DNA of 47,464 nucleotides from Candidatus Parcubacteria bacterium. GTDB lineage: Bacteria; Patescibacteriota; Patescibacteriia; UBA9934; GWF2-40-263. The position numbers were made by a program, and so were the translations under genes. The stretch covers positions 1 to 47,464 of the forward strand of contig VGKU01000001.1 of NCBI GenBank assembly GCA_016882235.1. Direction: 5' to 3'. Shown one piece after another: positions 1 through 47,464 of the stretch. A model generated the notes under the pieces. That model saw nothing but the letters and a program-made list of their open reading frames with translations. It had not been told where the DNA came from and ran no database searches. The number at the start of each line of letters is the position of its first letter. The stretch's first letter is position 1.

Positions 1-951
1 TCCGTGCCGGCTTATACGGTGAAACGCATTTTGGTGCCGCTCACGGACGAGTTTGACATCGTTCCGCCTTCGTCCCCTTGGATCAATACGGCGCTCTCTG
101 GCAAACAGCTGAAGAGCGCAACCGTCCAGTTTGACCCGCAAACCGGCACGCCAAATGTCCTTCTTCATTTTAACGCGGAAGGGGGAGAACTCTTTGGCAA
201 ATTAACCGAAGAGCATGTGGGAAGGCAGATCGCTATTTTTCTAGACGGGCAGGTGATTTCTTCACCGGTCGTCCAACAGGCGATCTACGGCGGGCAGGCG
301 GTGATTACCGGCGATTTCACGATTGAGGAATCAAAGCTTCTCGCCCAGGAATTGAACGCGGGCGCTCTGCCGGTGCCGATCAATTTGCTTTCCCAACAGA
401 CCGTCGGACCCACGCTCGGCATTATTTCGCTTGAGAAGAGCGTGCAAGCGGCGCTGCTCGGATTTGTGTTCGTTGCCGTTTTCATGATTGCTGTGTATCG
501 GCTGGGTGGGCTGGTGGCCGTTCTGGCGCTGACGCTTTTCGCCTTTCTCAACCTCGCGGCGTATAAGCTGTTTGGTGTTACGATTACGCTTGCCGGCATC
601 GCCGGATTTGTGCTCTCGCTTGGGATCGCCGTGGACGCCAATGTTCTCATCCTTGAACGGCTCAAAGAGGAGTACGCCTCCGGACGCGACCTTTCCTCGT
701 CGTTGGACGAAGCCTTTTCCCGCGCATGGAACGCGATCCGCGACGGGAATCTGACCACGCTGATCGCCGCGGCTGTTCTCTATTGGTTCAGCTCCAGTTT
801 TATCCGCGGATTTGCGCTGACCCTTTCTGTCGGCGTGATCCTCTCCATGTTCACCGCGATTCTGGTTTCTCGCGTCTATCTGAAAAATATTGTTGATTGG
901 AAATGGGCTCGCCGTCCATCGTTGTACGCCACCAAACGGCCAAACCTATGA
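1..951 (+). CDS. secD: Protein translocase subunit SecD (5'-truncated by window edge)
   Basis: The reading frame of ORF 4..951 stays open to nt 1. The C-terminal SecD/SecF-type multi-TM bundle is present (FVLSLGIAVDANVLILERLKEE). The stop overlaps the secF ATG (ATGA at 948-951). Confidence 0.9.
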   Translation, partial: SVPAYTVKRILVPLTDEFDIVPPSSPWINTALSGKQLKSATVQFDPQTGTPNVLLHFNAEGGELFGKLTEEHVGRQIAIFLDGQVISSPVVQQAIYGGQAVITGDFTIEESKLLAQELNAGALPVPINLLSQQTVGPTLGIISLEKSVQAALLGFVFVAVFMIAVYRLGGLVAVLALTLFAFLNLAAYKLFGVTITLAGIAGFVLSLGIAVDANVLILERLKEEYASGRDLSSSLDEAFSRAWNAIRDGNLTTLIAAAVLYWFSSSFIRGFALTLSVGVILSMFTAILVSRVYLKNIVDWKWARRPSLYATKRPNL

Positions 952-1847
952 AATTGTCTGTGATAAAAACCAGCCGTGTCTGGTTCATCCTTTCGGGAGC
1001 ACTGGTCGTCCTTTCGGTTGTGTTCGTTTTTGTCCCTGGCCTTACCTTCGGCATTGATTTTACGGGCGGGAGTTTAAGCGAAGTTATTTTTGAACAGATT
1101 CCGTCCGTTTCGGAGTTACGGACATCCGTGGAGACGGCCGGATACCGCGACGCGACGCTTCAAGCAACGGACGATGGGTACCTGATCCGTACGACGTCCC
1201 TCACGGAGGAAGAACACCAGTCGTTGTTGACGCAGTTGCGTGATACACACGGTACGTTGGAAGAGCGGCGTTTTGATTCCATTGGGCCGGTCATTGGGAA
1301 CGAACTGCGCCGCACGGCGCTGATCGGCGTTGCGCTGACGCTTGTGCTGATTGGGCTGTATGTCGCGTGGGCGTACCGCAAAGTATCCGAGCCCGTCGAT
1401 TCATGGAAATACGGCGCGATCACCATTTTGGCGGCGTTGCATGATGTGATCATTACGGTCGGCGCATTTTCCCTGTTGGGTTATTTCTTCGGGTGGGAGA
1501 TCGGCTCATCGTTTGTGGCGGCCGTGCTCACCATACTTGGATATTCCATCAACGATACGGTTGTGGTGTTTGACCGTACGCGCGAGAACTTGCTTAAGGG
1601 CGTCGGGGACGGGTTCGCCGATACGGTGGAGCGAAGCATTGAACAGACCCTCACACGCTCACTCTTTACGAGTTTAACCACGATTTTGGCCCTGCTTGCC
1701 ATTTTTCTCCTTGGTGGCGAGAGCACGCGTTCGTTTGCGCTCGCGCTCATCATCGGCATTTCCGTTGGAACGTATTCGTCCATTTTCTTAGCAAGTCCGT
1801 TGTTGGTGGCATGGGAGGGGAGGGGGAAGAACTCATCGGAAACGTAG
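948..1847 (+). CDS. secF: Protein translocase subunit SecF
   Basis: The in-frame ATG at 948 overlaps the secD stop. The SecF signature GYSINDTVVVFDRTREN is present with six hydrophobic segments. The ORF-track start at 897 is probably an over-extension. Confidence 0.9.
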   Translation: MKLSVIKTSRVWFILSGALVVLSVVFVFVPGLTFGIDFTGGSLSEVIFEQIPSVSELRTSVETAGYRDATLQATDDGYLIRTTSLTEEEHQSLLTQLRDTHGTLEERRFDSIGPVIGNELRRTALIGVALTLVLIGLYVAWAYRKVSEPVDSWKYGAITILAALHDVIITVGAFSLLGYFFGWEIGSSFVAAVLTILGYSINDTVVVFDRTRENLLKGVGDGFADTVERSIEQTLTRSLFTSLTTILALLAIFLLGGESTRSFALALIIGISVGTYSSIFLASPLLVAWEGRGKNSSET

Positions 1848-1899
1848 CCACGGGAGATGGGATGAGGAAGAAGGTGATGATCAGCCATGGCGAGTGACA

Positions 1900-1928
1900 T
1901 CGTCATGGTTTTATTTTTTTGCTATGAT
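1900..1928 (+). promoter_or_regulatory. Sigma70-like promoter candidate (TCGTCA-17-TGcTATGAT)
   Basis: TCGTCA at 1900-1905, a 17-nt spacer, TG at 1920-1921 and TATGAT at 1923-1928. The first ATG (1940) lies 11 nt after the -10 with no SD between. Confidence 0.3.
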
Positions 1929-1939
1929 GTGTGTATCCT

Positions 1940-3481
1940 ATGTTTCCCTTGTTCGCGATTCCTCTTATCGGCGAGGCTGTCACACAGACCCCGGCAGCTG
2001 TTTCTTATTTTGACCGTCCCATTGACGTGATGTTATTTGATGCCTTCGTTTGGTTCGGATGGATTCCGATTGTCACGACAGTGATTTGGGGAATCGTCAT
2101 CATGTGGCAAAACTACCGTGTCGGTCTGTATGTGTCCGGCTACAAATGGGTTGTGCTGGCGATTGATGTGCCGGCCATGACCGAGCAGACTCCCAAGGCT
2201 CTGGAAAACCTGTTCGCGACAATCTACGGCGCGAAATCCTCGCTCACCTGGAAAGAGCAGTGGGTCGTCGGAAAGGTCCAGCCCACATTTTCGTTTGAGA
2301 TCATCTCTACCGAAGGGTACATCCAATTTTTGGTGCGTACGCAAACGCGCTTTCGCGACAATATTGAGGCGGGTATTTACGCCCATTATCCTGACGCGGA
2401 AATTACGGAGGTGGAAGATTACGTCAAATATTTTCCCAGCAATTTTCCCGATGAAGAATACGATATGTGGGGAGGAGAATTTGTATTGGATAAGCCGGAA
2501 ATCTATCCGATCCGCACCTATGTGGATTTTGAAGACCGTCTGACGGGTGAAATCAAGGATCCACTCGGCCATACGCTTGAACAGTTGGCAAAGATGCGTC
2601 CGGGCGAACATTTTTGGATTCAATTTATCGTCCAGCCGCAAAGCAATGACTGGATGCAAGCGGGCGTGAACAAATTGAACGCTTTGTACGGGAAAAAAGC
2701 AAAGGTCAAGAAGAGTCCCATCATGAGCGCATTGGAATCCGTACTGGCCTGGCCCGTGGGAATGCTGGAGAATGTGACTGGCGCGGACCTGTCGTTTTTG
2801 TTCGGCGGCGCGGCAGAAGAAAAGAAAGAGCCCATGGTGTTTTTGCCTCTGCAAGAAACGAAAGAGGCGGAAGCCATTTATCACAAGATTGGCAAAGTGG
2901 GACTGTTGACCAAGATTCGTATCGTGTACATTGGCCGGAAAAACGTCTTTGTCAAAGTGGAACGCACAACAATGGTCAAAGGGATTCTGAACCAGTATAC
3001 GAATTTGACCCTCAACAAGTTTGCGTTGTTCATTCCACAAGTGCCTAAAGACGATTATTTTTGGATGCGTTGGGTGTATACAAAAAAGCAAAGGAACCTG
3101 ATGAACGGATACAAAACTCGCAACTGGGGGATCGGCGCCGATCCGTTTTATCTGAATGTGGAAGAGTTGGCGTCGTTATGGCATTTCCCGACGATCGGAT
3201 TCAAGCCGCCTCTGGTAAAGAAGGCCGAAGCGCGTCGCGCCGAACCGCCGGTCGGCCTGCCAATCACCCACGAAGAAATCACGTTTCCCGGTCTCACGGC
3301 CGAGCCGGAACTCCCGATTATGCCGTCGGAAGGATCGCCAGAAGCACCGGTTGCCCCTGAAGGGGAAACAAGCCCTGTGCCCGCCGATACGCTTTCCACG
3401 GCCGAGGTGCCGCGCGTAGAACCTCCGACCAAGCCGAAAGAGGATACGGACTCCTATGTCCCCCCCAATTTGCCGATGTAG
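1940..3481 (+). CDS. Hypothetical membrane-anchored protein, partner of the downstream VirD4/TraD-like ATPase
   Basis: 516-aa ORF (GTG 1931; first ATG 1940). It has N-terminal hydrophobic helices (FPLFAIPLIGEAV; VWFGWIPIVTTVIWGIVIMW; YKWVVLAIDV), a large soluble body and a Pro/Glu-rich tail. I recognise no family. Confidence 0.6.
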   Translation: MFPLFAIPLIGEAVTQTPAAVSYFDRPIDVMLFDAFVWFGWIPIVTTVIWGIVIMWQNYRVGLYVSGYKWVVLAIDVPAMTEQTPKALENLFATIYGAKSSLTWKEQWVVGKVQPTFSFEIISTEGYIQFLVRTQTRFRDNIEAGIYAHYPDAEITEVEDYVKYFPSNFPDEEYDMWGGEFVLDKPEIYPIRTYVDFEDRLTGEIKDPLGHTLEQLAKMRPGEHFWIQFIVQPQSNDWMQAGVNKLNALYGKKAKVKKSPIMSALESVLAWPVGMLENVTGADLSFLFGGAAEEKKEPMVFLPLQETKEAEAIYHKIGKVGLLTKIRIVYIGRKNVFVKVERTTMVKGILNQYTNLTLNKFALFIPQVPKDDYFWMRWVYTKKQRNLMNGYKTRNWGIGADPFYLNVEELASLWHFPTIGFKPPLVKKAEARRAEPPVGLPITHEEITFPGLTAEPELPIMPSEGSPEAPVAPEGETSPVPADTLSTAEVPRVEPPTKPKEDTDSYVPPNLPM

Positions 3482-3508
3482 GAGATAAGGTCTGATCCAG
3501 GAATTGCT

Positions 3509-5428
3509 ATGTCCAATCATCACGACCACGAACAAGAAGTGACGTATTTTGCGAAAACCAATTTTCGCAACTCCATGGTGAAGTTTGGGATCAAGACGGA
3601 TGACCGCCGGCGCCATGTCTACGTCATTGGGAAAACCGGCATGGGCAAAACCACCTTGCTGGAAAATTTTATTTTGTCCGATATCTACGCCGGCCATGGG
3701 TGTTGTTACGTGGATCCACACGGCGATACGGCCGAGAAGTTGGTTGATTACATTCCGTCCTGGCGCATTAACGACGTGGTCTACTTCAACCCGGCGGACA
3801 TGGATTTTCCGATCGGTTTTAACATCCTGGAGGCCGTGAGCGAACGGCATAAGCATCTGGTTGCAAGCGGGATGATGGGTGTCTTTAAGAAGATTTGGGA
3901 GAACATGTGGTCCTCGCGCATGGAGTACATTTTGAACAACACGATTTTGGCCCTGTTGGACAATCCCGGGCAGACACTCCTTGGTATCAACCGAATGCTT
4001 TCGGAGCAGGATTTCCGCAACCGCATGGTCGGCAATGTACGGGATCCGGTCGTCAAACAGTTTTGGCTGAAGGAGTTCGCCTCGTACAATGATAAATATG
4101 CGCAGGAAGCTGTTGCGCCGATCCAGAACAAGATCGGCCAGTTCCTGTCCGCGTCGGTCATTCGCAATATGGTGGCGCAGGTCAAATCCACCATCCATAT
4201 CCGCAACATCATGGACGAGGGAAAGATCTTTATCATCAACCTTTCCAAAGGTCGTATTGGCGAGGATAATTCGCGCTTGCTCGGCGGTCTTCTCATTACC
4301 AAATTACAGCTTTCCGCGATGGAACGCGTGGACATTCCCGAATCTGAACGCAAGGATTTTTACTTGTATGTGGACGAGTTCCAAAACTTCGCTGTGGAAT
4401 CGTTCGCAGGCATTTTGTCGGAAGCGCGTAAATACCGTTTGTGTTTGACCATGGCGCACCAGTACATCGCCCAGCTGACGGACGAGGTGCGCGAGGCGGT
4501 CTTCGGCAACGTCGGGACGCTCATCACCTACCGCGTTGGGTCGCCTGATGCGCTGTACATGGAGAAAGAGTTTACGCCGCGGTTTTTGCCGGAGGACATC
4601 ATCAATCTACCCAAGTTTAACGTCTATCTGAAATTATTGATTGATGGGGTGACGAGTCAGCCGTTTTCTGCGATCACTCTGCCGCCCATTTCCCAACGGA
4701 CGGAATCGGCAGAGCGCGTGATCCGTGTGTCGCGCGAGCGGTACGCGAATCCGCGTGCGGATATTGAGCAGAAGATTTTGGCGTGGAGCGGGATGGAGGA
4801 AGCGGATATGGACACACTGCTCGCTCAGGCGGCGGAGAAAAAGAAAGCGGCAAAGGCGGCAAAGAAGCCGAAGTTTGAGTACAACTGTACGCGCTGTAAC
4901 AAGGAGATGGTTTTGCCGGTCGAGCTGGACCGGTCGCGGCCGATTTATTGCGAAGAGTGCATTGAGATCGTGCGGGAAGAGCGCAAACACGGAAAAGGAA
5001 AAAAGCCAGAAGGGGGTGGCCGTGGACTCCCGCCAGCGCGAGAAGGGAATACGGAGGAAAAAAGTCGGGGTTCCCAGACTCCACCGGCAAAGACGCGCAC
5101 AGAGATAGTAGAGCGTCCGGTTGCAGAGAAGCCGGTCTCGCTTCAAACGCTGAAGCCCAAACCAGCCCTTCCCAGTAACCCTCCTGAAGGCGTGGGAGGT
5201 GATGGACCTCAAGATGTACCTGCGGCGCACACGGATTCTCGTCCGCGCCAAGAAGATGAACACATGCAGAAAAAGCGAAAACGGAACAGGAAGCGGAAAC
5301 CGAAAACGGAAGCGACGGCGCCACCAAAACCGGAACCGATCGCGCCATCCAAGCCATCTGTGCCTCCGCAAACGCCCAAGCAGACCTCTGGAACGTTGCG
5401 TCCTGGCCAATCCATTACCTTTGACTAG
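3509..5428 (+). CDS. VirD4/TraD/TraG-like (type IV coupling protein family) P-loop ATPase with C-terminal zinc ribbon and basic low-complexity tail
   Basis: Walker A GKTGMGKTT, DPHGD and Walker B FYLYVDEFQNF are present, followed by SEARKYRLCLTMAHQYIAQL...GNVGTLITYRVG. A CxxC-x17-CxxC motif sits at aa 460-484. The tail contains KKRKRNRKRKPK and PPKPEP repeats. There is no N-terminal TM helix. Confidence 0.8.
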   Translation: MSNHHDHEQEVTYFAKTNFRNSMVKFGIKTDDRRRHVYVIGKTGMGKTTLLENFILSDIYAGHGCCYVDPHGDTAEKLVDYIPSWRINDVVYFNPADMDFPIGFNILEAVSERHKHLVASGMMGVFKKIWENMWSSRMEYILNNTILALLDNPGQTLLGINRMLSEQDFRNRMVGNVRDPVVKQFWLKEFASYNDKYAQEAVAPIQNKIGQFLSASVIRNMVAQVKSTIHIRNIMDEGKIFIINLSKGRIGEDNSRLLGGLLITKLQLSAMERVDIPESERKDFYLYVDEFQNFAVESFAGILSEARKYRLCLTMAHQYIAQLTDEVREAVFGNVGTLITYRVGSPDALYMEKEFTPRFLPEDIINLPKFNVYLKLLIDGVTSQPFSAITLPPISQRTESAERVIRVSRERYANPRADIEQKILAWSGMEEADMDTLLAQAAEKKKAAKAAKKPKFEYNCTRCNKEMVLPVELDRSRPIYCEECIEIVREERKHGKGKKPEGGGRGLPPAREGNTEEKSRGSQTPPAKTRTEIVERPVAEKPVSLQTLKPKPALPSNPPEGVGGDGPQDVPAAHTDSRPRQEDEHMQKKRKRNRKRKPKTEATAPPKPEPIAPSKPSVPPQTPKQTSGTLRPGQSITFD

Positions 5429-5430
5429 CC

Positions 5431-6198
5431 ATGTCGATTTTTCACGCACTCACGCTCGGCCTCATCCAGGGCGTTACAGAATTTTTGCCGATTTCCAGCT
5501 CCGGATTTCTCGTTATTCTTCCGGAGCTTTTCGGTTGGCCACTCCAGAGCGTGACCTTTGATGCGGTGGTTCATTTAGGCACGCTTGCGGCTATCATTCA
5601 TGCCATGCGTTCTGACATCGCGTCGGCCTGGGCACACCAACGTCGGACCTTCTGGTGGATCACTGCCGCGACGGTGCCTGTGCTCGCGGCAGGTTTTGTG
5701 ATGGAACTTGTGCTGCAAGTGAATGTCCGTTCCACATCCATTGTCGCCATCTCGTTTGTTCTGTGGGGAATCGTCCTCTTGCTTGCGGACCGGTCTGCAA
5801 AGACCGTTTCGGATACCGTCCAAACGGTCGGATGGAAACGCTCCCTCGTGATCGGCCTGGCGCAAGTGATTGCACTCATTCCCGGCACATCCCGTTCGGG
5901 AATTACGATTTCTGCGGGACTGTTCGGCGGCCTTTCGCGCCAAACGGCTACGACATTTTCCTTTCTGCTTGGCATTCCAACCTTGTTTGTCGCAGGGATG
6001 TACAGCCTGTTTGAAGCGGTCCGAAATCCGACAACGGAAGCGTTCTGGCCATTGGCTGTTGGCGCGGTGACCGCTTTTCTTTCGTGTCTTGTGACCGTGC
6101 GTGCTGTGCGCGCGTGGCTTGACCGGCGCGGAACGTACGCCGGATTGGCTGTGTTCCGTCTTGTCGTCGGCTTGTTGTTGTTCGCATGGGTGCTGTAA
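5431..6198 (+). CDS. uppP: Undecaprenyl-diphosphate phosphatase
   Basis: The N-terminus LGLIQGVTEFLPISSSG and the motif PGTSRSGITI are typical of BacA/UppP. The protein is polytopic. Confidence 0.9.
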   Translation: MSIFHALTLGLIQGVTEFLPISSSGFLVILPELFGWPLQSVTFDAVVHLGTLAAIIHAMRSDIASAWAHQRRTFWWITAATVPVLAAGFVMELVLQVNVRSTSIVAISFVLWGIVLLLADRSAKTVSDTVQTVGWKRSLVIGLAQVIALIPGTSRSGITISAGLFGGLSRQTATTFSFLLGIPTLFVAGMYSLFEAVRNPTTEAFWPLAVGAVTAFLSCLVTVRAVRAWLDRRGTYAGLAVFRLVVGLLLFAWVL

Positions 6199-6210
6199 GG
6201 TGAGTGGGTT

Positions 6211-7527
6211 ATGGCCGAGTACGAACTCCGCGACCCCATCCACCAGCGCATCACGTTTAGCGCGTTTGAGCGTTCCATCATTGATCACCCGTTTCTCCAA
6301 CGGCTTCGTTTTATTTCCCAGCTTGGGTTCATCCAATCCTCTGTGTATCCTGGCGCGGTGCATGATCGGTTTGCCCACGCGATCGGCGCCATGCATGTCG
6401 CCGGACGATTGTTCCAGCATATGATCGGATGTTCCGGGTATTTCCGCGAGCGGCTGACACCGCAAGAACGCGAGGCGCTTGCCTCGCGCGTCCGTCTGGC
6501 CGGACTCCTCCATGATCTGGGACATGGGCCGTTTTCCCACGCTTCCGAGTCGGTTTTTCCGCCGCTCGCGACGTTGCCGCTTGATTGGTCGTGGTGGAAA
6601 ACGAGAACCGATCGCCAGGCGATCCATGAGGATTACAGCGTCCTGCTTATTCAAACACTTGCGCGCGAAGGTCTCTTTGACGAGATGTTCGCGCAGGATC
6701 TCTGTGCGCTCATCCACACGGATGTCCGTCCGTCGCCTTCGTTTGTTTCCCTTGCTGAAACGTCGCCTGGTCTCAAACCCGTGCTCAAGGGGATGATCTC
6801 CGGGGAGGTGGACGCGGACCGGATGGATTACCTGCTCCGCGATAGCTATTACTGCGGAGTCGCGTACGGCCAGTATGATTTAGATTGGCTCATCAGTGCG
6901 CTTTCGGTTGCCGAGCATGACGGGCGGCTTATCGTCGCCCTATCTGAAAACGGTGTACGCGCGTACGAGGATTTCTTGCTCGCCCGTTACCACATGATTG
7001 ACCAAGTGTATTACCACAAAACAAAGGCGGGGTTTGCGCATTACCTTGAGGAGGCCATTCGTCAAAACGAGATTGATTTGACGATCCCGACGGATCCGTA
7101 TGCCTACGCGCAGTTACGCGACGGGGCCGTGATCGAGCGGTTGTTTGAGGCCGCGCGTGACCCCGCGAACTACTGGGCTTCACATTTGATTCGGCGCGTT
7201 CCGGCCAAACGGATTTTACGCCTCCATGCCGACCATCCGGATGATGCACAGACGCTCGAGCGGCTGAAGGCCTTTTGCGATGAACAGCGTCTTGGCTGGT
7301 TTGTGCATGCCGTTTCCAATCAGCTGACCAACTTTGACCAAGGCGAGAGTGAACGCGCGACCATGCTGTACGTCTGCAAACAGCGGGTCCATGGGGTTGA
7401 ATATGTACCGATTTTCCAGTATTCTGATCTGCTCCAAACCTATAACAAAAAACTGCGTTTTACTGATTTTTTTGTCCTGCGCGAGGACGCTCACAGGTTT
7501 GAGACCGTCAAACACTTATTTTCCTAG
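6211..7527 (+). CDS. HD-domain phosphohydrolase, SAMHD1/EF1143-like dNTP triphosphohydrolase family
   Basis: The N-terminus DPIHQRITFSAFERSIIDHPFLQRLRFISQLG...VYPGAVHDRFAHAIGAMHV matches the family. HDLGHGPFSH and DADRMDYLLRD are present. An SD-like GGTGAG lies upstream. Confidence 0.75.
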   Translation: MAEYELRDPIHQRITFSAFERSIIDHPFLQRLRFISQLGFIQSSVYPGAVHDRFAHAIGAMHVAGRLFQHMIGCSGYFRERLTPQEREALASRVRLAGLLHDLGHGPFSHASESVFPPLATLPLDWSWWKTRTDRQAIHEDYSVLLIQTLAREGLFDEMFAQDLCALIHTDVRPSPSFVSLAETSPGLKPVLKGMISGEVDADRMDYLLRDSYYCGVAYGQYDLDWLISALSVAEHDGRLIVALSENGVRAYEDFLLARYHMIDQVYYHKTKAGFAHYLEEAIRQNEIDLTIPTDPYAYAQLRDGAVIERLFEAARDPANYWASHLIRRVPAKRILRLHADHPDDAQTLERLKAFCDEQRLGWFVHAVSNQLTNFDQGESERATMLYVCKQRVHGVEYVPIFQYSDLLQTYNKKLRFTDFFVLREDAHRFETVKHLFS

Positions 7528-7538
7528 CTTTTTACCAC

Positions 7539-7598
7539 TGGGGTCAGGTCGTTACTTGTCGCATGGGAGAGCATGCGACAAGTAACGACCTGACCCCA
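7539..7598. repeat. Perfect 27-bp inverted repeat (hairpin, 6-nt loop GGAGAG) between the HD gene and mnmA
   Basis: 7539-7565 (TGGGGTCAGGTCGTTACTTGTCGCATG) is the exact reverse complement of 7572-7598. No U-tract follows. Confidence 0.85.
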
Positions 7599-7606
7599 CT
7601 TACAAC

Positions 7607-8647
7607 ATGGCAAGAAAAGTGCTTCTGGGAATGTCTGGAGGGGTGGACTCAAGTGTGTCCGCCGCTTTGTTGTTGGAACAGGGATACGAAGTGGTTGGGG
7701 CGTTTATGAAAAACTGGTCGAATTGCCAGTGGCGGGCAGACAAACGCGATGCCGCCCGCGTGGCCGCACAGCTTGGGATCCCGTTTGTCACGCTGGATTT
7801 TGAGCAACAGTACCGCGAGGATGTCGTTGAATATTTGTTTCGCGAAACCGAGGCTGGTCGCACACCTAATCCGGATGTCATGTGCAACAAGTTCATTAAG
7901 TTCAACCGATTTGTGCGCGCGGCGGACGAATGGCAGTGCGATCTGATCGCGACCGGGCATTATGCGCAAATCAAGGAATCCCTGTTGCACAAAGCGACGG
8001 ATCCTAATAAGGATCAGACCTACTTTCTCTGGGCGATCAATCCGTCTGTGCTCTCTCGCGTCTTGTTTCCGATCGGCCATCTCACCAAGCCGGACGTGCG
8101 CGCAAAAGCCCGCGCGCTGTGTCTTCCGGTCGCCGACAAAAAGGATTCAACCGGTATCTGTTTTGTGGGCGAAGTCTCAATGCCGGATTTCCTGCGTCCG
8201 CGCATCCCCGAGCGCGCTGGCGATGTCCTGACGACAGAGGGCGCGTGTGTGGGGAGCCACAGAGGCGTTCACTTCTATACCATCGGCCAGCGTCACGGCC
8301 TTGGGATCGGCGGAGGCACGCCCTATTACGTCGTGGAAAAGCGGGCACAGTCAAATGAGTTGATCGTTTCTAGTAATTACCATCCGCGCTTGTACGCGCA
8401 GACACTGTCCGCTTCTTCGGTGAATCTGTTTTGTCCGCGCGAGCAGCTTGACGCGCCGCTTGCCTGTACCGCACGGATCCGTCACCGTCAGCCACTTCAA
8501 TCCTGCACGGCCGTCATCCACGGCGACACCCTTCACGTCCAATTTGAAAAGCCCCAGCGCGCGGTGACGCCCGGACAATCCGTTGTGTTGTATTTGGGTG
8601 AAGCCGTCCTTGGGGGCGGCATCATTTCGGAGGCAGGACAGCATTGA
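7607..8647 (+). CDS. mnmA: tRNA 2-thiouridine(34) synthase
   Basis: The PP-loop LGMSGGVDSSV is present, and the N-terminal and central regions are MnmA-like (MCNKFIKF, GHYA). Confidence 0.92.
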   Translation: MARKVLLGMSGGVDSSVSAALLLEQGYEVVGAFMKNWSNCQWRADKRDAARVAAQLGIPFVTLDFEQQYREDVVEYLFRETEAGRTPNPDVMCNKFIKFNRFVRAADEWQCDLIATGHYAQIKESLLHKATDPNKDQTYFLWAINPSVLSRVLFPIGHLTKPDVRAKARALCLPVADKKDSTGICFVGEVSMPDFLRPRIPERAGDVLTTEGACVGSHRGVHFYTIGQRHGLGIGGGTPYYVVEKRAQSNELIVSSNYHPRLYAQTLSASSVNLFCPREQLDAPLACTARIRHRQPLQSCTAVIHGDTLHVQFEKPQRAVTPGQSVVLYLGEAVLGGGIISEAGQH

Positions 8648-9224
8648 CCCACGTGTGAAACGGCGCCGCGCCTCCTTTTTCTGGATCAAAGGAGGTTTTG
8701 GAAAACGTTCCGTCCACCTCCGAAATATTCAGCGGAACCGGAACGAGGAGATAGTCTTTCGTCCCTTTCACGTGCGCCTGGACGCTGCCTTGCAGGGGAG
8801 CCACAGTGACCAGCCGTTGAAAATCGTAATTGATGAACGTCGCTAGACCCTGTGTGAGCACGCTCTGTGTTCTGTTTGTTTCAACGAGTACCGGTTGTGC
8901 GCCTCGGCTGTCTACAACGATGCGTCCGCGCGTAAATACAAGCGTGCGTTCCGTGTCGTACAGCCGGTCCGCTGAAAGCCGCGTTTTGCCGTCCATCGCG
9001 ACAAAGAGGTCATCGCCAATGCGTAAGGTCAGATATTCCCCCGCGTCTGTTTCTATGACCTCTCCTCGCCGAGACGTCGTCCCGACTTCCACAGGCGATC
9101 CCATCGTCGCCACGACGACCACCGGCAATTCCGACGGGACGTCAAAACGCCGCCAAACAAGCAATCCGGCGACGGTAAGAAAAAACAGCACAAAGGCCAT
9201 GGTTGAGATTCGCTCCGGTCTCAT
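8622..9224 (-). CDS. Hypothetical N-terminally membrane-anchored protein (FecR-like beta-rich ectodomain?)
   Basis: 200-aa ORF with one TM (AFVLFFLTVAGLLVW). A -10-like TAAAAT lies 6 nt upstream of the ATG. The 3' end overlaps the mnmA 3' end by 26 nt. Confidence 0.5.
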   Translation of the reverse strand: MRPERISTMAFVLFFLTVAGLLVWRRFDVPSELPVVVVATMGSPVEVGTTSRRGEVIETDAGEYLTLRIGDDLFVAMDGKTRLSADRLYDTERTLVFTRGRIVVDSRGAQPVLVETNRTQSVLTQGLATFINYDFQRLVTVAPLQGSVQAHVKGTKDYLLVPVPLNISEVDGTFSKTSFDPEKGGAAPFHTWVNAVLPPK

Positions 9225-9268
9225 GTTATGATTTTACCATCGAAAACCTAGACTGTAATACTCCCTCT
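9225..9268. promoter_or_regulatory. Divergent promoter pair, both apparently leaderless
   Basis: Minus strand: TAAAAT (complement of 9231-9236) ends 6 nt before ATG 9224. Plus strand: TTTACC 9233-9238, a 17-nt spacer and TAATAC 9256-9261, ending 7 nt before ATG 9269. Confidence 0.35.
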
Positions 9269-9520
9269 ATGCTCCATTATTTCTACGGCCAGGAATGTCC
9301 CCACTGCCACGCCATGATGCCACTTGTGGATAAGTTGATCGAGGAAGGGCTTCCCTTAAAAAAATACGAAACGTGGCACGATAAAAAGAACGCCGAATTG
9401 TTGGAGGAAAAGGATAAGGGTGCCTGCGGCGCCGTACCGTTTTTTTACAACGACGAAACGGGAAAAACGATTTGCGGTGCGGCATCAGAGGAGGAGGTAC
9501 GAACATGGGCAGGAACCTAA
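9269..9520 (+). CDS. Thioredoxin/glutaredoxin-fold protein (CPHC active site)
   Basis: MLHYFYGQECPHCHAMMPLVDKL gives a CxxC redox motif at the expected position of a small thioredoxin-fold protein. The ORF-track start at 9203 is an upstream extension. Confidence 0.7.
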   Translation: MLHYFYGQECPHCHAMMPLVDKLIEEGLPLKKYETWHDKKNAELLEEKDKGACGAVPFFYNDETGKTICGAASEEEVRTWAGT

Positions 9521-10449
9521 AGACCATTGCTCTTCTTTGTCTGATGACCCTCCTTGGGGCTGGGTGTGTTTCTCTGCCGGTTTCACAACAATCGCCCGAA
9601 GCAGCCGCGGCTGGGTTGCAACTGACGCCCGGAAGTGAATTGGTCCTCCGTGGGACCGTGTTCGGCCTTGGGGGAAAATTCGTAAAATTGTTCAAACAAG
9701 AAAACGCAGACACGCGTCTTCTTTTGGATCATTGGGAAGCGGGCGCACAGGCGCGAGCAACCTGGGAGCGCGTTTTGAAAAGAGAAACAGAGGAATCAAA
9801 AAAAGCGACACAGGACTATTACGCGCAGTATGCCAGCGCGCCCATTGGGACAAAAGCGCCCGAGCCGCCTGAACCGGTCTACGTGACCCATACGGAAACC
9901 GGGATTCTGGAAACTGAAGCACTCTCCAACGCGACCTCCATCCACCTCCCCCTCTTTTGGATACAAGGCCAGACGGGCGGGCAGGGAAGCGGACTCATCT
10001 GGCTTTCGCAGACGCAGTATCGGGAACTATTTGAAACACGCAAAACGGACATCAATCTCGGATTGTTTGACGATTCCGTTTCCTATGCGATAGGACTCAC
10101 CGACCATGTGAAGAGTCTGGTGGAGCGTCTGCGCGGGTCCACAGAGCCGCCGGAAGAGCAAAACGTGTTGGAAGTGAAGGCGGATATCAATTGGGGCGAA
10201 TATGTTCTCACAGTGGACGGCGTTTCCACCACCGTGCAAGCGATCCGTGCGCAAAACGCGTTCGCCCGCTACACGATTCTTGCCAACGAGCAGAATCCGC
10301 TCATTCTTGAAATCATGGTCTCACCAGCCACACGCGGCTCTCTGAATCTTTTTACACGAGACGCGCTCGGCAAGGCGTTTTGGGGGTACGAGGTGGTCTC
10401 TATCACTCGTGCAGACGCTCCACCCAGTGCGGATCCACCTCAACCGTAA
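9505..10449 (+). CDS. Hypothetical lipoprotein
   Basis: MGRNLKTIALLCLMTLLGAGC has a lipobox (LGAGC) and is preceded by the SD GGAGGAGG. I recognise no family. Confidence 0.6.
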   Translation: MGRNLKTIALLCLMTLLGAGCVSLPVSQQSPEAAAAGLQLTPGSELVLRGTVFGLGGKFVKLFKQENADTRLLLDHWEAGAQARATWERVLKRETEESKKATQDYYAQYASAPIGTKAPEPPEPVYVTHTETGILETEALSNATSIHLPLFWIQGQTGGQGSGLIWLSQTQYRELFETRKTDINLGLFDDSVSYAIGLTDHVKSLVERLRGSTEPPEEQNVLEVKADINWGEYVLTVDGVSTTVQAIRAQNAFARYTILANEQNPLILEIMVSPATRGSLNLFTRDALGKAFWGYEVVSITRADAPPSADPPQP

Positions 10450-11254
10450 GGTCCAGGAACACGCGGTTTTCCATCACGCCCTCCAACTCGCGTCGGGTGG
10501 ACTGGCCAATTTCTTTGATCCCTTGTCCATTTTTGCCGATGATCATCCGTTTATAGCGTTCGTCCGTTGTAAAAATGGTCGCCGCGATATAGAGCAGGCC
10601 GTTCTCGCGTTTGTCCATTTCCGTCACCTCCACATGGGTCGAATAAGGCACTTCTTGGCGCAGGCGCAAAAACAATTTTTCGCGGATGAGTTCCGCCATC
10701 CATATCTTGTTGGGCAAGTTCGTCAACTGGAACGCGGGATAGAGTGGTTCGCCTTCTGGTAACAACTCAAACAGGGAGACGATGAACGTCTCTACATGCG
10801 TCCCACGCAGTGCCGAAAGTTCAACAACAGCGTCGTACTCTCCAGCGAGGTCGCGATAAAAATCCAGATACGGCTTATCGCGTTCATCCATTTTGTTGAT
10901 GATGAGCACGCGTTTGGCATCTGCTTGTTTGATCAGGCGCAGAACTTCGCGTTCTTCCTCCCCGATTTCCCGTGTCGGATCCACGACATGTCCAACCACA
11001 TCAATATCTTTGAGCGATTGCGCAATGGATTGATGGAGCCGCCGTGTCAGCGGGTCTTTTTTCTTTTTGAGCAGGCCGGGTGTGTCCACAAACACAATCT
11101 GGCCCTCATCGCGCGTCACGATTCCTTGAATGGGAAGTCGCGTCGTTTGTGGTTTGGGCGAGGTGATGGCCACCTTGGAGCCGACCAGAGCGTTGAGCAG
11201 TGTAGATTTACCAACATTGGAGCGGCCGATGAGCACGGCGAAACCGGATTTCAT
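10403..11254 (-). CDS. era: GTPase Era
   Basis: G1 GRSNVGKST and G3 DTPG are present, with a C-terminal KH domain (IIGKNGQGIKEIG). Confidence 0.92.
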   Translation of the reverse strand: MKSGFAVLIGRSNVGKSTLLNALVGSKVAITSPKPQTTRLPIQGIVTRDEGQIVFVDTPGLLKKKKDPLTRRLHQSIAQSLKDIDVVGHVVDPTREIGEEEREVLRLIKQADAKRVLIINKMDERDKPYLDFYRDLAGEYDAVVELSALRGTHVETFIVSLFELLPEGEPLYPAFQLTNLPNKIWMAELIREKLFLRLRQEVPYSTHVEVTEMDKRENGLLYIAATIFTTDERYKRMIIGKNGQGIKEIGQSTRRELEGVMENRVFLDLTVEVDPHWVERLHE

Positions 11255-11278
11255 AGACAGTAGTCCTTTAGGCCATGT

Positions 11279-12424
11279 TTAGGATGAACACAGACGGAGT
11301 TTTGTCACCAATTCCACATGCGGGGTGTGCGGGAACAGATCAATCGCCCGCATCGCCTCCACGCGGTACACCTGCCCCAATTGTACCATCTCGCGCGCAA
11401 AGTTTTTCGGGTTGCATGAAATGTAGACGATTTCTTTTGGTTTGATGCGTAGGATATCCGCGAGCGCTTTGTCGTGCATCCCGGAACGGGGCGGATCAAG
11501 AATCACCAGATCCGCTGCGTGGACAGACCAATCGTACGCCTCGGTAGGCGCCGCGATAAAATCCGTTTCCACGCGGTTGAGTTGCGCATTCGTCCGCGCA
11601 TCACGTATGGCCTCCTCGTTCAGTTCTACGCCTATGGTTCGTTTGGCCATCGGAGCGAGCGCGACGGAAAAAAATCCTGTGCCGCAATACAAATCCAGGA
11701 GCGTTTTGCCAGACAGTTCATTACAAAACTCCCGTACGGTTTGCAGCAGCAGAGGCGCACCAGCTGAGTTCGTCTGAAAGAAAGCGTTCGGGCTGATCCG
11801 ATAACGTGTCTCTCCGAATTGTTCTTCTATCCAGCCATTTCCAGACAGCGTTTTGACTTCCGAACCGAACGAAACGTCTGTCACGGTCCGATTGATGGAC
11901 CAGACGACCGTGGGTTCCTGTGTCCCGCTGTGCGCTGATCCGCCAAGGACGGAAGGAAGTGTCATCAGGGTTGATTCCTCATCCCCCAGGGGCGCGCTTG
12001 TCACGAGATTCACCAGAGTCTCTCCACGCGTCGTTGCGCGGATGACCGCGTAGCGCAAAAATCCCTCGTGTGATTTGCGATCAAAAAAGGAAAGGCCAGA
12101 GGTCTTCACCCACGCGCGTACCTGCCCAAAGAGCTGGTCAATCCGTGGGTCCCCAAGGAAACAAGCGTGACCATCAATCACACGCCACCATTTGCCCTTT
12201 TCACGCAGACCCACACGTCCCTCAAAGTCAATGACAAAGTCCATCCGGTTGCGGTAGTGCTCGGTTTGAGGAGACGGCAGGATGTGCTGGCATCGAAGGT
12301 CCAATGTTTTCAGCGCAAACGACCCGTTGATATCGGAGAGCTTTTGGGCGATCTGTTTTTCGTACGGGATGTGCGACCATCCGCACGAGCCGCAGACCTG
12401 TTTGTTGGGACAGGGGGAAGGCAT
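11279..12424 (-). CDS. RumA/TrmA-family SAM-dependent RNA (uracil-5)-methyltransferase
   Basis: An N-terminal Cys cluster (CPNKQVCGSCGW), DPPRSG and the catalytic YISCNP motif are present. An alternative GTG start lies at 12469. Confidence 0.8.
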   Translation of the reverse strand: MPSPCPNKQVCGSCGWSHIPYEKQIAQKLSDINGSFALKTLDLRCQHILPSPQTEHYRNRMDFVIDFEGRVGLREKGKWWRVIDGHACFLGDPRIDQLFGQVRAWVKTSGLSFFDRKSHEGFLRYAVIRATTRGETLVNLVTSAPLGDEESTLMTLPSVLGGSAHSGTQEPTVVWSINRTVTDVSFGSEVKTLSGNGWIEEQFGETRYRISPNAFFQTNSAGAPLLLQTVREFCNELSGKTLLDLYCGTGFFSVALAPMAKRTIGVELNEEAIRDARTNAQLNRVETDFIAAPTEAYDWSVHAADLVILDPPRSGMHDKALADILRIKPKEIVYISCNPKNFAREMVQLGQVYRVEAMRAIDLFPHTPHVELVTKLRLCSS

Positions 12425-12481
12425 AGCATTCGCGCGGGCTTCAGCCAGCGCTGACACAGAGAGTAGCACCGGAGAGCTTGT

Positions 12482-12510
12482 TTGTCATCGGTTGAGTCTT
12501 GCGATAAAAT
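12482..12510 (+). promoter_or_regulatory. Promoter candidate TTGTCA-17-TAAAAT
   Basis: TTGTCA 12482-12487, a 17-nt spacer and TAAAAT 12505-12510. ATG 12521 lies 10 nt after the -10 with no SD. Confidence 0.35.
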
Positions 12511-12520
12511 ATTCATATCT

Positions 12521-13249
12521 ATGCTTACGATCGTGATCCCGACGAAAAACGAAGAAGCATTTTTACCGAATCTCCTGGAGTCCATTCGCCACCAGACGTT
12601 CCAGCCGGACGCCGTGATCGTCGCTGATGCGTATTCAACGGACCGGACGCGCGAAATTGCGCAGGCGTACGGCGCCACGGTCGTGGACGGCGGCCTGCCC
12701 GGGTTGGGACGAAACCGTGGAGCGGCAGGCGCGAACACAGCATTGATCCTCTTTTTGGACGCGGATGTGGAACTGCGCGATCCGTACTTTCTGGAGAAGT
12801 CCGTCGGAGAGATGCTGGAACGCAAATTAGATCTCGCAACGTGCGATGTCTTTCCGCTTTCAGACGACCTCGTGGACCACTTTCTGCATACGGCCTACAA
12901 CAACTACGCCCGCGCATGGGGATCGCTCTACCCGCACGCCCCCGGCTTCTGCATGTTCGTGCGTCGCGAAAAGCATCAATGCATTGGCGGATTTGATGAG
13001 GGGATCACATTTTGCGAGGACCATGATTACGCCCAGCGCCTCAAAAAAATCGGAACGTTCGGGTTTCTCAAATCCATCAAAATTCCCGTGTCTATCCGGC
13101 GTCTGGATCGTGACGGGCGGATGAATATCGCGATTAAGTACATGCTTGCGGAACTGCATTTGGCGTTTCTGGGTCCGATTCGCGATAATCGGTTTAAGTA
13201 TGCGTTTGGATACGAAGGAAAAAGGAACATGGAAAAAAGAACAAGGTGA
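12521..13249 (+). CDS. Family 2 glycosyltransferase
   Basis: MLTIVIPTKNEE is a typical GT2 N-terminus. A DAD motif (FLDADV) is present. Confidence 0.8.
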   Translation: MLTIVIPTKNEEAFLPNLLESIRHQTFQPDAVIVADAYSTDRTREIAQAYGATVVDGGLPGLGRNRGAAGANTALILFLDADVELRDPYFLEKSVGEMLERKLDLATCDVFPLSDDLVDHFLHTAYNNYARAWGSLYPHAPGFCMFVRREKHQCIGGFDEGITFCEDHDYAQRLKKIGTFGFLKSIKIPVSIRRLDRDGRMNIAIKYMLAELHLAFLGPIRDNRFKYAFGYEGKRNMEKRTR

Positions 13250-13256
13250 ATGGCCT

Positions 13257-14171
13257 GTGCGCAAACTGATTGAGACAAAAGATCTCCGCTGGCTACACGT
13301 GAGCGGCATTCAGGAACAGGATTACCAATTCCTGCACACTTCTTTTAAATTTCATACGCTCGATTACGAGGATATTCGCGGACAAACACACCTCGCGAAA
13401 GTAGATACCTACAAGCATTATTTGTTTTTCGTGTTCCATATTCCGACGTACCACGAACACAACCGTACGGTCGGTCGCAAAGAGCTGTATATTTTTCTCG
13501 CGGATAAACAGATCGTCACGGTCACGCATGCGCCGATGACAGAAGTGGACGATTTCATCGCGCGCCTTGAACGCAACAGTCGGTTCCGCGCGAGCCAGTT
13601 TTCCAAAGGAGCGGCGTTTGTGATGTATCAAATCCTCATGGAGGCGTTCCGCCAAGGCAGACAAATTATTTCGCAGATGGCGCAGGAAGTTGGACGACTT
13701 GAAGAAGCGATCAACCTCGACCACGGCAAAAGCATTACCGTGGAGCTCGGTCATGCACGGCGCAATGTCTTGTACCTGCGTCATTTGATTGATCCCCAGC
13801 GCAATATCATCGCGAGCCTCATGCATATTCAACGGCCATTTATTCCCGAAACCGTGTTTGTGTATTTCGATGACTTGCAGGACGACCTGGATACCGTCTG
13901 GCTTACCGCTGACAATTTAAAACTCTTGTTGGACGGGTTGTTTGACGTAAACGAGGCGTTGTTATCGCACCGGACAAACGAGGTGATTACGATCCTGACC
14001 ATTATGTCGGCGTCGCTCATGGTCCCGACGTTCATTGCCGGCTTTTACGGGATGAACGTCCCGTGGCTGCCGTTTGCGCAGAGCGCTCCTGCCGTGTCGT
14101 TGTTATATGTTGCGACGTTTTTCCTCATGCTGATGGCGGTCGTCTGGATTATCAAAAGACCTCGCCAATAA
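13257..14171 (+). CDS. corA: Magnesium/cobalt transporter CorA
   Basis: The YGMNVP (GMN) motif precedes the last TM, on a CorA-like soluble N-domain. The start is uncertain. GTG 13257 has AAGGTG 8 nt upstream. The alternatives are ATG 13200 and the ORF-track start 13146. Confidence 0.8.
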   Translation: MRKLIETKDLRWLHVSGIQEQDYQFLHTSFKFHTLDYEDIRGQTHLAKVDTYKHYLFFVFHIPTYHEHNRTVGRKELYIFLADKQIVTVTHAPMTEVDDFIARLERNSRFRASQFSKGAAFVMYQILMEAFRQGRQIISQMAQEVGRLEEAINLDHGKSITVELGHARRNVLYLRHLIDPQRNIIASLMHIQRPFIPETVFVYFDDLQDDLDTVWLTADNLKLLLDGLFDVNEALLSHRTNEVITILTIMSASLMVPTFIAGFYGMNVPWLPFAQSAPAVSLLYVATFFLMLMAVVWIIKRPRQ

Positions 14172-14181
14172 TTCTTTCTGT

Positions 14182-15318
14182 ATGGCACGATGGTTTTTTT
14201 CCTTAGGACTGATGATCTTTTTTCCGCTTGCCGTCTTTGCCGCAAACGCAGATTTAGGCATCAGCACCAACGACATGCGGTTTTCCAAGGAATCGCTCGT
14301 CGCGGGTGAAACGATTCGGTTATACGCGCGGATCCATAATGAAGGAGAAACGGACATGACCGGGTACGTGACGTTCTTCCAGGGCAATGTCGCGCTTGGA
14401 AACTCGCAAGTGCTTTCGGTGCTTAAAAATGGCGCGCCCGAAGAGGTCTTCATTGATTTTGTCGTCCCGGCGAGCACGTTCAATATTCGCGCGGAAATCC
14501 GCGGCACAGAACCGACGGATACCAATACGGCAAACGACACGGCCATCACCGCGATGCTGGAGCCCATGCAGGACGGTGACGCAGATGGTATTTCTGACGG
14601 ATCGGACAACTGTCCGTCGGTTGCCAATACCGATCAGCGCGATGCGGACGGGGACGGGGCTGGCAATGCGTGCGACAATGACGATGATAACGACGGGGTT
14701 AGCGACGCGGTGGAGGCAGAATTGGGTGTAGACCCGCTCAACGCGGATACGGATGCGGACGGCACGGCCGATGCGGATGATGCCTACCCGAATGATCCAA
14801 CCTTGCAGATGCAACCGAAACCTCTTCCGGCACCGGTAAAAAAAGTGTTTAAACAGGTCGTGGCAAAGGTCGCGGAGGGGATTCGGGAAGAAGAGGAGAA
14901 GGTTGCAAAAACGGAGGAGGTCCAAGAGCCGCATGTTCTACCGCTCCAGACAGAAACGCTGACCTTTTCGCCCAACGCGGTTTTTTCGTATGCGCATGAC
15001 CGCTGGAATACGTTTACCTTCCGCGTGGAAGGCGCGACGGCAGTGTACCGGTATGAGTGGGATTTCGGCGACGGCGTACGTTCAAATAAGACGGACATCT
15101 CGCATACCTATGAGCACAGTGGCGCGTTTGAGGTCACGCTCGCCATCCGCGATGCCGAAGGCCGTACCGCGAGCGAACGCGCGACCGTTCTCGTGCCGTT
15201 TTTCTCTTTGCAAAATCCGATGGTTCTTGTTCTCCTGCTCTTTCTCTTTTCTCTGCTCATTCTCGGCGGATGGGCGTATTGGGGATTGAGAGGGAAGGGG
15301 GAACACGTCCCAGAGTAG
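14182..15318 (+). CDS. Secreted, C-terminally anchored surface protein with thrombospondin type-3 Ca-binding repeats and a PKD domain
   Basis: It has a signal peptide (FFSLGLMIFFPLAVFAANA). Asp-rich repeats follow (DGDADGISDGSDNCPSVANTDQRDADGDGAGNACDNDDDNDGVSD...). A PKD-like YEWDFGDG...HTYEHSGAFEVTL and a terminal TM are present. Confidence 0.75.
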   Translation: MARWFFSLGLMIFFPLAVFAANADLGISTNDMRFSKESLVAGETIRLYARIHNEGETDMTGYVTFFQGNVALGNSQVLSVLKNGAPEEVFIDFVVPASTFNIRAEIRGTEPTDTNTANDTAITAMLEPMQDGDADGISDGSDNCPSVANTDQRDADGDGAGNACDNDDDNDGVSDAVEAELGVDPLNADTDADGTADADDAYPNDPTLQMQPKPLPAPVKKVFKQVVAKVAEGIREEEEKVAKTEEVQEPHVLPLQTETLTFSPNAVFSYAHDRWNTFTFRVEGATAVYRYEWDFGDGVRSNKTDISHTYEHSGAFEVTLAIRDAEGRTASERATVLVPFFSLQNPMVLVLLLFLFSLLILGGWAYWGLRGKGEHVPE

Positions 15319-15375
15319 AACAGGCAGCCATCAGGGTAGAACCTGCTTTTGTCTGATGTATGTGAGAGACCTGTG

Positions 15376-16953
15376 ATGACCTTTCTCAATACCCAATCCA
15401 AAACCATCATCGGCGCCGCAGCTGTTCTCGGCGTTTTTTCGTTTGTCAGCCGCCTGTTCGGCTTTATCCGCGACCGTATCCTTGCCGGTACATTCGGCGC
15501 GGGTGACACGCTGGATGCGTATTACGCCGCCTTCAAAATTCCCGACCTCCTGTTTAGTTTGATCGTCGTCGGCTCCTTGTCGGCCGGTTTCATTCCGCTC
15601 TTTCTCAAACAGTCCTCGTGGCGGTTCACGAACAATGTTCTGCATCTGACGCTTGTTGTCATGGCTGGCCTTTCGTTCATCCTGTTGCTCTTTGCAACCC
15701 CGTTCAGTGCGCTCGTGGCTCCCGGGTTTTCTCCGCACAAGCAGGAAATGGTTGCCGAGTTCCTCCGTGTGATGCTTGTTGCGCAAATCCTCCTCGCCGG
15801 CTCCACGGTGTTCGGAAGCGTTTTACAGGGGATCAAACGTTTCGTGCTCTATGCCGCCGCGCCCGTCGTGTACAACATCGGCATCATCATCGGCGCGGTT
15901 TGGTTTGTGGATTGGATGGGCCCGATTGGACTCGCGTGGGGCGTGGTTCTGGGTGCCGCGTTGCACGCGCTCATCCAACTGTTCGGATGTCTCCAGGCGG
16001 GATATGCCTATGAGACGGTGTTTGATCCAAAAGCGAAAGAGGTAACGGAATTGATCAAACTGACCGGACCGCGCATGCTCGGGATCGCGCTTACCCAGCT
16101 GCTTTACCTCGCGTTGGCCATCTTCGCTTCCACGCTTGGCGCCGGAAGCGTCACGATTTTCCAATTCGCATACAACATTCAGTTTTTCCCGATCGGTATC
16201 ATTGGTGTCTCGCTTGCGGTCGCGGCGTTCCCGACATTCAGCGAAACCATCGCGGCGCGCCAGATGGACGCCTTTCGCGCATCGTTTTCCTCCACGGTAC
16301 GGCAAGCGCTCTTTTTCTTGATTCCGTTGACCGCCTTATTTCTCATTTTGCGTGCACAAATCGTGCGCGTCGTTGTGGGCGCCGGTGCGTTTGATTGGCC
16401 TTCCACCATCCTGACGGCCGACACGCTCGCATTTTTTGCACTGACGTTCGTCCCGCAAGCGCTTATTTTCATTCTGGCTCGCGCGTTTTATGCCCTGCAC
16501 GACACGATCACCCCGCTCACGGCCGGGCTCATTGGATCGCTCGTGGGACTGATCAGCGCGTTCCTGTTCCGCGAGCCATTCGGCGTGATTGGCCTTGGGA
16601 TGGCGTACTCGCTCTCCGCCATCGTTCACCTTGTTCTTTTGTGGGTGCCACTTCACCAGCGCGTTGGGTCGCTGGGCGAGGCGCGCATTGCCGAGTCGTT
16701 CATGAAACTCTTTGCGGCCGGAATGGCCTGTGTGCTTGTCGCCCAGTTCGTCAAAGCTCCGCTCTCCGCCCTCTTTCCGCTCCACACGTTTTTGGGAGTC
16801 CTTTTGCAAGGCGGCTTCGCCGGTGTCCTTGGTTTGATGGCGTATGCGGGCGCGGCGCGACTGTTGAAAACGCACGAATTGTTTGCGTTTGTGGAGGCCC
16901 TGCAGAAAAAATGGTTTAGGAAAGTAAAACCGGTGGAGGCCGTCGTTGAATAG
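15376..16953 (+). CDS. murJ: Lipid II flippase MurJ
   Basis: SRLFGFIRDRILAGTFGAGDTLDAYYAAFKIPDLLF is the MurJ/MviN N-terminal signature. There are about 14 TM segments. Confidence 0.88.
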   Translation: MTFLNTQSKTIIGAAAVLGVFSFVSRLFGFIRDRILAGTFGAGDTLDAYYAAFKIPDLLFSLIVVGSLSAGFIPLFLKQSSWRFTNNVLHLTLVVMAGLSFILLLFATPFSALVAPGFSPHKQEMVAEFLRVMLVAQILLAGSTVFGSVLQGIKRFVLYAAAPVVYNIGIIIGAVWFVDWMGPIGLAWGVVLGAALHALIQLFGCLQAGYAYETVFDPKAKEVTELIKLTGPRMLGIALTQLLYLALAIFASTLGAGSVTIFQFAYNIQFFPIGIIGVSLAVAAFPTFSETIAARQMDAFRASFSSTVRQALFFLIPLTALFLILRAQIVRVVVGAGAFDWPSTILTADTLAFFALTFVPQALIFILARAFYALHDTITPLTAGLIGSLVGLISAFLFREPFGVIGLGMAYSLSAIVHLVLLWVPLHQRVGSLGEARIAESFMKLFAAGMACVLVAQFVKAPLSALFPLHTFLGVLLQGGFAGVLGLMAYAGAARLLKTHELFAFVEALQKKWFRKVKPVEAVVE

Positions 16954-16977
16954 AAAAAGGTGGACAAACAGTCCCGT

Positions 16978-17006
16978 TTGTCAAGACGCAAACGATTGGT
17001 TAGAAT
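16978..17006 (+). promoter_or_regulatory. Promoter candidate TTGTCA-17-TAGAAT upstream of alaS
   Basis: TTGTCA 16978-16983, a 17-nt spacer and TAGAAT 17001-17006. ATG 17016 lies 9 nt after the -10 with no SD. Confidence 0.4.
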
Positions 17007-17015
17007 ATCCGCGAT

Positions 17016-18875
17016 ATGCCGATGGGAATCCATGAAATCCGAAGAAAATACCTCGATTTTTTTGTCTCTCGCGGCCACAAAGAGATCCCCGCCGCGTCGC
17101 TGATCCCAGAAAACGACCCGACGACGCTTTTCACCGGCTCGGGGATGCAGCCAATGGTTCCGTATCTGCTCGGCCAAACACACCCGCTTGGCAAGCGCAT
17201 TACGGATTCCCAAACCTGCTTCCGTTCGCAGGATATTGACGAAGTCGGCGATAACCGCCATACGACTTTTTTTGAGATGCTCGGCAACTGGTCGCTTGGC
17301 GATTACTTTAAGAAAGAGCAGATCCCATGGGTTTTTGCCTTTGTAACGGACGAACTTGGGCTTGATCCGTCGCGGTTGTATGTCACGGTTTTTGGCGGCA
17401 ACGAATCCCTCGGCATCCCGCGCGATGACGAAAGCGTGGAGCTCTGGAAACAGGCCTTTGCCTCCAAACACATAGACGCCAAAGAAAACGAGCGCATCTT
17501 TTTTTACGATGAGAAAAAAAATTGGTGGTCGCGCTCCGGCGTTCCTCTTAATATGCCCGAGGGCGAACCGGGCGGGCCGGATTCAGAGATGTTTTGGGAC
17601 TTTGGGGCTGACCGAACCTTGCATGAGAACTCCGTCTATCAGAACGAGCCCTGCCATGTCAACTGCGACTGTGGACGATTTTTGGAGATCGGCAACAGCG
17701 TGTTCATGGAATATCTGAAAACCAAGGATGGCTTTGCGGCATTGCCCAATAAAAATGTGGATTATGGCGGTGGGCTGGAACGGATGACCGCCGCCGCGAT
17801 GGACACCCCAGACATCTTCCTGATTGATGCGTTTGACCTGCCTCGGGCGACCCTTGAACGGCTCTCCGGCAAGCCCTACGATTCCCATTCCCCAAACGCC
17901 AAGGCATTTCGCGTGATCCTGGACCATTTGCGCGCCGCGACATTCCTTATCGCCAACGGCGTGATTCCATCCAATAAAGATCAAGGGTATTTCGTTCGGC
18001 GGCTTATCCGCCGCGCCGTGCGTTTTGGAAAGTCTCTTGGCATGAAAGAGGCGTTTTGCTCCTTGATCGCCGAGCAAACGGTCGCGACCTACCAAGAGCC
18101 GTATCCACATTTGCAACGGCAATCAGGAGATATCGTGCGCGAAATGGCGGCGGAAGAGAGCAAGTTCGTAAAAACGCTTTCTCATGGCGAAAAAGAGTTT
18201 GACAAAATGTTTTCGCAAAAAAATGCCATTTCCGGCGAGGACGCGTTCGTCCTGTATGCCACCTATGGATTTCCGCTAGAGCTCACCGAAGAAATCGCGG
18301 AAGAAAAAGGGCAAAAAGTTGATCGCGAAGCGTTCCAGGCGGAATTTAAAAAGCACCAAGAGCTTTCTCGCGCCGGCGCGACGGAAAAGTTTGCGGGAGG
18401 CCTTGCGGATCATAGTGAAGAAACGGTCAAATTGCACACAGCGACCCACATGCTCCACCAGGCACTTCGGACCGTGCTGGGCGACCATGTCTTCCAACGG
18501 GGCAGTAATATTACGCCCAAACGCTTGCGGTTTGATTTTTCACACCCGCTCAAGATGACCCCTGAAGAAATCAAGCGGGTGGAAGATCTCGTCAACGAAA
18601 ATATCCGTAAGGATCTTCCGGTCCATTTTGAAATCCTGGATCTTGCCGAAGCAAAACAACGGGGCGCGGTTGGAATTTTTGAAGACAAGTACGCGCAACT
18701 GGGCGGACAGATTAAGGTGTACTTTATCGGTGATGAGATTTCAGGGGAGTATTACAGCAAAGAGGTCTGCGGCGGACCGCATGTGGAACGCACCGGCAAA
18801 CTCGGCACACTGCGAATCACCAAAGAAGAGGCAGTTGCCGCCGGCGTAAGGCGTGTCAAAGCAGTGTTAGATTAG
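17016..18875 (+). CDS. alaS: Alanine--tRNA ligase, short form (no C-Ala domain)
   Basis: IRRKYLDFFVSRGHKEIPAASLIP...LFTGSGMQ is an AlaRS N-terminus. The editing-domain motifs HTATHMLH and CGGPHV are present. The protein ends after AAGVRRVKAV at 619 aa. Confidence 0.9.
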   Translation: MPMGIHEIRRKYLDFFVSRGHKEIPAASLIPENDPTTLFTGSGMQPMVPYLLGQTHPLGKRITDSQTCFRSQDIDEVGDNRHTTFFEMLGNWSLGDYFKKEQIPWVFAFVTDELGLDPSRLYVTVFGGNESLGIPRDDESVELWKQAFASKHIDAKENERIFFYDEKKNWWSRSGVPLNMPEGEPGGPDSEMFWDFGADRTLHENSVYQNEPCHVNCDCGRFLEIGNSVFMEYLKTKDGFAALPNKNVDYGGGLERMTAAAMDTPDIFLIDAFDLPRATLERLSGKPYDSHSPNAKAFRVILDHLRAATFLIANGVIPSNKDQGYFVRRLIRRAVRFGKSLGMKEAFCSLIAEQTVATYQEPYPHLQRQSGDIVREMAAEESKFVKTLSHGEKEFDKMFSQKNAISGEDAFVLYATYGFPLELTEEIAEEKGQKVDREAFQAEFKKHQELSRAGATEKFAGGLADHSEETVKLHTATHMLHQALRTVLGDHVFQRGSNITPKRLRFDFSHPLKMTPEEIKRVEDLVNENIRKDLPVHFEILDLAEAKQRGAVGIFEDKYAQLGGQIKVYFIGDEISGEYYSKEVCGGPHVERTGKLGTLRITKEEAVAAGVRRVKAVLD

Positions 18876-18900
18876 CCAAAATTTGTTTTATCCACATTCC

Positions 18901-18967
18901 TTGACAACGGCGCAGAGAATCCGTAAGATACCGGCGCCTTGCTTTCTTCGCTAAGTATTGCTAGAAT
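18901..18967 (+). promoter_or_regulatory. Two tandem promoter candidates upstream of infA
   Basis: P1 is TTGACA 18901-18906, 17 nt, TAAGAT 18924-18929. P2 is TTGCTT 18939-18944, 17 nt, TGcTAGAAT (the -10 at 18962-18967). Confidence 0.35.
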
Positions 18968-18991
18968 CGCGTCGTTACCTAAGTTGTCCAC

Positions 18992-19207
18992 ATGGGAACG
19001 AAGGATTTCATTGAGATGCGAGGTACGGTTGAGGAACTCCTCCCGTCCGCAAGCTTCAAAATTAAATTGGAAAACGGCCAGATCATTCACGCCCATCTCT
19101 CTGGCAAGATGCGGAAGTTTCGAATCCGCCTTTTGCCTGGTGACGAGGTGAAAGTGGAGATCAGTCCGTACGACCTGACCAAGGGTCGGGTCGTGTACCG
19201 GTTTTAG
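18992..19207 (+). CDS. infA: Translation initiation factor IF-1
   Basis: The 71-aa S1-like protein [60 protein letters not shown] is clearly IF-1. Confidence 0.93.
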
Positions 19208-19208
19208 G

Positions 19209-19370
19209 GACGTCTCCAAAACTCGCGATCTTTGCGCTCACGGGCACCTGCTGATCCAACGAACCCACCCGTTCCAGAGGGCTCGCGGAATCCAGAGTCT
19301 GTGTACGCAAATCTCATCGAGTTTTGAAGACGTCTCACAATCCACGTCATCGAAACTAATTTCGATGACG
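19209..19370 (+). promoter_or_regulatory. Structured infA-rpmJ spacer: long-range helix plus 11-bp hairpin
   Basis: 19209-19225 pairs with 19318-19334 at 16 of 17 positions, enclosing 92 nt. A hairpin at 19345-19355/19360-19370 has loop CTAA and is followed by TTCTCTGTT and the rpmJ ATG. Confidence 0.4.
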
Positions 19371-19379
19371 TTCTCTGTT

Positions 19380-19493
19380 ATGAAAGTGCGTGCGTCCGCA
19401 AAAAAAATGTGTCGCGATTGCCAAGTGACGCGCCGAAAAGGTCGCGTCGTTGTCATTTGCAAGAATCCTAAGCATAAACAGCGCCAAGGTTAA
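19380..19493 (+). CDS. rpmJ: 50S ribosomal protein L36
   Basis: It is not in the ORF track because it is too short. My own translation is [37 protein letters not shown], followed by TAA. It has the classic L36 Zn-ribbon pattern and position. Confidence 0.9.
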
Positions 19494-19494
19494 T

Positions 19495-19884
19495 ATGGCA
19501 AGAATTGCTGGAGTCAACATCCCGTCCGACAAGCGCATCGTCATCGCCCTGACCTACATTTATGGTGTGGGCGACGCCACGTCGCATCGCGTGCTTAAGC
19601 AAGCAGGAGTGGCCGAACAGATCCGTACGAAAGATCTCACGGACGATCAGATCAAAGCGATCCGTAACGCGCTTGAGACGCCAGATCGTCGACTGGAAGG
19701 CGACCTGCGTCGTGATATCATCTCCAACATCAAGCGCCTGAAGGAGATCGGGAGCTACCGCGGTTCGCGCCATATCAAGCGCCTACCCGCGCGGGGACAA
19801 CGGACGAAAACGAATTCCCGTACCGTGCGTGGCAATGTACGCCGCACGACCACCAGCGGACGACGCGTGTTGACGAAAACCTAA
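19495..19884 (+). CDS. rpsM: 30S ribosomal protein S13
   Basis: [26 protein letters not shown] is an S13 N-terminus. The ATG lies 1 nt after the rpmJ stop. Confidence 0.95.
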
Positions 19885-19885
19885 T

Positions 19886-20275
19886 ATGGCCGTAACCACC
19901 AAATCCAAAAAGAAAAAAGTCGCGCGGCAGGTCTCCCAAGGCCGTGCGTATATCCAAGCCACGTTCAATAATACGATCGTGACGCTTACGGATTTGAACG
20001 GCAACACCATCGCTTGGTCAAGCGCGGGCCACTGCGGGTTTAAGGGACCAAAGAAAGCCACTCCGTTTGCGGCCAGTGTGATTATCAAAGATGTTGCCGA
20101 GCAGGCAAAGGAAACGGGCCTCAAGGAGGTGAGTGTGTTCGTCAAAGGCGTGGGATCCGGTCGTGACAGCGCCATTCGCGCGCTCAACGCCAATGGATTT
20201 AGCGTGCTTGGCATCAAGGATACGACTCCGCTCCCGCATAACGGCTGCCGGCCGCCTAAACCGCGCCGCGTGTAA
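19886..20275 (+). CDS. rpsK: 30S ribosomal protein S11
   Basis: GRAYIQATFNNTIVTLTDLNGNTIAWSSAG...KGPKKATPFAA matches S11. Confidence 0.95.
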   Translation: MAVTTKSKKKKVARQVSQGRAYIQATFNNTIVTLTDLNGNTIAWSSAGHCGFKGPKKATPFAASVIIKDVAEQAKETGLKEVSVFVKGVGSGRDSAIRALNANGFSVLGIKDTTPLPHNGCRPPKPRRV

Positions 20276-20276
20276 T

Positions 20277-20891
20277 ATGGCTACAGACCGAACCCCCATT
20301 GTCAAACGGTCGCGACGCCTCGGTGTCGTGCTCGGAAAAGAAAAATACGCCCGCCGTCGCACCTATCCGCCTGGCATCCACGGCCCCAAGCAAGCTCGTT
20401 CGCGAGCCCGGATGTCTTCGTATGGCGAACAGTTGCAGGAAAAACAAAAAGCCAAGGCGCTGTACGGCGTGCTGGAAAGGCAGCTGCACCGCCATTTTGA
20501 GCGGGCGGCGCGCCAAAAAGGCAACACGGCTATCGTGTTTGTGCAGGAGTTGGAACGCCGTCTGGATAATGTCATTTTCCGCCTTGGGTTTGCGAAAACC
20601 CGCCGACAAGCGCGGCAGGTGGTAAGCCATGGGTTCATTTTCATCAACGGTTCGCTCGTGAATATTCCCTCGTATCGCGTACAGATTAACGATACGGTAA
20701 CCGTGAAGGAAACGAAAAAGGAAAAAGGGATTGCCAAACAGATGGCGGAACTTGTCAAACAGAATAAAACGCCTGCCTGGCTGACCCTTGATGAGGCAAC
20801 GCTGACCGGCAAGATGATCGGTTTGCCAGAGGGCGCGGAACTGGACGCCATTTTTGACCCGACACTCATCGTTGAATTCTATTCCCGTTAA
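20277..20891 (+). CDS. rpsD: 30S ribosomal protein S4
   Basis: The internal ATG at 20277 lies 1 nt after the rpsK stop. SSYGEQLQEKQKAKALYGVLERQ and an S4 RNA-binding domain are present. Confidence 0.95.
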   Translation: MATDRTPIVKRSRRLGVVLGKEKYARRRTYPPGIHGPKQARSRARMSSYGEQLQEKQKAKALYGVLERQLHRHFERAARQKGNTAIVFVQELERRLDNVIFRLGFAKTRRQARQVVSHGFIFINGSLVNIPSYRVQINDTVTVKETKKEKGIAKQMAELVKQNKTPAWLTLDEATLTGKMIGLPEGAELDAIFDPTLIVEFYSR

Positions 20892-20909
20892 TTTTTAAGG
20901 AGGAGATGT

Positions 20910-21629
20910 ATGGAAAATATTTTGCTTCCATCAGGCATTGTCTACGAGCCAGGACAGCTCCCTCACGAGGGCATCTTGGTCGTGGAACCCTGTTTCCATG
21001 GGTACGGTACGACGCTTGGAAACGCCTTGCGGCGCGTGTTGCTTTCGTCGTTGCCCGGCGCAGCCGTCACGGCCGTGAAAATCAAAGGCGTCAGTCATGA
21101 GTTTCAAGCGATTGAAAACGTGAAAGAGGATGCGCTGGAGATTATTCTCAACCTGAAAGCCCTGCGCGTGCGCGTATTTTCCGATGAACCAGTGACGTTG
21201 ACGCTCTCCGTATCCGGTGAGCGCGAGGTGACAGCTGCCGATTTTGCGCCCAACGCAGACGTGGAAATCGTCAATCCGGAATTGCGCCTTGCCACACTGA
21301 CGGACGGTTCCGCCAAAATGGACATGGAGATTACGGTTCGCAAAGGCCGTGGGTACAGCTCGACCGAGGAACGCGGTTCCGAATCATCCGATCTCGGGAC
21401 GATCGCCATTGACGCGCTGTTTTCGCCCGTGCGCAACGTCGGGTACCGCGTGGAGAATACACGCGTCGGGGAGATCACCAACTATGACAAGCTGATCATG
21501 ACGATTGAAACGGACGGGACGATCACGGCGCAAGAAGCTGTGGAGCAGTCCGCACGATTGTTGATCGAACATCTGAACCTGCTTGCCGGAACATCAAAAG
21601 AAGCATTGGACGAGCCGATTTCCGAGTAA
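20910..21629 (+). CDS. rpoA: DNA-directed RNA polymerase subunit alpha, N-terminal domain only (239 aa)
   Basis: The SD AAGGAGG lies upstream. GYGTTLGNALRRVLLSSLPGAAVTAVKI is the alpha-NTD signature. The ORF stops at 239 aa and rplQ starts 40 nt later. Confidence 0.9.
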   Translation: MENILLPSGIVYEPGQLPHEGILVVEPCFHGYGTTLGNALRRVLLSSLPGAAVTAVKIKGVSHEFQAIENVKEDALEIILNLKALRVRVFSDEPVTLTLSVSGEREVTAADFAPNADVEIVNPELRLATLTDGSAKMDMEITVRKGRGYSSTEERGSESSDLGTIAIDALFSPVRNVGYRVENTRVGEITNYDKLIMTIETDGTITAQEAVEQSARLLIEHLNLLAGTSKEALDEPISE

Positions 21630-21668
21630 CCAGTAAGCGGGGGCTGCTGGAAACCATTTCTCCTACCT

Positions 21669-22019
21669 ATGAGGCATCGCAAGACAACCGTGAAGTTAAA
21701 CCGGCCGCCGGCCCACAAGCGGTCCATGTTGGCGAATCTCGCGACCAGCGTTATTTTGCATGAAAAGGTGCAGACGACGCAGGCAAAGGCCCAAGCGGTG
21801 CGCCGTTTGGTGGAGCGGGCGATTACCACTGGCAAAAAGCCGACGCTCGCCAGTCGTCGCAAGCTCTTAGCGGAATTCTCAACGGAGCATCCGGTGAAAA
21901 AAATTCTGGAGGTTCTCTCGCCACGCTATACCTCGCGTCCGGGCGGATATACACGCATCGTGAAACTACGGACACGGCAGGGGGATGGGGCAGAGATGGT
22001 GAGAATTGAACTTGTCTAA
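21669..22019 (+). CDS. rplQ: 50S ribosomal protein L17
   Basis: MRHRKTTVKLNRPPAHKRSMLANLATSVILHEKVQTT matches L17. Confidence 0.93.
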   Translation: MRHRKTTVKLNRPPAHKRSMLANLATSVILHEKVQTTQAKAQAVRRLVERAITTGKKPTLASRRKLLAEFSTEHPVKKILEVLSPRYTSRPGGYTRIVKLRTRQGDGAEMVRIELV

Positions 22020-22115
22020 CATCTCCAAGGTGGCTGTTCGTCTCACGGACACCACCGACCCCTCTTACCTCCGTTTCCAGGTGCTCCTGGGGAGAGGGTT
22101 CCATGAACTGATCTT

Positions 22116-22475
22116 ATGAAAACCATTGACCGCGATATCCACACGATTGATGCGACGGGCAAAACGCCCGGGCGACTCGCTACCGCGATCGCCCGCCTTT
22201 TGATTGGCAAGCACCGGCCTTCGTACGCCCCCAATGTGGACGGCGGCGACCATGTGCAGATCACCAACGCAGCCAAGATGCGTTTGACCGGAAAAAAACT
22301 GGAACAAAAGGTCTACTATCGCCATACGGAATATGCCAATGGGTTGAAGACCCAAACGATGAGATCCGTCTGGACGAAAGATCCGGCAGATGTCCTGCGG
22401 CGCGCGGTCTCACGCATGTTGCCCAAGAATAAACTGCGTGCGGAGCGAATGAAACGGCTGGTTGTGAAGAACTAG
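22116..22475 (+). CDS. rplM: 50S ribosomal protein L13 (short, 119 aa)
   Basis: IDATGKTPGRLATAIARLLIGKHRPSYAPNVDGGDHVQITNA matches L13. Confidence 0.93.
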   Translation: MKTIDRDIHTIDATGKTPGRLATAIARLLIGKHRPSYAPNVDGGDHVQITNAAKMRLTGKKLEQKVYYRHTEYANGLKTQTMRSVWTKDPADVLRRAVSRMLPKNKLRAERMKRLVVKN

Positions 22476-22476
22476 T

Positions 22477-22881
22477 ATGAACGAAGCAAAGACACAATTT
22501 ATTGAAACGGTCGGTCGGCGGAAGGCCGCTGTCGCGCGCGTGCGGCTTCATCACGGCGGCTCTGGCAAAGTGACCATCAACGATCGGGCGTTTGAGGCCT
22601 ACCTGCCGGTTGCCATCTTACAGAAAAGCGTCCTCTCGCCGTTTGAGCAGACCGGCACGCAAGGAATTTTTGACGTCACGGTGCATGTGCAAGGCGGCGG
22701 CATCCGCGGGCAGGCGGACGCGGTACGGCTTGGGATTGCAAGAGCGTTGGTGGATTTCAATCCTGAATATCGAACCAGTTTGAAAAAGCTCGGATTCCTG
22801 AGCCGCGACGCGCGCGTAAGGGAACGGAAGAAGTTCGGCAGGAAGTCGGCTCGCCGCTCGCCGCAGTGGAGTAAACGGTAA
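22477..22881 (+). CDS. rpsI: 30S ribosomal protein S9
   Basis: GRRKAAVARVRL is present. The C-terminus KFGRKSARRSPQWSKR is typical of S9. Confidence 0.95.
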   Translation: MNEAKTQFIETVGRRKAAVARVRLHHGGSGKVTINDRAFEAYLPVAILQKSVLSPFEQTGTQGIFDVTVHVQGGGIRGQADAVRLGIARALVDFNPEYRTSLKKLGFLSRDARVRERKKFGRKSARRSPQWSKR

Positions 22882-22884
22882 GAC

Positions 22885-22917
22885 AAATAGGCGTTTACAG
22901 AACGCCTATTTTTGTTT
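22885..22917 (+). terminator. Rho-independent terminator after rpsI
   Basis: The stem AAATAGGCGTT (22885-22895) pairs with AACGCCTATTT (22901-22911) around loop TACAG. TTGTTT follows. Confidence 0.7.
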
Positions 22918-22922
22918 ACGAT
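22894..22922 (+). promoter_or_regulatory. Promoter candidate TTTACA-17-TACGAT for the glycan cluster
   Basis: TTTACA 22894-22899 sits inside the terminator loop region. A 17-nt spacer and TACGAT 22917-22922 follow. GTG 22932 lies 9 nt after the -10. Confidence 0.3.
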
Positions 22923-22931
22923 GAGCGCATT

Positions 22932-24365
22932 GTGAGCACAGATCTCGCCAGAAATACCCTGTATTTGACCGTCGCTTCCGTCGGACAAAAACTGATCGCG
23001 TTTGTCTATTTTTTGTTTCTGGCGCGGGTGATGGAACCGGAGTTGACCGGCCTGTACTTCCTTGCCATTTCCATCGCCATGATTTTTTCTGTGCTGGCAG
23101 ATTTTGGCATCACGCCCGTCACCATCCGAGAAATCGCCGCGCATCCGGAACAAACACACACCCTGTTCCGCCGAGCGCTCGCCGTCAAAATCCCGCTCCT
23201 TCTCATTGGCTACCTCTTGACGATCCTCTGCGTTCCCGTGCTCGGCTACAGCCGCGAACTCCTCCCCTTGGTCGCTCTCTCCGGCCTCTCACTCGTTTTG
23301 GATTCCATCCACTTGTTGTTTTACGGCGTTCTGCGCGGCCACCAACAGCTTCAGTTTGAAGCGATCGGAATGTTTTGTGGACAGGTGATCGTTGTGATGA
23401 TCGGTGGCGCAGCGCTCTTTTTTTATCCCTCTATTCCGTTGCTCCTTACCGCACTCGTTTCTGGCAGTGCGTTCAATGTGTTCGTGTCTGCCACCACGGT
23501 TGTGAAACGGTTTGGCTGGCAGATGCTTGTGCCGGACGCTGAACGCACGTTTAGCATGCGCCTGATCCACATGGCGTTCCCGTTTGCACTTTCCGCCATC
23601 TTTGTCAAAGTGTATTCCTACATCGACACCGTCTTCATTTCAAAATTTCTTACGACCTCCGCTGTCGGACTCTATAGCGTCGCCTACAAGCTCACCTACG
23701 CATTCCAATTTATCCCGCTGTCCTTTACCGCCGCGCTGTATCCAAACTTCAGCGCGATGCTTCAACGCGAGCCCGCGGCAGCTGCTTCGCTCCTGCGCCG
23801 AGCGCTCTGGTACATGCTCATCGTTTCTACCCCCATCACGCTGGGCCTCTGGCTGATTGCCGAACCACTCGTCCTGCTTGCGGGCGCATCCTATGCGCCG
23901 TCCGCGCCCGTGCTCGCCGTGCTCGTGTTTGTGCTCATTCCGATCTTTCTGGATTTTCCGATCGGTTCGCTGCTGAATGCCGCGGGCCGACAGGCGACGA
24001 AAACAGCGATCATGGGGGCAACGATGGTCGTCAATGTCCTCTTCAACATCTTGCTGATTCCGCGTATCGGCGTTCTGGGCGCCGCCTATGCCGCGCTTGC
24101 TAGTTTTCTGTTTATGTTTCTTGCCGGATTGTGGGCCGTGCGTGGCCTTGTTCCCTCATTCAGCTTCACCGCGTTCCTGCGCGACCTGTCGTGGATCCTG
24201 TTGAGCGGCGGCGTCATGGCGGCAATCGGACGCCTTGCGTTGCCCGCCATCGGTTGGATCGCCGTGATTCCGCTGTGCGCGCTGGTCTATGGTCTCGCGC
24301 TTGTTGCCACCCGTTCGTTTACGAAAGCGGACTGGGTGAAAGTCCGGTCGCTCACGCGCGTATGA
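22932..24365 (+). CDS. Wzx-like polysaccharide/oligosaccharide flippase (MOP superfamily)
   Basis: 477 aa with about 12-14 TM segments. The N-terminus LTVASVGQKLIAFVYFLFLAR is typical of PST/Wzx flippases. The start is GTG. Confidence 0.72.
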   Translation: MSTDLARNTLYLTVASVGQKLIAFVYFLFLARVMEPELTGLYFLAISIAMIFSVLADFGITPVTIREIAAHPEQTHTLFRRALAVKIPLLLIGYLLTILCVPVLGYSRELLPLVALSGLSLVLDSIHLLFYGVLRGHQQLQFEAIGMFCGQVIVVMIGGAALFFYPSIPLLLTALVSGSAFNVFVSATTVVKRFGWQMLVPDAERTFSMRLIHMAFPFALSAIFVKVYSYIDTVFISKFLTTSAVGLYSVAYKLTYAFQFIPLSFTAALYPNFSAMLQREPAAAASLLRRALWYMLIVSTPITLGLWLIAEPLVLLAGASYAPSAPVLAVLVFVLIPIFLDFPIGSLLNAAGRQATKTAIMGATMVVNVLFNILLIPRIGVLGAAYAALASFLFMFLAGLWAVRGLVPSFSFTAFLRDLSWILLSGGVMAAIGRLALPAIGWIAVIPLCALVYGLALVATRSFTKADWVKVRSLTRV

Positions 24366-25396
24366 ACCGTTTGCTTCTGGTGACGCTTGACTATCCGCCC
24401 AATCGCGGAGGCGTCGCACGCTACCTCGGGCGGTTGGCGGAGTTTCTGGGCGATCGTCTGCAGGTCGCCTCCTCGCCGAGCGATCTGCTTGGCACTGTTT
24501 GGCCATCCTGGATGAAGAGTGTCCGCTTGTTGATCCGCCGGCGGGGTGAGTATGACATCGCGCTCGTGAGCCATCTCCTCCCGCTTGGAACAGCGGCGAT
24601 GGTGGCTGGATGGATCACAAAAAAACCCTACATCGTGATTGTGCACGGCATGGATGTGCGATTGGCGTCACGCAACGGATGGAAACGCGTGCTTGCCGGT
24701 CGTATTCTCCAAGGGGCGCGTGTGGTCGTTGCCAATTCCAGCGCCCTTGCACGGGAAGTTACCGCGCGCTTCGCCGCGTCGTCGGTCGTGGTGTATCCGT
24801 GTGTGGAGAACATTGAGACATCTCTTCAAACGCCAAGACGTGAGCCGCACACCTTTGGGATTCTCACCGTCGGCCGGCTGGTTGCGCGCAAGGGCCATCT
24901 CAGCGTGCTCAGAGCGCTTGCACGGCTCAAGCAGGAGGGAAGGATCGGAGCGTTTCGATATGACATCGTTGGCGATGGCCCTCTGCGCGCGGAGATCCTC
25001 CAAACCGCCGATCAACTCGGTGTAAACGAAGTCATGGTCCATGCGGATACGTCTGATGAAACACTCGCAGAATTTTATGCCGGTGCCGACCTGTTCGTGA
25101 TGCCCGTGCTGGACGATCCCATTGACAAAGAAGGATTCGGCCTTGTGTTTCTGGAAGCAGCGGCCTACGGTGTGCCTTCCGTGGCGTCACGGATAGAAGG
25201 CGTGGACGAAGCGGTCTTAGATGGACAAACCGGCCTCCTGGTCAAACCCGGGGATGTGGCGGAACTCGCCAATGCCCTCGCGCGGCTCGTGGCAGACGCG
25301 GCGTTTCGCGAGCGACTGGGACTGCACGCGCGGATGCGCACGAAGGAGGAGTTCACCTGCGCTGTTCAATGCAAAAAATTAGTGCCCTACCTGTGA
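24362..25396 (+). CDS. Family 4 (GT-B) glycosyltransferase
   Basis: The ATG at 24362 overlaps the flippase stop (ATGA). The E-x7-E region EGFGLVFLEAAAYGVPSVAS is present. Confidence 0.85.
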   Translation: MNRLLLVTLDYPPNRGGVARYLGRLAEFLGDRLQVASSPSDLLGTVWPSWMKSVRLLIRRRGEYDIALVSHLLPLGTAAMVAGWITKKPYIVIVHGMDVRLASRNGWKRVLAGRILQGARVVVANSSALAREVTARFAASSVVVYPCVENIETSLQTPRREPHTFGILTVGRLVARKGHLSVLRALARLKQEGRIGAFRYDIVGDGPLRAEILQTADQLGVNEVMVHADTSDETLAEFYAGADLFVMPVLDDPIDKEGFGLVFLEAAAYGVPSVASRIEGVDEAVLDGQTGLLVKPGDVAELANALARLVADAAFRERLGLHARMRTKEEFTCAVQCKKLVPYL

Positions 25397-26100
25397 ACGA
25401 CATTTCCGTGATTATCCCGACCTACCAGCACGCCGCCACGATCGGCGCATGCATCCGTTCGCTCCTCTCGCAAACCGAACAGCCGTCGCAAATCATTGTT
25501 GTGGACGACGGCTCTACAGATTCCACGCGCGAACTTGTCAGGACGTTTGGAGAACAGGTATCGTACGTGTATCAGGCCAATCAAGGAGCGCCGAACGCGC
25601 GCAATGCCGGCGCGGCACTTGCCACGGGCGCGTTTCTGCTGTTTTGCGATGCGGACGTCATCGCCGAGCCAGAGATGCTCAAACGTCTCCGCGAAACGCT
25701 CACAGCGCATCCTGAAGCGTCCTATGCGTATAGTGGATTCCGGTGGGGCACCCGCCGGTTCCGCGCACGGCCGTTTGATCCCGAAGCCCTGCGGAAAAAC
25801 AATTACATTCATTCGGCCTCGCTCATCCGCTCCTCTGACTTTCACGGGTTTGACCCGACGCTGAAGCGATTTCAAGATTGGGACGTGTGGCTCACCATGC
25901 TTGAGCGCGGACAGCACGGTGTGGCGATAGATGCAGACCTTTTTCAGATCCAACACGTACCGGGCAGGCAAGGGATTTCCGCGTGGCTCCCCTCCATCGC
26001 GTATCGCCTCCCGTGGCGACTGATTGGGTGGAAACCAAAAGCCCTTCGAGCGTACGAAGCAGCACGCGAAGTGATTGTGAAAAAACATTCCCTTTCATGA
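25369..26100 (+). CDS. Family 2 glycosyltransferase
   Basis: ISVIIPTYQ, VVDDGSTDST and the DAD motif (FCDADV) are present. An alternative GTG start at 25393 forms a GTGA overlap with the GT4 stop. Confidence 0.8.
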   Translation: MQKISALPVNDISVIIPTYQHAATIGACIRSLLSQTEQPSQIIVVDDGSTDSTRELVRTFGEQVSYVYQANQGAPNARNAGAALATGAFLLFCDADVIAEPEMLKRLRETLTAHPEASYAYSGFRWGTRRFRARPFDPEALRKNNYIHSASLIRSSDFHGFDPTLKRFQDWDVWLTMLERGQHGVAIDADLFQIQHVPGRQGISAWLPSIAYRLPWRLIGWKPKALRAYEAAREVIVKKHSLS

Positions 26101-26942
26101 TTTCCACCATTACCGTCAACTACAAAACGGCGGATTATCTTGAGCGGATGCTGGAGTCACTGTTCGCGCACCATACACGAGGGGAGCTGGATGTGATTGT
26201 CGTGGAAAATGCATCAGGCGACGACCTGTCGCGCGTGGAGGAACGCTTTCCGAGCGTGCGTCTCATTCGGAGTGAAGGCAACCGCGGGTTCGCCGGAGGA
26301 TGCAATTTGGGAATCGCGAATGCATACGGGGATTTCATCGTTCTGCTCAACCCAGACATCGTCTTTACCTCCCCCGCACTTTACGAAATCCGTGAGGCGA
26401 TGGTTCGTGATCCGCGCGTCGGCATCGGCGGCATCTCCCTGAAAAATTTGGATGGATCGCAACAGAAGTGCGTCTGGAGGTTCCCAACGCCGACGGATCA
26501 GTTGTTCTTATTGTTGAAGATTCCTCATCTGTTCCCACGGATGGCTTCCATCGCCCGGTGGCGGATGGATGACTTTGACTACACGCAAAGCGCGGATGTC
26601 AACCAAGTCATGGGTGCATTTTTTTGCATCAAGCGGGAGGTGCTTGAACAGATCGGGGCGCTGGATGAAGGATTTTTTATGTGGTACGAGGAGGTGGATT
26701 TTTGCAAACGCGCAAATACGGCAGGCTGGCGCGTGCGATACGTTGCGCATATTTCCGCGAAACACAAAAAAGGAAGCAGTTTTGACCGCGTGTCAACCTT
26801 GAAGAAACAAGCGTTCTTGCGCCGGAGCATCCGCCACTATCTGCGCAAGCATCATGGGAAGGCTATTGGCACCTTGTTCTGGCTTCTGGAACCGGTGTTT
26901 GTGTTGTGTGCCTTTGTGGCTTCTCTGATCAAGCCGATCTAG
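26097..26942 (+). CDS. Family 2 glycosyltransferase (rhamnosyl/WbbL-like)
   Basis: The ATG at 26097 overlaps the previous stop (ATGA). ISTITVNYKT, VVENASGD, GFAGGCN and LLNPD are present. Confidence 0.8.
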   Translation: MISTITVNYKTADYLERMLESLFAHHTRGELDVIVVENASGDDLSRVEERFPSVRLIRSEGNRGFAGGCNLGIANAYGDFIVLLNPDIVFTSPALYEIREAMVRDPRVGIGGISLKNLDGSQQKCVWRFPTPTDQLFLLLKIPHLFPRMASIARWRMDDFDYTQSADVNQVMGAFFCIKREVLEQIGALDEGFFMWYEEVDFCKRANTAGWRVRYVAHISAKHKKGSSFDRVSTLKKQAFLRRSIRHYLRKHHGKAIGTLFWLLEPVFVLCAFVASLIKPI

Positions 26943-26959
26943 CTGGACGCCAGACAGGT

Positions 26960-28486
26960 ATGCGCGAACAATTTTTTCATCAACACTTTTGGGGAGGACT
27001 CGCCGCGATGTTCGTGGCCTGTCTTGTAGCCATCTTCGCCTATCGGTTTGACGCAGGTCTTTTCCCGCTTGCTTTTGCAGCGGTCTTCACGGCCGTCCTG
27101 GCCGCGCGCGAGCCGTCGCTTGGCCTCGCCGCCGTCTTTGGAGAGCTTTTCTCAAATCCGCACGGCCATCTCTTTTTTTTCGACGATCTCGCCATCCCCG
27201 TTTCTCTGCGCATGGCCGTCTTCATCGGCTTTTTTGTCGGCTGGGCGGTCTTCTTCATTCGCACCGGCACGCTTCCGCACCTTCACGCATGGCGTTTCGC
27301 TCCGCTCATTCCCCTGACGCTTGCGATTCTCATCGGCTTTACGGTCGGCCTTGCGTCCCAGCCGACGCTGGATGCGTTCAAGGACGGCAACGCCTATCTC
27401 TACCTGCTCTATGCCTTCCCGATCCTGACGACCGAATGGACATCCGCGCGCAAACATCAACTCCTGCAACTGTTCGCCGCTGGCGCGGTTTGGAATCTGC
27501 TGCTCACGCTTGTCATCCTGTATGTGTTCACCCATTTTGACGAGGGTATCCTGCGCTCAAGCTATGTGTTCCTGCGCGATATTCGCCTTGCCGAAATTAC
27601 CAACCTCGGCAACGGCACGCATCGTATTTTCATCCAATCGCAATTTTTCACCCTGGCGTTGGGCGCGCTTCTCCTCGCGTTCATGAGTTTTTCTCACAGA
27701 AAAATAGTGCCTGCTTCTGTCGCGCTGGGTTCGGTGATCGCAGTGATTCTCCTCTCGCTTTCGCGCAGTTTCTGGATAGGAATCGCTGCGGCTTTTCTCG
27801 TCCTTCTCATCCTGCTTGCTCGTTCCGGCGTGCGCGCGTGGTTTCCTCTGGCTCTGCGCACATTCCTTGGCGGCGTCTTCGCGATCATCCTTATCCTTGT
27901 CGTCGCCCTGTTTCCCTTGCCTTCACAACGATTGGGCGGGGGAGAACTCGCCGACGCCCTCCGCCGGCGCAGTGAAACGGACGTCGCCGTTTCCAGTCGC
28001 TGGGCGCTCATCCCTCCCATGAAAAACGCCATCGCAGAACATCCCGTTTTTGGCAGTGGATTCGGTCAACGCGTTTCGTTTATCACGGACGACCCACGCG
28101 CGCGCGAACTGCGTCCAGACGGCGTCTGGTCCACCTATGCGATGGAGTGGGGTTGGTTGGAACTCTGGCTAAAAATGGGAATCCTGGGACCTCTGGGTTT
28201 CCTGTTCCTTTTCGTTTCGCTTGTCGTGCAACTCCTGAAACAAAATACCCACCAAGCGTGGGTCGGTATCGGTTTGGTCTCTGGTCTGGTTTTCTTATAC
28301 GCGACGCACGCCTTTTCTCCGTATCTCAATCATCCGATCGGACTGGGATTCTTGCTTTTCACCATGGCTTTTCTTCCCACACCAGCGCACCCAATCCCCC
28401 AAACGGCCGTCCCCACGGGCCTCCCGCTCTTAAAACAAACACGCGCTCCCTCTTCGGCGGTTTCCTTACAAAGCGAAGTAAAATAA
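26960..28486 (+). CDS. O-antigen ligase/polymerase-like polytopic membrane protein
   Basis: About 12 TM segments. The LSLSRSFWIGIAAAF segment and a large periplasmic loop are typical of the Wzy_C/O-antigen ligase family. The first ATG lies after the previous stop. Confidence 0.62.
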   Translation: MREQFFHQHFWGGLAAMFVACLVAIFAYRFDAGLFPLAFAAVFTAVLAAREPSLGLAAVFGELFSNPHGHLFFFDDLAIPVSLRMAVFIGFFVGWAVFFIRTGTLPHLHAWRFAPLIPLTLAILIGFTVGLASQPTLDAFKDGNAYLYLLYAFPILTTEWTSARKHQLLQLFAAGAVWNLLLTLVILYVFTHFDEGILRSSYVFLRDIRLAEITNLGNGTHRIFIQSQFFTLALGALLLAFMSFSHRKIVPASVALGSVIAVILLSLSRSFWIGIAAAFLVLLILLARSGVRAWFPLALRTFLGGVFAIILILVVALFPLPSQRLGGGELADALRRRSETDVAVSSRWALIPPMKNAIAEHPVFGSGFGQRVSFITDDPRARELRPDGVWSTYAMEWGWLELWLKMGILGPLGFLFLFVSLVVQLLKQNTHQAWVGIGLVSGLVFLYATHAFSPYLNHPIGLGFLLFTMAFLPTPAHPIPQTAVPTGLPLLKQTRAPSSAVSLQSEVK

Positions 28487-28504
28487 AAAGCCCCTGGGGG
28501 CTTT
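28487..28504. terminator. Bidirectional terminator between the glycan cluster and fmt
   Basis: AAAGCCCC-TG-GGGGCTTT is flanked by an A-run upstream and a T-run downstream. It lies between convergent genes. Confidence 0.65.
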
Positions 28505-28521
28505 TGTGGGAAATCCTGCCT

Positions 28522-29463
28522 TCAAGCAAGGATGTTTCCGATCGAACGCGCGTATCCAGAGAGGAACGCGCGCGCAGACATGGGCGGTTTCCCTTCGAGT
28601 TGGATGGTGAGGAGTTCCAGTGTACCCGATCCGGTTTGGACGAAGAGGCGGTTTGCGTTTGCAATCAACTGGCCTCTTGCCGCTCCAGACACGCTGGGCG
28701 CCACCGTTGCCTCCAAAATCTTGAGACGGCTCTCGCGCGTCCCTGTGGATACGCTCGTCCACGCGCCTGGCCACGGTTGGTAGGCACGGACAGCGCGCTC
28801 AAGCTCTTCCGCGGGACGATTCCAATCCATGCGTCCGTCTTCACGCGTGAGCAGACGACAGGTCGTTGCGCGCGTGTGCTGTTGTTCACGAAGCGCAACC
28901 ACACCCTGTGCGTATTCCTTGAGTGTGTTGAGCAGGAGGCGCTTCGTCACGGCCAGAACTTTCTGTTCGAACGAAGCGGGTGTCTCATCCGGTGCGAGAC
29001 GAATTTCGACCTGCGCGAGAATGGGGCCGTGATCCATCTTGTCGTCCAGACGCATAATGGTGACGCCGGAAACCTCGTCGCCGGCCGCAATCGCCGCCTG
29101 GATGGGCGAAGGACCGCGCCAACGGGGAAGAAGCGATGGATGGACATTGATGAATCCGAGCGGCGCGATGTCAAGCAGACGCTGTGGAAGAATGCGTCCG
29201 TAGGCGATCACGAGCACGATCTGGGGTTGAAGCGCGTTCACGAGCGTCAGAAACCCCGCGTCCGTGAGTGTTTCCGGCTGGAGCACCATCACCCCGCGCG
29301 CAAGCGCCGTTTGTTTCACCGGAGGTGCTTCCAGCGCGTGGCCACGTCCGACGGGACGATCGGGTTGGGTCACCGCCGCCAAGACACGAAAAAACGGATC
29401 ATCAAGGACGCATTCAAGCAGTGTTGCCGCCCACTTCTGTGTGCCGAAAAAGAGCAGATCCAT
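28522..29463 (-). CDS. fmt: Methionyl-tRNA formyltransferase
   Basis: The internal ATG at 29463 begins MDLLFFGT. The motif HPSLLPRWRGPSPIQ is present. Confidence 0.92.
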   Translation of the reverse strand: MDLLFFGTQKWAATLLECVLDDPFFRVLAAVTQPDRPVGRGHALEAPPVKQTALARGVMVLQPETLTDAGFLTLVNALQPQIVLVIAYGRILPQRLLDIAPLGFINVHPSLLPRWRGPSPIQAAIAAGDEVSGVTIMRLDDKMDHGPILAQVEIRLAPDETPASFEQKVLAVTKRLLLNTLKEYAQGVVALREQQHTRATTCRLLTREDGRMDWNRPAEELERAVRAYQPWPGAWTSVSTGTRESRLKILEATVAPSVSGAARGQLIANANRLFVQTGSGTLELLTIQLEGKPPMSARAFLSGYARSIGNILA

Positions 29464-29467
29464 AGCA

Positions 29468-29938
29468 TTACATCCTTTCGGGCTTTGTGAACCGCACGAC
29501 TTTATCAATAAACAGGATCCCGTCAAGATGATCAATTTCGTGCTGGAAGACGATCGCGGGGAATTGCCGAGCACGGATGGTCACCGGTTTGCCGGATTCA
29601 TCCACGGCTTTCACGGTGACGGCGCGATGTCGGCGCACGATCCCGAACACCTCCGGGACAGACAGGCACCCCTCTTCGCTTTCTATTTTTTGCAGGGATC
29701 GACGCGTGATCACTGGATTGAAAAACGCCTGCGGCCCCGCACCGGTATCCACGATAATGACACGCTTACCGATGCCGACTTGCGGCGCGGCGATCCCGAC
29801 ACCGTTTTCCACCGCCATGGTCTCCTTTAAAACGTCTACCAATTTTTTCATTTCTGGTGAAACGATTTCCGTATCCGAAACCGCCTGCGACGGTTGACGC
29901 AGGTTCGGGTTTGGGCTTGTGAGAACGATCATTGGCAT
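29468..29938 (-). CDS. def: Peptide deformylase
   Basis: GIAAPQVG, EGCLSVP and HEIDHLDG are all present. Confidence 0.93.
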   Translation of the reverse strand: MPMIVLTSPNPNLRQPSQAVSDTEIVSPEMKKLVDVLKETMAVENGVGIAAPQVGIGKRVIIVDTGAGPQAFFNPVITRRSLQKIESEEGCLSVPEVFGIVRRHRAVTVKAVDESGKPVTIRARQFPAIVFQHEIDHLDGILFIDKVVRFTKPERM

Positions 29939-29963
29939 AAATAGCGTTCGTCGAATCTAGAAT

Positions 29964-31778
29964 CTATCCTACAAACGCGTGCATGTCAATGATAAACCGA
30001 TCATCAAGCGTTGCAAACAGAGGGAGCGCTTCTTCAAACGCACGGCCAGCGCAACGGACGATCAGTTGTTCGCCCTCCACCGTCACGCTGATATCCGTCA
30101 GGCGCTCCAGAGCGTCCTTTAAACGGTACATCTCCATTTCTTTTTTGTGCGGTTCAGCCTCGCGCAGTTCAACGGTCAACCATCGTTCATAGGGCGGCTG
30201 GCCGTACGTTTTCCGCCGCGCAAGCTCCTCCCGCAAAAAAACCATCGGTTCGGCCAAATGTCTCGCGAACCATTGCGGTTCCTGCGTTTGGATAGACAGG
30301 GGAGCGCGCATGGCATGGGCCGCGCCTTGCCATTCAGCAAGGGACCAGAGTGCGCAAGCCGAAGCTCGCACATCGGTGGAATACAACGGGGTATCCGGAT
30401 CCAGGTGTACGACGCACCCAAACCGCGCGGGCGCGGATGGGTCAAACGCATTTTCCAGATACCAACGGGTTGCAAGAACGATGCGATTTCCCCGATCCTC
30501 TTGATGTTCAGCGTCTATGAATGCACACGGAGTGTCCGGAAACATCTGCGAAAGCGCATCGGCAATCCGTTCAATTCCAAACCCGCGCTGATCTATCTTT
30601 GTGCCCCGGCAAGAGGGGCAGGTGAGCGCGATCGGAGCTGTCTCACCGCAGAGGATGCATTCGGTCGTGTGCCGGTGGACGCGTACCGGATGACCGCAAG
30701 CTCGACACATAACTTGAGCGGCGCAATCCTTGCACACCAGCCGTCGCGCATATCCTTTCTTGTTATAGACGAGCAGAACGCGCTCTTGGCGCTCAAGCGC
30801 CTGGGCGATGGCCTCAACCGTGCTCGCGCAGAGAATTGCGTGCCCGGACGCCGGCTGTTCCTTGAGTTGATCAATCAGCACCGGATAGCTGCCGGTGGGA
30901 TAGGCCAATACCTGTTCTTCTCCGAACAACAAGAGGTCTTCTGGGCGCGGAAAAACATCCAAAAAATAGAATCCGGTGGTCATGTGGTCCGCGAACAAAC
31001 GCAAGGCCTCACGCGCGTCCAGACGCGGATTGCGGTCGTGCTGGGCATGGTCAGGGTGTCCTGAACGGACGAGAAAAATACTTGCCGTTTGCGCGTCTGC
31101 ATACAGCGCTCCGGCGCGTGTGGTAATCAGAACACCCTGAGGGCGTTGGCGATAGTTCTGCCACAGGGCGTATCGCTCGCGGTTGGATTCATCCCCGGTC
31201 ACGCAGAGCGGGGACAAATTGCCGAGTAACCGAGCTAGCAGGCGAACATCCCGCACATGAGGACAGACCACACAGAGTTTTTTCTCCGGGTTTAAGACAG
31301 CATAGCCGGCAATCACCGCCGCCATGCGTTTGAGATCCGGCGCTTGCGCGAATGCCGTGCGACAGGAGGAGAGTTGTGCAGAAAGACGCGCCACCGTTGC
31401 CGCCTCGCTCTTGGGAATCATGAGCGGTGTGCCAACCGCAGGCGCGGGGACCTGAGTGTTCTCGCGCGAGGGTGGAACCGGAAGGGATGTGTAGAGAAGC
31501 GTTGAAACGGAAACCGCAAGGGATCGGGCAAGCTCTTCAAAAAAAGAGAGCTCCGCCTCGCGCAAGCCCTCCTGCTTTGCTACGTCTGTGATGGAACGCA
31601 CGCGGATCCCGCGGGGCGGGGCGTCCTTCACCCGTCGAACGATCCCCCACACCATTTGCTTGCGCAAGGGCACAGCCACAAACATCCCGCGCGCGGCGTG
31701 CATGTCATCGGGAATGCGGTAATCCAACACACCGATCCCGCGCGGCATCCGTCTGAGCGGATAGATCTCGGCAATCAT
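29964..31778 (-). CDS. priA: PriA-like primosomal protein N' with degenerate helicase ATPase motifs
   Basis: The ATG at 31778 (MIAEIYPLRR) overlaps the upstream stop (ATGA). PriA architecture is retained, including four CxxC pairs (CKDC, CRAC, CILC, CPSC). No GxGKT and no DExH are visible. Confidence 0.78.
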   Translation of the reverse strand: MIAEIYPLRRMPRGIGVLDYRIPDDMHAARGMFVAVPLRKQMVWGIVRRVKDAPPRGIRVRSITDVAKQEGLREAELSFFEELARSLAVSVSTLLYTSLPVPPSRENTQVPAPAVGTPLMIPKSEAATVARLSAQLSSCRTAFAQAPDLKRMAAVIAGYAVLNPEKKLCVVCPHVRDVRLLARLLGNLSPLCVTGDESNRERYALWQNYRQRPQGVLITTRAGALYADAQTASIFLVRSGHPDHAQHDRNPRLDAREALRLFADHMTTGFYFLDVFPRPEDLLLFGEEQVLAYPTGSYPVLIDQLKEQPASGHAILCASTVEAIAQALERQERVLLVYNKKGYARRLVCKDCAAQVMCRACGHPVRVHRHTTECILCGETAPIALTCPSCRGTKIDQRGFGIERIADALSQMFPDTPCAFIDAEHQEDRGNRIVLATRWYLENAFDPSAPARFGCVVHLDPDTPLYSTDVRASACALWSLAEWQGAAHAMRAPLSIQTQEPQWFARHLAEPMVFLREELARRKTYGQPPYERWLTVELREAEPHKKEMEMYRLKDALERLTDISVTVEGEQLIVRCAGRAFEEALPLFATLDDRFIIDMHAFVG

Positions 31779-32560
31779 AGATGGAACTCGGCGACGAGAT
31801 AGCCGACCCCAAAGGGCGCCTCGTAAGAAAGGACCTCTGGACGCGCCTGCATCCGTTCCAAGAGGCCCAGGAGGACAAGCCAAGGGCGCAGGGCACATTG
31901 CTCCGAGCGTTCAACAATCTCTTCTTCCAGGGTCAGCATCGTTGAGGCGGAGAGCTGTTCCACGGACCGCCGCAGGGCCTCATCAAACGCCTGGCCTTCT
32001 TTGCGAAACCCCATGGGGGCATCGGAGGTAAGCGTATGGGAAAGATCTCCCGAGGCGATCACGGCGACTCGCTTGCCGGTTGCGATCGCCACATCTTTGA
32101 GAAGCCGTCCAAAGGCGAGATGCTGTTTACGGTCATGACCAGAATACGAAACGGGAATGATTCGGGGTTGGAGAGCCGTGCACAGGAGAAGGAGCGGGAC
32201 ACCACTGCCGTATTCAAGCGAACGCGAGGATTCCAGGACAAACGGCAACTCCTCGTCGCGCGCGCGACGTTGAACCGCTGTGATCAGTTCCAAATCCGGC
32301 GCGAACTCGGCATAGGTCGTATGGTCACCGAACTCGCGCAGATCCACGCTATATTCGTCGTGCAGATTGATGGAGAACGCACTTGCATGGACCGTGCTGT
32401 GCGCGCTCACCACGATCAAGGTGTCCGGAGCGGACGCTTCCAAATCCGCGGAGAGACGCGCAAACGCCGCGCGGGTATCGGCGAGGTGCTTGAGATTTTC
32501 CTTGCCGATCGTCTCAATAAGCAAGGGAGAATGTGGGGTAAAGGCGGCAAAACAGAGCAT
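31775..32560 (-). CDS. LigB-superfamily (class III extradiol dioxygenase / Memo-like) protein
   Basis: 261 aa. The N-terminus FAAFTPHSPLL, plus VVSAHS and ASGDLSH, resemble the metal-site motifs of the LigB/Memo fold. Family assignment is from memory of these motifs only. Confidence 0.55.
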   Translation of the reverse strand: MLCFAAFTPHSPLLIETIGKENLKHLADTRAAFARLSADLEASAPDTLIVVSAHSTVHASAFSINLHDEYSVDLREFGDHTTYAEFAPDLELITAVQRRARDEELPFVLESSRSLEYGSGVPLLLLCTALQPRIIPVSYSGHDRKQHLAFGRLLKDVAIATGKRVAVIASGDLSHTLTSDAPMGFRKEGQAFDEALRRSVEQLSASTMLTLEEEIVERSEQCALRPWLVLLGLLERMQARPEVLSYEAPFGVGYLVAEFHL

Positions 32561-32585
32561 AAAAGTGAGGTGGAAAAACGAGCGA

Positions 32586-33980
32586 TTACAGAGCGGCTTC
32601 CAGGATTTCCGAGGTGGTCATGATCGGTTCTCCAAGTGGATGTAACAAGACGGCGCGTTCACCGGTCCAGACGACTTGGCTGAACTTCCATCCGAATGCC
32701 GCAAAGGTCGCTTCGTCTTGGATCACGCGACGCGTGCCGTCCGTCACGACAAAAATATCCGGCGATCCAGTGGCACCCATGAGGGTCCCGTCCGCAAAGG
32801 GAAGTGGGGTGCCGGTCGCATACGCGTCAAGGTCCGACGGCGCGACCGGAGTGATGGTCGCAGCGGGAAAACGGGTCAGCAAAATCTCGCGGGACAACAG
32901 CGGGTGCTTCATGCCGTTTTGTACGAAAAAGACCCCGCCGGTTGACCGATTTTGCAAAAGCGTCCCTTGTGGATAGAGCGTCTGGGTCGTGATCGGTTCA
33001 CCTTCGCGATACGCGTCCAAATCTTCCCATGCGACATCGACAATCTCATCCCCATTGAACCCATACGCGCGCAGGGCCTCCTGCGAAACAAACCCGCGAC
33101 GCGTGTCATCCACAATCAGATACACCGTTCCGCGTGGCGACCGCAGGAGCGAATAGTTCGGAAAACGAATCGGCCGGCCCATCGGATAGGTTTCAATCGT
33201 TTGTGCGCTTGCCGTCACGACGCTTGCCGGATTGAAACGGGAAAAAAACGCGATCCGGGATGTGATCGGCCGGCGCAAGCCGTTTTGGATGAGCCAAATG
33301 CCGCCGGTCTCACGGTCCTGTAAGAGGGTACCATCCACATGTCGCCGGTTGAACCAGCGCTGCCAAATGCGAACGAAGTTCTGGTTGCCATGCAGGTGCG
33401 GCGTATACGTATATAAAACGGCTGTGGCGTTATTGGATGGTACGACGCTGACGCCGTCAATCTGTGTGGTGCGTCCGGGGCCAATGCCCGATTCGGTAAA
33501 TCCACGCCGTTCCAAATCGTTCAGGTAGGATTCACGAATGCGCTTGGCTGCGTAATACACCTGGTTGCCAAACCCTTTGAATTTTTGGATGGCTGGGTCC
33601 TGTTTAGAACAATCATCGCACACCGCGTATCCCATCGCCCAGTTCAGTTGATCCTCTGTCGGACGAGGATCCTCCACCAAACTCTGTTCGCGTTGAAGTA
33701 AGACGAGCAAAAACTGTGGATTGATGCCAAACTGTTCAGAAGCATCCCAGACGATGTCCGCCGCGCTTTTGGGTCGTCCGCTGGCGTCTGGTCCCATATA
33801 CCTCGCAAGGGACCCGCGTGAAAGCAACAGGGCAAGGTCGCTTTTGGTGGTGGAATAAACGTCCAGCAGATCCGCGTCCGTTGCGAGTTCGTTCGGATTA
33901 AACGCAAACAACGCCTGCGGCACCGCAAGCGTTGTCAACCAAAGGACAACGAGCCTTTTTTTGAGGGAAACAAAACGCAT
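32586..33980 (-). CDS. Secreted protein: N-terminal conserved domain plus four ~60-aa tandem repeats
   Basis: The internal ATG at 33980 gives the signal peptide MRFVSLKKRLVVLWLTTLAVPQALFA. The repeats are LLQDRETGGIWLIQNGLRRPI, LLRSPRGTVYLIVDDTRRGFV, LLQNRSTGGVFFVQNGMKHPL and LMGATGSPDIFVVTDGTRRVI. Confidence 0.65.
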   Translation of the reverse strand: MRFVSLKKRLVVLWLTTLAVPQALFAFNPNELATDADLLDVYSTTKSDLALLLSRGSLARYMGPDASGRPKSAADIVWDASEQFGINPQFLLVLLQREQSLVEDPRPTEDQLNWAMGYAVCDDCSKQDPAIQKFKGFGNQVYYAAKRIRESYLNDLERRGFTESGIGPGRTTQIDGVSVVPSNNATAVLYTYTPHLHGNQNFVRIWQRWFNRRHVDGTLLQDRETGGIWLIQNGLRRPITSRIAFFSRFNPASVVTASAQTIETYPMGRPIRFPNYSLLRSPRGTVYLIVDDTRRGFVSQEALRAYGFNGDEIVDVAWEDLDAYREGEPITTQTLYPQGTLLQNRSTGGVFFVQNGMKHPLLSREILLTRFPAATITPVAPSDLDAYATGTPLPFADGTLMGATGSPDIFVVTDGTRRVIQDEATFAAFGWKFSQVVWTGERAVLLHPLGEPIMTTSEILEAAL

Positions 33981-33999
33981 GGACGTGGCTTCTCCCGCA

Positions 34000-36675
34000 T
34001 TATACCGTCCCAACAGCCATCTTTGCCAGTCGTTTCTCGCCCCGCATCGTAATTTCCCCGCGCGCGGCGCCAATAGCAACCCGTGCGCCTTCACGGATCT
34101 CACCGGTGATAATTTTCATGGAAAGCGGATTCAAAATCAGGCTCTGGATCACGCGTTTGAGCGGACGCGCTCCGTAGGATGGGTCGTATCCTTTCTCGGC
34201 GATGAGTGTCTTCGCCGGCTCGGAAATTTCAAGGGTGATCCCGCGCAGGGACTTCAGACGATTGGACACACGCGAGAGCTGGAGTTCCACAATTTCTGCG
34301 ATAGCCTGTTTGCCAAGCGAATGGAACATGATGATATCGTCCACACGGTTCAAAAACTCGGGACGAAACGCTTCTTTCAAGAGACCCATCACGCGTCCTT
34401 TGATCTCATCCTCCTCGCTCTTGGCCTCGCGGTGGTCGTCAAACCCCATCCGCGCCGCGGTGGTGCTCGCGCTCAAAATCAAATCCGATCCCAGATTGCT
34501 CGTCATGATGATGATTGTATTTTTGAAGTTGACCACGCGCCCCTTCGCATCGGTCAAACGTCCGTCGTCTAAAATTTGCAATAACAGGTTGAAGGTATCG
34601 GGATGCGCCTTCTCAATCTCGTCAAGCAAAACCACCGAGTAGGGCCGACGGCGGATTATTTCCGTGAGCTGTCCGCCTTCCTCGTACCCGACATATCCGG
34701 GCGGAGAACCGATGATCTTTGCGCCCGCGTGTTTTTCCATATACTCGGACATATCCAGGCGTACAAGCGCCGTTTCATCGTTGAACATGAACTGCGCAAG
34801 CGCACGGGCAAGCTCGGTTTTTCCCACACCGGTCGGTCCCAGGAAAATAAACGACCCAATCGGCCGGTTTTCCTCGCCGATGCCGGCGCGTGACCGGCGA
34901 AGGGCGTTGGAAACCGCTTGAATCGCCTCTTTTTGTCCCACCACGCGCGCGGACAGCTTTTCTTCCATCTGTGCGAGTTTCGCCAGCTCTGACTCAAGCA
35001 TTTTAGCAACCGGAATATGTGTCCAGCGCGAAACAACCGTCGCGATATCTTCCTCCGTAATGACTTCCTTCAGTAAACCGCGTTCCTTTTGAAGTTTGGC
35101 AAGCGCTTGTTCCGTCTCACGCAGTCGCTTTTCCTGCGCCGGAATCTGCGCGTAACGGATTTCGGCCACTTTTTCCAAATCGCCGCGACGTTCTTCGATC
35201 TCCGCCTGCGCGCGCAGTCGCTCCACGGCCGTTTTAATTTCTTGAATCGTGGTAATTTTTTCCTTCTCGTTGCGCCATCGGCCTTCCAGCGCTCCGGCCC
35301 GCTCGCGTAAATCCGCCAACTGCCTTTCAATCTCTTTCAGTCGTGCTTTAGAGGTCCGGTCCTCCTCCTTTACCAATGCCTTCTGTTCAATCTCTAGGCG
35401 CATGATGTCGCGTTTGAGCATGTCCAATTCTTCGGGCATGGAATCAATCTGCATCCGAAGCGCGCTTGCCGCCTCATCCACCAAATCCACCGCCTTATCC
35501 GGGAGGTGTCGTTCCGTAATGTAGCGGGCGGAGAGTTGGGAAGCAGCCACGAGCGCCGGATCGGAAATGCGGACACCGTGGTGCACTTCGTACTTTTCCT
35601 TGATGCCGCGCAAAATGGCGATGGTATCGTCAATCGTCGGTTCTTCAACGATCACTGGCTGGAACCGTCGCTCCAGCGCAGGATCCTTTTCAATATAGCG
35701 CTGATACTCTTTAAGTGTTGTGGCACCGATCGCGCGCAGTTTCCCGCGTGCGAGCGCGGGCTTGAGCATATTGGACGCGTCCAATGATCCTCCCTCGGTC
35801 GTCCCGGTGCCGACCAACGTATGTAATTCATCAATAAACAAAATAATCCGGCCGTCGGAACCCTCAATTTCTTTCACGACCGCCTTCAGTCGATCTTCAA
35901 ACTCGCCGCGATATTTCGTCCCCGCAACCATGGAGCCGATGTCAAGCATCACGACCGATTTTTCTTTCAACAGTTCCGGCACGTCGCCAGAGACAATGCG
36001 CTGGGCAAGTCCTTCCACAATAGCCGTCTTGCCGACGCCCGCCTCACCGATCAACACCGGATTGTTTTTCGTGCGGCGCGAAAGCACCTGCATGATGCGC
36101 CGAATTTCGCTATCGCGCCCGATGATCGGGTCCAGTTCGCCGCGACGCGCGGATTCGGTCAGGTCCATGCCGTATTTCTGAAGCGCTTGGTAGCGCGATT
36201 CCGGCTCGGGGGTATCCACACGCTGACTGCCGCGGATATCTTTGAGCGCGCGCATGACATGTTCTTCCGTGATTTCATATCCGGAGAGCAGACGCGCGAT
36301 TGCCTTGTTGGTGAGCAGGCCAAGCAGGAGGTGCTCGGTGGAAATAAACTCGTCCGTAAATTCTTTGGACGCCTTCTGCGCCGCAGCCAGCACCGCGGCG
36401 GTCTGCTGGCTCATGTACAACTGCATCATCCCGCCACCTGCGGGAGCGCCGCCCATCTTTGGAAGCGTTTGCAGAATTTCGTCCACGTCCGCGTGTAGGC
36501 GGTCGCGCATGGGCGTGATCTTGTCAATGACCGGTGCGACAATACCGTCATCCTGCGAGATGAGGGACGCGAGCAGGTGGATCGGCTCAAGAGCCTGCTG
36601 GCCCAATTCAACGGCGATATGGTGCGCTCTTTGGAGCGCTTCTTGGGACTTGAGGGTAAAATTATTGGGAAGCAT
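34000..36675 (-). CDS. clpB: ATP-dependent chaperone ClpB
   Basis: An N-domain, two AAA+ modules (GEAGVGKT and GPTGVGKT) and a long coiled-coil M-domain are present. Confidence 0.95.
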
Positions 36676-36708
36676 AAGCCATGTTCGTCTCCTGGCGAAG
36701 CGCCATGA

Positions 36709-36735
36709 TTAGCACTCGCTATCATAGAGTGCTAA
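36709..36735. promoter_or_regulatory. CIRCE operator (HrcA binding site), perfect consensus
   Basis: TTAGCACTC-GCTATCATA-GAGTGCTAA matches TTAGCACTC-N9-GAGTGCTAA exactly. It lies 34 nt upstream of the clpB ATG. Confidence 0.88.
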
Positions 36736-36749
36736 TCCGATTTCGTCAA
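36721..36749 (-). promoter_or_regulatory. clpB promoter TTGACG-17-TATGAT overlapping CIRCE
   Basis: On the minus strand, TTGACG (complement of 36744-36749) is followed by a 17-nt spacer that is largely the CIRCE arm. TATGAT (complement of 36721-36726) sits inside the CIRCE spacer. Confidence 0.55.
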
Positions 36750-36856
36750 GCGAAAATATCCCCAAATCCGTGGTGGAGAGCTGCTGTAAAGTAAAAGTAT
36801 GCTAGCATTGGAAACAGAAAACGGGCTTTAAAGCCATCTCATGAGCTACAGGGACT

Positions 36857-37663
36857 ATGGTGACGCTATTTGGCGTGAGAATTGATGCGATTGGACAAGA
36901 GCGCTTGGAACAGACCCTGACACACTGGCTTGACCAAGTCAGCCGTCACACCATCTTTACGCCTAATCCGGAATTCCTGCTTACGGCACGGAAAGACCGT
37001 GCGTTTGCCGAACTTCTCAATCAGTCTTCGCTCTCCCTGCCTGATGGGATCGGTCTTCGGTTTGCCGCCTCGGCGCTAGGCCAGGAACGCATTGAGGAAC
37101 GCGTGACTGGCGTGGACACGCTCTTGTTGTGCGCGCGTGTCTGTGCGCGGAAAAAGAAACGGCTTCTGTTGTTGGGAGGAGCAGATCTCGTAGCAGAACG
37201 CGCCGCTCTCGCGCTGAAAACACAGATGGCCGACCTTGAGGTGGTGGCGATGAATCCCGGCGAGCTCTCTGGCTCGTTTCAGACGGTTGCTGTCTCTAAA
37301 ACGGTCTGGGACAACGTGCGCGGGCATCAACCGGATGTCATCGCCGTCGCGTTGGGGCAGGGGAAACAAGAACGGTTTTGTCTGGACGCGTTGGAACAGG
37401 TCCCGACGCTGCACATCGCAATGGCCATCGGCGGTGCGCTCGATATGGTGAGTGGCCGTCGCGCGCGCTGTCCACACTGGATGCGCCGTAGCGGCTTTGA
37501 GTGGGTCTGGCGTGTGCTGATTGAACCCAGCCGCATCCGACGCATCTGGCGCGCGGTCATCGTCTTCCCGCTTACGGTCGCATGGGATACACTAAGGTTT
37601 CGGAGGTTTTGGAAAGCGGTCAGGAGTGTTTTTCATGAAATCATTTCTGTATGGACAAGATAA
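36857..37663 (+). CDS. WecG/TagA/CpsF-family glycosyltransferase
   Basis: IFTPNPEFLLTARKD...SLSLPDGIGL matches the family, and GQGKQERF is present. Confidence 0.8.
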   Translation: MVTLFGVRIDAIGQERLEQTLTHWLDQVSRHTIFTPNPEFLLTARKDRAFAELLNQSSLSLPDGIGLRFAASALGQERIEERVTGVDTLLLCARVCARKKKRLLLLGGADLVAERAALALKTQMADLEVVAMNPGELSGSFQTVAVSKTVWDNVRGHQPDVIAVALGQGKQERFCLDALEQVPTLHIAMAIGGALDMVSGRRARCPHWMRRSGFEWVWRVLIEPSRIRRIWRAVIVFPLTVAWDTLRFRRFWKAVRSVFHEIISVWTR

Positions 37664-39075
37664 AAACCCGTTTTCCGCCATCGCCCACGGGGTTCCTGCA
37701 CATCGGATCCCTACGTACGGCGTTATACAACTACTACTTCGCCCGCAAGCACGGGGGCGCGTTCGTCTTGCGCATTGAGGACACGGACCGCTCGCGCTAT
37801 GTGGAGGGGGCGGTGGAGTCGCTTCTGCGTACGCTCAAACGGATGGAGATTGATGTGGATGAGGGACCATTCGTTCAGTCGGAGCGTCTGGAGATCTACC
37901 GCGCACACGCACAACAACTGGTGCAAGCCGGCCACGCGTATAGATGTTTTTGTTCCAAAGAACGTTTGGAGGAGTTGCGCGCGGTCCAACAGACCGCCAA
38001 ACAGCCGACAAAATACGATCGCGCGTGTTTGACATTAGCGACGGATGAGGTAGAGGCACGGATCGCGCGCGGAGATGCCTCGGTCGTGCGTATGCGCATA
38101 CCGGAAGGCGAAACGTCTTTTGAAGACGAGGTGCGCGGACGGGTGACTATCCAGAATAAAGAACTGGACGACCAAGTGCTTCTCAAAGCCGACGGGTTTC
38201 CGACGTATCACCTCGCCGTCGTTGTGGACGATCATTTGATGGGAATAACGCACGTCATTCGCGGCGAAGAATGGATCTCCTCGGTCCCCAAGCATATCTT
38301 ACTGTACCAATGGTTTGGTTTCCCGTTGCCGGTTTTTGCGCATCTGCCCCTGATTCTCAATCCCGACCGCTCCAAACTGTCCAAGCGCCAGGGTGATGTT
38401 TCTGTGGAGGACTATTTTGAAAAGGGCTTTCTGGAAGAAGCGCTTGGCAACTATGTCTCCTTGCTCGGATTCAATCCGGGAGGCGATCGTGAGATCTATT
38501 CCCGCGAGGAGCTGATTGCAGCGTTTGACCTCAAAAAACTCAATAAGAGTGGAGCCGTCTTTGATGTCAACAAGCTCCTGTGGATGAACGGACAGTACCT
38601 CAAAAACCTTCCGGCCGACGAGTTGGCCTTGCGTGTGCGGCCCTGGCTTGAACACGGGGCAGGGGACGTGCCAGAACAGCTTCTTCAAAAGGTCTGTGAT
38701 GTAGAAAAAACGCGTATGTCCTTGTTGTCTGACATCCGCAACATCATCCCCATGTACCTTCATCAACCAGATATTTCCCCAGATTTGCTCGTCTGGAAAA
38801 CAGCAGACAGGGAAGATGCCCTGTTACAGCTCAAGGGGGTGCGCGAACGAATGGATGCCTGTGATGACAAAACGTTTTCAACACCCGGACTGGTGGAAGA
38901 AACGCTGAAACGGTATATTGAAGAGAGGAATCTCGGGACCGGCAATGTGCTGTGGCCCCTGCGCGTTGCGCTTTCGGGCGCCAAACGCTCACCCGGACCA
39001 CATGAACTTGCCTGGGTCTTGGGAAAGGAGGAAACGATTCGCCGCATTGATCATGCGACTTCGCTACTTGCTTAG
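37651..39075 (+). CDS. gltX: Glutamate--tRNA ligase
   Basis: RFPPSPTGFLHIGSLRTALYNY (HIGH motif) and KLSKRQG (KMSKS motif) are present. Confidence 0.93.
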   Translation: MDKIKTRFPPSPTGFLHIGSLRTALYNYYFARKHGGAFVLRIEDTDRSRYVEGAVESLLRTLKRMEIDVDEGPFVQSERLEIYRAHAQQLVQAGHAYRCFCSKERLEELRAVQQTAKQPTKYDRACLTLATDEVEARIARGDASVVRMRIPEGETSFEDEVRGRVTIQNKELDDQVLLKADGFPTYHLAVVVDDHLMGITHVIRGEEWISSVPKHILLYQWFGFPLPVFAHLPLILNPDRSKLSKRQGDVSVEDYFEKGFLEEALGNYVSLLGFNPGGDREIYSREELIAAFDLKKLNKSGAVFDVNKLLWMNGQYLKNLPADELALRVRPWLEHGAGDVPEQLLQKVCDVEKTRMSLLSDIRNIIPMYLHQPDISPDLLVWKTADREDALLQLKGVRERMDACDDKTFSTPGLVEETLKRYIEERNLGTGNVLWPLRVALSGAKRSPGPHELAWVLGKEETIRRIDHATSLLA

Positions 39076-40237
39076 CGCGATTCTCATAAGCGCATCCCTG
39101 TTTGCGGGAGGCGTCTTTGCGATGGCGCAAGAAGATGTGGGTGTTCTTAACCGCCAGATCGCGGAACGCAAAGGGAGCATTGAACAGATTAACAAGCGCA
39201 TCGGCGAATACCAGAAAAAAATTGAGGCGGTCCAGCGCGAAAAAGCGAGCCTCCAAGTTGAGTTGGAACTGTTGGACAATCGGATTGCGAAAACCGAATT
39301 GGAAATCACAGAAACCAAAGAACAGATCGGGCTCATCAATACGGAACTCTCGCTCCTGCAAAAACAGCTCATGCAACTGCAGAGGAATCTGGAAGAGCAT
39401 AAACGGTTGATGATGGGCGTGCTCCAAAAAATTCAAACAAAAGATCAAAACTTGGCCATTGAAGCGCTCTTTGGATCCAAATCGCTCTCCGAACTGTTTG
39501 ATGAAGTCCAGTCGCTTGAGACCATCAACGCTGACCTGAAAGACGCGCTGGAGAAGACCAAACGAGCCAAGGCGGCTGTAGAGGAAAAACAAGAAATTCA
39601 GGAAGGAAAAAAGAAAACCATGGAAGAGTTGGAGGGTGCGCTCGCGGCGGAAAAGACGCGGCTGGAGGAAGAAATCGGCGCGCAGAGTCTGCTGGTGGCG
39701 CAGACACAGCGTTCAGAGGATGCGTTTCGGACACTGGTTCGCGAATTACGGGAAGAACAATCGTTCATCAACAACCAGATTTCTGCGCTCCAACAGCGCC
39801 TGGAAGACCGACTGATCGCCAATGATCAAGCCGGGGATGTCTCCGCGCTTTCCTGGCCGATTGACCCGTCTGCGCGTGGGATTTCTTCCGGTTTTCATGA
39901 TCCAACCTACCCATTTCGGCGCCTATTTGAGCACTCCGGCGTGGACTTGCCGGCTCCGACCGGTACACCGATTCGTGCCGCCGCTTCCGGATATGTAGCC
40001 TGGGCGAGGAAGGGAAGACAGTACGGCAATTATGTGATGGTGATCCACGCCAACGGACTCGCGACGCTGTATGCGCACATGTCGCGTGTGGATGTGACAG
40101 CGGATCAGTTCGTACAACGCGGAAGCGTGATTGGAGCGGTGGGGAACACCGGGCTTTCTACCGGTCCGCATGTGCACTTTGAAGTGCGTAAAAACGGCAT
40201 TCCAGTCAATCCAATAAACTACCTGACATCTCGATAG
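39053..40237 (+). CDS. EnvC-like coiled-coil M23 metallopeptidase
   Basis: The internal ATG at 39053 gives the signal/TM MRLRYLLSAILISASLFAGGVFA. A long coiled coil follows. The M23 motifs HSGVD and GPHVHFE are present. Confidence 0.85.
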   Translation: MRLRYLLSAILISASLFAGGVFAMAQEDVGVLNRQIAERKGSIEQINKRIGEYQKKIEAVQREKASLQVELELLDNRIAKTELEITETKEQIGLINTELSLLQKQLMQLQRNLEEHKRLMMGVLQKIQTKDQNLAIEALFGSKSLSELFDEVQSLETINADLKDALEKTKRAKAAVEEKQEIQEGKKKTMEELEGALAAEKTRLEEEIGAQSLLVAQTQRSEDAFRTLVRELREEQSFINNQISALQQRLEDRLIANDQAGDVSALSWPIDPSARGISSGFHDPTYPFRRLFEHSGVDLPAPTGTPIRAAASGYVAWARKGRQYGNYVMVIHANGLATLYAHMSRVDVTADQFVQRGSVIGAVGNTGLSTGPHVHFEVRKNGIPVNPINYLTSR

Positions 40238-40245
40238 CGTCCTGT

Positions 40246-40458
40246 ATGACTCTTGAACTGGCGTTCTTCGTTCTCGGATGGATCTTCGTTGGTATTCCCA
40301 CCGTCATTTTTTTGGGCGTCAGCTTTTCTATGATCAAGGGAGCTGCCACAGACGATGAAACCGTTAAGGCGCTTGTACTCCTCAGCCTGACCTCCTTTTT
40401 CATGGGTGCGATCATTCTCCTTGTCCTCTACCTCACAAACTTATTTGAACGATTTTGA
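40246..40458 (+). CDS. Small hypothetical two-TM membrane protein (70 aa)
   Basis: Two clear hydrophobic helices are present. The ATG lies 8 nt after the M23 stop. No homology is recognised. Confidence 0.45.
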   Translation: MTLELAFFVLGWIFVGIPTVIFLGVSFSMIKGAATDDETVKALVLLSLTSFFMGAIILLVLYLTNLFERF

Positions 40459-40459
40459 G

Positions 40460-40800
40460 GCGTCGCACAATAAATGTTATACGACACATAAGAAATGGCG
40501 AAAGCCATTTCTTATGTGTCGTATAACATGGCGCACATTGTAAGACGCTGATACAAACCTCTGCTAGCGTCACACAATGTGCTTGGAACTCATCATAACT
40601 GCGCTAGCCGTTTCTCATGTGTCGTATAACATAGCGCACATTGTAAGACACTGATACAAGCCTCTGCTAGCGTCCTACAATGTGCTTGGAATTCACTTTA
40701 GCGCATAACGTACAATGAACTCACAGCGACGGCTAGCGCCGCTGTAAGACATCCATCTAAGCATCTGCTAGCGTCGTACACCGTGCGTGGTTCTTTCCCG
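40460..40800 (+). repeat. Degenerate ~103-nt tandem units (about 3.3 copies) with conserved internal hairpins; candidate structured ncRNA or binding-site array
   Basis: The anchor motif GCGTCnnACA recurs at 40460, 40567, 40670 and 40771. Copies 40508-40593 and 40611-40697 are roughly 90 percent identical. Hairpins lie at 40533-40582 and 40636-40685. GCTAGC occurs five times. Confidence 0.7.
40474..40529 (+). repeat. Perfect 26-bp hairpin with GAAA tetraloop
   Basis: 40474-40499 (ATGTTATACGACACATAAGAAATGGC) is the exact reverse complement of 40504-40529. The loop is GAAA. Confidence 0.88.
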
Positions 40801-40804
40801 GATG

Positions 40805-40888
40805 TCTCTGTGTTCTCTTCTCTCCTCTCTTCAACCCTCTCCCCCATTTACATTTTACGACGCCACAGTTTTTCTCCTTTCTTTTTTC
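40805..40888 (+). repeat. Polypyrimidine (plus strand) / polypurine (minus strand) tracts
   Basis: 40813-40845 has only two purines in 33 nt (TTCTCTTCTCTCCTCTCTTCAACCCTCTCCCCC). 40869-40888 is all pyrimidine. Confidence 0.75.
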
Positions 40889-40914
40889 ACTGTAAGCACT
40901 TACGTGTCTCTGCT

Positions 40915-41736
40915 CTATTTGAAATAGACATGATCGCCAAATCGCAAATCAATGTACTCCAGCTTGCTTCGATCTGGGGATTTTTCACGCAGGACTGTCT
41001 CCAGACGCGCGGCTTGAAGATCAACATCTGTTGAGGCATCAAATAGAATGCGATAGCCGTCGGAGGTGACCACACCGATCCACTTGCCTGCCAGGCGATC
41101 AAATTCCGTCTGAACAAACGTAATGCTTTGGGCCCCAAGGTGTTCATGGAAACGGAACACAGCCTCCGTTTCTTCACGCGTCAGGACAATGTCCCCTACC
41201 GCGACGGAAACAGCATTTCGGTCCACGAACAGTGGCAGAATCGCTGAGAGATGTTCCAACTCGTCTGCGGCATCTAACAGTCGGATCACCACGCCCTCCA
41301 GATCTACGACGGCCGTCTGGGAGCCCGTCTTCCAAATAAGCTGAGATGTGCGCTCCACGAGTCGCATCTCAACCAGTCTTCCCTGTTGAACGATTTGCAA
41401 ATCGCGAAAGGCAAACGTGCTGTTGAGTTTCGTAGCAAAGGCGCCAGGATCAAACAAAAACCGGTTTTTGCGCAGATCTCGATGAATGGCCTGAACGAGC
41501 TGGACGCGATCCAAATGTTTCACCCCGACGATATGCACGCGTGTGATGTTGAAAAAGGGATGCAGGAAGAAAAACGCAGAGATGGCCGAAATGACACCAC
41601 AGATGGCAAGGGCTATCCAGAGCGATCGCGAAAATGCCGTGGATGTATCGGCTCGAAAATACGGGTTGCGATACGTCCGCTCCTCGTATTTTTTTTGCTG
41701 GCTGCGTTGAAAAAAGTCCCGCTTGCGCATAGGCAA
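40915..41736 (-). CDS. ftsQ: Cell division protein FtsQ/DivIB (POTRA domain)
   Basis: A basic N-terminus is followed by a single TM (LWIALAICGVISAISAFFFL). A POTRA-like ITRVHIVGVKHLDRVQLVQAI follows. It lies next to alr in a cell-wall gene context. Confidence 0.72.
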   Translation of the reverse strand: MPMRKRDFFQRSQQKKYEERTYRNPYFRADTSTAFSRSLWIALAICGVISAISAFFFLHPFFNITRVHIVGVKHLDRVQLVQAIHRDLRKNRFLFDPGAFATKLNSTFAFRDLQIVQQGRLVEMRLVERTSQLIWKTGSQTAVVDLEGVVIRLLDAADELEHLSAILPLFVDRNAVSVAVGDIVLTREETEAVFRFHEHLGAQSITFVQTEFDRLAGKWIGVVTSDGYRILFDASTDVDLQAARLETVLREKSPDRSKLEYIDLRFGDHVYFK

Positions 41737-41739
41737 CGG

Positions 41740-42873
41740 CTACCCCACAATCACCCGTGGTAAGAGTGGGTTGATCCGCGCAATGATCTCATAGGGAATC
41801 GTCTGACATTTGCGCGCGAGCTCCGCGGCCGTCACTTCGTGACGACCGTCCACGCCGATGAGCGTCGCCACCTGTTCCTTTTCCACCTTCGGAACCGCCG
41901 AGATATCGGCCATGATCATGTTCATACAGACCCGTCCCATAACCTTGCACCGGTGCCCACCTACCAACACTTCCCCCACGGACGACAATCGCCGGTCATA
42001 CCCGTCCCAGTACCCCACAGGCAAGACGGCGATGCGGCTGCGCTGTTTGAGCCGCTCGGTGAGCCCGTAGCTGATCGGCGTGCCAGTCGGAAGCGATTTG
42101 ATCTGCGCGATTCGCGTTTTCCACCGCAAGACCGGCCGTAAATCGCACGAGATATTCTGCTTGCGGATCAGTTCCTCAATCATCGGCGTTGGCCAAAGGC
42201 CATAGAGGGAAATCCCCGCGCGCACCAGAGTTCCATGCGTATCGGGAAACAGCAGAATGGCCGCTGAACAGGCGCAGTGGATAAACTCCGGCGAAAATCC
42301 ATGCCGTGTGGCCGCCGCGACGGCCTCTGTAAACCGTGAAAACTGCAGGGAGGCGTATTCCGGATTGGCTGTGTCCTCAATGTTTGCAAAATGCGTAGAC
42401 AAACCCGACAGAACAAGGTGCTTGCTTCGGCCGATTTCCAACAGCAAATCGTCTAAATCGTCCATCAACACCCCCTGCCGCGACGTGCCGGTTTCCACTT
42501 TCACATGGATACGCGCGGCCGACGCGGTGGATGCCGCGATGGTCTCGGCGTGCAAGACCCCTTCCCTGTCGTAAACGGTCAGTTCAATATTTTCGCGAAT
42601 GGCCTCGGCAAACCGGTGAAACATGACATAGCCGATCACCACAATGAGCGCGCTTGGAAACAACGCTCGAAGCTCGAGCGCATCGTCAAGTTCGTCCACC
42701 GCAAACGCGCTGACCCCTGCTCTGCTGGCAATCTGCGCCACCTCCTTCATCCCATGGCCGTACGCGTTTGCTTTCACGACGGCACAAAAACGCGCCCCCT
42801 CTGAAAGGGCACGCAACGTTTTAATGTTTGAGATGAGCGCCTGCTCGTCGAGTTCCACCCAAGTCCGATGCAT
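41740..42873 (-). CDS. alr: Alanine racemase
   Basis: The internal ATG at 42873 begins MHRTWVELD. The PLP-lysine motif AVVKANAYGHG is present. Confidence 0.9.
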   Translation of the reverse strand: MHRTWVELDEQALISNIKTLRALSEGARFCAVVKANAYGHGMKEVAQIASRAGVSAFAVDELDDALELRALFPSALIVVIGYVMFHRFAEAIRENIELTVYDREGVLHAETIAASTASAARIHVKVETGTSRQGVLMDDLDDLLLEIGRSKHLVLSGLSTHFANIEDTANPEYASLQFSRFTEAVAAATRHGFSPEFIHCACSAAILLFPDTHGTLVRAGISLYGLWPTPMIEELIRKQNISCDLRPVLRWKTRIAQIKSLPTGTPISYGLTERLKQRSRIAVLPVGYWDGYDRRLSSVGEVLVGGHRCKVMGRVCMNMIMADISAVPKVEKEQVATLIGVDGRHEVTAAELARKCQTIPYEIIARINPLLPRVIVG

Positions 42874-42875
42874 AG

Positions 42876-43280
42876 TCAGTTGCCACAGGAACAATGCGCG
42901 CAACGCCCGGTTTCCACCTCCTCCACGGACCGGATCGGAATGTGCCGATGCGTCTGCATCCATGCGCGCAGAGCTGACTCCAGTTCCTGCTGATCGTGTC
43001 CCAAAACAATCACGTCCGGGTTGACATCATCCAGAATCCCAAATGTGCTCAAGCCCTCATCGCACAATCGCACGTCGTCCACGAACCCAAGCGCGGCAAC
43101 GGCGTCCAATCGTTCTGTTTCTCTCAAACGCGGCTCGTGCCCTTTGAGCGCGCGCACCTGCGCATCGCGCGCCACGGCGACAAACAACGCATCACCGAAG
43201 GAACGCGCCATGCGCAAAAAAAACACATGTCCTTCATGCAAACCGTCAAATGTCCCAAACGCCAGCGCGCGTGTCGCCAT
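42876..43280 (-). CDS. Small cytidylyl/adenylyltransferase-fold protein (HxGH nucleotidyltransferase)
   Basis: FGTFDGLHEGHVFFL gives the HxGH motif typical of the TagD/RfaE-II/FAD-synthetase-N family. The protein is 134 aa. Confidence 0.62.
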   Translation of the reverse strand: MATRALAFGTFDGLHEGHVFFLRMARSFGDALFVAVARDAQVRALKGHEPRLRETERLDAVAALGFVDDVRLCDEGLSTFGILDDVNPDVIVLGHDQQELESALRAWMQTHRHIPIRSVEEVETGRCAHCSCGN

Positions 43281-43294
43281 AGCAAAACCAAACG

Positions 43295-44785
43295 TTATTC
43301 TGTGAACTCATTCGACGTTTTGGGTCGCAAGGTCGGGAACAAAATCACTTCCTTCAGGTTCGGGGCGTCCGTCAAAAACGCAACGAATCGGTCAATGCCA
43401 AGCCCCATCCCGCTCGCGGGAGGCATTCCGCGTTCCAGCGCTTCCAAAAACTCCTCGTCCAGATGCTGGGCCACATCACTTCCGCGTTTACGCAGGGCCT
43501 CCTGCGCCTCAAAACGCCCACGTTGGTCCAAGGGGTCATTAATTTCATGGTAATAGGCATTGACGATTTCCATGCCGTGTACGACGAGCTGAACGGACGC
43601 GCTTTTTGTCGGATCTTCCGGACTGGCTTTGGTGAGCGGTTTGAGTTCAATCGGATAATCAAAAATCCAGGTTGGTTCTATGATTTTTTCCCGCGCCGTT
43701 TTTTTGTACAGTTCATCCAGGCATTCACCCAGCCCGACGCAATCGGAAAAATCCACCGCCAGTTTCCGTTCTTTTGCCGCGGATTCCACGGCGCGCTCAT
43801 CTTTCAGCGTATCCATGTCAATTCCGGTTGCTGACAAAATCGCCTCACGGAATGTCTTGCGCGGCCACGATCCGGAAAAATCAATCTGCCCTTCCCCGAA
43901 CGGCACACGCAAAGATCCAATCGTCTCCTGCGTGATCGTCCGAATCATTTCTTCCATAAAATCCACAAACGCATCGCGTCCGTGCGCAAACGCCCAATAC
44001 AACTCAAGCATTGTAAACTCCGGATTGTGCGCGTAATCAATCCCCTCGTTGCGAAAGACGCGGCCGATTTCGTAAATCTTTTCAAACCCGCCGACCAACA
44101 GCCGCTTGAGATACAGTTCCGGCGCGATGCGCAAATACAAATCCGCATCAAGCGCGTGGTGGTGCGTGATGAACGGACGCGCATTGGCCCCACCAGGAAT
44201 GGGCTGGAGGATCGGCGTCTCCACCTCCAGAAATCCGCGGCCGTCTAAAAAGCGACGCAAGGACGAAAGAAGCCGCGAGCGTTTCAAAAATCGTTCTTTG
44301 ACCTCAGGATTTGAAAGCAGATCCAGCTCGCGCTGGCGGTAACGCGCTTCCACATCCGTCAGTCCGTGCCACTTCTCGGGCAGGGGCAAAAGCGCCTTGG
44401 AGAGGAGCCGGTAAGAAGAAACTAGCAGGGTTTGTTCGCCTTTTTTGGTGACAAACACCGTTCCGTTGATCTCAAGAAAATCTCCCAGATCAATCGTGTC
44501 CTGGAAAAACGCGTAGGCCTTCTCGCCCAGAGTATCTTTCTTTAGCGCCATCTGCATCGTGGCGCTCTCGTCTTGTAATTGTAAAAATGTGAGGCCCCCG
44601 TGTGTACGCGCCAGACGGACGCGCCCGACCACGGTCACGGACGATCCGGTTGTTTCCAGATCGGAAAACGACGCCAGCACGTGTTCAAGCGTGTGCGTGC
44701 GTTCAACCGTGTAAGGATAGGGATCCACTCCGTGCGCACGAAGCGCTTCCAGGCGCGCGCGGCGCGCCGATCGTTCATCCTGCAT
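43295..44785 (-). CDS. lysS: Lysine--tRNA ligase (class II)
   Basis: The internal ATG at 44785 begins MQDERSARRARLEAL. An OB anticodon domain and class II motifs are present (FLEVETPIL; YEIGRVFRNEG; GMGLGIDR). Confidence 0.93.
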   Translation of the reverse strand: MQDERSARRARLEALRAHGVDPYPYTVERTHTLEHVLASFSDLETTGSSVTVVGRVRLARTHGGLTFLQLQDESATMQMALKKDTLGEKAYAFFQDTIDLGDFLEINGTVFVTKKGEQTLLVSSYRLLSKALLPLPEKWHGLTDVEARYRQRELDLLSNPEVKERFLKRSRLLSSLRRFLDGRGFLEVETPILQPIPGGANARPFITHHHALDADLYLRIAPELYLKRLLVGGFEKIYEIGRVFRNEGIDYAHNPEFTMLELYWAFAHGRDAFVDFMEEMIRTITQETIGSLRVPFGEGQIDFSGSWPRKTFREAILSATGIDMDTLKDERAVESAAKERKLAVDFSDCVGLGECLDELYKKTAREKIIEPTWIFDYPIELKPLTKASPEDPTKSASVQLVVHGMEIVNAYYHEINDPLDQRGRFEAQEALRKRGSDVAQHLDEEFLEALERGMPPASGMGLGIDRFVAFLTDAPNLKEVILFPTLRPKTSNEFTE

Positions 44786-44787
44786 AG

Positions 44788-45237
44788 TTAGATGATTTCC
44801 AAAATGGTATACGCGACTTCCCCTGCGGGCGTTTTTACAAGAATATCTTCCCCAGCGCCATGGCCGATGAGCGCGCGCCCGAGCGGCGATTCGTTGCTGA
44901 TTTTGCACGCGACCGGATCGGCATCGTGCGAACCGACCATCTGGTACGTTTTTTCCCGGCCGTTGATACGCGCGCGAAATGTACAGCCCAGTTGGATCAC
45001 GTCGCCGCCGGAGGTTTCTTCCACGACGACCGCATTATGCACCATTTCCTCCAGTTGCGCGATCCGCGCTTCGTTGAGCGCCTGCTGTTCTTTGGCGTCC
45101 TGGTATTCAAAATTCTCGGAGAGGTCTCCGTGTTCCTTTGCGACGCTGATCGCCTCCGCGATATTCCGACGCGTGTCGTGCACGCGCTGGTCCAATTCCT
45201 GTTTCAATTTTTCCAACCCTTCTTTGGAGATATACAT
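44788..45237 (-). CDS. greA: Transcription elongation factor GreA
   Basis: The internal ATG at 45237 begins the protein. KEHGDLSENFEYQDAKEQQ matches the GreA coiled-coil tip. Confidence 0.9.
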   Translation of the reverse strand: MYISKEGLEKLKQELDQRVHDTRRNIAEAISVAKEHGDLSENFEYQDAKEQQALNEARIAQLEEMVHNAVVVEETSGGDVIQLGCTFRARINGREKTYQMVGSHDADPVACKISNESPLGRALIGHGAGEDILVKTPAGEVAYTILEII

Positions 45238-45247
45238 AAACCCGTTT

Positions 45248-46330
45248 TCAATGGATTGCGTTATCTTTCCGGTTCTTGGCACGCTTGTCAATGCGCGGAA
45301 TCGTTGCGAGAGCCGTCGCGAGCGGCACGGTCAGGATCAGAGCAATGGTACCGGTCAGTATGCGGACGATCTCCTCGGCGACCGCCTGATTGTTGAGGAA
45401 GCTGGAGACATCCGACGAGTGGGAGAAGTAGAGGAGGAACATCGGGAGCGCGGCGCTGGCGTACACGAGCACGAGTGTATTGACGGTGGACGCGATGTGG
45501 TGCTGGCCGACGCGCATCGCGCTGGCGAACAGGTCGCGGCGGGTGAGCTGTGGGTTGGCCACAGAGAGTTCTTCCACAATTTCAGATTGAGCGACCGCGA
45601 CATCATCCAGCACACCGACCGTACCGAGGATGGCCGCGGCGATGAAGATACCAACGGAATCGGTGATCGCATCCAGTTTCCAAATGAGCACGTTGGCCTC
45701 CTCGGCCCCAAGGCCCGAGAGCGAGGAGGCGCGACTGAAGACGCTCGTGAGGAGCCAGGTGAGGGCCAGACCGCCCGTGGTGCCAAGGAAGGCGAAGAAG
45801 GTGCGCCGGTGGAAGCCGTGAGAGATGTGGATGTTGACGAAAAGAATGAGGATGGAAGCCAGGACGGTGAAGAGAATGGGATCGCGGCCAGCGATGAGAC
45901 TTGGGAACAGGAAGGCAAACAGGATGGCGACCGTGACAGCCAGGCCGATGAGCGAGAAGACGCCTCGGAAGAAGCCGACGACAATCACGGAAAGCGCGAA
46001 CAGGAGGAACAGGATCAGAAGCGGCTGGGTGCGAATTTTATCGTCAAAGAACACCTGTTGGGTCCCGTCGGGCATCTCCACGATACGCAGGAGGACCCGA
46101 TCGTCGGGAGCGAGCGTGAAAGAGAGACCTTGAGGATAGGATAATGCGGTATCCACGCGGAAAATCTCGCCTTGTTCCGTCTGGGCCTCAAATACCGTCT
46201 CGCCTTCCATCTCCACAATCACCGCTCTTACCTCTCTGGGCTCCTGAACTTCTCCCTGCTCCTGCGCCTTGATCCCAAACGGCATCAAACCCAAAATGGC
46301 AAACAGTAAAAAAAGATGCGCCTTCTGCAT
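45248..46330 (-). CDS. YibE/F-family polytopic membrane protein
   Basis: A signal peptide and small extracytoplasmic domain are followed by about seven TM segments. The overall pattern resembles YibE/F. The assignment is from memory and moderately uncertain. Confidence 0.55.
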   Translation of the reverse strand: MQKAHLFLLFAILGLMPFGIKAQEQGEVQEPREVRAVIVEMEGETVFEAQTEQGEIFRVDTALSYPQGLSFTLAPDDRVLLRIVEMPDGTQQVFFDDKIRTQPLLILFLLFALSVIVVGFFRGVFSLIGLAVTVAILFAFLFPSLIAGRDPILFTVLASILILFVNIHISHGFHRRTFFAFLGTTGGLALTWLLTSVFSRASSLSGLGAEEANVLIWKLDAITDSVGIFIAAAILGTVGVLDDVAVAQSEIVEELSVANPQLTRRDLFASAMRVGQHHIASTVNTLVLVYASAALPMFLLYFSHSSDVSSFLNNQAVAEEIVRILTGTIALILTVPLATALATIPRIDKRAKNRKDNAIH

Positions 46331-46338
46331 ACGAACTG

Positions 46339-46347
46339 ATCATACCA
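46339..46347 (-). promoter_or_regulatory. Extended -10 promoter candidate (TGgTATGAT) for the YibE/F gene
   Basis: The minus strand reads TGGTATGAT (complement of 46339-46347). ATG 46330 lies 8 nt after the -10 with no SD. Confidence 0.33.
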
Positions 46348-46383
46348 TACTTCTTGAGGAAACGGGTGATAACCCTCAGGAGA

Positions 46384-47464
46384 TTACCGGAGCGCCCCCC
46401 GGTTCGTCATCAGCCACCAGTACAGCATCTCCCGCGCCAAGGGGACGGCCGCATCGGTTGATTCCCCGCCGTTTTCTACTAACACAGCCAGGGCGATCCT
46501 GGGATTCTCATAGGGTGCGAACCCTGCAAACCATGAATGGAAACGGTCATGACCCGGCGCTTGGGCTGTGCCCGTTTTTCCGGCCGATGAAAATGGCAAT
46601 CCAGACAGGGATCGCGCTGACCCGGACAGGACGGTCTCGCGCATCGCGCGTTTGACGATGCGCATCGCCGTTGAGTCCAATCCCGAAATCGGTTCACCTG
46701 CTTGCACTGTTTCCTCCAACACGCGCGGTTTCATGCGCACGCCGTCATTGGCGATCGTGCCGGTCGCTACAGCCATCTGCAAGGGCGTCGTTAAAAAATC
46801 CCCCTGCCCGATTGCCAGATGGTAGGTATCCCCGACATACCAGCGCTCGCCTTTCACCTCCTCTTTCCAGGCTTTGGACGGTAAAAATCCATCCGCTTCG
46901 CCGGGCAAGTCCAAGCCAGTTGGCGATCCAAACCCAAACAGCGCGGCATAATCCGTTATGCGTTTAACCCCCAATCCGTTAAACTGATTGAACCCGCCGC
47001 CGACAATGTAAAAATAGGTGTTCACGGATTGCGCGATGGCTTTCGTAACGTCTGTGACACCATGCCCGCCGGGTTTCCAATCCGGAAAAAACCAACCACC
47101 CACGTTTAAACCGCCTGAAGAAACGAATGAAGTGTGTTCGTTGACCAACCCGTCGGCGAGCGCCGCATACGCCATAAACGGCTTAAAGGTTGAGCCGGAA
47201 GGAAACTCGCCGGAAATCGCCCGCGCGAACAACGGTTGATCTGGATCGTTCATGAGCGCTGCAAACGATTCCTGATCAATACCGCGGGCAAATCCGTTTG
47301 CATCGTACCCAGGTAGGCTGACCAGCGCATACACTTCACCGGTTTGCGGATCCAACGCGACCACGGACGCGCGCGACGCGCCGCCGGCGCGAAACAGATT
47401 TTGCAGACGTTCTTCAATGAACGCTTGGAAGGCCGCATCAATCGTCAGGCGAACCGACGAGCCG
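46384..47464 (-). CDS. mrdA: Penicillin-binding protein 2-type transpeptidase (5'-truncated by window edge)
   Basis: The frame stays open to the window end (…SSVRLTIDAAFQAFIEERL…VVALDPQTGEV). The active-site motif GSTFKPF (SxxK) and KTGTAQ (KTG) are present. Confidence 0.85.
   Translation of the reverse strand, partial: GSSVRLTIDAAFQAFIEERLQNLFRAGGASRASVVALDPQTGEVYALVSLPGYDANGFARGIDQESFAALMNDPDQPLFARAISGEFPSGSTFKPFMAYAALADGLVNEHTSFVSSGGLNVGGWFFPDWKPGGHGVTDVTKAIAQSVNTYFYIVGGGFNQFNGLGVKRITDYAALFGFGSPTGLDLPGEADGFLPSKAWKEEVKGERWYVGDTYHLAIGQGDFLTTPLQMAVATGTIANDGVRMKPRVLEETVQAGEPISGLDSTAMRIVKRAMRETVLSGSARSLSGLPFSSAGKTGTAQAPGHDRFHSWFAGFAPYENPRIALAVLVENGGESTDAAVPLAREMLYWWLMTNRGALR

Follow-up and report, generated by a model that had tools for sequence, protein, structure and literature searches.

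A two-gene locus of a Candidatus Parcubacteria contig, in which a gene for a membrane-anchored DUF8128 protein precedes one for a coupling-protein (T4CP) ATPase, is best explained as the separated halves of one membrane-anchored T4CP-type motor serving a Patescibacteria T4SS, a reading to which we assign a probability of about one half. Because single-chain homologues elsewhere join DUF8128 and the ATPase, the pair is taken to represent, in split form, a coupling-protein subfamily that has not been described before, which implies a membrane anchor supplied in trans. Both open reading frames of an initial annotation of the locus were present, and its 27-nt spacer (3482–3508) and motif coordinates checked out. 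All features are listed in Table 1 by their position in the window, i.e. the whole stretch of 47,464 nt that was analysed.

Table 1. Positions and strands of the features discussed, with the evidence for each.
Feature	Position	Strand	Evidence
secD (4–951, truncated at contig end) and secF (897–1847)	4..1847	+	Pfam
Terminator-like hairpin with T-run, gap between secF and anchor gene	1883..1920	+	Consensus scan; pattern match only
Promoter-like site TCGTCA-17-TATGAT, with TG, upstream of anchor gene	1900..1928	+	Consensus scan
Putative anchor/adaptor subunit, DUF8128 (PF26449) protein	1931..3481	+	ORF list, precomputed annotation, homologue alignment
Single transmembrane helix, about aa 33–59	2027..2107	+	Hydropathy scan, AF2 model
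Globular DUF8128 body, aa ~70–436 (~370 aa)	2138..3238	+	AF2 model, Foldseek, hhalign
Disordered acidic Pro-rich tail, aa 445–516, net charge −11	3263..3478	+	AF2 model, alignment
Putative motor subunit, TM-less TrwB/VirD4-type (T4CP) ATPase, 639 aa	3509..5428	+	ORF list, Pfam, hhalign
Walker A GKTGMGKTT, aa 41–49	3629..3655	+	Read from sequence
Walker B FYLYVDEFQNF, aa 284–294	4358..4390	+	Read from sequence
Zinc ribbon CxxC-x17-CxxC, aa 460–484	4886..4960	+	Pfam/NCBIfam, alignment
Disordered basic Pro-rich tail	4961..5425	+	Alignment
uppP/bacA, 2 nt past ATPase stop	5431..6198	+	Pfam

The mechanical reading frame of the anchor gene begins at GTG 1931, but its true start is probably ATG 1940, because the database copy comprises 513 aa and homologues align from that methionine. 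Instead of the two to three N-terminal hydrophobic helices noted initially, the hydropathy scan revealed one segment only (19-residue windows with KD >1.6 starting at aa 31–41, hence roughly aa 31–59), and the AF2 model contains one long helix at 31–69. As the N-terminal flank of the transmembrane (TM) segment carries a net charge of −2 and the C-terminal flank R63/K72, the positive-inside rule predicts a cytoplasmic DUF8128 body. This body, at first considered unplaceable in a family, is assigned to PF26449 (DUF8128) by precomputed annotation, while Pfam and NCBIfam profile scans of the protein returned no match; it consists of two alpha/beta subdomains (pLDDT mostly 80–93) with a conserved EELAxLWHFP...KAPLVKK motif at its end. 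The acidic, Pro-rich tail was found as initially described, retains a net charge of −7 to −28 across 26/26 aligned homologues and terminates in the conserved motif VPPNLPM (nt 3458–3478), a PxNLP ending being shared by 104 of 149 diverse representatives.

On profile evidence, the second gene product belongs to the TrwB/VirD4 coupling-protein lineage, in agreement with its initial description as a VirD4/TraD-like ATPase. Scores exceeded the Pfam gathering values for TrwB_AAD_bind (43.3 vs 20.5), TraG-D_C (24.9 vs 22) and T4SS-DNA_transf (22.8 vs 20.1), sequence matches in the PDB were TrwB and DotL, and hhalign aligned the protein with TrwB from Walker A to beyond Walker B (probability 94.6, E 6.8e-8, 26% identity, 263 columns), whereas with VirB4/TrwK the P-loop alone aligned. 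Walker A residues G41, K42, T43, G44, M45, G46, K47 and T48 are invariant in the ATPase alignment A2, as is Walker B except for L286, the latter motif aligning with the Walker B region of TrwB; DPHGD is located at aa 69–73 and the segment SEARKYRLCLTMAHQYIAQL...GNVGTLITYRVG at aa 304–344. The reported lack of TM helices was likewise reproduced, with no hydropathy window above KD 0.97 across aa 1–440. The zinc ribbon, found in 24/26 aligned homologues and duplicated in 7, matches Pfam zf_Tbcl_2 and TIGR04272 below cut-off, although the orthologue from locus L168 exceeds the TIGR04272 cut-off (37.4 vs 36). Full-length homologues carry a tail of net charge +5 to +25 with the conserved end GxxxxGQxIxF[DE], and the conserved C-terminal motif of the window protein reads GTLRPGQSITFD (nt 5390–5425). 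Structure prediction for the ATPase gave a pLDDT of 51.

A known T4CP subtype combines a TMD-less ATPase with a membrane protein, TraJ/TraI of pIP501 being an example (PMC7434980). In this subtype, as in the window, a coupling ATPase lacking a TMD is encoded beside a presumed membrane-protein anchor; the TraG-TraJ pairs of R27 are a related case. The membrane partners of this subtype are small, whereas the window partner is 513 aa long and contains a conserved cytoplasmic domain of large size, and TraJ and TraI of pIP501 belong to the tra set of a conjugative plasmid, while T4SS and relaxase genes are absent near the window pair. The canonical VirD4-type T4CP TrwB of R388 has a homologous nucleotide-binding domain, but is only distantly related to the window ATPase (phmmer E 6e-4); TrwB possesses an N-terminal two-helix TMD that the window protein lacks, its gene has the relaxase gene as a neighbor and shares its plasmid with T4SS genes, and it differs from the window ATPase with respect to the C-terminal zinc ribbon and basic tail of the latter. 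The FtsK/SpoIIIE translocases belong to the same superfamily and are P-loop DNA pumps that also have a membrane anchor and long disordered linkers, but the Pfam FtsK_SpoIIIE match of the window ATPase is confined to the P-loop and lies below cut-off (16.3 vs 24); unlike FtsK/SpoIIIE, the window ATPase has no gamma domain and its anchor is a separate protein.

Fusion of both halves was observed in several single-chain proteins. Residues 17–322 of Bacillus phage G gp156 correspond to DUF8128 (hhalign E 1.3e-9 and 1.6e-11) and residues 377–789 to the ATPase (probability 99.9, E 4e-36), the 754-aa protein ATP06113.1 of Geobacillus phage TP-84 matches with both its DUF8128 half (E 1.4e-6) and its ATPase half (E 1.3e-11), and the 812-aa plasmid protein WP_331738717.1 of Embleya sp. 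NBC_00896 runs from a TM helix through a DUF8128-like region to the ATPase (probability 100, E 8e-44); phage JL gp150 is another single-chain example of a fused DUF8128-like and T4CP type. The Embleya, phage G and TP-84 proteins share a common ATPase subfamily with the window pair, and the N-terminal domain of gp156 and of the TP-84 protein is that of the window, whereas that of Embleya is colinear but only weakly alike (E 1e-3). The Embleya protein also resembles the window anchor in its single N-terminal TM helix, while gp156 has neither a TM helix ahead of its DUF8128 domain nor a CxxC motif. In contrast to these single polypeptides of mobile elements, the window pair consists of two chromosomal, vertically inherited genes and adds a zinc ribbon as well as disordered tails of opposite charge that end in conserved C-terminal motifs.

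The gene neighborhoods of the fused relatives bear on a second reading, according to which the motor has been exapted, acts alone or through a different channel, e.g. ComEC, and no longer serves a T4SS; it may then function as a housekeeping membrane-tethered translocase of DNA or nucleoprotein in DNA uptake/export or chromosome handling at division. We regard this as a tentative alternative with odds clearly below even. To our knowledge, all characterised T4CPs function with a T4SS, which speaks against it, as does the placement of the Embleya and phage G proteins within T4SS-type clusters: the actinobacterial Embleya plasmid encodes, in order, PrgI, a VirB4-like protein, the T4CP, Replic_Relax and NlpC/P60 (monoderm T4SS), and gp153 (TrbL/VirB6-like) and gp155 (VirB4-like) lie beside gp156. 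The TP-84 homologue, on the other hand, is encoded among replication/recombination genes, and the ~11 kb viewed there contained no T4SS genes, which fits exaptation.

In its modelled fold, DUF8128 is similar to the VirB4 N-terminal domain. Foldseek searches with this model returned R388 TrwK/VirB4 as the best PDB match (E 6.4e-4, probability 1.00, ~443 columns) and phage G gp156 in BFVD (E 5e-16), in addition to the VirB4-like gp155 (E 4e-6). The likeness is structural only, with a TM-score of ~0.33, and hhalign of DUF8128 against TrwK, TrsD and TrsE gave no match; at the sequence level, no likeness of the domain to the VirB4 N-domain or TrsD is detectable. VirB4 (TrwK of R388), which combines an N-terminal domain with an ATPase and often has VirB3 fused or bound, and the window pair thus have in common the layout of membrane element, N-domain and P-loop ATPase, but the ATPase half of the pair is of T4CP lineage, that of TrwK of VirB4 lineage.

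Far from the orphan module initially proposed, DUF8128 is carried by at least 555 species-level genomes and at least 2,679 clusters at 50% identity. Among 126 evaluable related loci, which all bear Patescibacteria-type names, the ATPase gene lies directly downstream of the DUF8128 gene in 108 (same-strand direct adjacency in 66/72 species-representative and 42/54 divergent metagenome loci), with an overlap of 4 nt in loci L004 and L169 and, in one further locus, at a distance of 2.3 kb. Adjacency is therefore the rule but not obligate, the two genes being apart in ~14% of loci; together with the fused homologues it supports the initial proposal of an anchor supplied in trans by the upstream protein. 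On the same strand, secF is located upstream in 56/69 (species-representative) and 27/47 (metagenome) evaluable loci, and the order secD-secF-(sigma-r4/HARE-HTH)-DUF8128-ATPase recurs in Uhr-, Komeili-, Kerfeld-, Buchanan- and Paceibacter-titled loci, while Falkowbacteria-titled loci retain the pair and the sigma-r4/HARE-HTH gene with no secDF match. Judged by this synteny, the pair is inherited vertically and belongs to the core genes of a large clade of the ultra-small Patescibacteria; those members whose GTDB class could be checked are placed in ABY1. No T4SS gene was found within 5–10 kb of the pair in the ~165 loci examined, which speaks against T4SS coupling.

Two further observations are in favor of exaptation. 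A gene for a sigma-region-4/RNAP-delta-like HARE-HTH DNA-binding protein immediately precedes DUF8128 in 62 loci, and the ATPase domain, with a median identity of 68–71% to the window protein, surpasses SecD in conservation in 64/65 loci; as this exceeds the usual conservation of T4SS parts, a housekeeping substrate fits better than T4SS coupling. The gain of the zinc ribbon and basic tail within the lineage points in the same direction.

The recurrent position behind secD-secF might instead reflect a Sec-linked ATPase that takes part in exporting proteins or in the biogenesis of membrane proteins. Some T4CPs do move proteins, secF precedes the pair across candidate phyla, and secA is found a few kb upstream in loci L001 and L169; we nevertheless judge this reading improbable, given that the window has a terminator-like hairpin and a promoter-like site between secF and the pair, many lineages have an extra gene in between, no Sec component is homologous to either protein and sec genes accompany none of the fused homologues. 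The hairpin comprises an 11-pair stem followed by TTATTTTTTT, and the candidate promoter would leave a very short leader or none for ATG 1940; since such sites are not more frequent in the region than expected by chance, the latter is weak evidence. Downstream, uppP, which is probably co-transcribed with the ATPase gene, is not a family-wide neighbor, other genes taking its place in loci L001, L168 and L169.

A decayed conjugative element or prophage remnant carried as a passive passenger can be considered effectively refuted, in line with the initial argument against an ICE remnant. The nearest relatives outside Patescibacteria are indeed phage- and plasmid-borne, and GC is slightly low in the anchor gene (0.489 at 2001–3000 vs ~0.55 overall), but comparable dips occur in other housekeeping genes, the ATPase is under strong purifying selection, and the pair occupies one locus with constant housekeeping neighbors in many species and lineages. 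As initially reported, it sits between secDF and uppP. Genes for a relaxase, VirB4, an integrase, a tRNA or a pilin-like protein were not detected in scans of the 47-kb window; repeats are also absent. Apart from two without a match, the larger ORFs scanned all gave housekeeping Pfam families (aaRS, ribosomal proteins, rpoA, murJ, glycosyltransferases, clpB, priA, ftsQ, alr, PBP).

A role in anti-phage defence, as a MADS-like or HerA-type component, is equally unlikely. In a PADLOC scan of the pair and one L168 protein, the mad8 model matched the ATPase (59.4 bits, aa 33–353) and HerA matches were weak, but the former probably reflects the common ancestry of T4CP and HerA-type ATPases; DUF8128 had no PADLOC match, the other window ORFs scanned with Pfam lacked typical defence functions, e.g. 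a methyltransferase, and a synteny fixed across the core genome is not what a defence island would show.

The genomic distribution of T4SS components bears on both leading readings. Of the 3,035 Patescibacteria genomes surveyed by Quinonero-Coronel et al. 2025 (PMC12102498), 2,918 (96%) encode T4CP homologues, near virB4 in only 148, and 2,417 encode VirB4; the "orphan" homologues described there are probably the same genes as the window ATPase. The excess of T4CP homologues over VirB4 favors exaptation, a possibility for VirD4-type T4CPs that the authors raise themselves, as do the pair-bearing assemblies GCA_001791045.1 and GCA_001791455.1, listed as VirB4-negative, and the patchy VirB4 in Uhrbacteria (13/28 negative among the rows listed), although these VirB4-negative calls rest on draft MAGs. 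The study also reports that in S. epibionticum the t4cp homologue is dispensable and the T4SS genes are essential, which speaks against T4SS coupling. In the parts of it that were searched, neither a partner protein nor a split architecture is mentioned, nor are fused phage/plasmid homologues, synteny with secDF or extreme conservation, and no paper was retrieved by a full-text literature search for "DUF8128". In TM7x an ftsK gene is annotated (PMC10768705), so that a replacement of FtsK is unneeded at least in that lineage, which argues against exaptation. The self-contained motor envisaged initially is disfavored by the wide occurrence of VirB4 in that genome set (PMC12102498) and by the fused relatives within T4SS-type clusters, yet the two VirB4-negative assemblies, as listed, keep autonomous action conceivable.

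In the split-motor reading, the gene would have been divided in the linker between the DUF8128 and ATPase modules, and the two products would form a complex in which the anchor tethers the ATPase on the cytoplasmic side of the membrane. There the ATPase would presumably oligomerise, possibly as a hexamer, and use ATP to pass its substrate on to a channel in the membrane. Its T4CP ancestry, zinc ribbon and basic tail suggest nucleic acid or nucleoprotein as the most likely substrate, and the channel would most likely be the chromosomal conjugation-derived T4SS encoded elsewhere in most Patescibacteria genomes.

Both ORFs of the initial annotation are present as given, with each quoted ATPase motif at its position and the downstream ORF (the ATPase) beginning 27 nt past the upstream one (the anchor). 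The likely start of the anchor is ATG 1940, because the database copy comprises 513 aa and homologues align from the Met at this position. The remaining window genes are housekeeping genes, including secD, secF, uppP, an HD protein gene, mnmA, era, a trmA-like gene, corA, murJ and alaS, the series infA-rpsM-rpsK-rpsD-rpoA-rplQ-rplM-rpsI, a polysaccharide cluster, fmt, priA, clpB and gltX, as well as ftsQ, alr, a lysS/asnS-type aaRS gene and a PBP gene. As initially reported, no relaxase, VirB4, integrase or pilin gene was found among the ORFs of the 47-kb window. The window likewise contains no marks of an ICE or prophage (integrase, att repeats, tRNA target, relaxase or compositional island), and tRNA and Rfam scans of it gave zero matches. 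Between secF and the pair, sites resembling a terminator and a promoter are no more than consensus matches.

The body of the anchor, which at first could not be placed in a family, is assigned to PF26449 (DUF8128) by precomputed annotation, as are its best 120 homologues. Searches of the anchor and of 29 divergent members against local Pfam and NCBIfam returned nothing, the local Pfam copy being without PF26449, and the DUF8128 profile gave a chance match only against PDB sequences. The term DUF8128 appears in the full text of no paper found. A profile built from 26 homologues matches 2,679 clusters (50% identity level, E ≤ 1e-3), 888 of them with E ≤ 1e-30. A relative is encoded by at least 555 species-representative genomes, so that the pair can no longer be called an orphan module. 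Cluster members range from 218 to 691 aa, and none of the 2,679 clusters is fused to an ATPase. All informative carrier names belong to Patescibacteria (Uhr-, Falkow-, Magasanik-, Kerfeld-, Komeili- and Buchananbacteria and one 'Paceibacter'), and those carriers found in Table S1 of PMC12102498 are placed there in GTDB class ABY1. Among the complete or high-quality genomes, CP129476.1 and OZ246408.1 are examples of carriers. The record titles of L047 and of several other contigs with the module read 'uncultured Gammaproteobacteria bacterium' or else 'Candidatus Binatia bacterium'; as their secD and secF are 50–75% identical to those of the window, these titles are placeholders or mis-binnings and no evidence for an occurrence beyond Patescibacteria.

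Loci were sampled among the best DUF8128 matches listed, with the most distant members (E 1e-10 to 1e-30) left out. Of 72 species-representative loci that extend far enough downstream, 66 have the ATPase directly 3' of DUF8128 and co-directional with it, the median gap between the two tblastn matches being 104 nt; the same holds for 42 of 54 loci of a second set headed by the most divergent members, in which one more ATPase is located 2.3 kb away. The survey of homologous neighbourhoods that the initial annotation had proposed as a check thus finds both genes adjoining in 108 of 126 loci. A co-directional secF is present upstream in 56/69 loci of the first set and 27/47 of the second, and the order secD, secF, (sigma-r4/HARE-HTH), DUF8128, ATPase recurs in Komeili- and Kerfeldbacteria. 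The gene in brackets is a third conserved gene, absent from the window, that directly precedes DUF8128 in 62 loci of non-Uhrbacteria lineages; its product of 340–390 aa combines an N-terminal sigma-70 region 4 with a C-terminal RNAP-delta-like HARE-HTH domain (TIGR04567, 38–40 bits against a cut-off of 42). The window ORF 9472-10449 was considered as a counterpart and proved to be a different gene. In a Falkowbacteria-like sub-lineage the order is sigma-r4/HARE-HTH, DUF8128, GT4 (glycosyltransferase), DUF4012 (840–920 aa) and DUF11 (surface-type), and the ATPase is not next; the sigma-r4/HARE-HTH gene keeps adjoining DUF8128 even at loci from which the ATPase has moved.

Compared with the window proteins, the ATPase domain has a median identity of 68–71%, against 57–62% for SecD, 49–54% for SecF and 38–41% for DUF8128; in 64 of 65 loci its identity is higher than that of SecD. 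No relaxase or T4SS (type IV secretion system; VirB4) genes were found in the window or in seven gene-annotated related loci, the other related loci being screened for the ATPase, SecD/F and few further neighbours only. An ICE or prophage remnant was rejected on the grounds of conserved housekeeping synteny, with flanks kept across species and no mobile-element marks, which agrees with the initial annotation on this point; the pair is a vertically inherited core module.

Coordinates of the window ORFs and of related loci and proteins
Feature	Record or locus	Position	Strand	Remarks
Anchor ORF	window	1931-3481		516 aa counted from GTG
ATPase ORF	window	3509-5428		start 27 nt 3' of anchor ORF
Long ORFs over the pair	window	2033-3091, 3176-4198, 4634-5449	antisense to pair	resemble shadow ORFs of a GC-rich coding stretch
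ORF	window	9472-10449	+	325 aa, no Pfam/NCBIfam match
ORF	window	32586-34103	-	505 aa, no Pfam/NCBIfam match
ORF between corA and murJ	window	14182-15318	+	378 aa, thrombospondin type-3 repeats and PKD domain; probably a surface or adhesion protein
Polysaccharide-cluster ORFs	window	22932-25396, 25369-26942, 26906-28486	+	mutual overlaps of 28-235 nt as mechanically listed; several true starts therefore probably further downstream
Sigma-r4/HARE-HTH gene (examples)	L168, L169, L075	8819-9934, 8808-9977, 4846-5871		59 further loci
GT4-type exception loci	L052, L075, L082, L083, L085, L104, L115, L152			
Mini T4SS-like cluster	Bacillus phage G (L170)	87.7-93.3 kb		
gp156	Bacillus phage G (L170)			Foldseek E 5e-16 to DUF8128 model
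gp155 (VirB4-like)	Bacillus phage G (L170)			Foldseek E 4e-6 to DUF8128 model
913-aa protein	Bacillus phage JL (L171)			Foldseek E 6e-14 to DUF8128 model
Slash protein	Bacillus phage Slash			Foldseek E 1e-13 to DUF8128 model
Fused gene region	Geobacillus phage TP-84 (L173)	30.5-32.8 kb		
Closest plasmid ATPase relative	Sulfitobacter mediterraneus plasmid (L174)	99994-101181		

Analysis of the anchor revealed a single strong hydrophobic segment at approximately aa 31–59 (19-residue windows with a hydropathy score (KD) above 1.6 start at aa 31–41), which the structure model places inside one long helix (aa 31–69), instead of the two to three hydrophobic helices initially described. Based on the charges flanking this segment, the positive-inside rule predicts an N-out, C-in topology with a cytoplasmic body. 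The body (aa ~70–436) is well modelled, with pLDDT mostly 80–93, while the final 72 residues are disordered, Pro-rich and acidic (net charge −11); in homologues the acidic tail carries a net charge of −7 to −28 and ends in [VI]PPNLP[VIM], a motif present in 104 of 149 diverse representatives. Two subdomains of DUF8128 are joined by a low-confidence helix (aa ~263–283, window 2720-2780), which aligns approximately (hhalign) with a strongly hydrophobic, TM-like stretch at aa 182–207 of phage G gp156 and could be a membrane-dipping element.

The profile-HMM searches that had been suggested for the ATPase place TrwB_AAD_bind, TraG-D_C and T4SS-DNA_transf of Pfam above their gathering scores, with FtsK_SpoIIIE below its cut-off (16.3 bits against 24, covering aa 20–60 only). 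An hhalign comparison of the ATPase profile with TrwB covers 263 columns, starting before Walker A and extending past Walker B (prob 94.6, E 6.8e-8), and both Walker motifs are invariant across the alignment of ATPase homologues. With VirB4/TrwK, in contrast, the P-loop alone aligns (prob 4.5), and NCBIfam VirB4 models reach 12–14 bits. PDB sequence matches are limited to TrwB and DotL, both weak; NCBIfam holds no curated equivalog, its best full-length alignment being with the VirD4-like CD1115 family, which at 41 bits stays far below the cut-off of 250. Judging from these comparisons, the ATPase is a divergent member of the coupling-protein lineage. A split VirB4 was therefore rejected as an explanation for the pair, the ATPase being of TrwB and not of VirB4 lineage. 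The reported lack of N-terminal TM helices is borne out by hydropathy, with a maximum KD of 0.97 per 19-residue window over the scanned aa 1–440, and only 40 hydrophilic residues precede Walker A. The two Walker motifs are separated by ~235 residues, which give a gapped alignment to the all-alpha-domain region of TrwB and for which helices are predicted in a low-confidence model (pLDDT 51) derived from a shallow, too-similar alignment. Additions specific to the lineage comprise one or two copies of a CxxC-x17-CxxC zinc ribbon, a disordered basic Pro-rich tail (net +5 to +25) and a conserved C-terminus, GxxxxGQxIxF[DE]. The acidic tail of the anchor and the basic tail of the ATPase thus mirror each other in charge, both carrying conserved end motifs.

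Single-chain homologues of the pair were found in phages and plasmids. Among 50,697 phage records searched by tblastn with the window ATPase, gp156 of Bacillus phage G was the best match (27.6% identity, E 1e-37), and the sole match of the anchor among all phage records was the DUF8128 region of the same protein (E 6e-4). In hhalign comparisons, aa 17–322 of gp156 (825 aa) correspond to DUF8128 (E 1.3e-9 and 1.6e-11) and aa 377–789 to the ATPase (prob 99.9, E 4e-36), while a 754-aa protein of Geobacillus phage TP-84 contains both halves with E values of 1.4e-6 and 1.3e-11. An 812-aa protein of an Embleya plasmid features one N-terminal TM helix followed by RTRLRRRR, a weak DUF8128-like match at aa 70–396 (E 1e-3) that is colinear over 314 columns and precedes the ATPase, and the ATPase itself at aa 411–779 (prob 100, E 8e-44); at the sequence level, it is the window's anchor and ATPase joined end to end. 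Alongside the conserved adjacency, these Rosetta-stone fusions argue that the two proteins would act as one unit, whose gene was probably split within the inter-domain linker.

The fused Embleya gene is embedded in the order PrgI (VirB3-like), XF1762, VirB4-like (matching P-loop_TraG, AAA_10 and TraC_F_IV), fused T4CP (type IV coupling protein), Replic_Relax and NlpC/P60, which by gene content is a cluster of the monoderm T4SS type. In phage G, gp156 belongs to a mini T4SS-like cluster together with a TrbL/VirB6-like protein with six TM segments (gp153), a small hydrophobic protein (gp154) and a VirB4-like protein (gp155, P-loop_TraG/AAA_10); an HNH endonuclease comes next. In phage JL of the Herelleviridae (gp149–gp155), the fused ATPase gp150 is followed by a relaxase-like Replic_Relax gene, with a StbA/ParM-like gene nearby. 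The TP-84 gene stands amid early and recombination genes; a small membrane protein is encoded before it, RecB-like and SSAP genes lie downstream, and no T4SS genes were seen across the ~11 kb viewed. The gp156 N-domain has relatives in 30 phage records (Bacillus, Geobacillus, Brevibacillus and deep-sea thermophilic phages). Plasmid relatives come from 294 records (Streptomyces, Bacillus, haloarchaea, Sulfolobus and others), mostly typed as non-mobilizable. The closest plasmid ATPase relative, from Sulfitobacter mediterraneus (41% identity, E 1e-94), is a stand-alone, TM-less protein of 395 aa, flanked by a DUF3768 gene on one side and by transposases on the other. Its alphaproteobacterial plasmid is non-mobilizable, and the annotation shows no DUF8128 partner in the vicinity. 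We found no literature on the phage proteins.

Foldseek comparison of the DUF8128 model with the PDB returned R388 TrwK/VirB4 chains as modest best matches (E 6.4e-4, prob 1.00, TMq 0.33), and much stronger matches were obtained among predicted viral structures, including gp155 besides gp156 and the phage JL and Slash proteins. As hhalign comparisons with TrwK/VirB4 and with TrsD and TrsE of pSK41 were not significant, the VirB4-like fold is proposed from Foldseek, by which DUF8128 resembles a VirB4-N-domain-like module; hhalign was likewise not significant for phage G gp155 and weak for JL gp150. At the family level, this is a coupling-protein subfamily tied to T4SS-type systems, whose N-terminal half would be VirB4-N-domain-like rather than the classical two-helix transmembrane domain (TMD).

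Compared with classical T4CPs, the window ATPase possesses the TrwB-homologous nucleotide-binding domain with Walker A/B and lacks the N-terminal TMD on the same polypeptide, and the pair is not co-located with relaxase or VirB4 genes on a conjugative element, although fused relatives do occur in gene clusters of that kind; the pair thus departs from the classical type in TMD and genomic context and agrees with it in the ATPase domain. TMD-less T4CPs accompanied by a membrane protein are a recognised subtype, e.g. TraJ/TraI of pIP501 (PMC7434980). The window pair shares with this type the encoding of a TMD-less T4CP beside a membrane protein, but the pIP501 partner is small and part of a conjugative tra operon, whereas the window partner has 513–516 aa, a conserved cytoplasmic domain of ~370 aa and a housekeeping context. 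Both window halves are homologous to, and colinear with, the fused proteins (gp156, TP-84, Embleya). The ATPase domain of VirB4 (AAA_10, CagE_TrbE_VirB, P-loop_TraG) is not found in the window ATPase, nor is the combination of motor and gamma domain of FtsK/SpoIIIE. An FtsK replacement was rejected given the missing FtsK signature and the annotated ftsK of TM7x. The PADLOC model of mad8, a MADS component, matches the ATPase with 59 bits (aa 33–353), exceeding the Pfam TrwB_AAD_bind score, which suggests that mad8 itself may be a TM-less T4CP/HerA-type ATPase. The mad1–mad8 gene set is not found beyond this match, with no mad-family match on DUF8128 or on the one L168 neighbour scanned, and MADS or HerA-type defence was rejected as reflecting a shared ATPase.

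On sequence grounds, the pair contains a TM-less ATPase of T4CP lineage with intact and invariant catalytic motifs. Its one-TM partner has a conserved cytoplasmic domain, the genes are tightly coupled and located in the core genome, and fused homologues exist. Mechanistically, the anchor would tether the ATPase to the membrane and probably regulate it, and the ATPase would oligomerise and, upon ATP hydrolysis, push its substrate toward a channel. This substrate is most likely DNA or a nucleoprotein, judging by the T4CP ancestry together with the zinc ribbon and basic tail. As for the channel, we favor, with a probability of about 0.5, that the motor couples to the Patescibacteria T4SS. Family precedent and the T4SS-type clusters around the fused forms count for this coupling, as does the report (PMC12102498) that a VirB4-type T4SS is present in most Patescibacteria, almost never with a T4CP gene alongside: VirB4 is listed for 2,417 of 3,035 genomes and T4CP homologues for 2,918, yet only 148 of 5,713 T4CP homologues lie near virB4. 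Alternatively, and rather more tentatively, the split coupling ATPase, core-fixed beside secDF across a major branch of the Candidate Phyla Radiation, may have been exapted as a T4SS-independent, membrane-tethered nucleic-acid translocase with the VirB4-N-domain-like DUF8128 as anchor and regulator, possibly for DNA uptake or export or for chromosome handling in cells dependent on host-derived nucleotides. Such an exaptation would fit the conservation of the ATPase beyond that of SecD and the DNA-binding sigma-r4/RNAP-delta-like gene 5' of DUF8128. It would also fit the draft MAGs tabulated in PMC12102498, in which two pair-carrying assemblies, and 13 of 28 Uhrbacteria among the rows read, are listed as VirB4-negative, and the statement in the same source that the t4cp homologue of S. 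epibionticum is dispensable while its T4SS genes are essential.

The 'orphan' T4CPs of Patescibacteria have been noted before in PMC12102498. The literature examined makes no mention of a partner family, a split-gene reading, fused phage or plasmid homologues, a VirB4-N-domain-like fold, the secDF synteny or the degree of conservation, nor does the main text of Wang et al. (2023) refer to VirD4 or T4CP. The present analysis provides a concrete structural and evolutionary identity for PF26449, a Pfam domain of unknown function with ~2,700 clusters (50% identity) in at least 555 species, and likewise for a set of phage and plasmid proteins lacking annotation; jointly, they would form a coupling-protein subfamily with a VirB4-N-domain-like N-terminal half in place of the classical TM domain. 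DUF8128 is thereby a candidate partner for the near-universal 'orphan' T4CPs of Patescibacteria, at least within the sampled lineages, in which the ATPase is among the most conserved proteins of the locus. If the motor still feeds the T4SS, which is reported to be essential for the epibiotic growth of Saccharibacteria, the pair would be the substrate receptor so far missing from that system. Had it instead been exapted, it would represent a new housekeeping translocase of a vast uncultivated radiation, and the phages of Bacillus and Geobacillus would possess, in the corresponding domain pair, an unrecognised motor for DNA handling.

Follow-up and report, generated by a model that had tools for sequence, protein, structure and literature searches.

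The dif site of Escherichia coli reads GGTGCGCATAA TGTATA TTATGTTAAAT (PMC3025954), and archaeal dif sites are defined in silico by an 11-6-11 layout, conservation, and a location in noncoding DNA, and inverted repeats are also reported to flank the site (PMC2958812). A 28-bp palindromic core site with this layout, conservation, and noncoding location was found at positions 40460 to 40487 of a 47,464-nt stretch of bacterial DNA (the window), and E. coli dif (PMC3025954) agrees with it at 16 of 28 positions. The inner arms of the core (...CGCAYAA and TTATR...) resemble those of E. coli dif, and the copy of the site in phage L029 matches E. coli dif at 17 of 19 positions over the inner arms and centre. 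The core is not a canonical XerCD dif, because its right arm, TTATRCGACRC, is the inverted left arm; both arms are XerC-like, and a XerD-type arm (TTATGTTAAAT-like) is absent. At most, the core resembles the single-recombinase systems (archaeal XerA/dif, XerH/difH, and XerS/difSL), with the dif sites of which it has in common a 28-bp length, the 11-6-11 layout, a noncoding location, and conservation among relatives; in the sequence available, the core is single. The XerA and XerH sites have near-palindromic arms like those of the core, and xerS adjoins difSL as an XerS-like gene adjoins the site in phage L095. In its outer arms (GYGTCG), however, the core differs from every described dif site known to us.

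Another close counterpart is loxP of phage P1. At the nine arm-side positions beside the crossover region, 7 and 8 match the core, and the inner arm sequence TCGTATA(A/G)-N6-TTATACGA is nearly identical in the two sites, whereas the loxP arms are 13 bp long with other outer bases and those of the core are 11 bp long. loxP lies 1.6 kb from pacA/pacB, and the phage copies of the present site are likewise found beside packaging genes. However, cre adjoins loxP in P1, while most of the phage loci described here have no recombinase within 7 kb, and the present site also occurs on the host chromosome.

A conserved palindrome between two convergent genes

The host of the window belongs to the Patescibacteria (Uhrbacteria-like), and the 47-kb content is housekeeping DNA. 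The core is located in a 456-nt noncoding gap between two convergent stops at 40458 and 40915, as a preliminary description had stated and as the positions of the open reading frames (ORFs) bear out. On the left is a gene from the ORF list for a 70-amino-acid predicted membrane protein without a Pfam match (40246 to 40458, plus strand), and on the right is an FtsQ/DivIB-like gene (40915 to 41736, minus strand; Pfam PF03799), the homologues of which carry the names Parcubacteria or Uhrbacteria. The gene order around the 70-amino-acid gene and the gap is identical in all relatives compared, and the same two genes flank the core in these relatives. No tRNA or tmRNA was found by scanning, and a promoter scan of the gap gave no match beyond chance. 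GC skew and third-codon-position skew are flat across the window and give no replication signal. The site is at a convergent gene junction. No recombinase gene is present in the 47-kb window or within 10 kb of the site in relatives.

The core (plus strand, GCGTCGCACAA-TAAATG-TTATACGACAC) is an imperfect palindrome with two 11-bp inverted arms and a 6-bp centre, which agrees with the inverted arms of about 11 bp, 6 to 8 bp apart, expected of an Xer/dif-type site. The arm consensus is GYGTCGYAYAA. The core is single in the window even when up to 3 mismatches are allowed (0 expected by chance), and it is present once in each of the 110 fetched loci bearing the site. Conservation in noncoding DNA, also expected of an Xer/dif-type site, is deep: the core occurs in the same gap between ftsQ and the 70-amino-acid gene in 8 host lineages, the FtsQ proteins of which are 42% to 100% identical, and follows the pattern GYGTCGYACAA-(6)-TTATRCGACRC. 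The centres are TAAATG, TAAATC, or TAAACC in six of the eight lineages, TGGATG in L018, and TATACC in L161. The flanking noncoding DNA cannot be aligned between lineages, and the core alone is conserved; in L013 the entire gap is 30 nt between two stop codons and consists of the core site alone. The preliminary description had noted the left half of this palindrome as a repeat anchor without recognising the deeply conserved 28-bp unit to which it belongs.

Among 83 unique sites, Watson-Crick pairing within the core palindrome equals the expectation under independence, with 45 pairs versus 42 expected at positions 7/22 and 50 versus 44 expected at positions 9/20, and C.A mismatches are frequent. 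No covariation was therefore found in the core palindrome at these 83 sites (hairpins A and B, described below, are represented in two to three lineages only). The core arms vary independently and are recognised as sequence, not as a stem. The core has no U-tract on either strand.

Phage copies of the core site

The same site was found once each in 92 phage contigs fetched from IMG/VR, and the phage site family comprises at least 92 sites. A pattern search of IMG/VR matched 36 contigs, compared with none for a reversed control pattern, and at least 120 contigs matched when relaxed arms with any gap of 3 to 9 nt were allowed. Among the 101 loci newly found with gaps of 3 to 9 nt, the distribution of arm spacings has a sharp maximum at 6 bp (56 loci), and phage palindromes with the same arms but gaps of 5, 7, 8, or 9 nt also occur. 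The phage copies of the core site are not due to chance. The sites of phage L054 and host L161 agree at 26 of their 28 positions, and those of phage L057 and host L013 agree at 27.

In all 32 phage contigs examined for context, the site either lies upstream of terL or separates terL from terS. The phages sharing the arms have two unrelated families of large terminase (phrog_2 and phrog_38) and diverse small subunits, and 43 of the 92 phage sites are less than 1 kb from a contig end. Since the phage sites cluster at terminase genes and contig ends, a packaging-related site would fit equally. In phage L095, 55 nt separate the site from the start of an XerS-like recombinase gene. This adjacency is only anecdotal because, of 123 mid-sized ORFs within 7 kb of phage sites, just 3 are recombinase genes, which is no enrichment; most phage loci have no recombinase within 7 kb, and a phmmer search of 1,686 phage ORFs found no Cre-like protein.

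Half-site array and strain variation

The repeats beside the core are composed of copies of a 12-nt half-site, GYGTCNYAYAAY, in both orientations. A position weight matrix (PWM) of this half-site has 11 matches in 40460 to 40863, compared with 8 weaker, scattered matches in the other 47 kb, and the scan found no full-strength half-site elsewhere in the window. The repeat anchor GCGTCnnACA of the preliminary description was reproduced at all four of its positions (40460, 40567, 40670, and 40771). It represents, as that description did not recognise, a single orientation of the 12-nt motif, of which inverted copies also exist, for 11 copies in total. The core also has an inverted paralogue of 12-9-12 layout (GTGTCGTATAAC-ATGGCGCAC-ATTGTAAGACGC) at 40516 to 40548 on the minus strand, with PWM matches at 40516 (plus) and 40537 (minus), and a counterpart in L014 is likewise 12-9-12 (GTCTCGCATAAC-ATTAAAAAC-ATTTCGCGACAC). 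At the other end of the gap, a lone half-site block, ATTTTACGACGCCACAG, at 40852 to 40868 (minus strand; PWM 15.8; inverted pair I6) is conserved in L012, L014, L018, L019, L020, and L022 and has the orientation of the right arm of the core. It is complementary to 40459 to 40471, with which it can pair as the outer stem of the predicted structure.

Palindrome A (40474 to 40529; inverted pair I2), which the preliminary description had missed, has perfect 26-bp arms at 40474 to 40499 and 40504 to 40529 and a GAAA loop. Its 5' arm overlaps the right arm of the core, and its 3' arm holds the half-site GTGTCGTATAAC (40516 to 40527). L014 and L018 retain the base of its stem, and their distal stems, although different in sequence, remain paired. 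Overlapping palindrome A is a 103-nt tandem duplication (40498 to 40695, plus strand; repeat family D1), the two 95-nt copies of which (40498 to 40592 and 40601 to 40695) are 89% identical. Tandem Repeats Finder reports it at 40503 to 40695 (period 103, 1.9 copies, 91% matches, score 330) as by far the strongest tandem array of the window. Each copy consists of the 3' arm of palindrome A, then hairpin B, and then a tail. Hairpins B1 (40533 to 40582; arms 40533 to 40549 and 40566 to 40582; inverted pair I4) and B2 (40636 to 40685; arms 40636 to 40652 and 40669 to 40685; inverted pair I5) have 17-nt arms that are 88% complementary. B1 carries two half-sites tail to tail, at 40537 to 40548 (minus strand; PWM 17.2) and 40567 to 40578 (plus strand; PWM 14.1), and its 16-nt loop includes GCTAGC. 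In B2 the half-sites are at 40640 to 40651 (minus strand) and 40670 to 40681 (plus strand), preceded by another at 40619 to 40630 (plus strand). Both hairpins pair slightly better on the minus, ftsQ-sense strand through G.U pairs, and B2 has 17 continuous pairs there, two of which are G.U. A degenerate third B copy of 48 nt (40743 to 40790; repeat family D2; 79%) has half-sites at 40741 to 40752 (minus strand; PWM 11.3) and 40771 to 40782 (plus strand; PWM 15.2). The B-type sites have a centre (TGTGCT) with no relation to that of the core. These results uphold the degenerate tandem repeat of about 103 nt with a diverged third copy that had been described previously, and also the two B hairpins, with the proviso that these are imperfect.

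The array differs between strains and lineages. The 103-nt tandem duplication is absent from the relatives compared, and in L001 the first tandem copy has been converted to the sequence of the second. In sister strains L003 and L005, a 170-nt segment (40585 to 40754) is replaced by 383 nt containing a DUF4440 gene, a swap that the preliminary description did not record. The flanks are 100% identical, and blastn places the breakpoints at 40584/40585 and 40754/40755. The left breakpoint is 1 nt past an arm plus 6 nt of B1, while the right one is in a hairpin loop, away from any site centre. The DUF4440 gene, at 40% GC, is a low-GC, promoterless gene with B-like hairpins on its flanks; DUF4440 homologues elsewhere (L010 and L011) have different flanks, and shared cassette ends were not found. 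In addition, other unrelated palindromic insertions occupy the same gap in L018 and L022, the gap module of L013 and L019 has the opposite orientation to that of the other lineages, and hairpin B' of L014 has A- and T-runs on both sides.

We know of no described dif that sits amid an array of about nine extra half-sites including a 103-nt tandem duplication. Parallels exist in IMEX arrays at dif and in the pdif modules of Acinetobacter plasmids, in which full and degenerate sites are repeated beside the core and short gene modules vary by strain, as in the DUF4440 swap, one junction of which lies at an arm-plus-centre boundary. However, the present units, of about 100 nt, mostly contain no genes, the extra copies are mostly single arms or have nonstandard spacers, the second swap junction is outside any site, and an integrated phage was not seen. 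The REP/BIME elements of enterobacteria likewise combine alternating imperfect palindromes, tandem units, convergent genes, and strain-variable copy number, but they have hundreds of dispersed copies, whereas the present motif is confined to a single locus in each genome fragment and also occurs in phages. In the manner of serine-resolvase res sites, the 12-4-12 and 12-9-12 pairs at 40460 to 40548 have the look of a site I with accessory sites, and the half-site resembles TGTCYNNTA; no resolvase gene was seen near the phage sites. The nested inverted repeats of N15 telRL share CACAAT, TTATACG, CGTATAA, ATTGT, and GCTGATA with 40460 to 40555, but host and phage contigs read through the present site, the host centres are nonpalindromic, and the spacings differ by 1 to 4 nt. 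The idea of a hairpin telomere (a protelomerase tel site), which arose from this likeness, was dropped because the flanks are not fold-backs: compared as inverted repeats, those of the 92 phage sites show 27% identity, no more than random sequence.

Possible functions of the site and array

The array is best read as a DNA-level array and not as an RNA gene. The reading that we prefer, although it falls somewhat short of probable, is that the core is an Xer/Cre-type recombinase site, a candidate dif, amid duplicated half-sites, the 103-nt copy being a species-specific duplication in a strain-variable hotspot. The core would then be the chromosomal dif-like site of the lineage and could serve in dimer resolution, with a recombinase encoded elsewhere binding one monomer to each arm and exchanging strands across the 6-bp centre. 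The repeats may be extra copies of the arms produced by local duplication. Palindrome A would derive from an inverted copy of the right arm, the 12-9-12 pair would be an inverted paralogue of the whole core with a 9-nt spacer, the B hairpins would be tail-to-tail pairs of arms, and the tandem array would be a duplication of one block in this species only. These extra arms may provide accessory or decoy sites for binding; alternatively, they may simply reflect the tendency of a region rich in palindromes to undergo recombination and slippage. A more specific proposal, which we consider possible but doubtful, is that the palindrome is the so far unrecognised dif of Uhrbacteria-like members of the candidate phyla radiation (CPR) with a single Xer-type recombinase, that diverse CPR phages borrow this host enzyme, and that the array, with its 103-nt duplication and DUF4440 swap, records small cassettes gained and lost through Xer activity. 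On either reading, phages carrying the site by their terminase genes could have their genomes resolved, circularised, or integrated by the host enzyme.

The preliminary description had left open whether the repeats are an array of binding sites for a protein, a multi-hairpin noncoding RNA, or decaying copies of a small mobile element. The first option is favoured, at the level of DNA binding, since half-sites occur in both orientations, the core arms vary independently, and distant relatives and phages have in common the sequence of the paired form, not just its ability to pair; the other two are not sustained. The protein concerned may instead be some other sequence-specific DNA-binding protein, with the array serving as an operator array, a terminus or nucleoid organiser, or a target of a host factor exploited by phages. 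Independent variation of the arms at a fixed spacing, conservation of the core in hosts and phages alike, the absence of a recombinase gene near most loci, and a resemblance of the 3' half of the motif to a -10 box (TAYAAT) would all fit such a protein. We regard this as rather unlikely, because the 11-6-11 layout with ...YAYAA/TTRTR... inner arms is the anatomy of dif and loxP and because the site is single per replicon fragment, whereas regulons mostly have several; for a promoter in particular, the 30-nt gap of L013 leaves no room. A role in RNA, as 3' untranslated region structures, bidirectional terminators or stabilisers, or a structured noncoding RNA in the ftsQ sense, draws on the strong predicted folding of the gap compared with shuffled sequences (z = -8.4 and -7.7 for the plus and minus strands, respectively), its 4 terminator-like hairpins versus 0.8 expected, the better pairing of B1 and B2 on the minus strand, the distal stem of palindrome A that remains paired in the window, L014, and L018, and the A- and T-runs bordering B' in L014. 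Against this stand the sequence conservation of the core without covariation of its mismatch-rich pairs, its lack of U-tracts, and long stems that are perfect Watson-Crick palindromes, as would result from DNA duplication. Rfam yielded no family match at the gathering threshold and nothing meaningful at a permissive one (weak matches to miRNA-precursor models only, because of the long hairpin), and a terminator between the cotranscribed terS and terL would be harmful. An RNA-level element is accordingly quite unlikely.

A packaging or genome-end signal of pac or cos type, recognised by terminase, with the chromosomal copy and its repeats derived from phages or hitchhiking, would explain the constant position upstream of terL, often between terS and terL, and the frequent proximity to contig ends. 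It is nevertheless improbable, given that unrelated large terminases and diverse small subunits go with the same arms, that the host copy lies in a housekeeping gap in 8 lineages with no phage genes within 10 to 40 kb, and that a chromosomal site cleavable by terminase should be counterselected. Hairpin units between convergent genes, strain-dependent content that includes a low-GC gene lacking a promoter and lying between B-like hairpins, and the unrelated palindromic insertions in L018 and L022 would suit a decaying small palindromic element (a MITE, REP/BIME-like units, or IS200-type hairpins) or integron-like cassettes with B as attC and DUF4440 as a cassette. This is very improbable, since no dispersed family emerged. 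Comparison of the gap with the window by BLAST and the PWM scan found no further copies in the window; the B unit matched only its own locus and one coding chance match in a metagenome collection, gave three single matches in unrelated phyla among species genomes (an estimated 30 or so expected by chance), and had no match in viral contigs. MITE and REP/BIME families, which require many dispersed copies, were rejected on the same searches. As regards cassettes, the RYYYAAC/GTTRRRY boxes are absent from 40459 to 40800, neither an integrase nor a transposase is encoded in the window, and relatives of the DUF4440 gene elsewhere have different flanks; an integron attC array (CALIN) was therefore rejected, and the hairpin ends, GTT...AAC, are also in the reverse of the expected order. 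A template/variable repeat pair of a diversity-generating retroelement was dropped because the differences between the tandem copies are not adenine-specific but span all four bases; the window encodes no reverse transcriptase.

CPR bacteria are uncultured, and to our knowledge hardly any of their chromosome-maintenance sites have been described. With its defined sequence, the candidate dif would be a directly testable handle on CPR chromosome maintenance and, if true, would mark the replication terminus in draft CPR genomes. The occurrence of the site in more than 90 phage contigs, with host-phage pairs equal at 26 to 27 of 28 positions, may offer a new sequence-based means of linking uncultured phages to CPR hosts, and the sharing of the site suggests that tailed phages may borrow the host recombinase. 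A more modest lesson from the tandem repeat is that palindromic protein-binding sites can seed local arrays resembling structured RNAs.

Two smaller features of the repeats were also revisited. The inverted pair said to bracket the second unit is present as GCGCTAGCCGT (40601 to 40611) and ACGGCTAGCGC (40729 to 40739), which are 100% complementary. The palindrome GCTAGC was counted correctly at five copies, although two of the coordinates given for it were off by one, and these are five of the seven copies in the window, all within 40563 to 40772.

Half-site composition of the intergenic array

The 456-nt noncoding gap noted between two convergent stops was confirmed, with the 70-aa open reading frame (ORF) ending at 40458 and an FtsQ-like ORF on the other strand ending at 40915. 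The reported tandem repeat of about 103 nt was recovered by Tandem Repeats Finder as one strong array at 40503-40695 (period of 103, 1.9 copies, 91% matches). A repeat search of the window gave two 95-nt copies that were 89% alike, and it also returned the third, diverged copy (48 nt at 40743-40790, 79%), both hairpins of the preliminary description (17-nt arms), and the inverted pair (11 nt), which contains GCTAGC. The clustering of GCTAGC also held, with five of the window's seven copies in the repeat region. A perfect 26-bp palindrome at 40474-40529 (palindrome A) had been overlooked. The gap folds far more strongly than shuffled sequence on both strands.

A 12-nt half-site, GYGTCNYAYAAY, underlies the repeats; the previously described anchor GCGTCnnACA is this motif in one direction, and the hairpin arms are the motif inverted. 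A weight matrix derived from the array copies had 11 matches in 40460-40863, counting both strands, and 8 weaker, scattered matches in the remaining 47 kb. In the core site (40460-40487), two 12-mers face each other head to head, 4 nt apart. An inverted copy of its right arm gives palindrome A, and another head-to-head arrangement, spaced by 9 nt, is the 12-9-12 pair (40516-40548). Tail-to-tail pairs correspond to hairpins B1 (40533-40582), B2 (40636-40685), and B3 (40743-40790), and a lone half-site lies at 40852-40863. The 103-nt duplicated block comprises hairpin B together with the 3' arm of A and a tail. Between B3 and the lone half-site lies a 50-nt polypyrimidine tract (TGTTCTCTTCTCTCCTCTCTTCAACCCTCTCCCCC, 40800-40850), whose ftsQ-sense strand is purine rich with GGAG-like words. 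A 49-aa ORF (40698-40847, minus strand) begins in this tract, and its 3' part falls inside the strain-variable segment replaced in the related contig L003.

Conservation and variation in related hosts

Eight lineages, among which FtsQ identity falls as low as 42%, have the same gene order of M23 peptidase, 70-aa gene, convergent ftsQ, and alr. The gap varies from 30 to 465 nt and, apart from conserved motifs, is unalignable, and GYGTCGYACAA-(6)-TTATRCGACRC is present in every lineage. Six lineages have TAAATG, TAAATC, or TAAACC as its center, and L018 and L161 have TGGATG and TATACC, respectively. The core site makes up the entire gap in L013, and most lineages retain a lone half-site, ATTTTACGACRCC, 130 to 400 nt from the core. 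The orientation of the module relative to the flanking genes is reversed in L013 and L019. Palindrome A and the 12-9-12 pair are shared with L014, where the base of the A stem is conserved and the distal stem differs but is still paired; L018 has palindrome A only. We lean toward a possible function for the two elements common to the window and L014. Unrelated palindromic insertions occur in the same gap of L018 (~4145-4176 and 3835-3860) and L022 (~1500-1545 and 1300-1330). A 22-nt inverted repeat, TTTCATAATGTGATGACTATAG, brackets the entire module in L018, and the gap of L022 holds two palindromes of the CCCAGGGATAACCCTGGG type.

Looking up the 70-aa protein retrieved four near-identical contigs. 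The gap is unchanged in two of them, in one of which (L001) the first B copy has the sequence of the second. In L003, the flanks are 100% identical, and 40585-40754 is exchanged for a 383-nt segment with the gene for a 120-aa DUF4440 protein, as also in its sister strain L005; contig L004, of the same strain group, stops short of this segment. On the left, the breakpoint is 1 nt past the arm plus 6 nt of B1; on the right, it is in the B3 loop. The DUF4440 segment has a G+C content of 40%, compared with 54 to 55% for the genome, relatives of its gene elsewhere have other flanks, and the gene looks horizontally acquired. This NTF2-like gene occupies L003 4291-4673, and homologues of ~80% identity occur in unrelated contexts of other genomes (L010 and L011). 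Contigs L004 and L012 end inside the gap. Together, the copy change, the swap, and the contig ends indicate that the array is a hotspot of structural variation. The 103-nt duplication was found only in the window's species, where a block already made of duplicated half-sites was recently copied in tandem. Its conversion in L001, replacement in L003 and L005, and absence from every other lineage indicate that it is unstable. We lean toward the tandem copy being a neutral by-product of a palindromic, recombination-prone spot rather than accessory or decoy binding sites.

Core-like sites in phage contigs

In IMG/VR, the core with any center permitted matched 36 contigs, and a reversed control pattern matched none. 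When both arm variants were accepted and the gap could be 3 to 9 nt, at least 120 contigs matched. Each contig retrieved had one site. Among the matches listed, a 6-nt gap accounted for 56 of 101 newly found loci, and every other gap for 13 or fewer. The genes around the site in the 32 contigs examined encode capsids and portals as well as both small and large terminase subunits, the latter from two unrelated families; the site lies upstream of terL in all 32, and between terS and terL in several. Nearly half of the phage sites (43 of 92) are no more than 1 kb from the end of a contig. Phage and host sites are close to identical in some pairs (L054 and L161, 26 of 28 positions; L057 and L013, 27 of 28), and from the shared site only, we infer a possible CPR host for these phages.

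Palindromes with the same arms (GTCGYAYAA) and 4-, 5-, 8-, or 9-nt gaps, such as TAGTCGTATAAATTATTTATACGACTA and AGGTCGTATAATGCCACGCATTATACGACAC, form separate, internally conserved groups (viral loci L062, L065, L075, L082, L090, L092, L099, L121, and others), several in contigs of >100 kb. A tyrosine recombinase lies 0.25 to 2 kb from some gap-7 and gap-8 loci (L145, L093, L140, and L081). Runs of ccccc/ggggg, unusual for contigs of ~40% GC, occur within ~40 nt before many phage sites (e.g., L031, L042, L050, and L055).

Identity of the site and genomic context

The preliminary description offered a multihairpin noncoding RNA, an array of protein-binding sites, or decaying copies of a small palindromic mobile element. 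The last was not borne out, and a dispersed MITE/REP family was rejected, as the B unit was not found elsewhere in the window or in viral contigs, and its only matches beyond this locus in the metagenome and genome collections were at chance level. Nor was the RNA reading supported: across 83 unique gap-6 sites, the would-be pairing positions of the core vary independently (Watson-Crick pairs at positions 7/22, 45 versus 42 expected; at 9/20, 50 versus 44), C.A combinations are common, and an Rfam search gave no match. Conserved sequence without selection for pairing is the characteristic pattern left when a protein recognizes two half-sites, and an array of protein-binding DNA half-sites is the favored and probable reading. 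Pairing in the B stems improves slightly on the ftsQ-sense strand, and the gap contains more terminator-like hairpins than expected, so that the flanking hairpins may have a secondary RNA role; a general terminator motif was rejected, with one occurrence per locus.

More specifically, the core may tentatively be a Xer/Cre-type recombinase site, a candidate dif. It has the same 11-6-11 anatomy as Escherichia coli dif, GGTGCGCATAA TGTATA TTATGTTAAAT (PMC3025954), and inner arms resembling those of dif (...CGCAYAA/N6/TTATR...), and, as TCGTATA(A)-N6-TTATACGA, closely resembles loxP (checked in P1), which lies 1.6 kb from the P1 terminase genes. Its features also match those by which archaeal dif has been predicted, and the same study reports inverted repeats on either side of dif (PMC2958812). 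In the 133-kb phage contig L095, an XerS-like tyrosine recombinase gene (6868-7905) begins 55 nt away from a site of this family (TAGTCGCATAA-TTACAA-TTATACGACTA, 7960-7983), an arrangement similar to the xerS-difSL module of streptococci, and Xer-like genes lie 0.25 to 2.7 kb from the site in a few other contigs. Against these likenesses, recombinase genes are rare near the phage sites overall, the right arm of the core is not XerD-like, and no signal in a skew analysis of the window supported a terminus at the core. An integron attC array (no R boxes or IntI) and a DGR repeat pair were also rejected, as was a protelomerase site despite a notable word-level likeness to N15 telRL; telomere function is excluded. 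Window 40460-40555 and telRL (U63086.1, 35-90) have CACAAT, TTATACG, CGTATAA, ATTGT, and GCTGATA in common within nested inverted repeats, in the same order and with spacings off by 1 to 4 nt.

No recombinase, transposase, or phage genes were found within the 47-kb window, whose genes are all housekeeping (SecDF, MurJ, ribosomal proteins, aminoacyl-tRNA synthetases, ClpB, M23 peptidase, FtsQ, Alr, and penicillin-binding protein). The NCBI record of the FtsQ-like protein names Candidatus Parcubacteria bacterium as its source and most of its relatives carry the name Candidatus Uhrbacteria, indicating a CPR/Patescibacteria bacterium. At 1931-5428, a 516-aa ORF with no Pfam match precedes a 639-aa protein with a TrwB/type IV coupling-protein DNA-binding domain, both surrounded by housekeeping genes. 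The longest ORF of the M23 peptidase (38918-40237; 439 aa, TTG start) shares 158 nt with the GluRS gene; gene calls in sister contigs begin later (371 or 394 aa), so translation probably starts further downstream.
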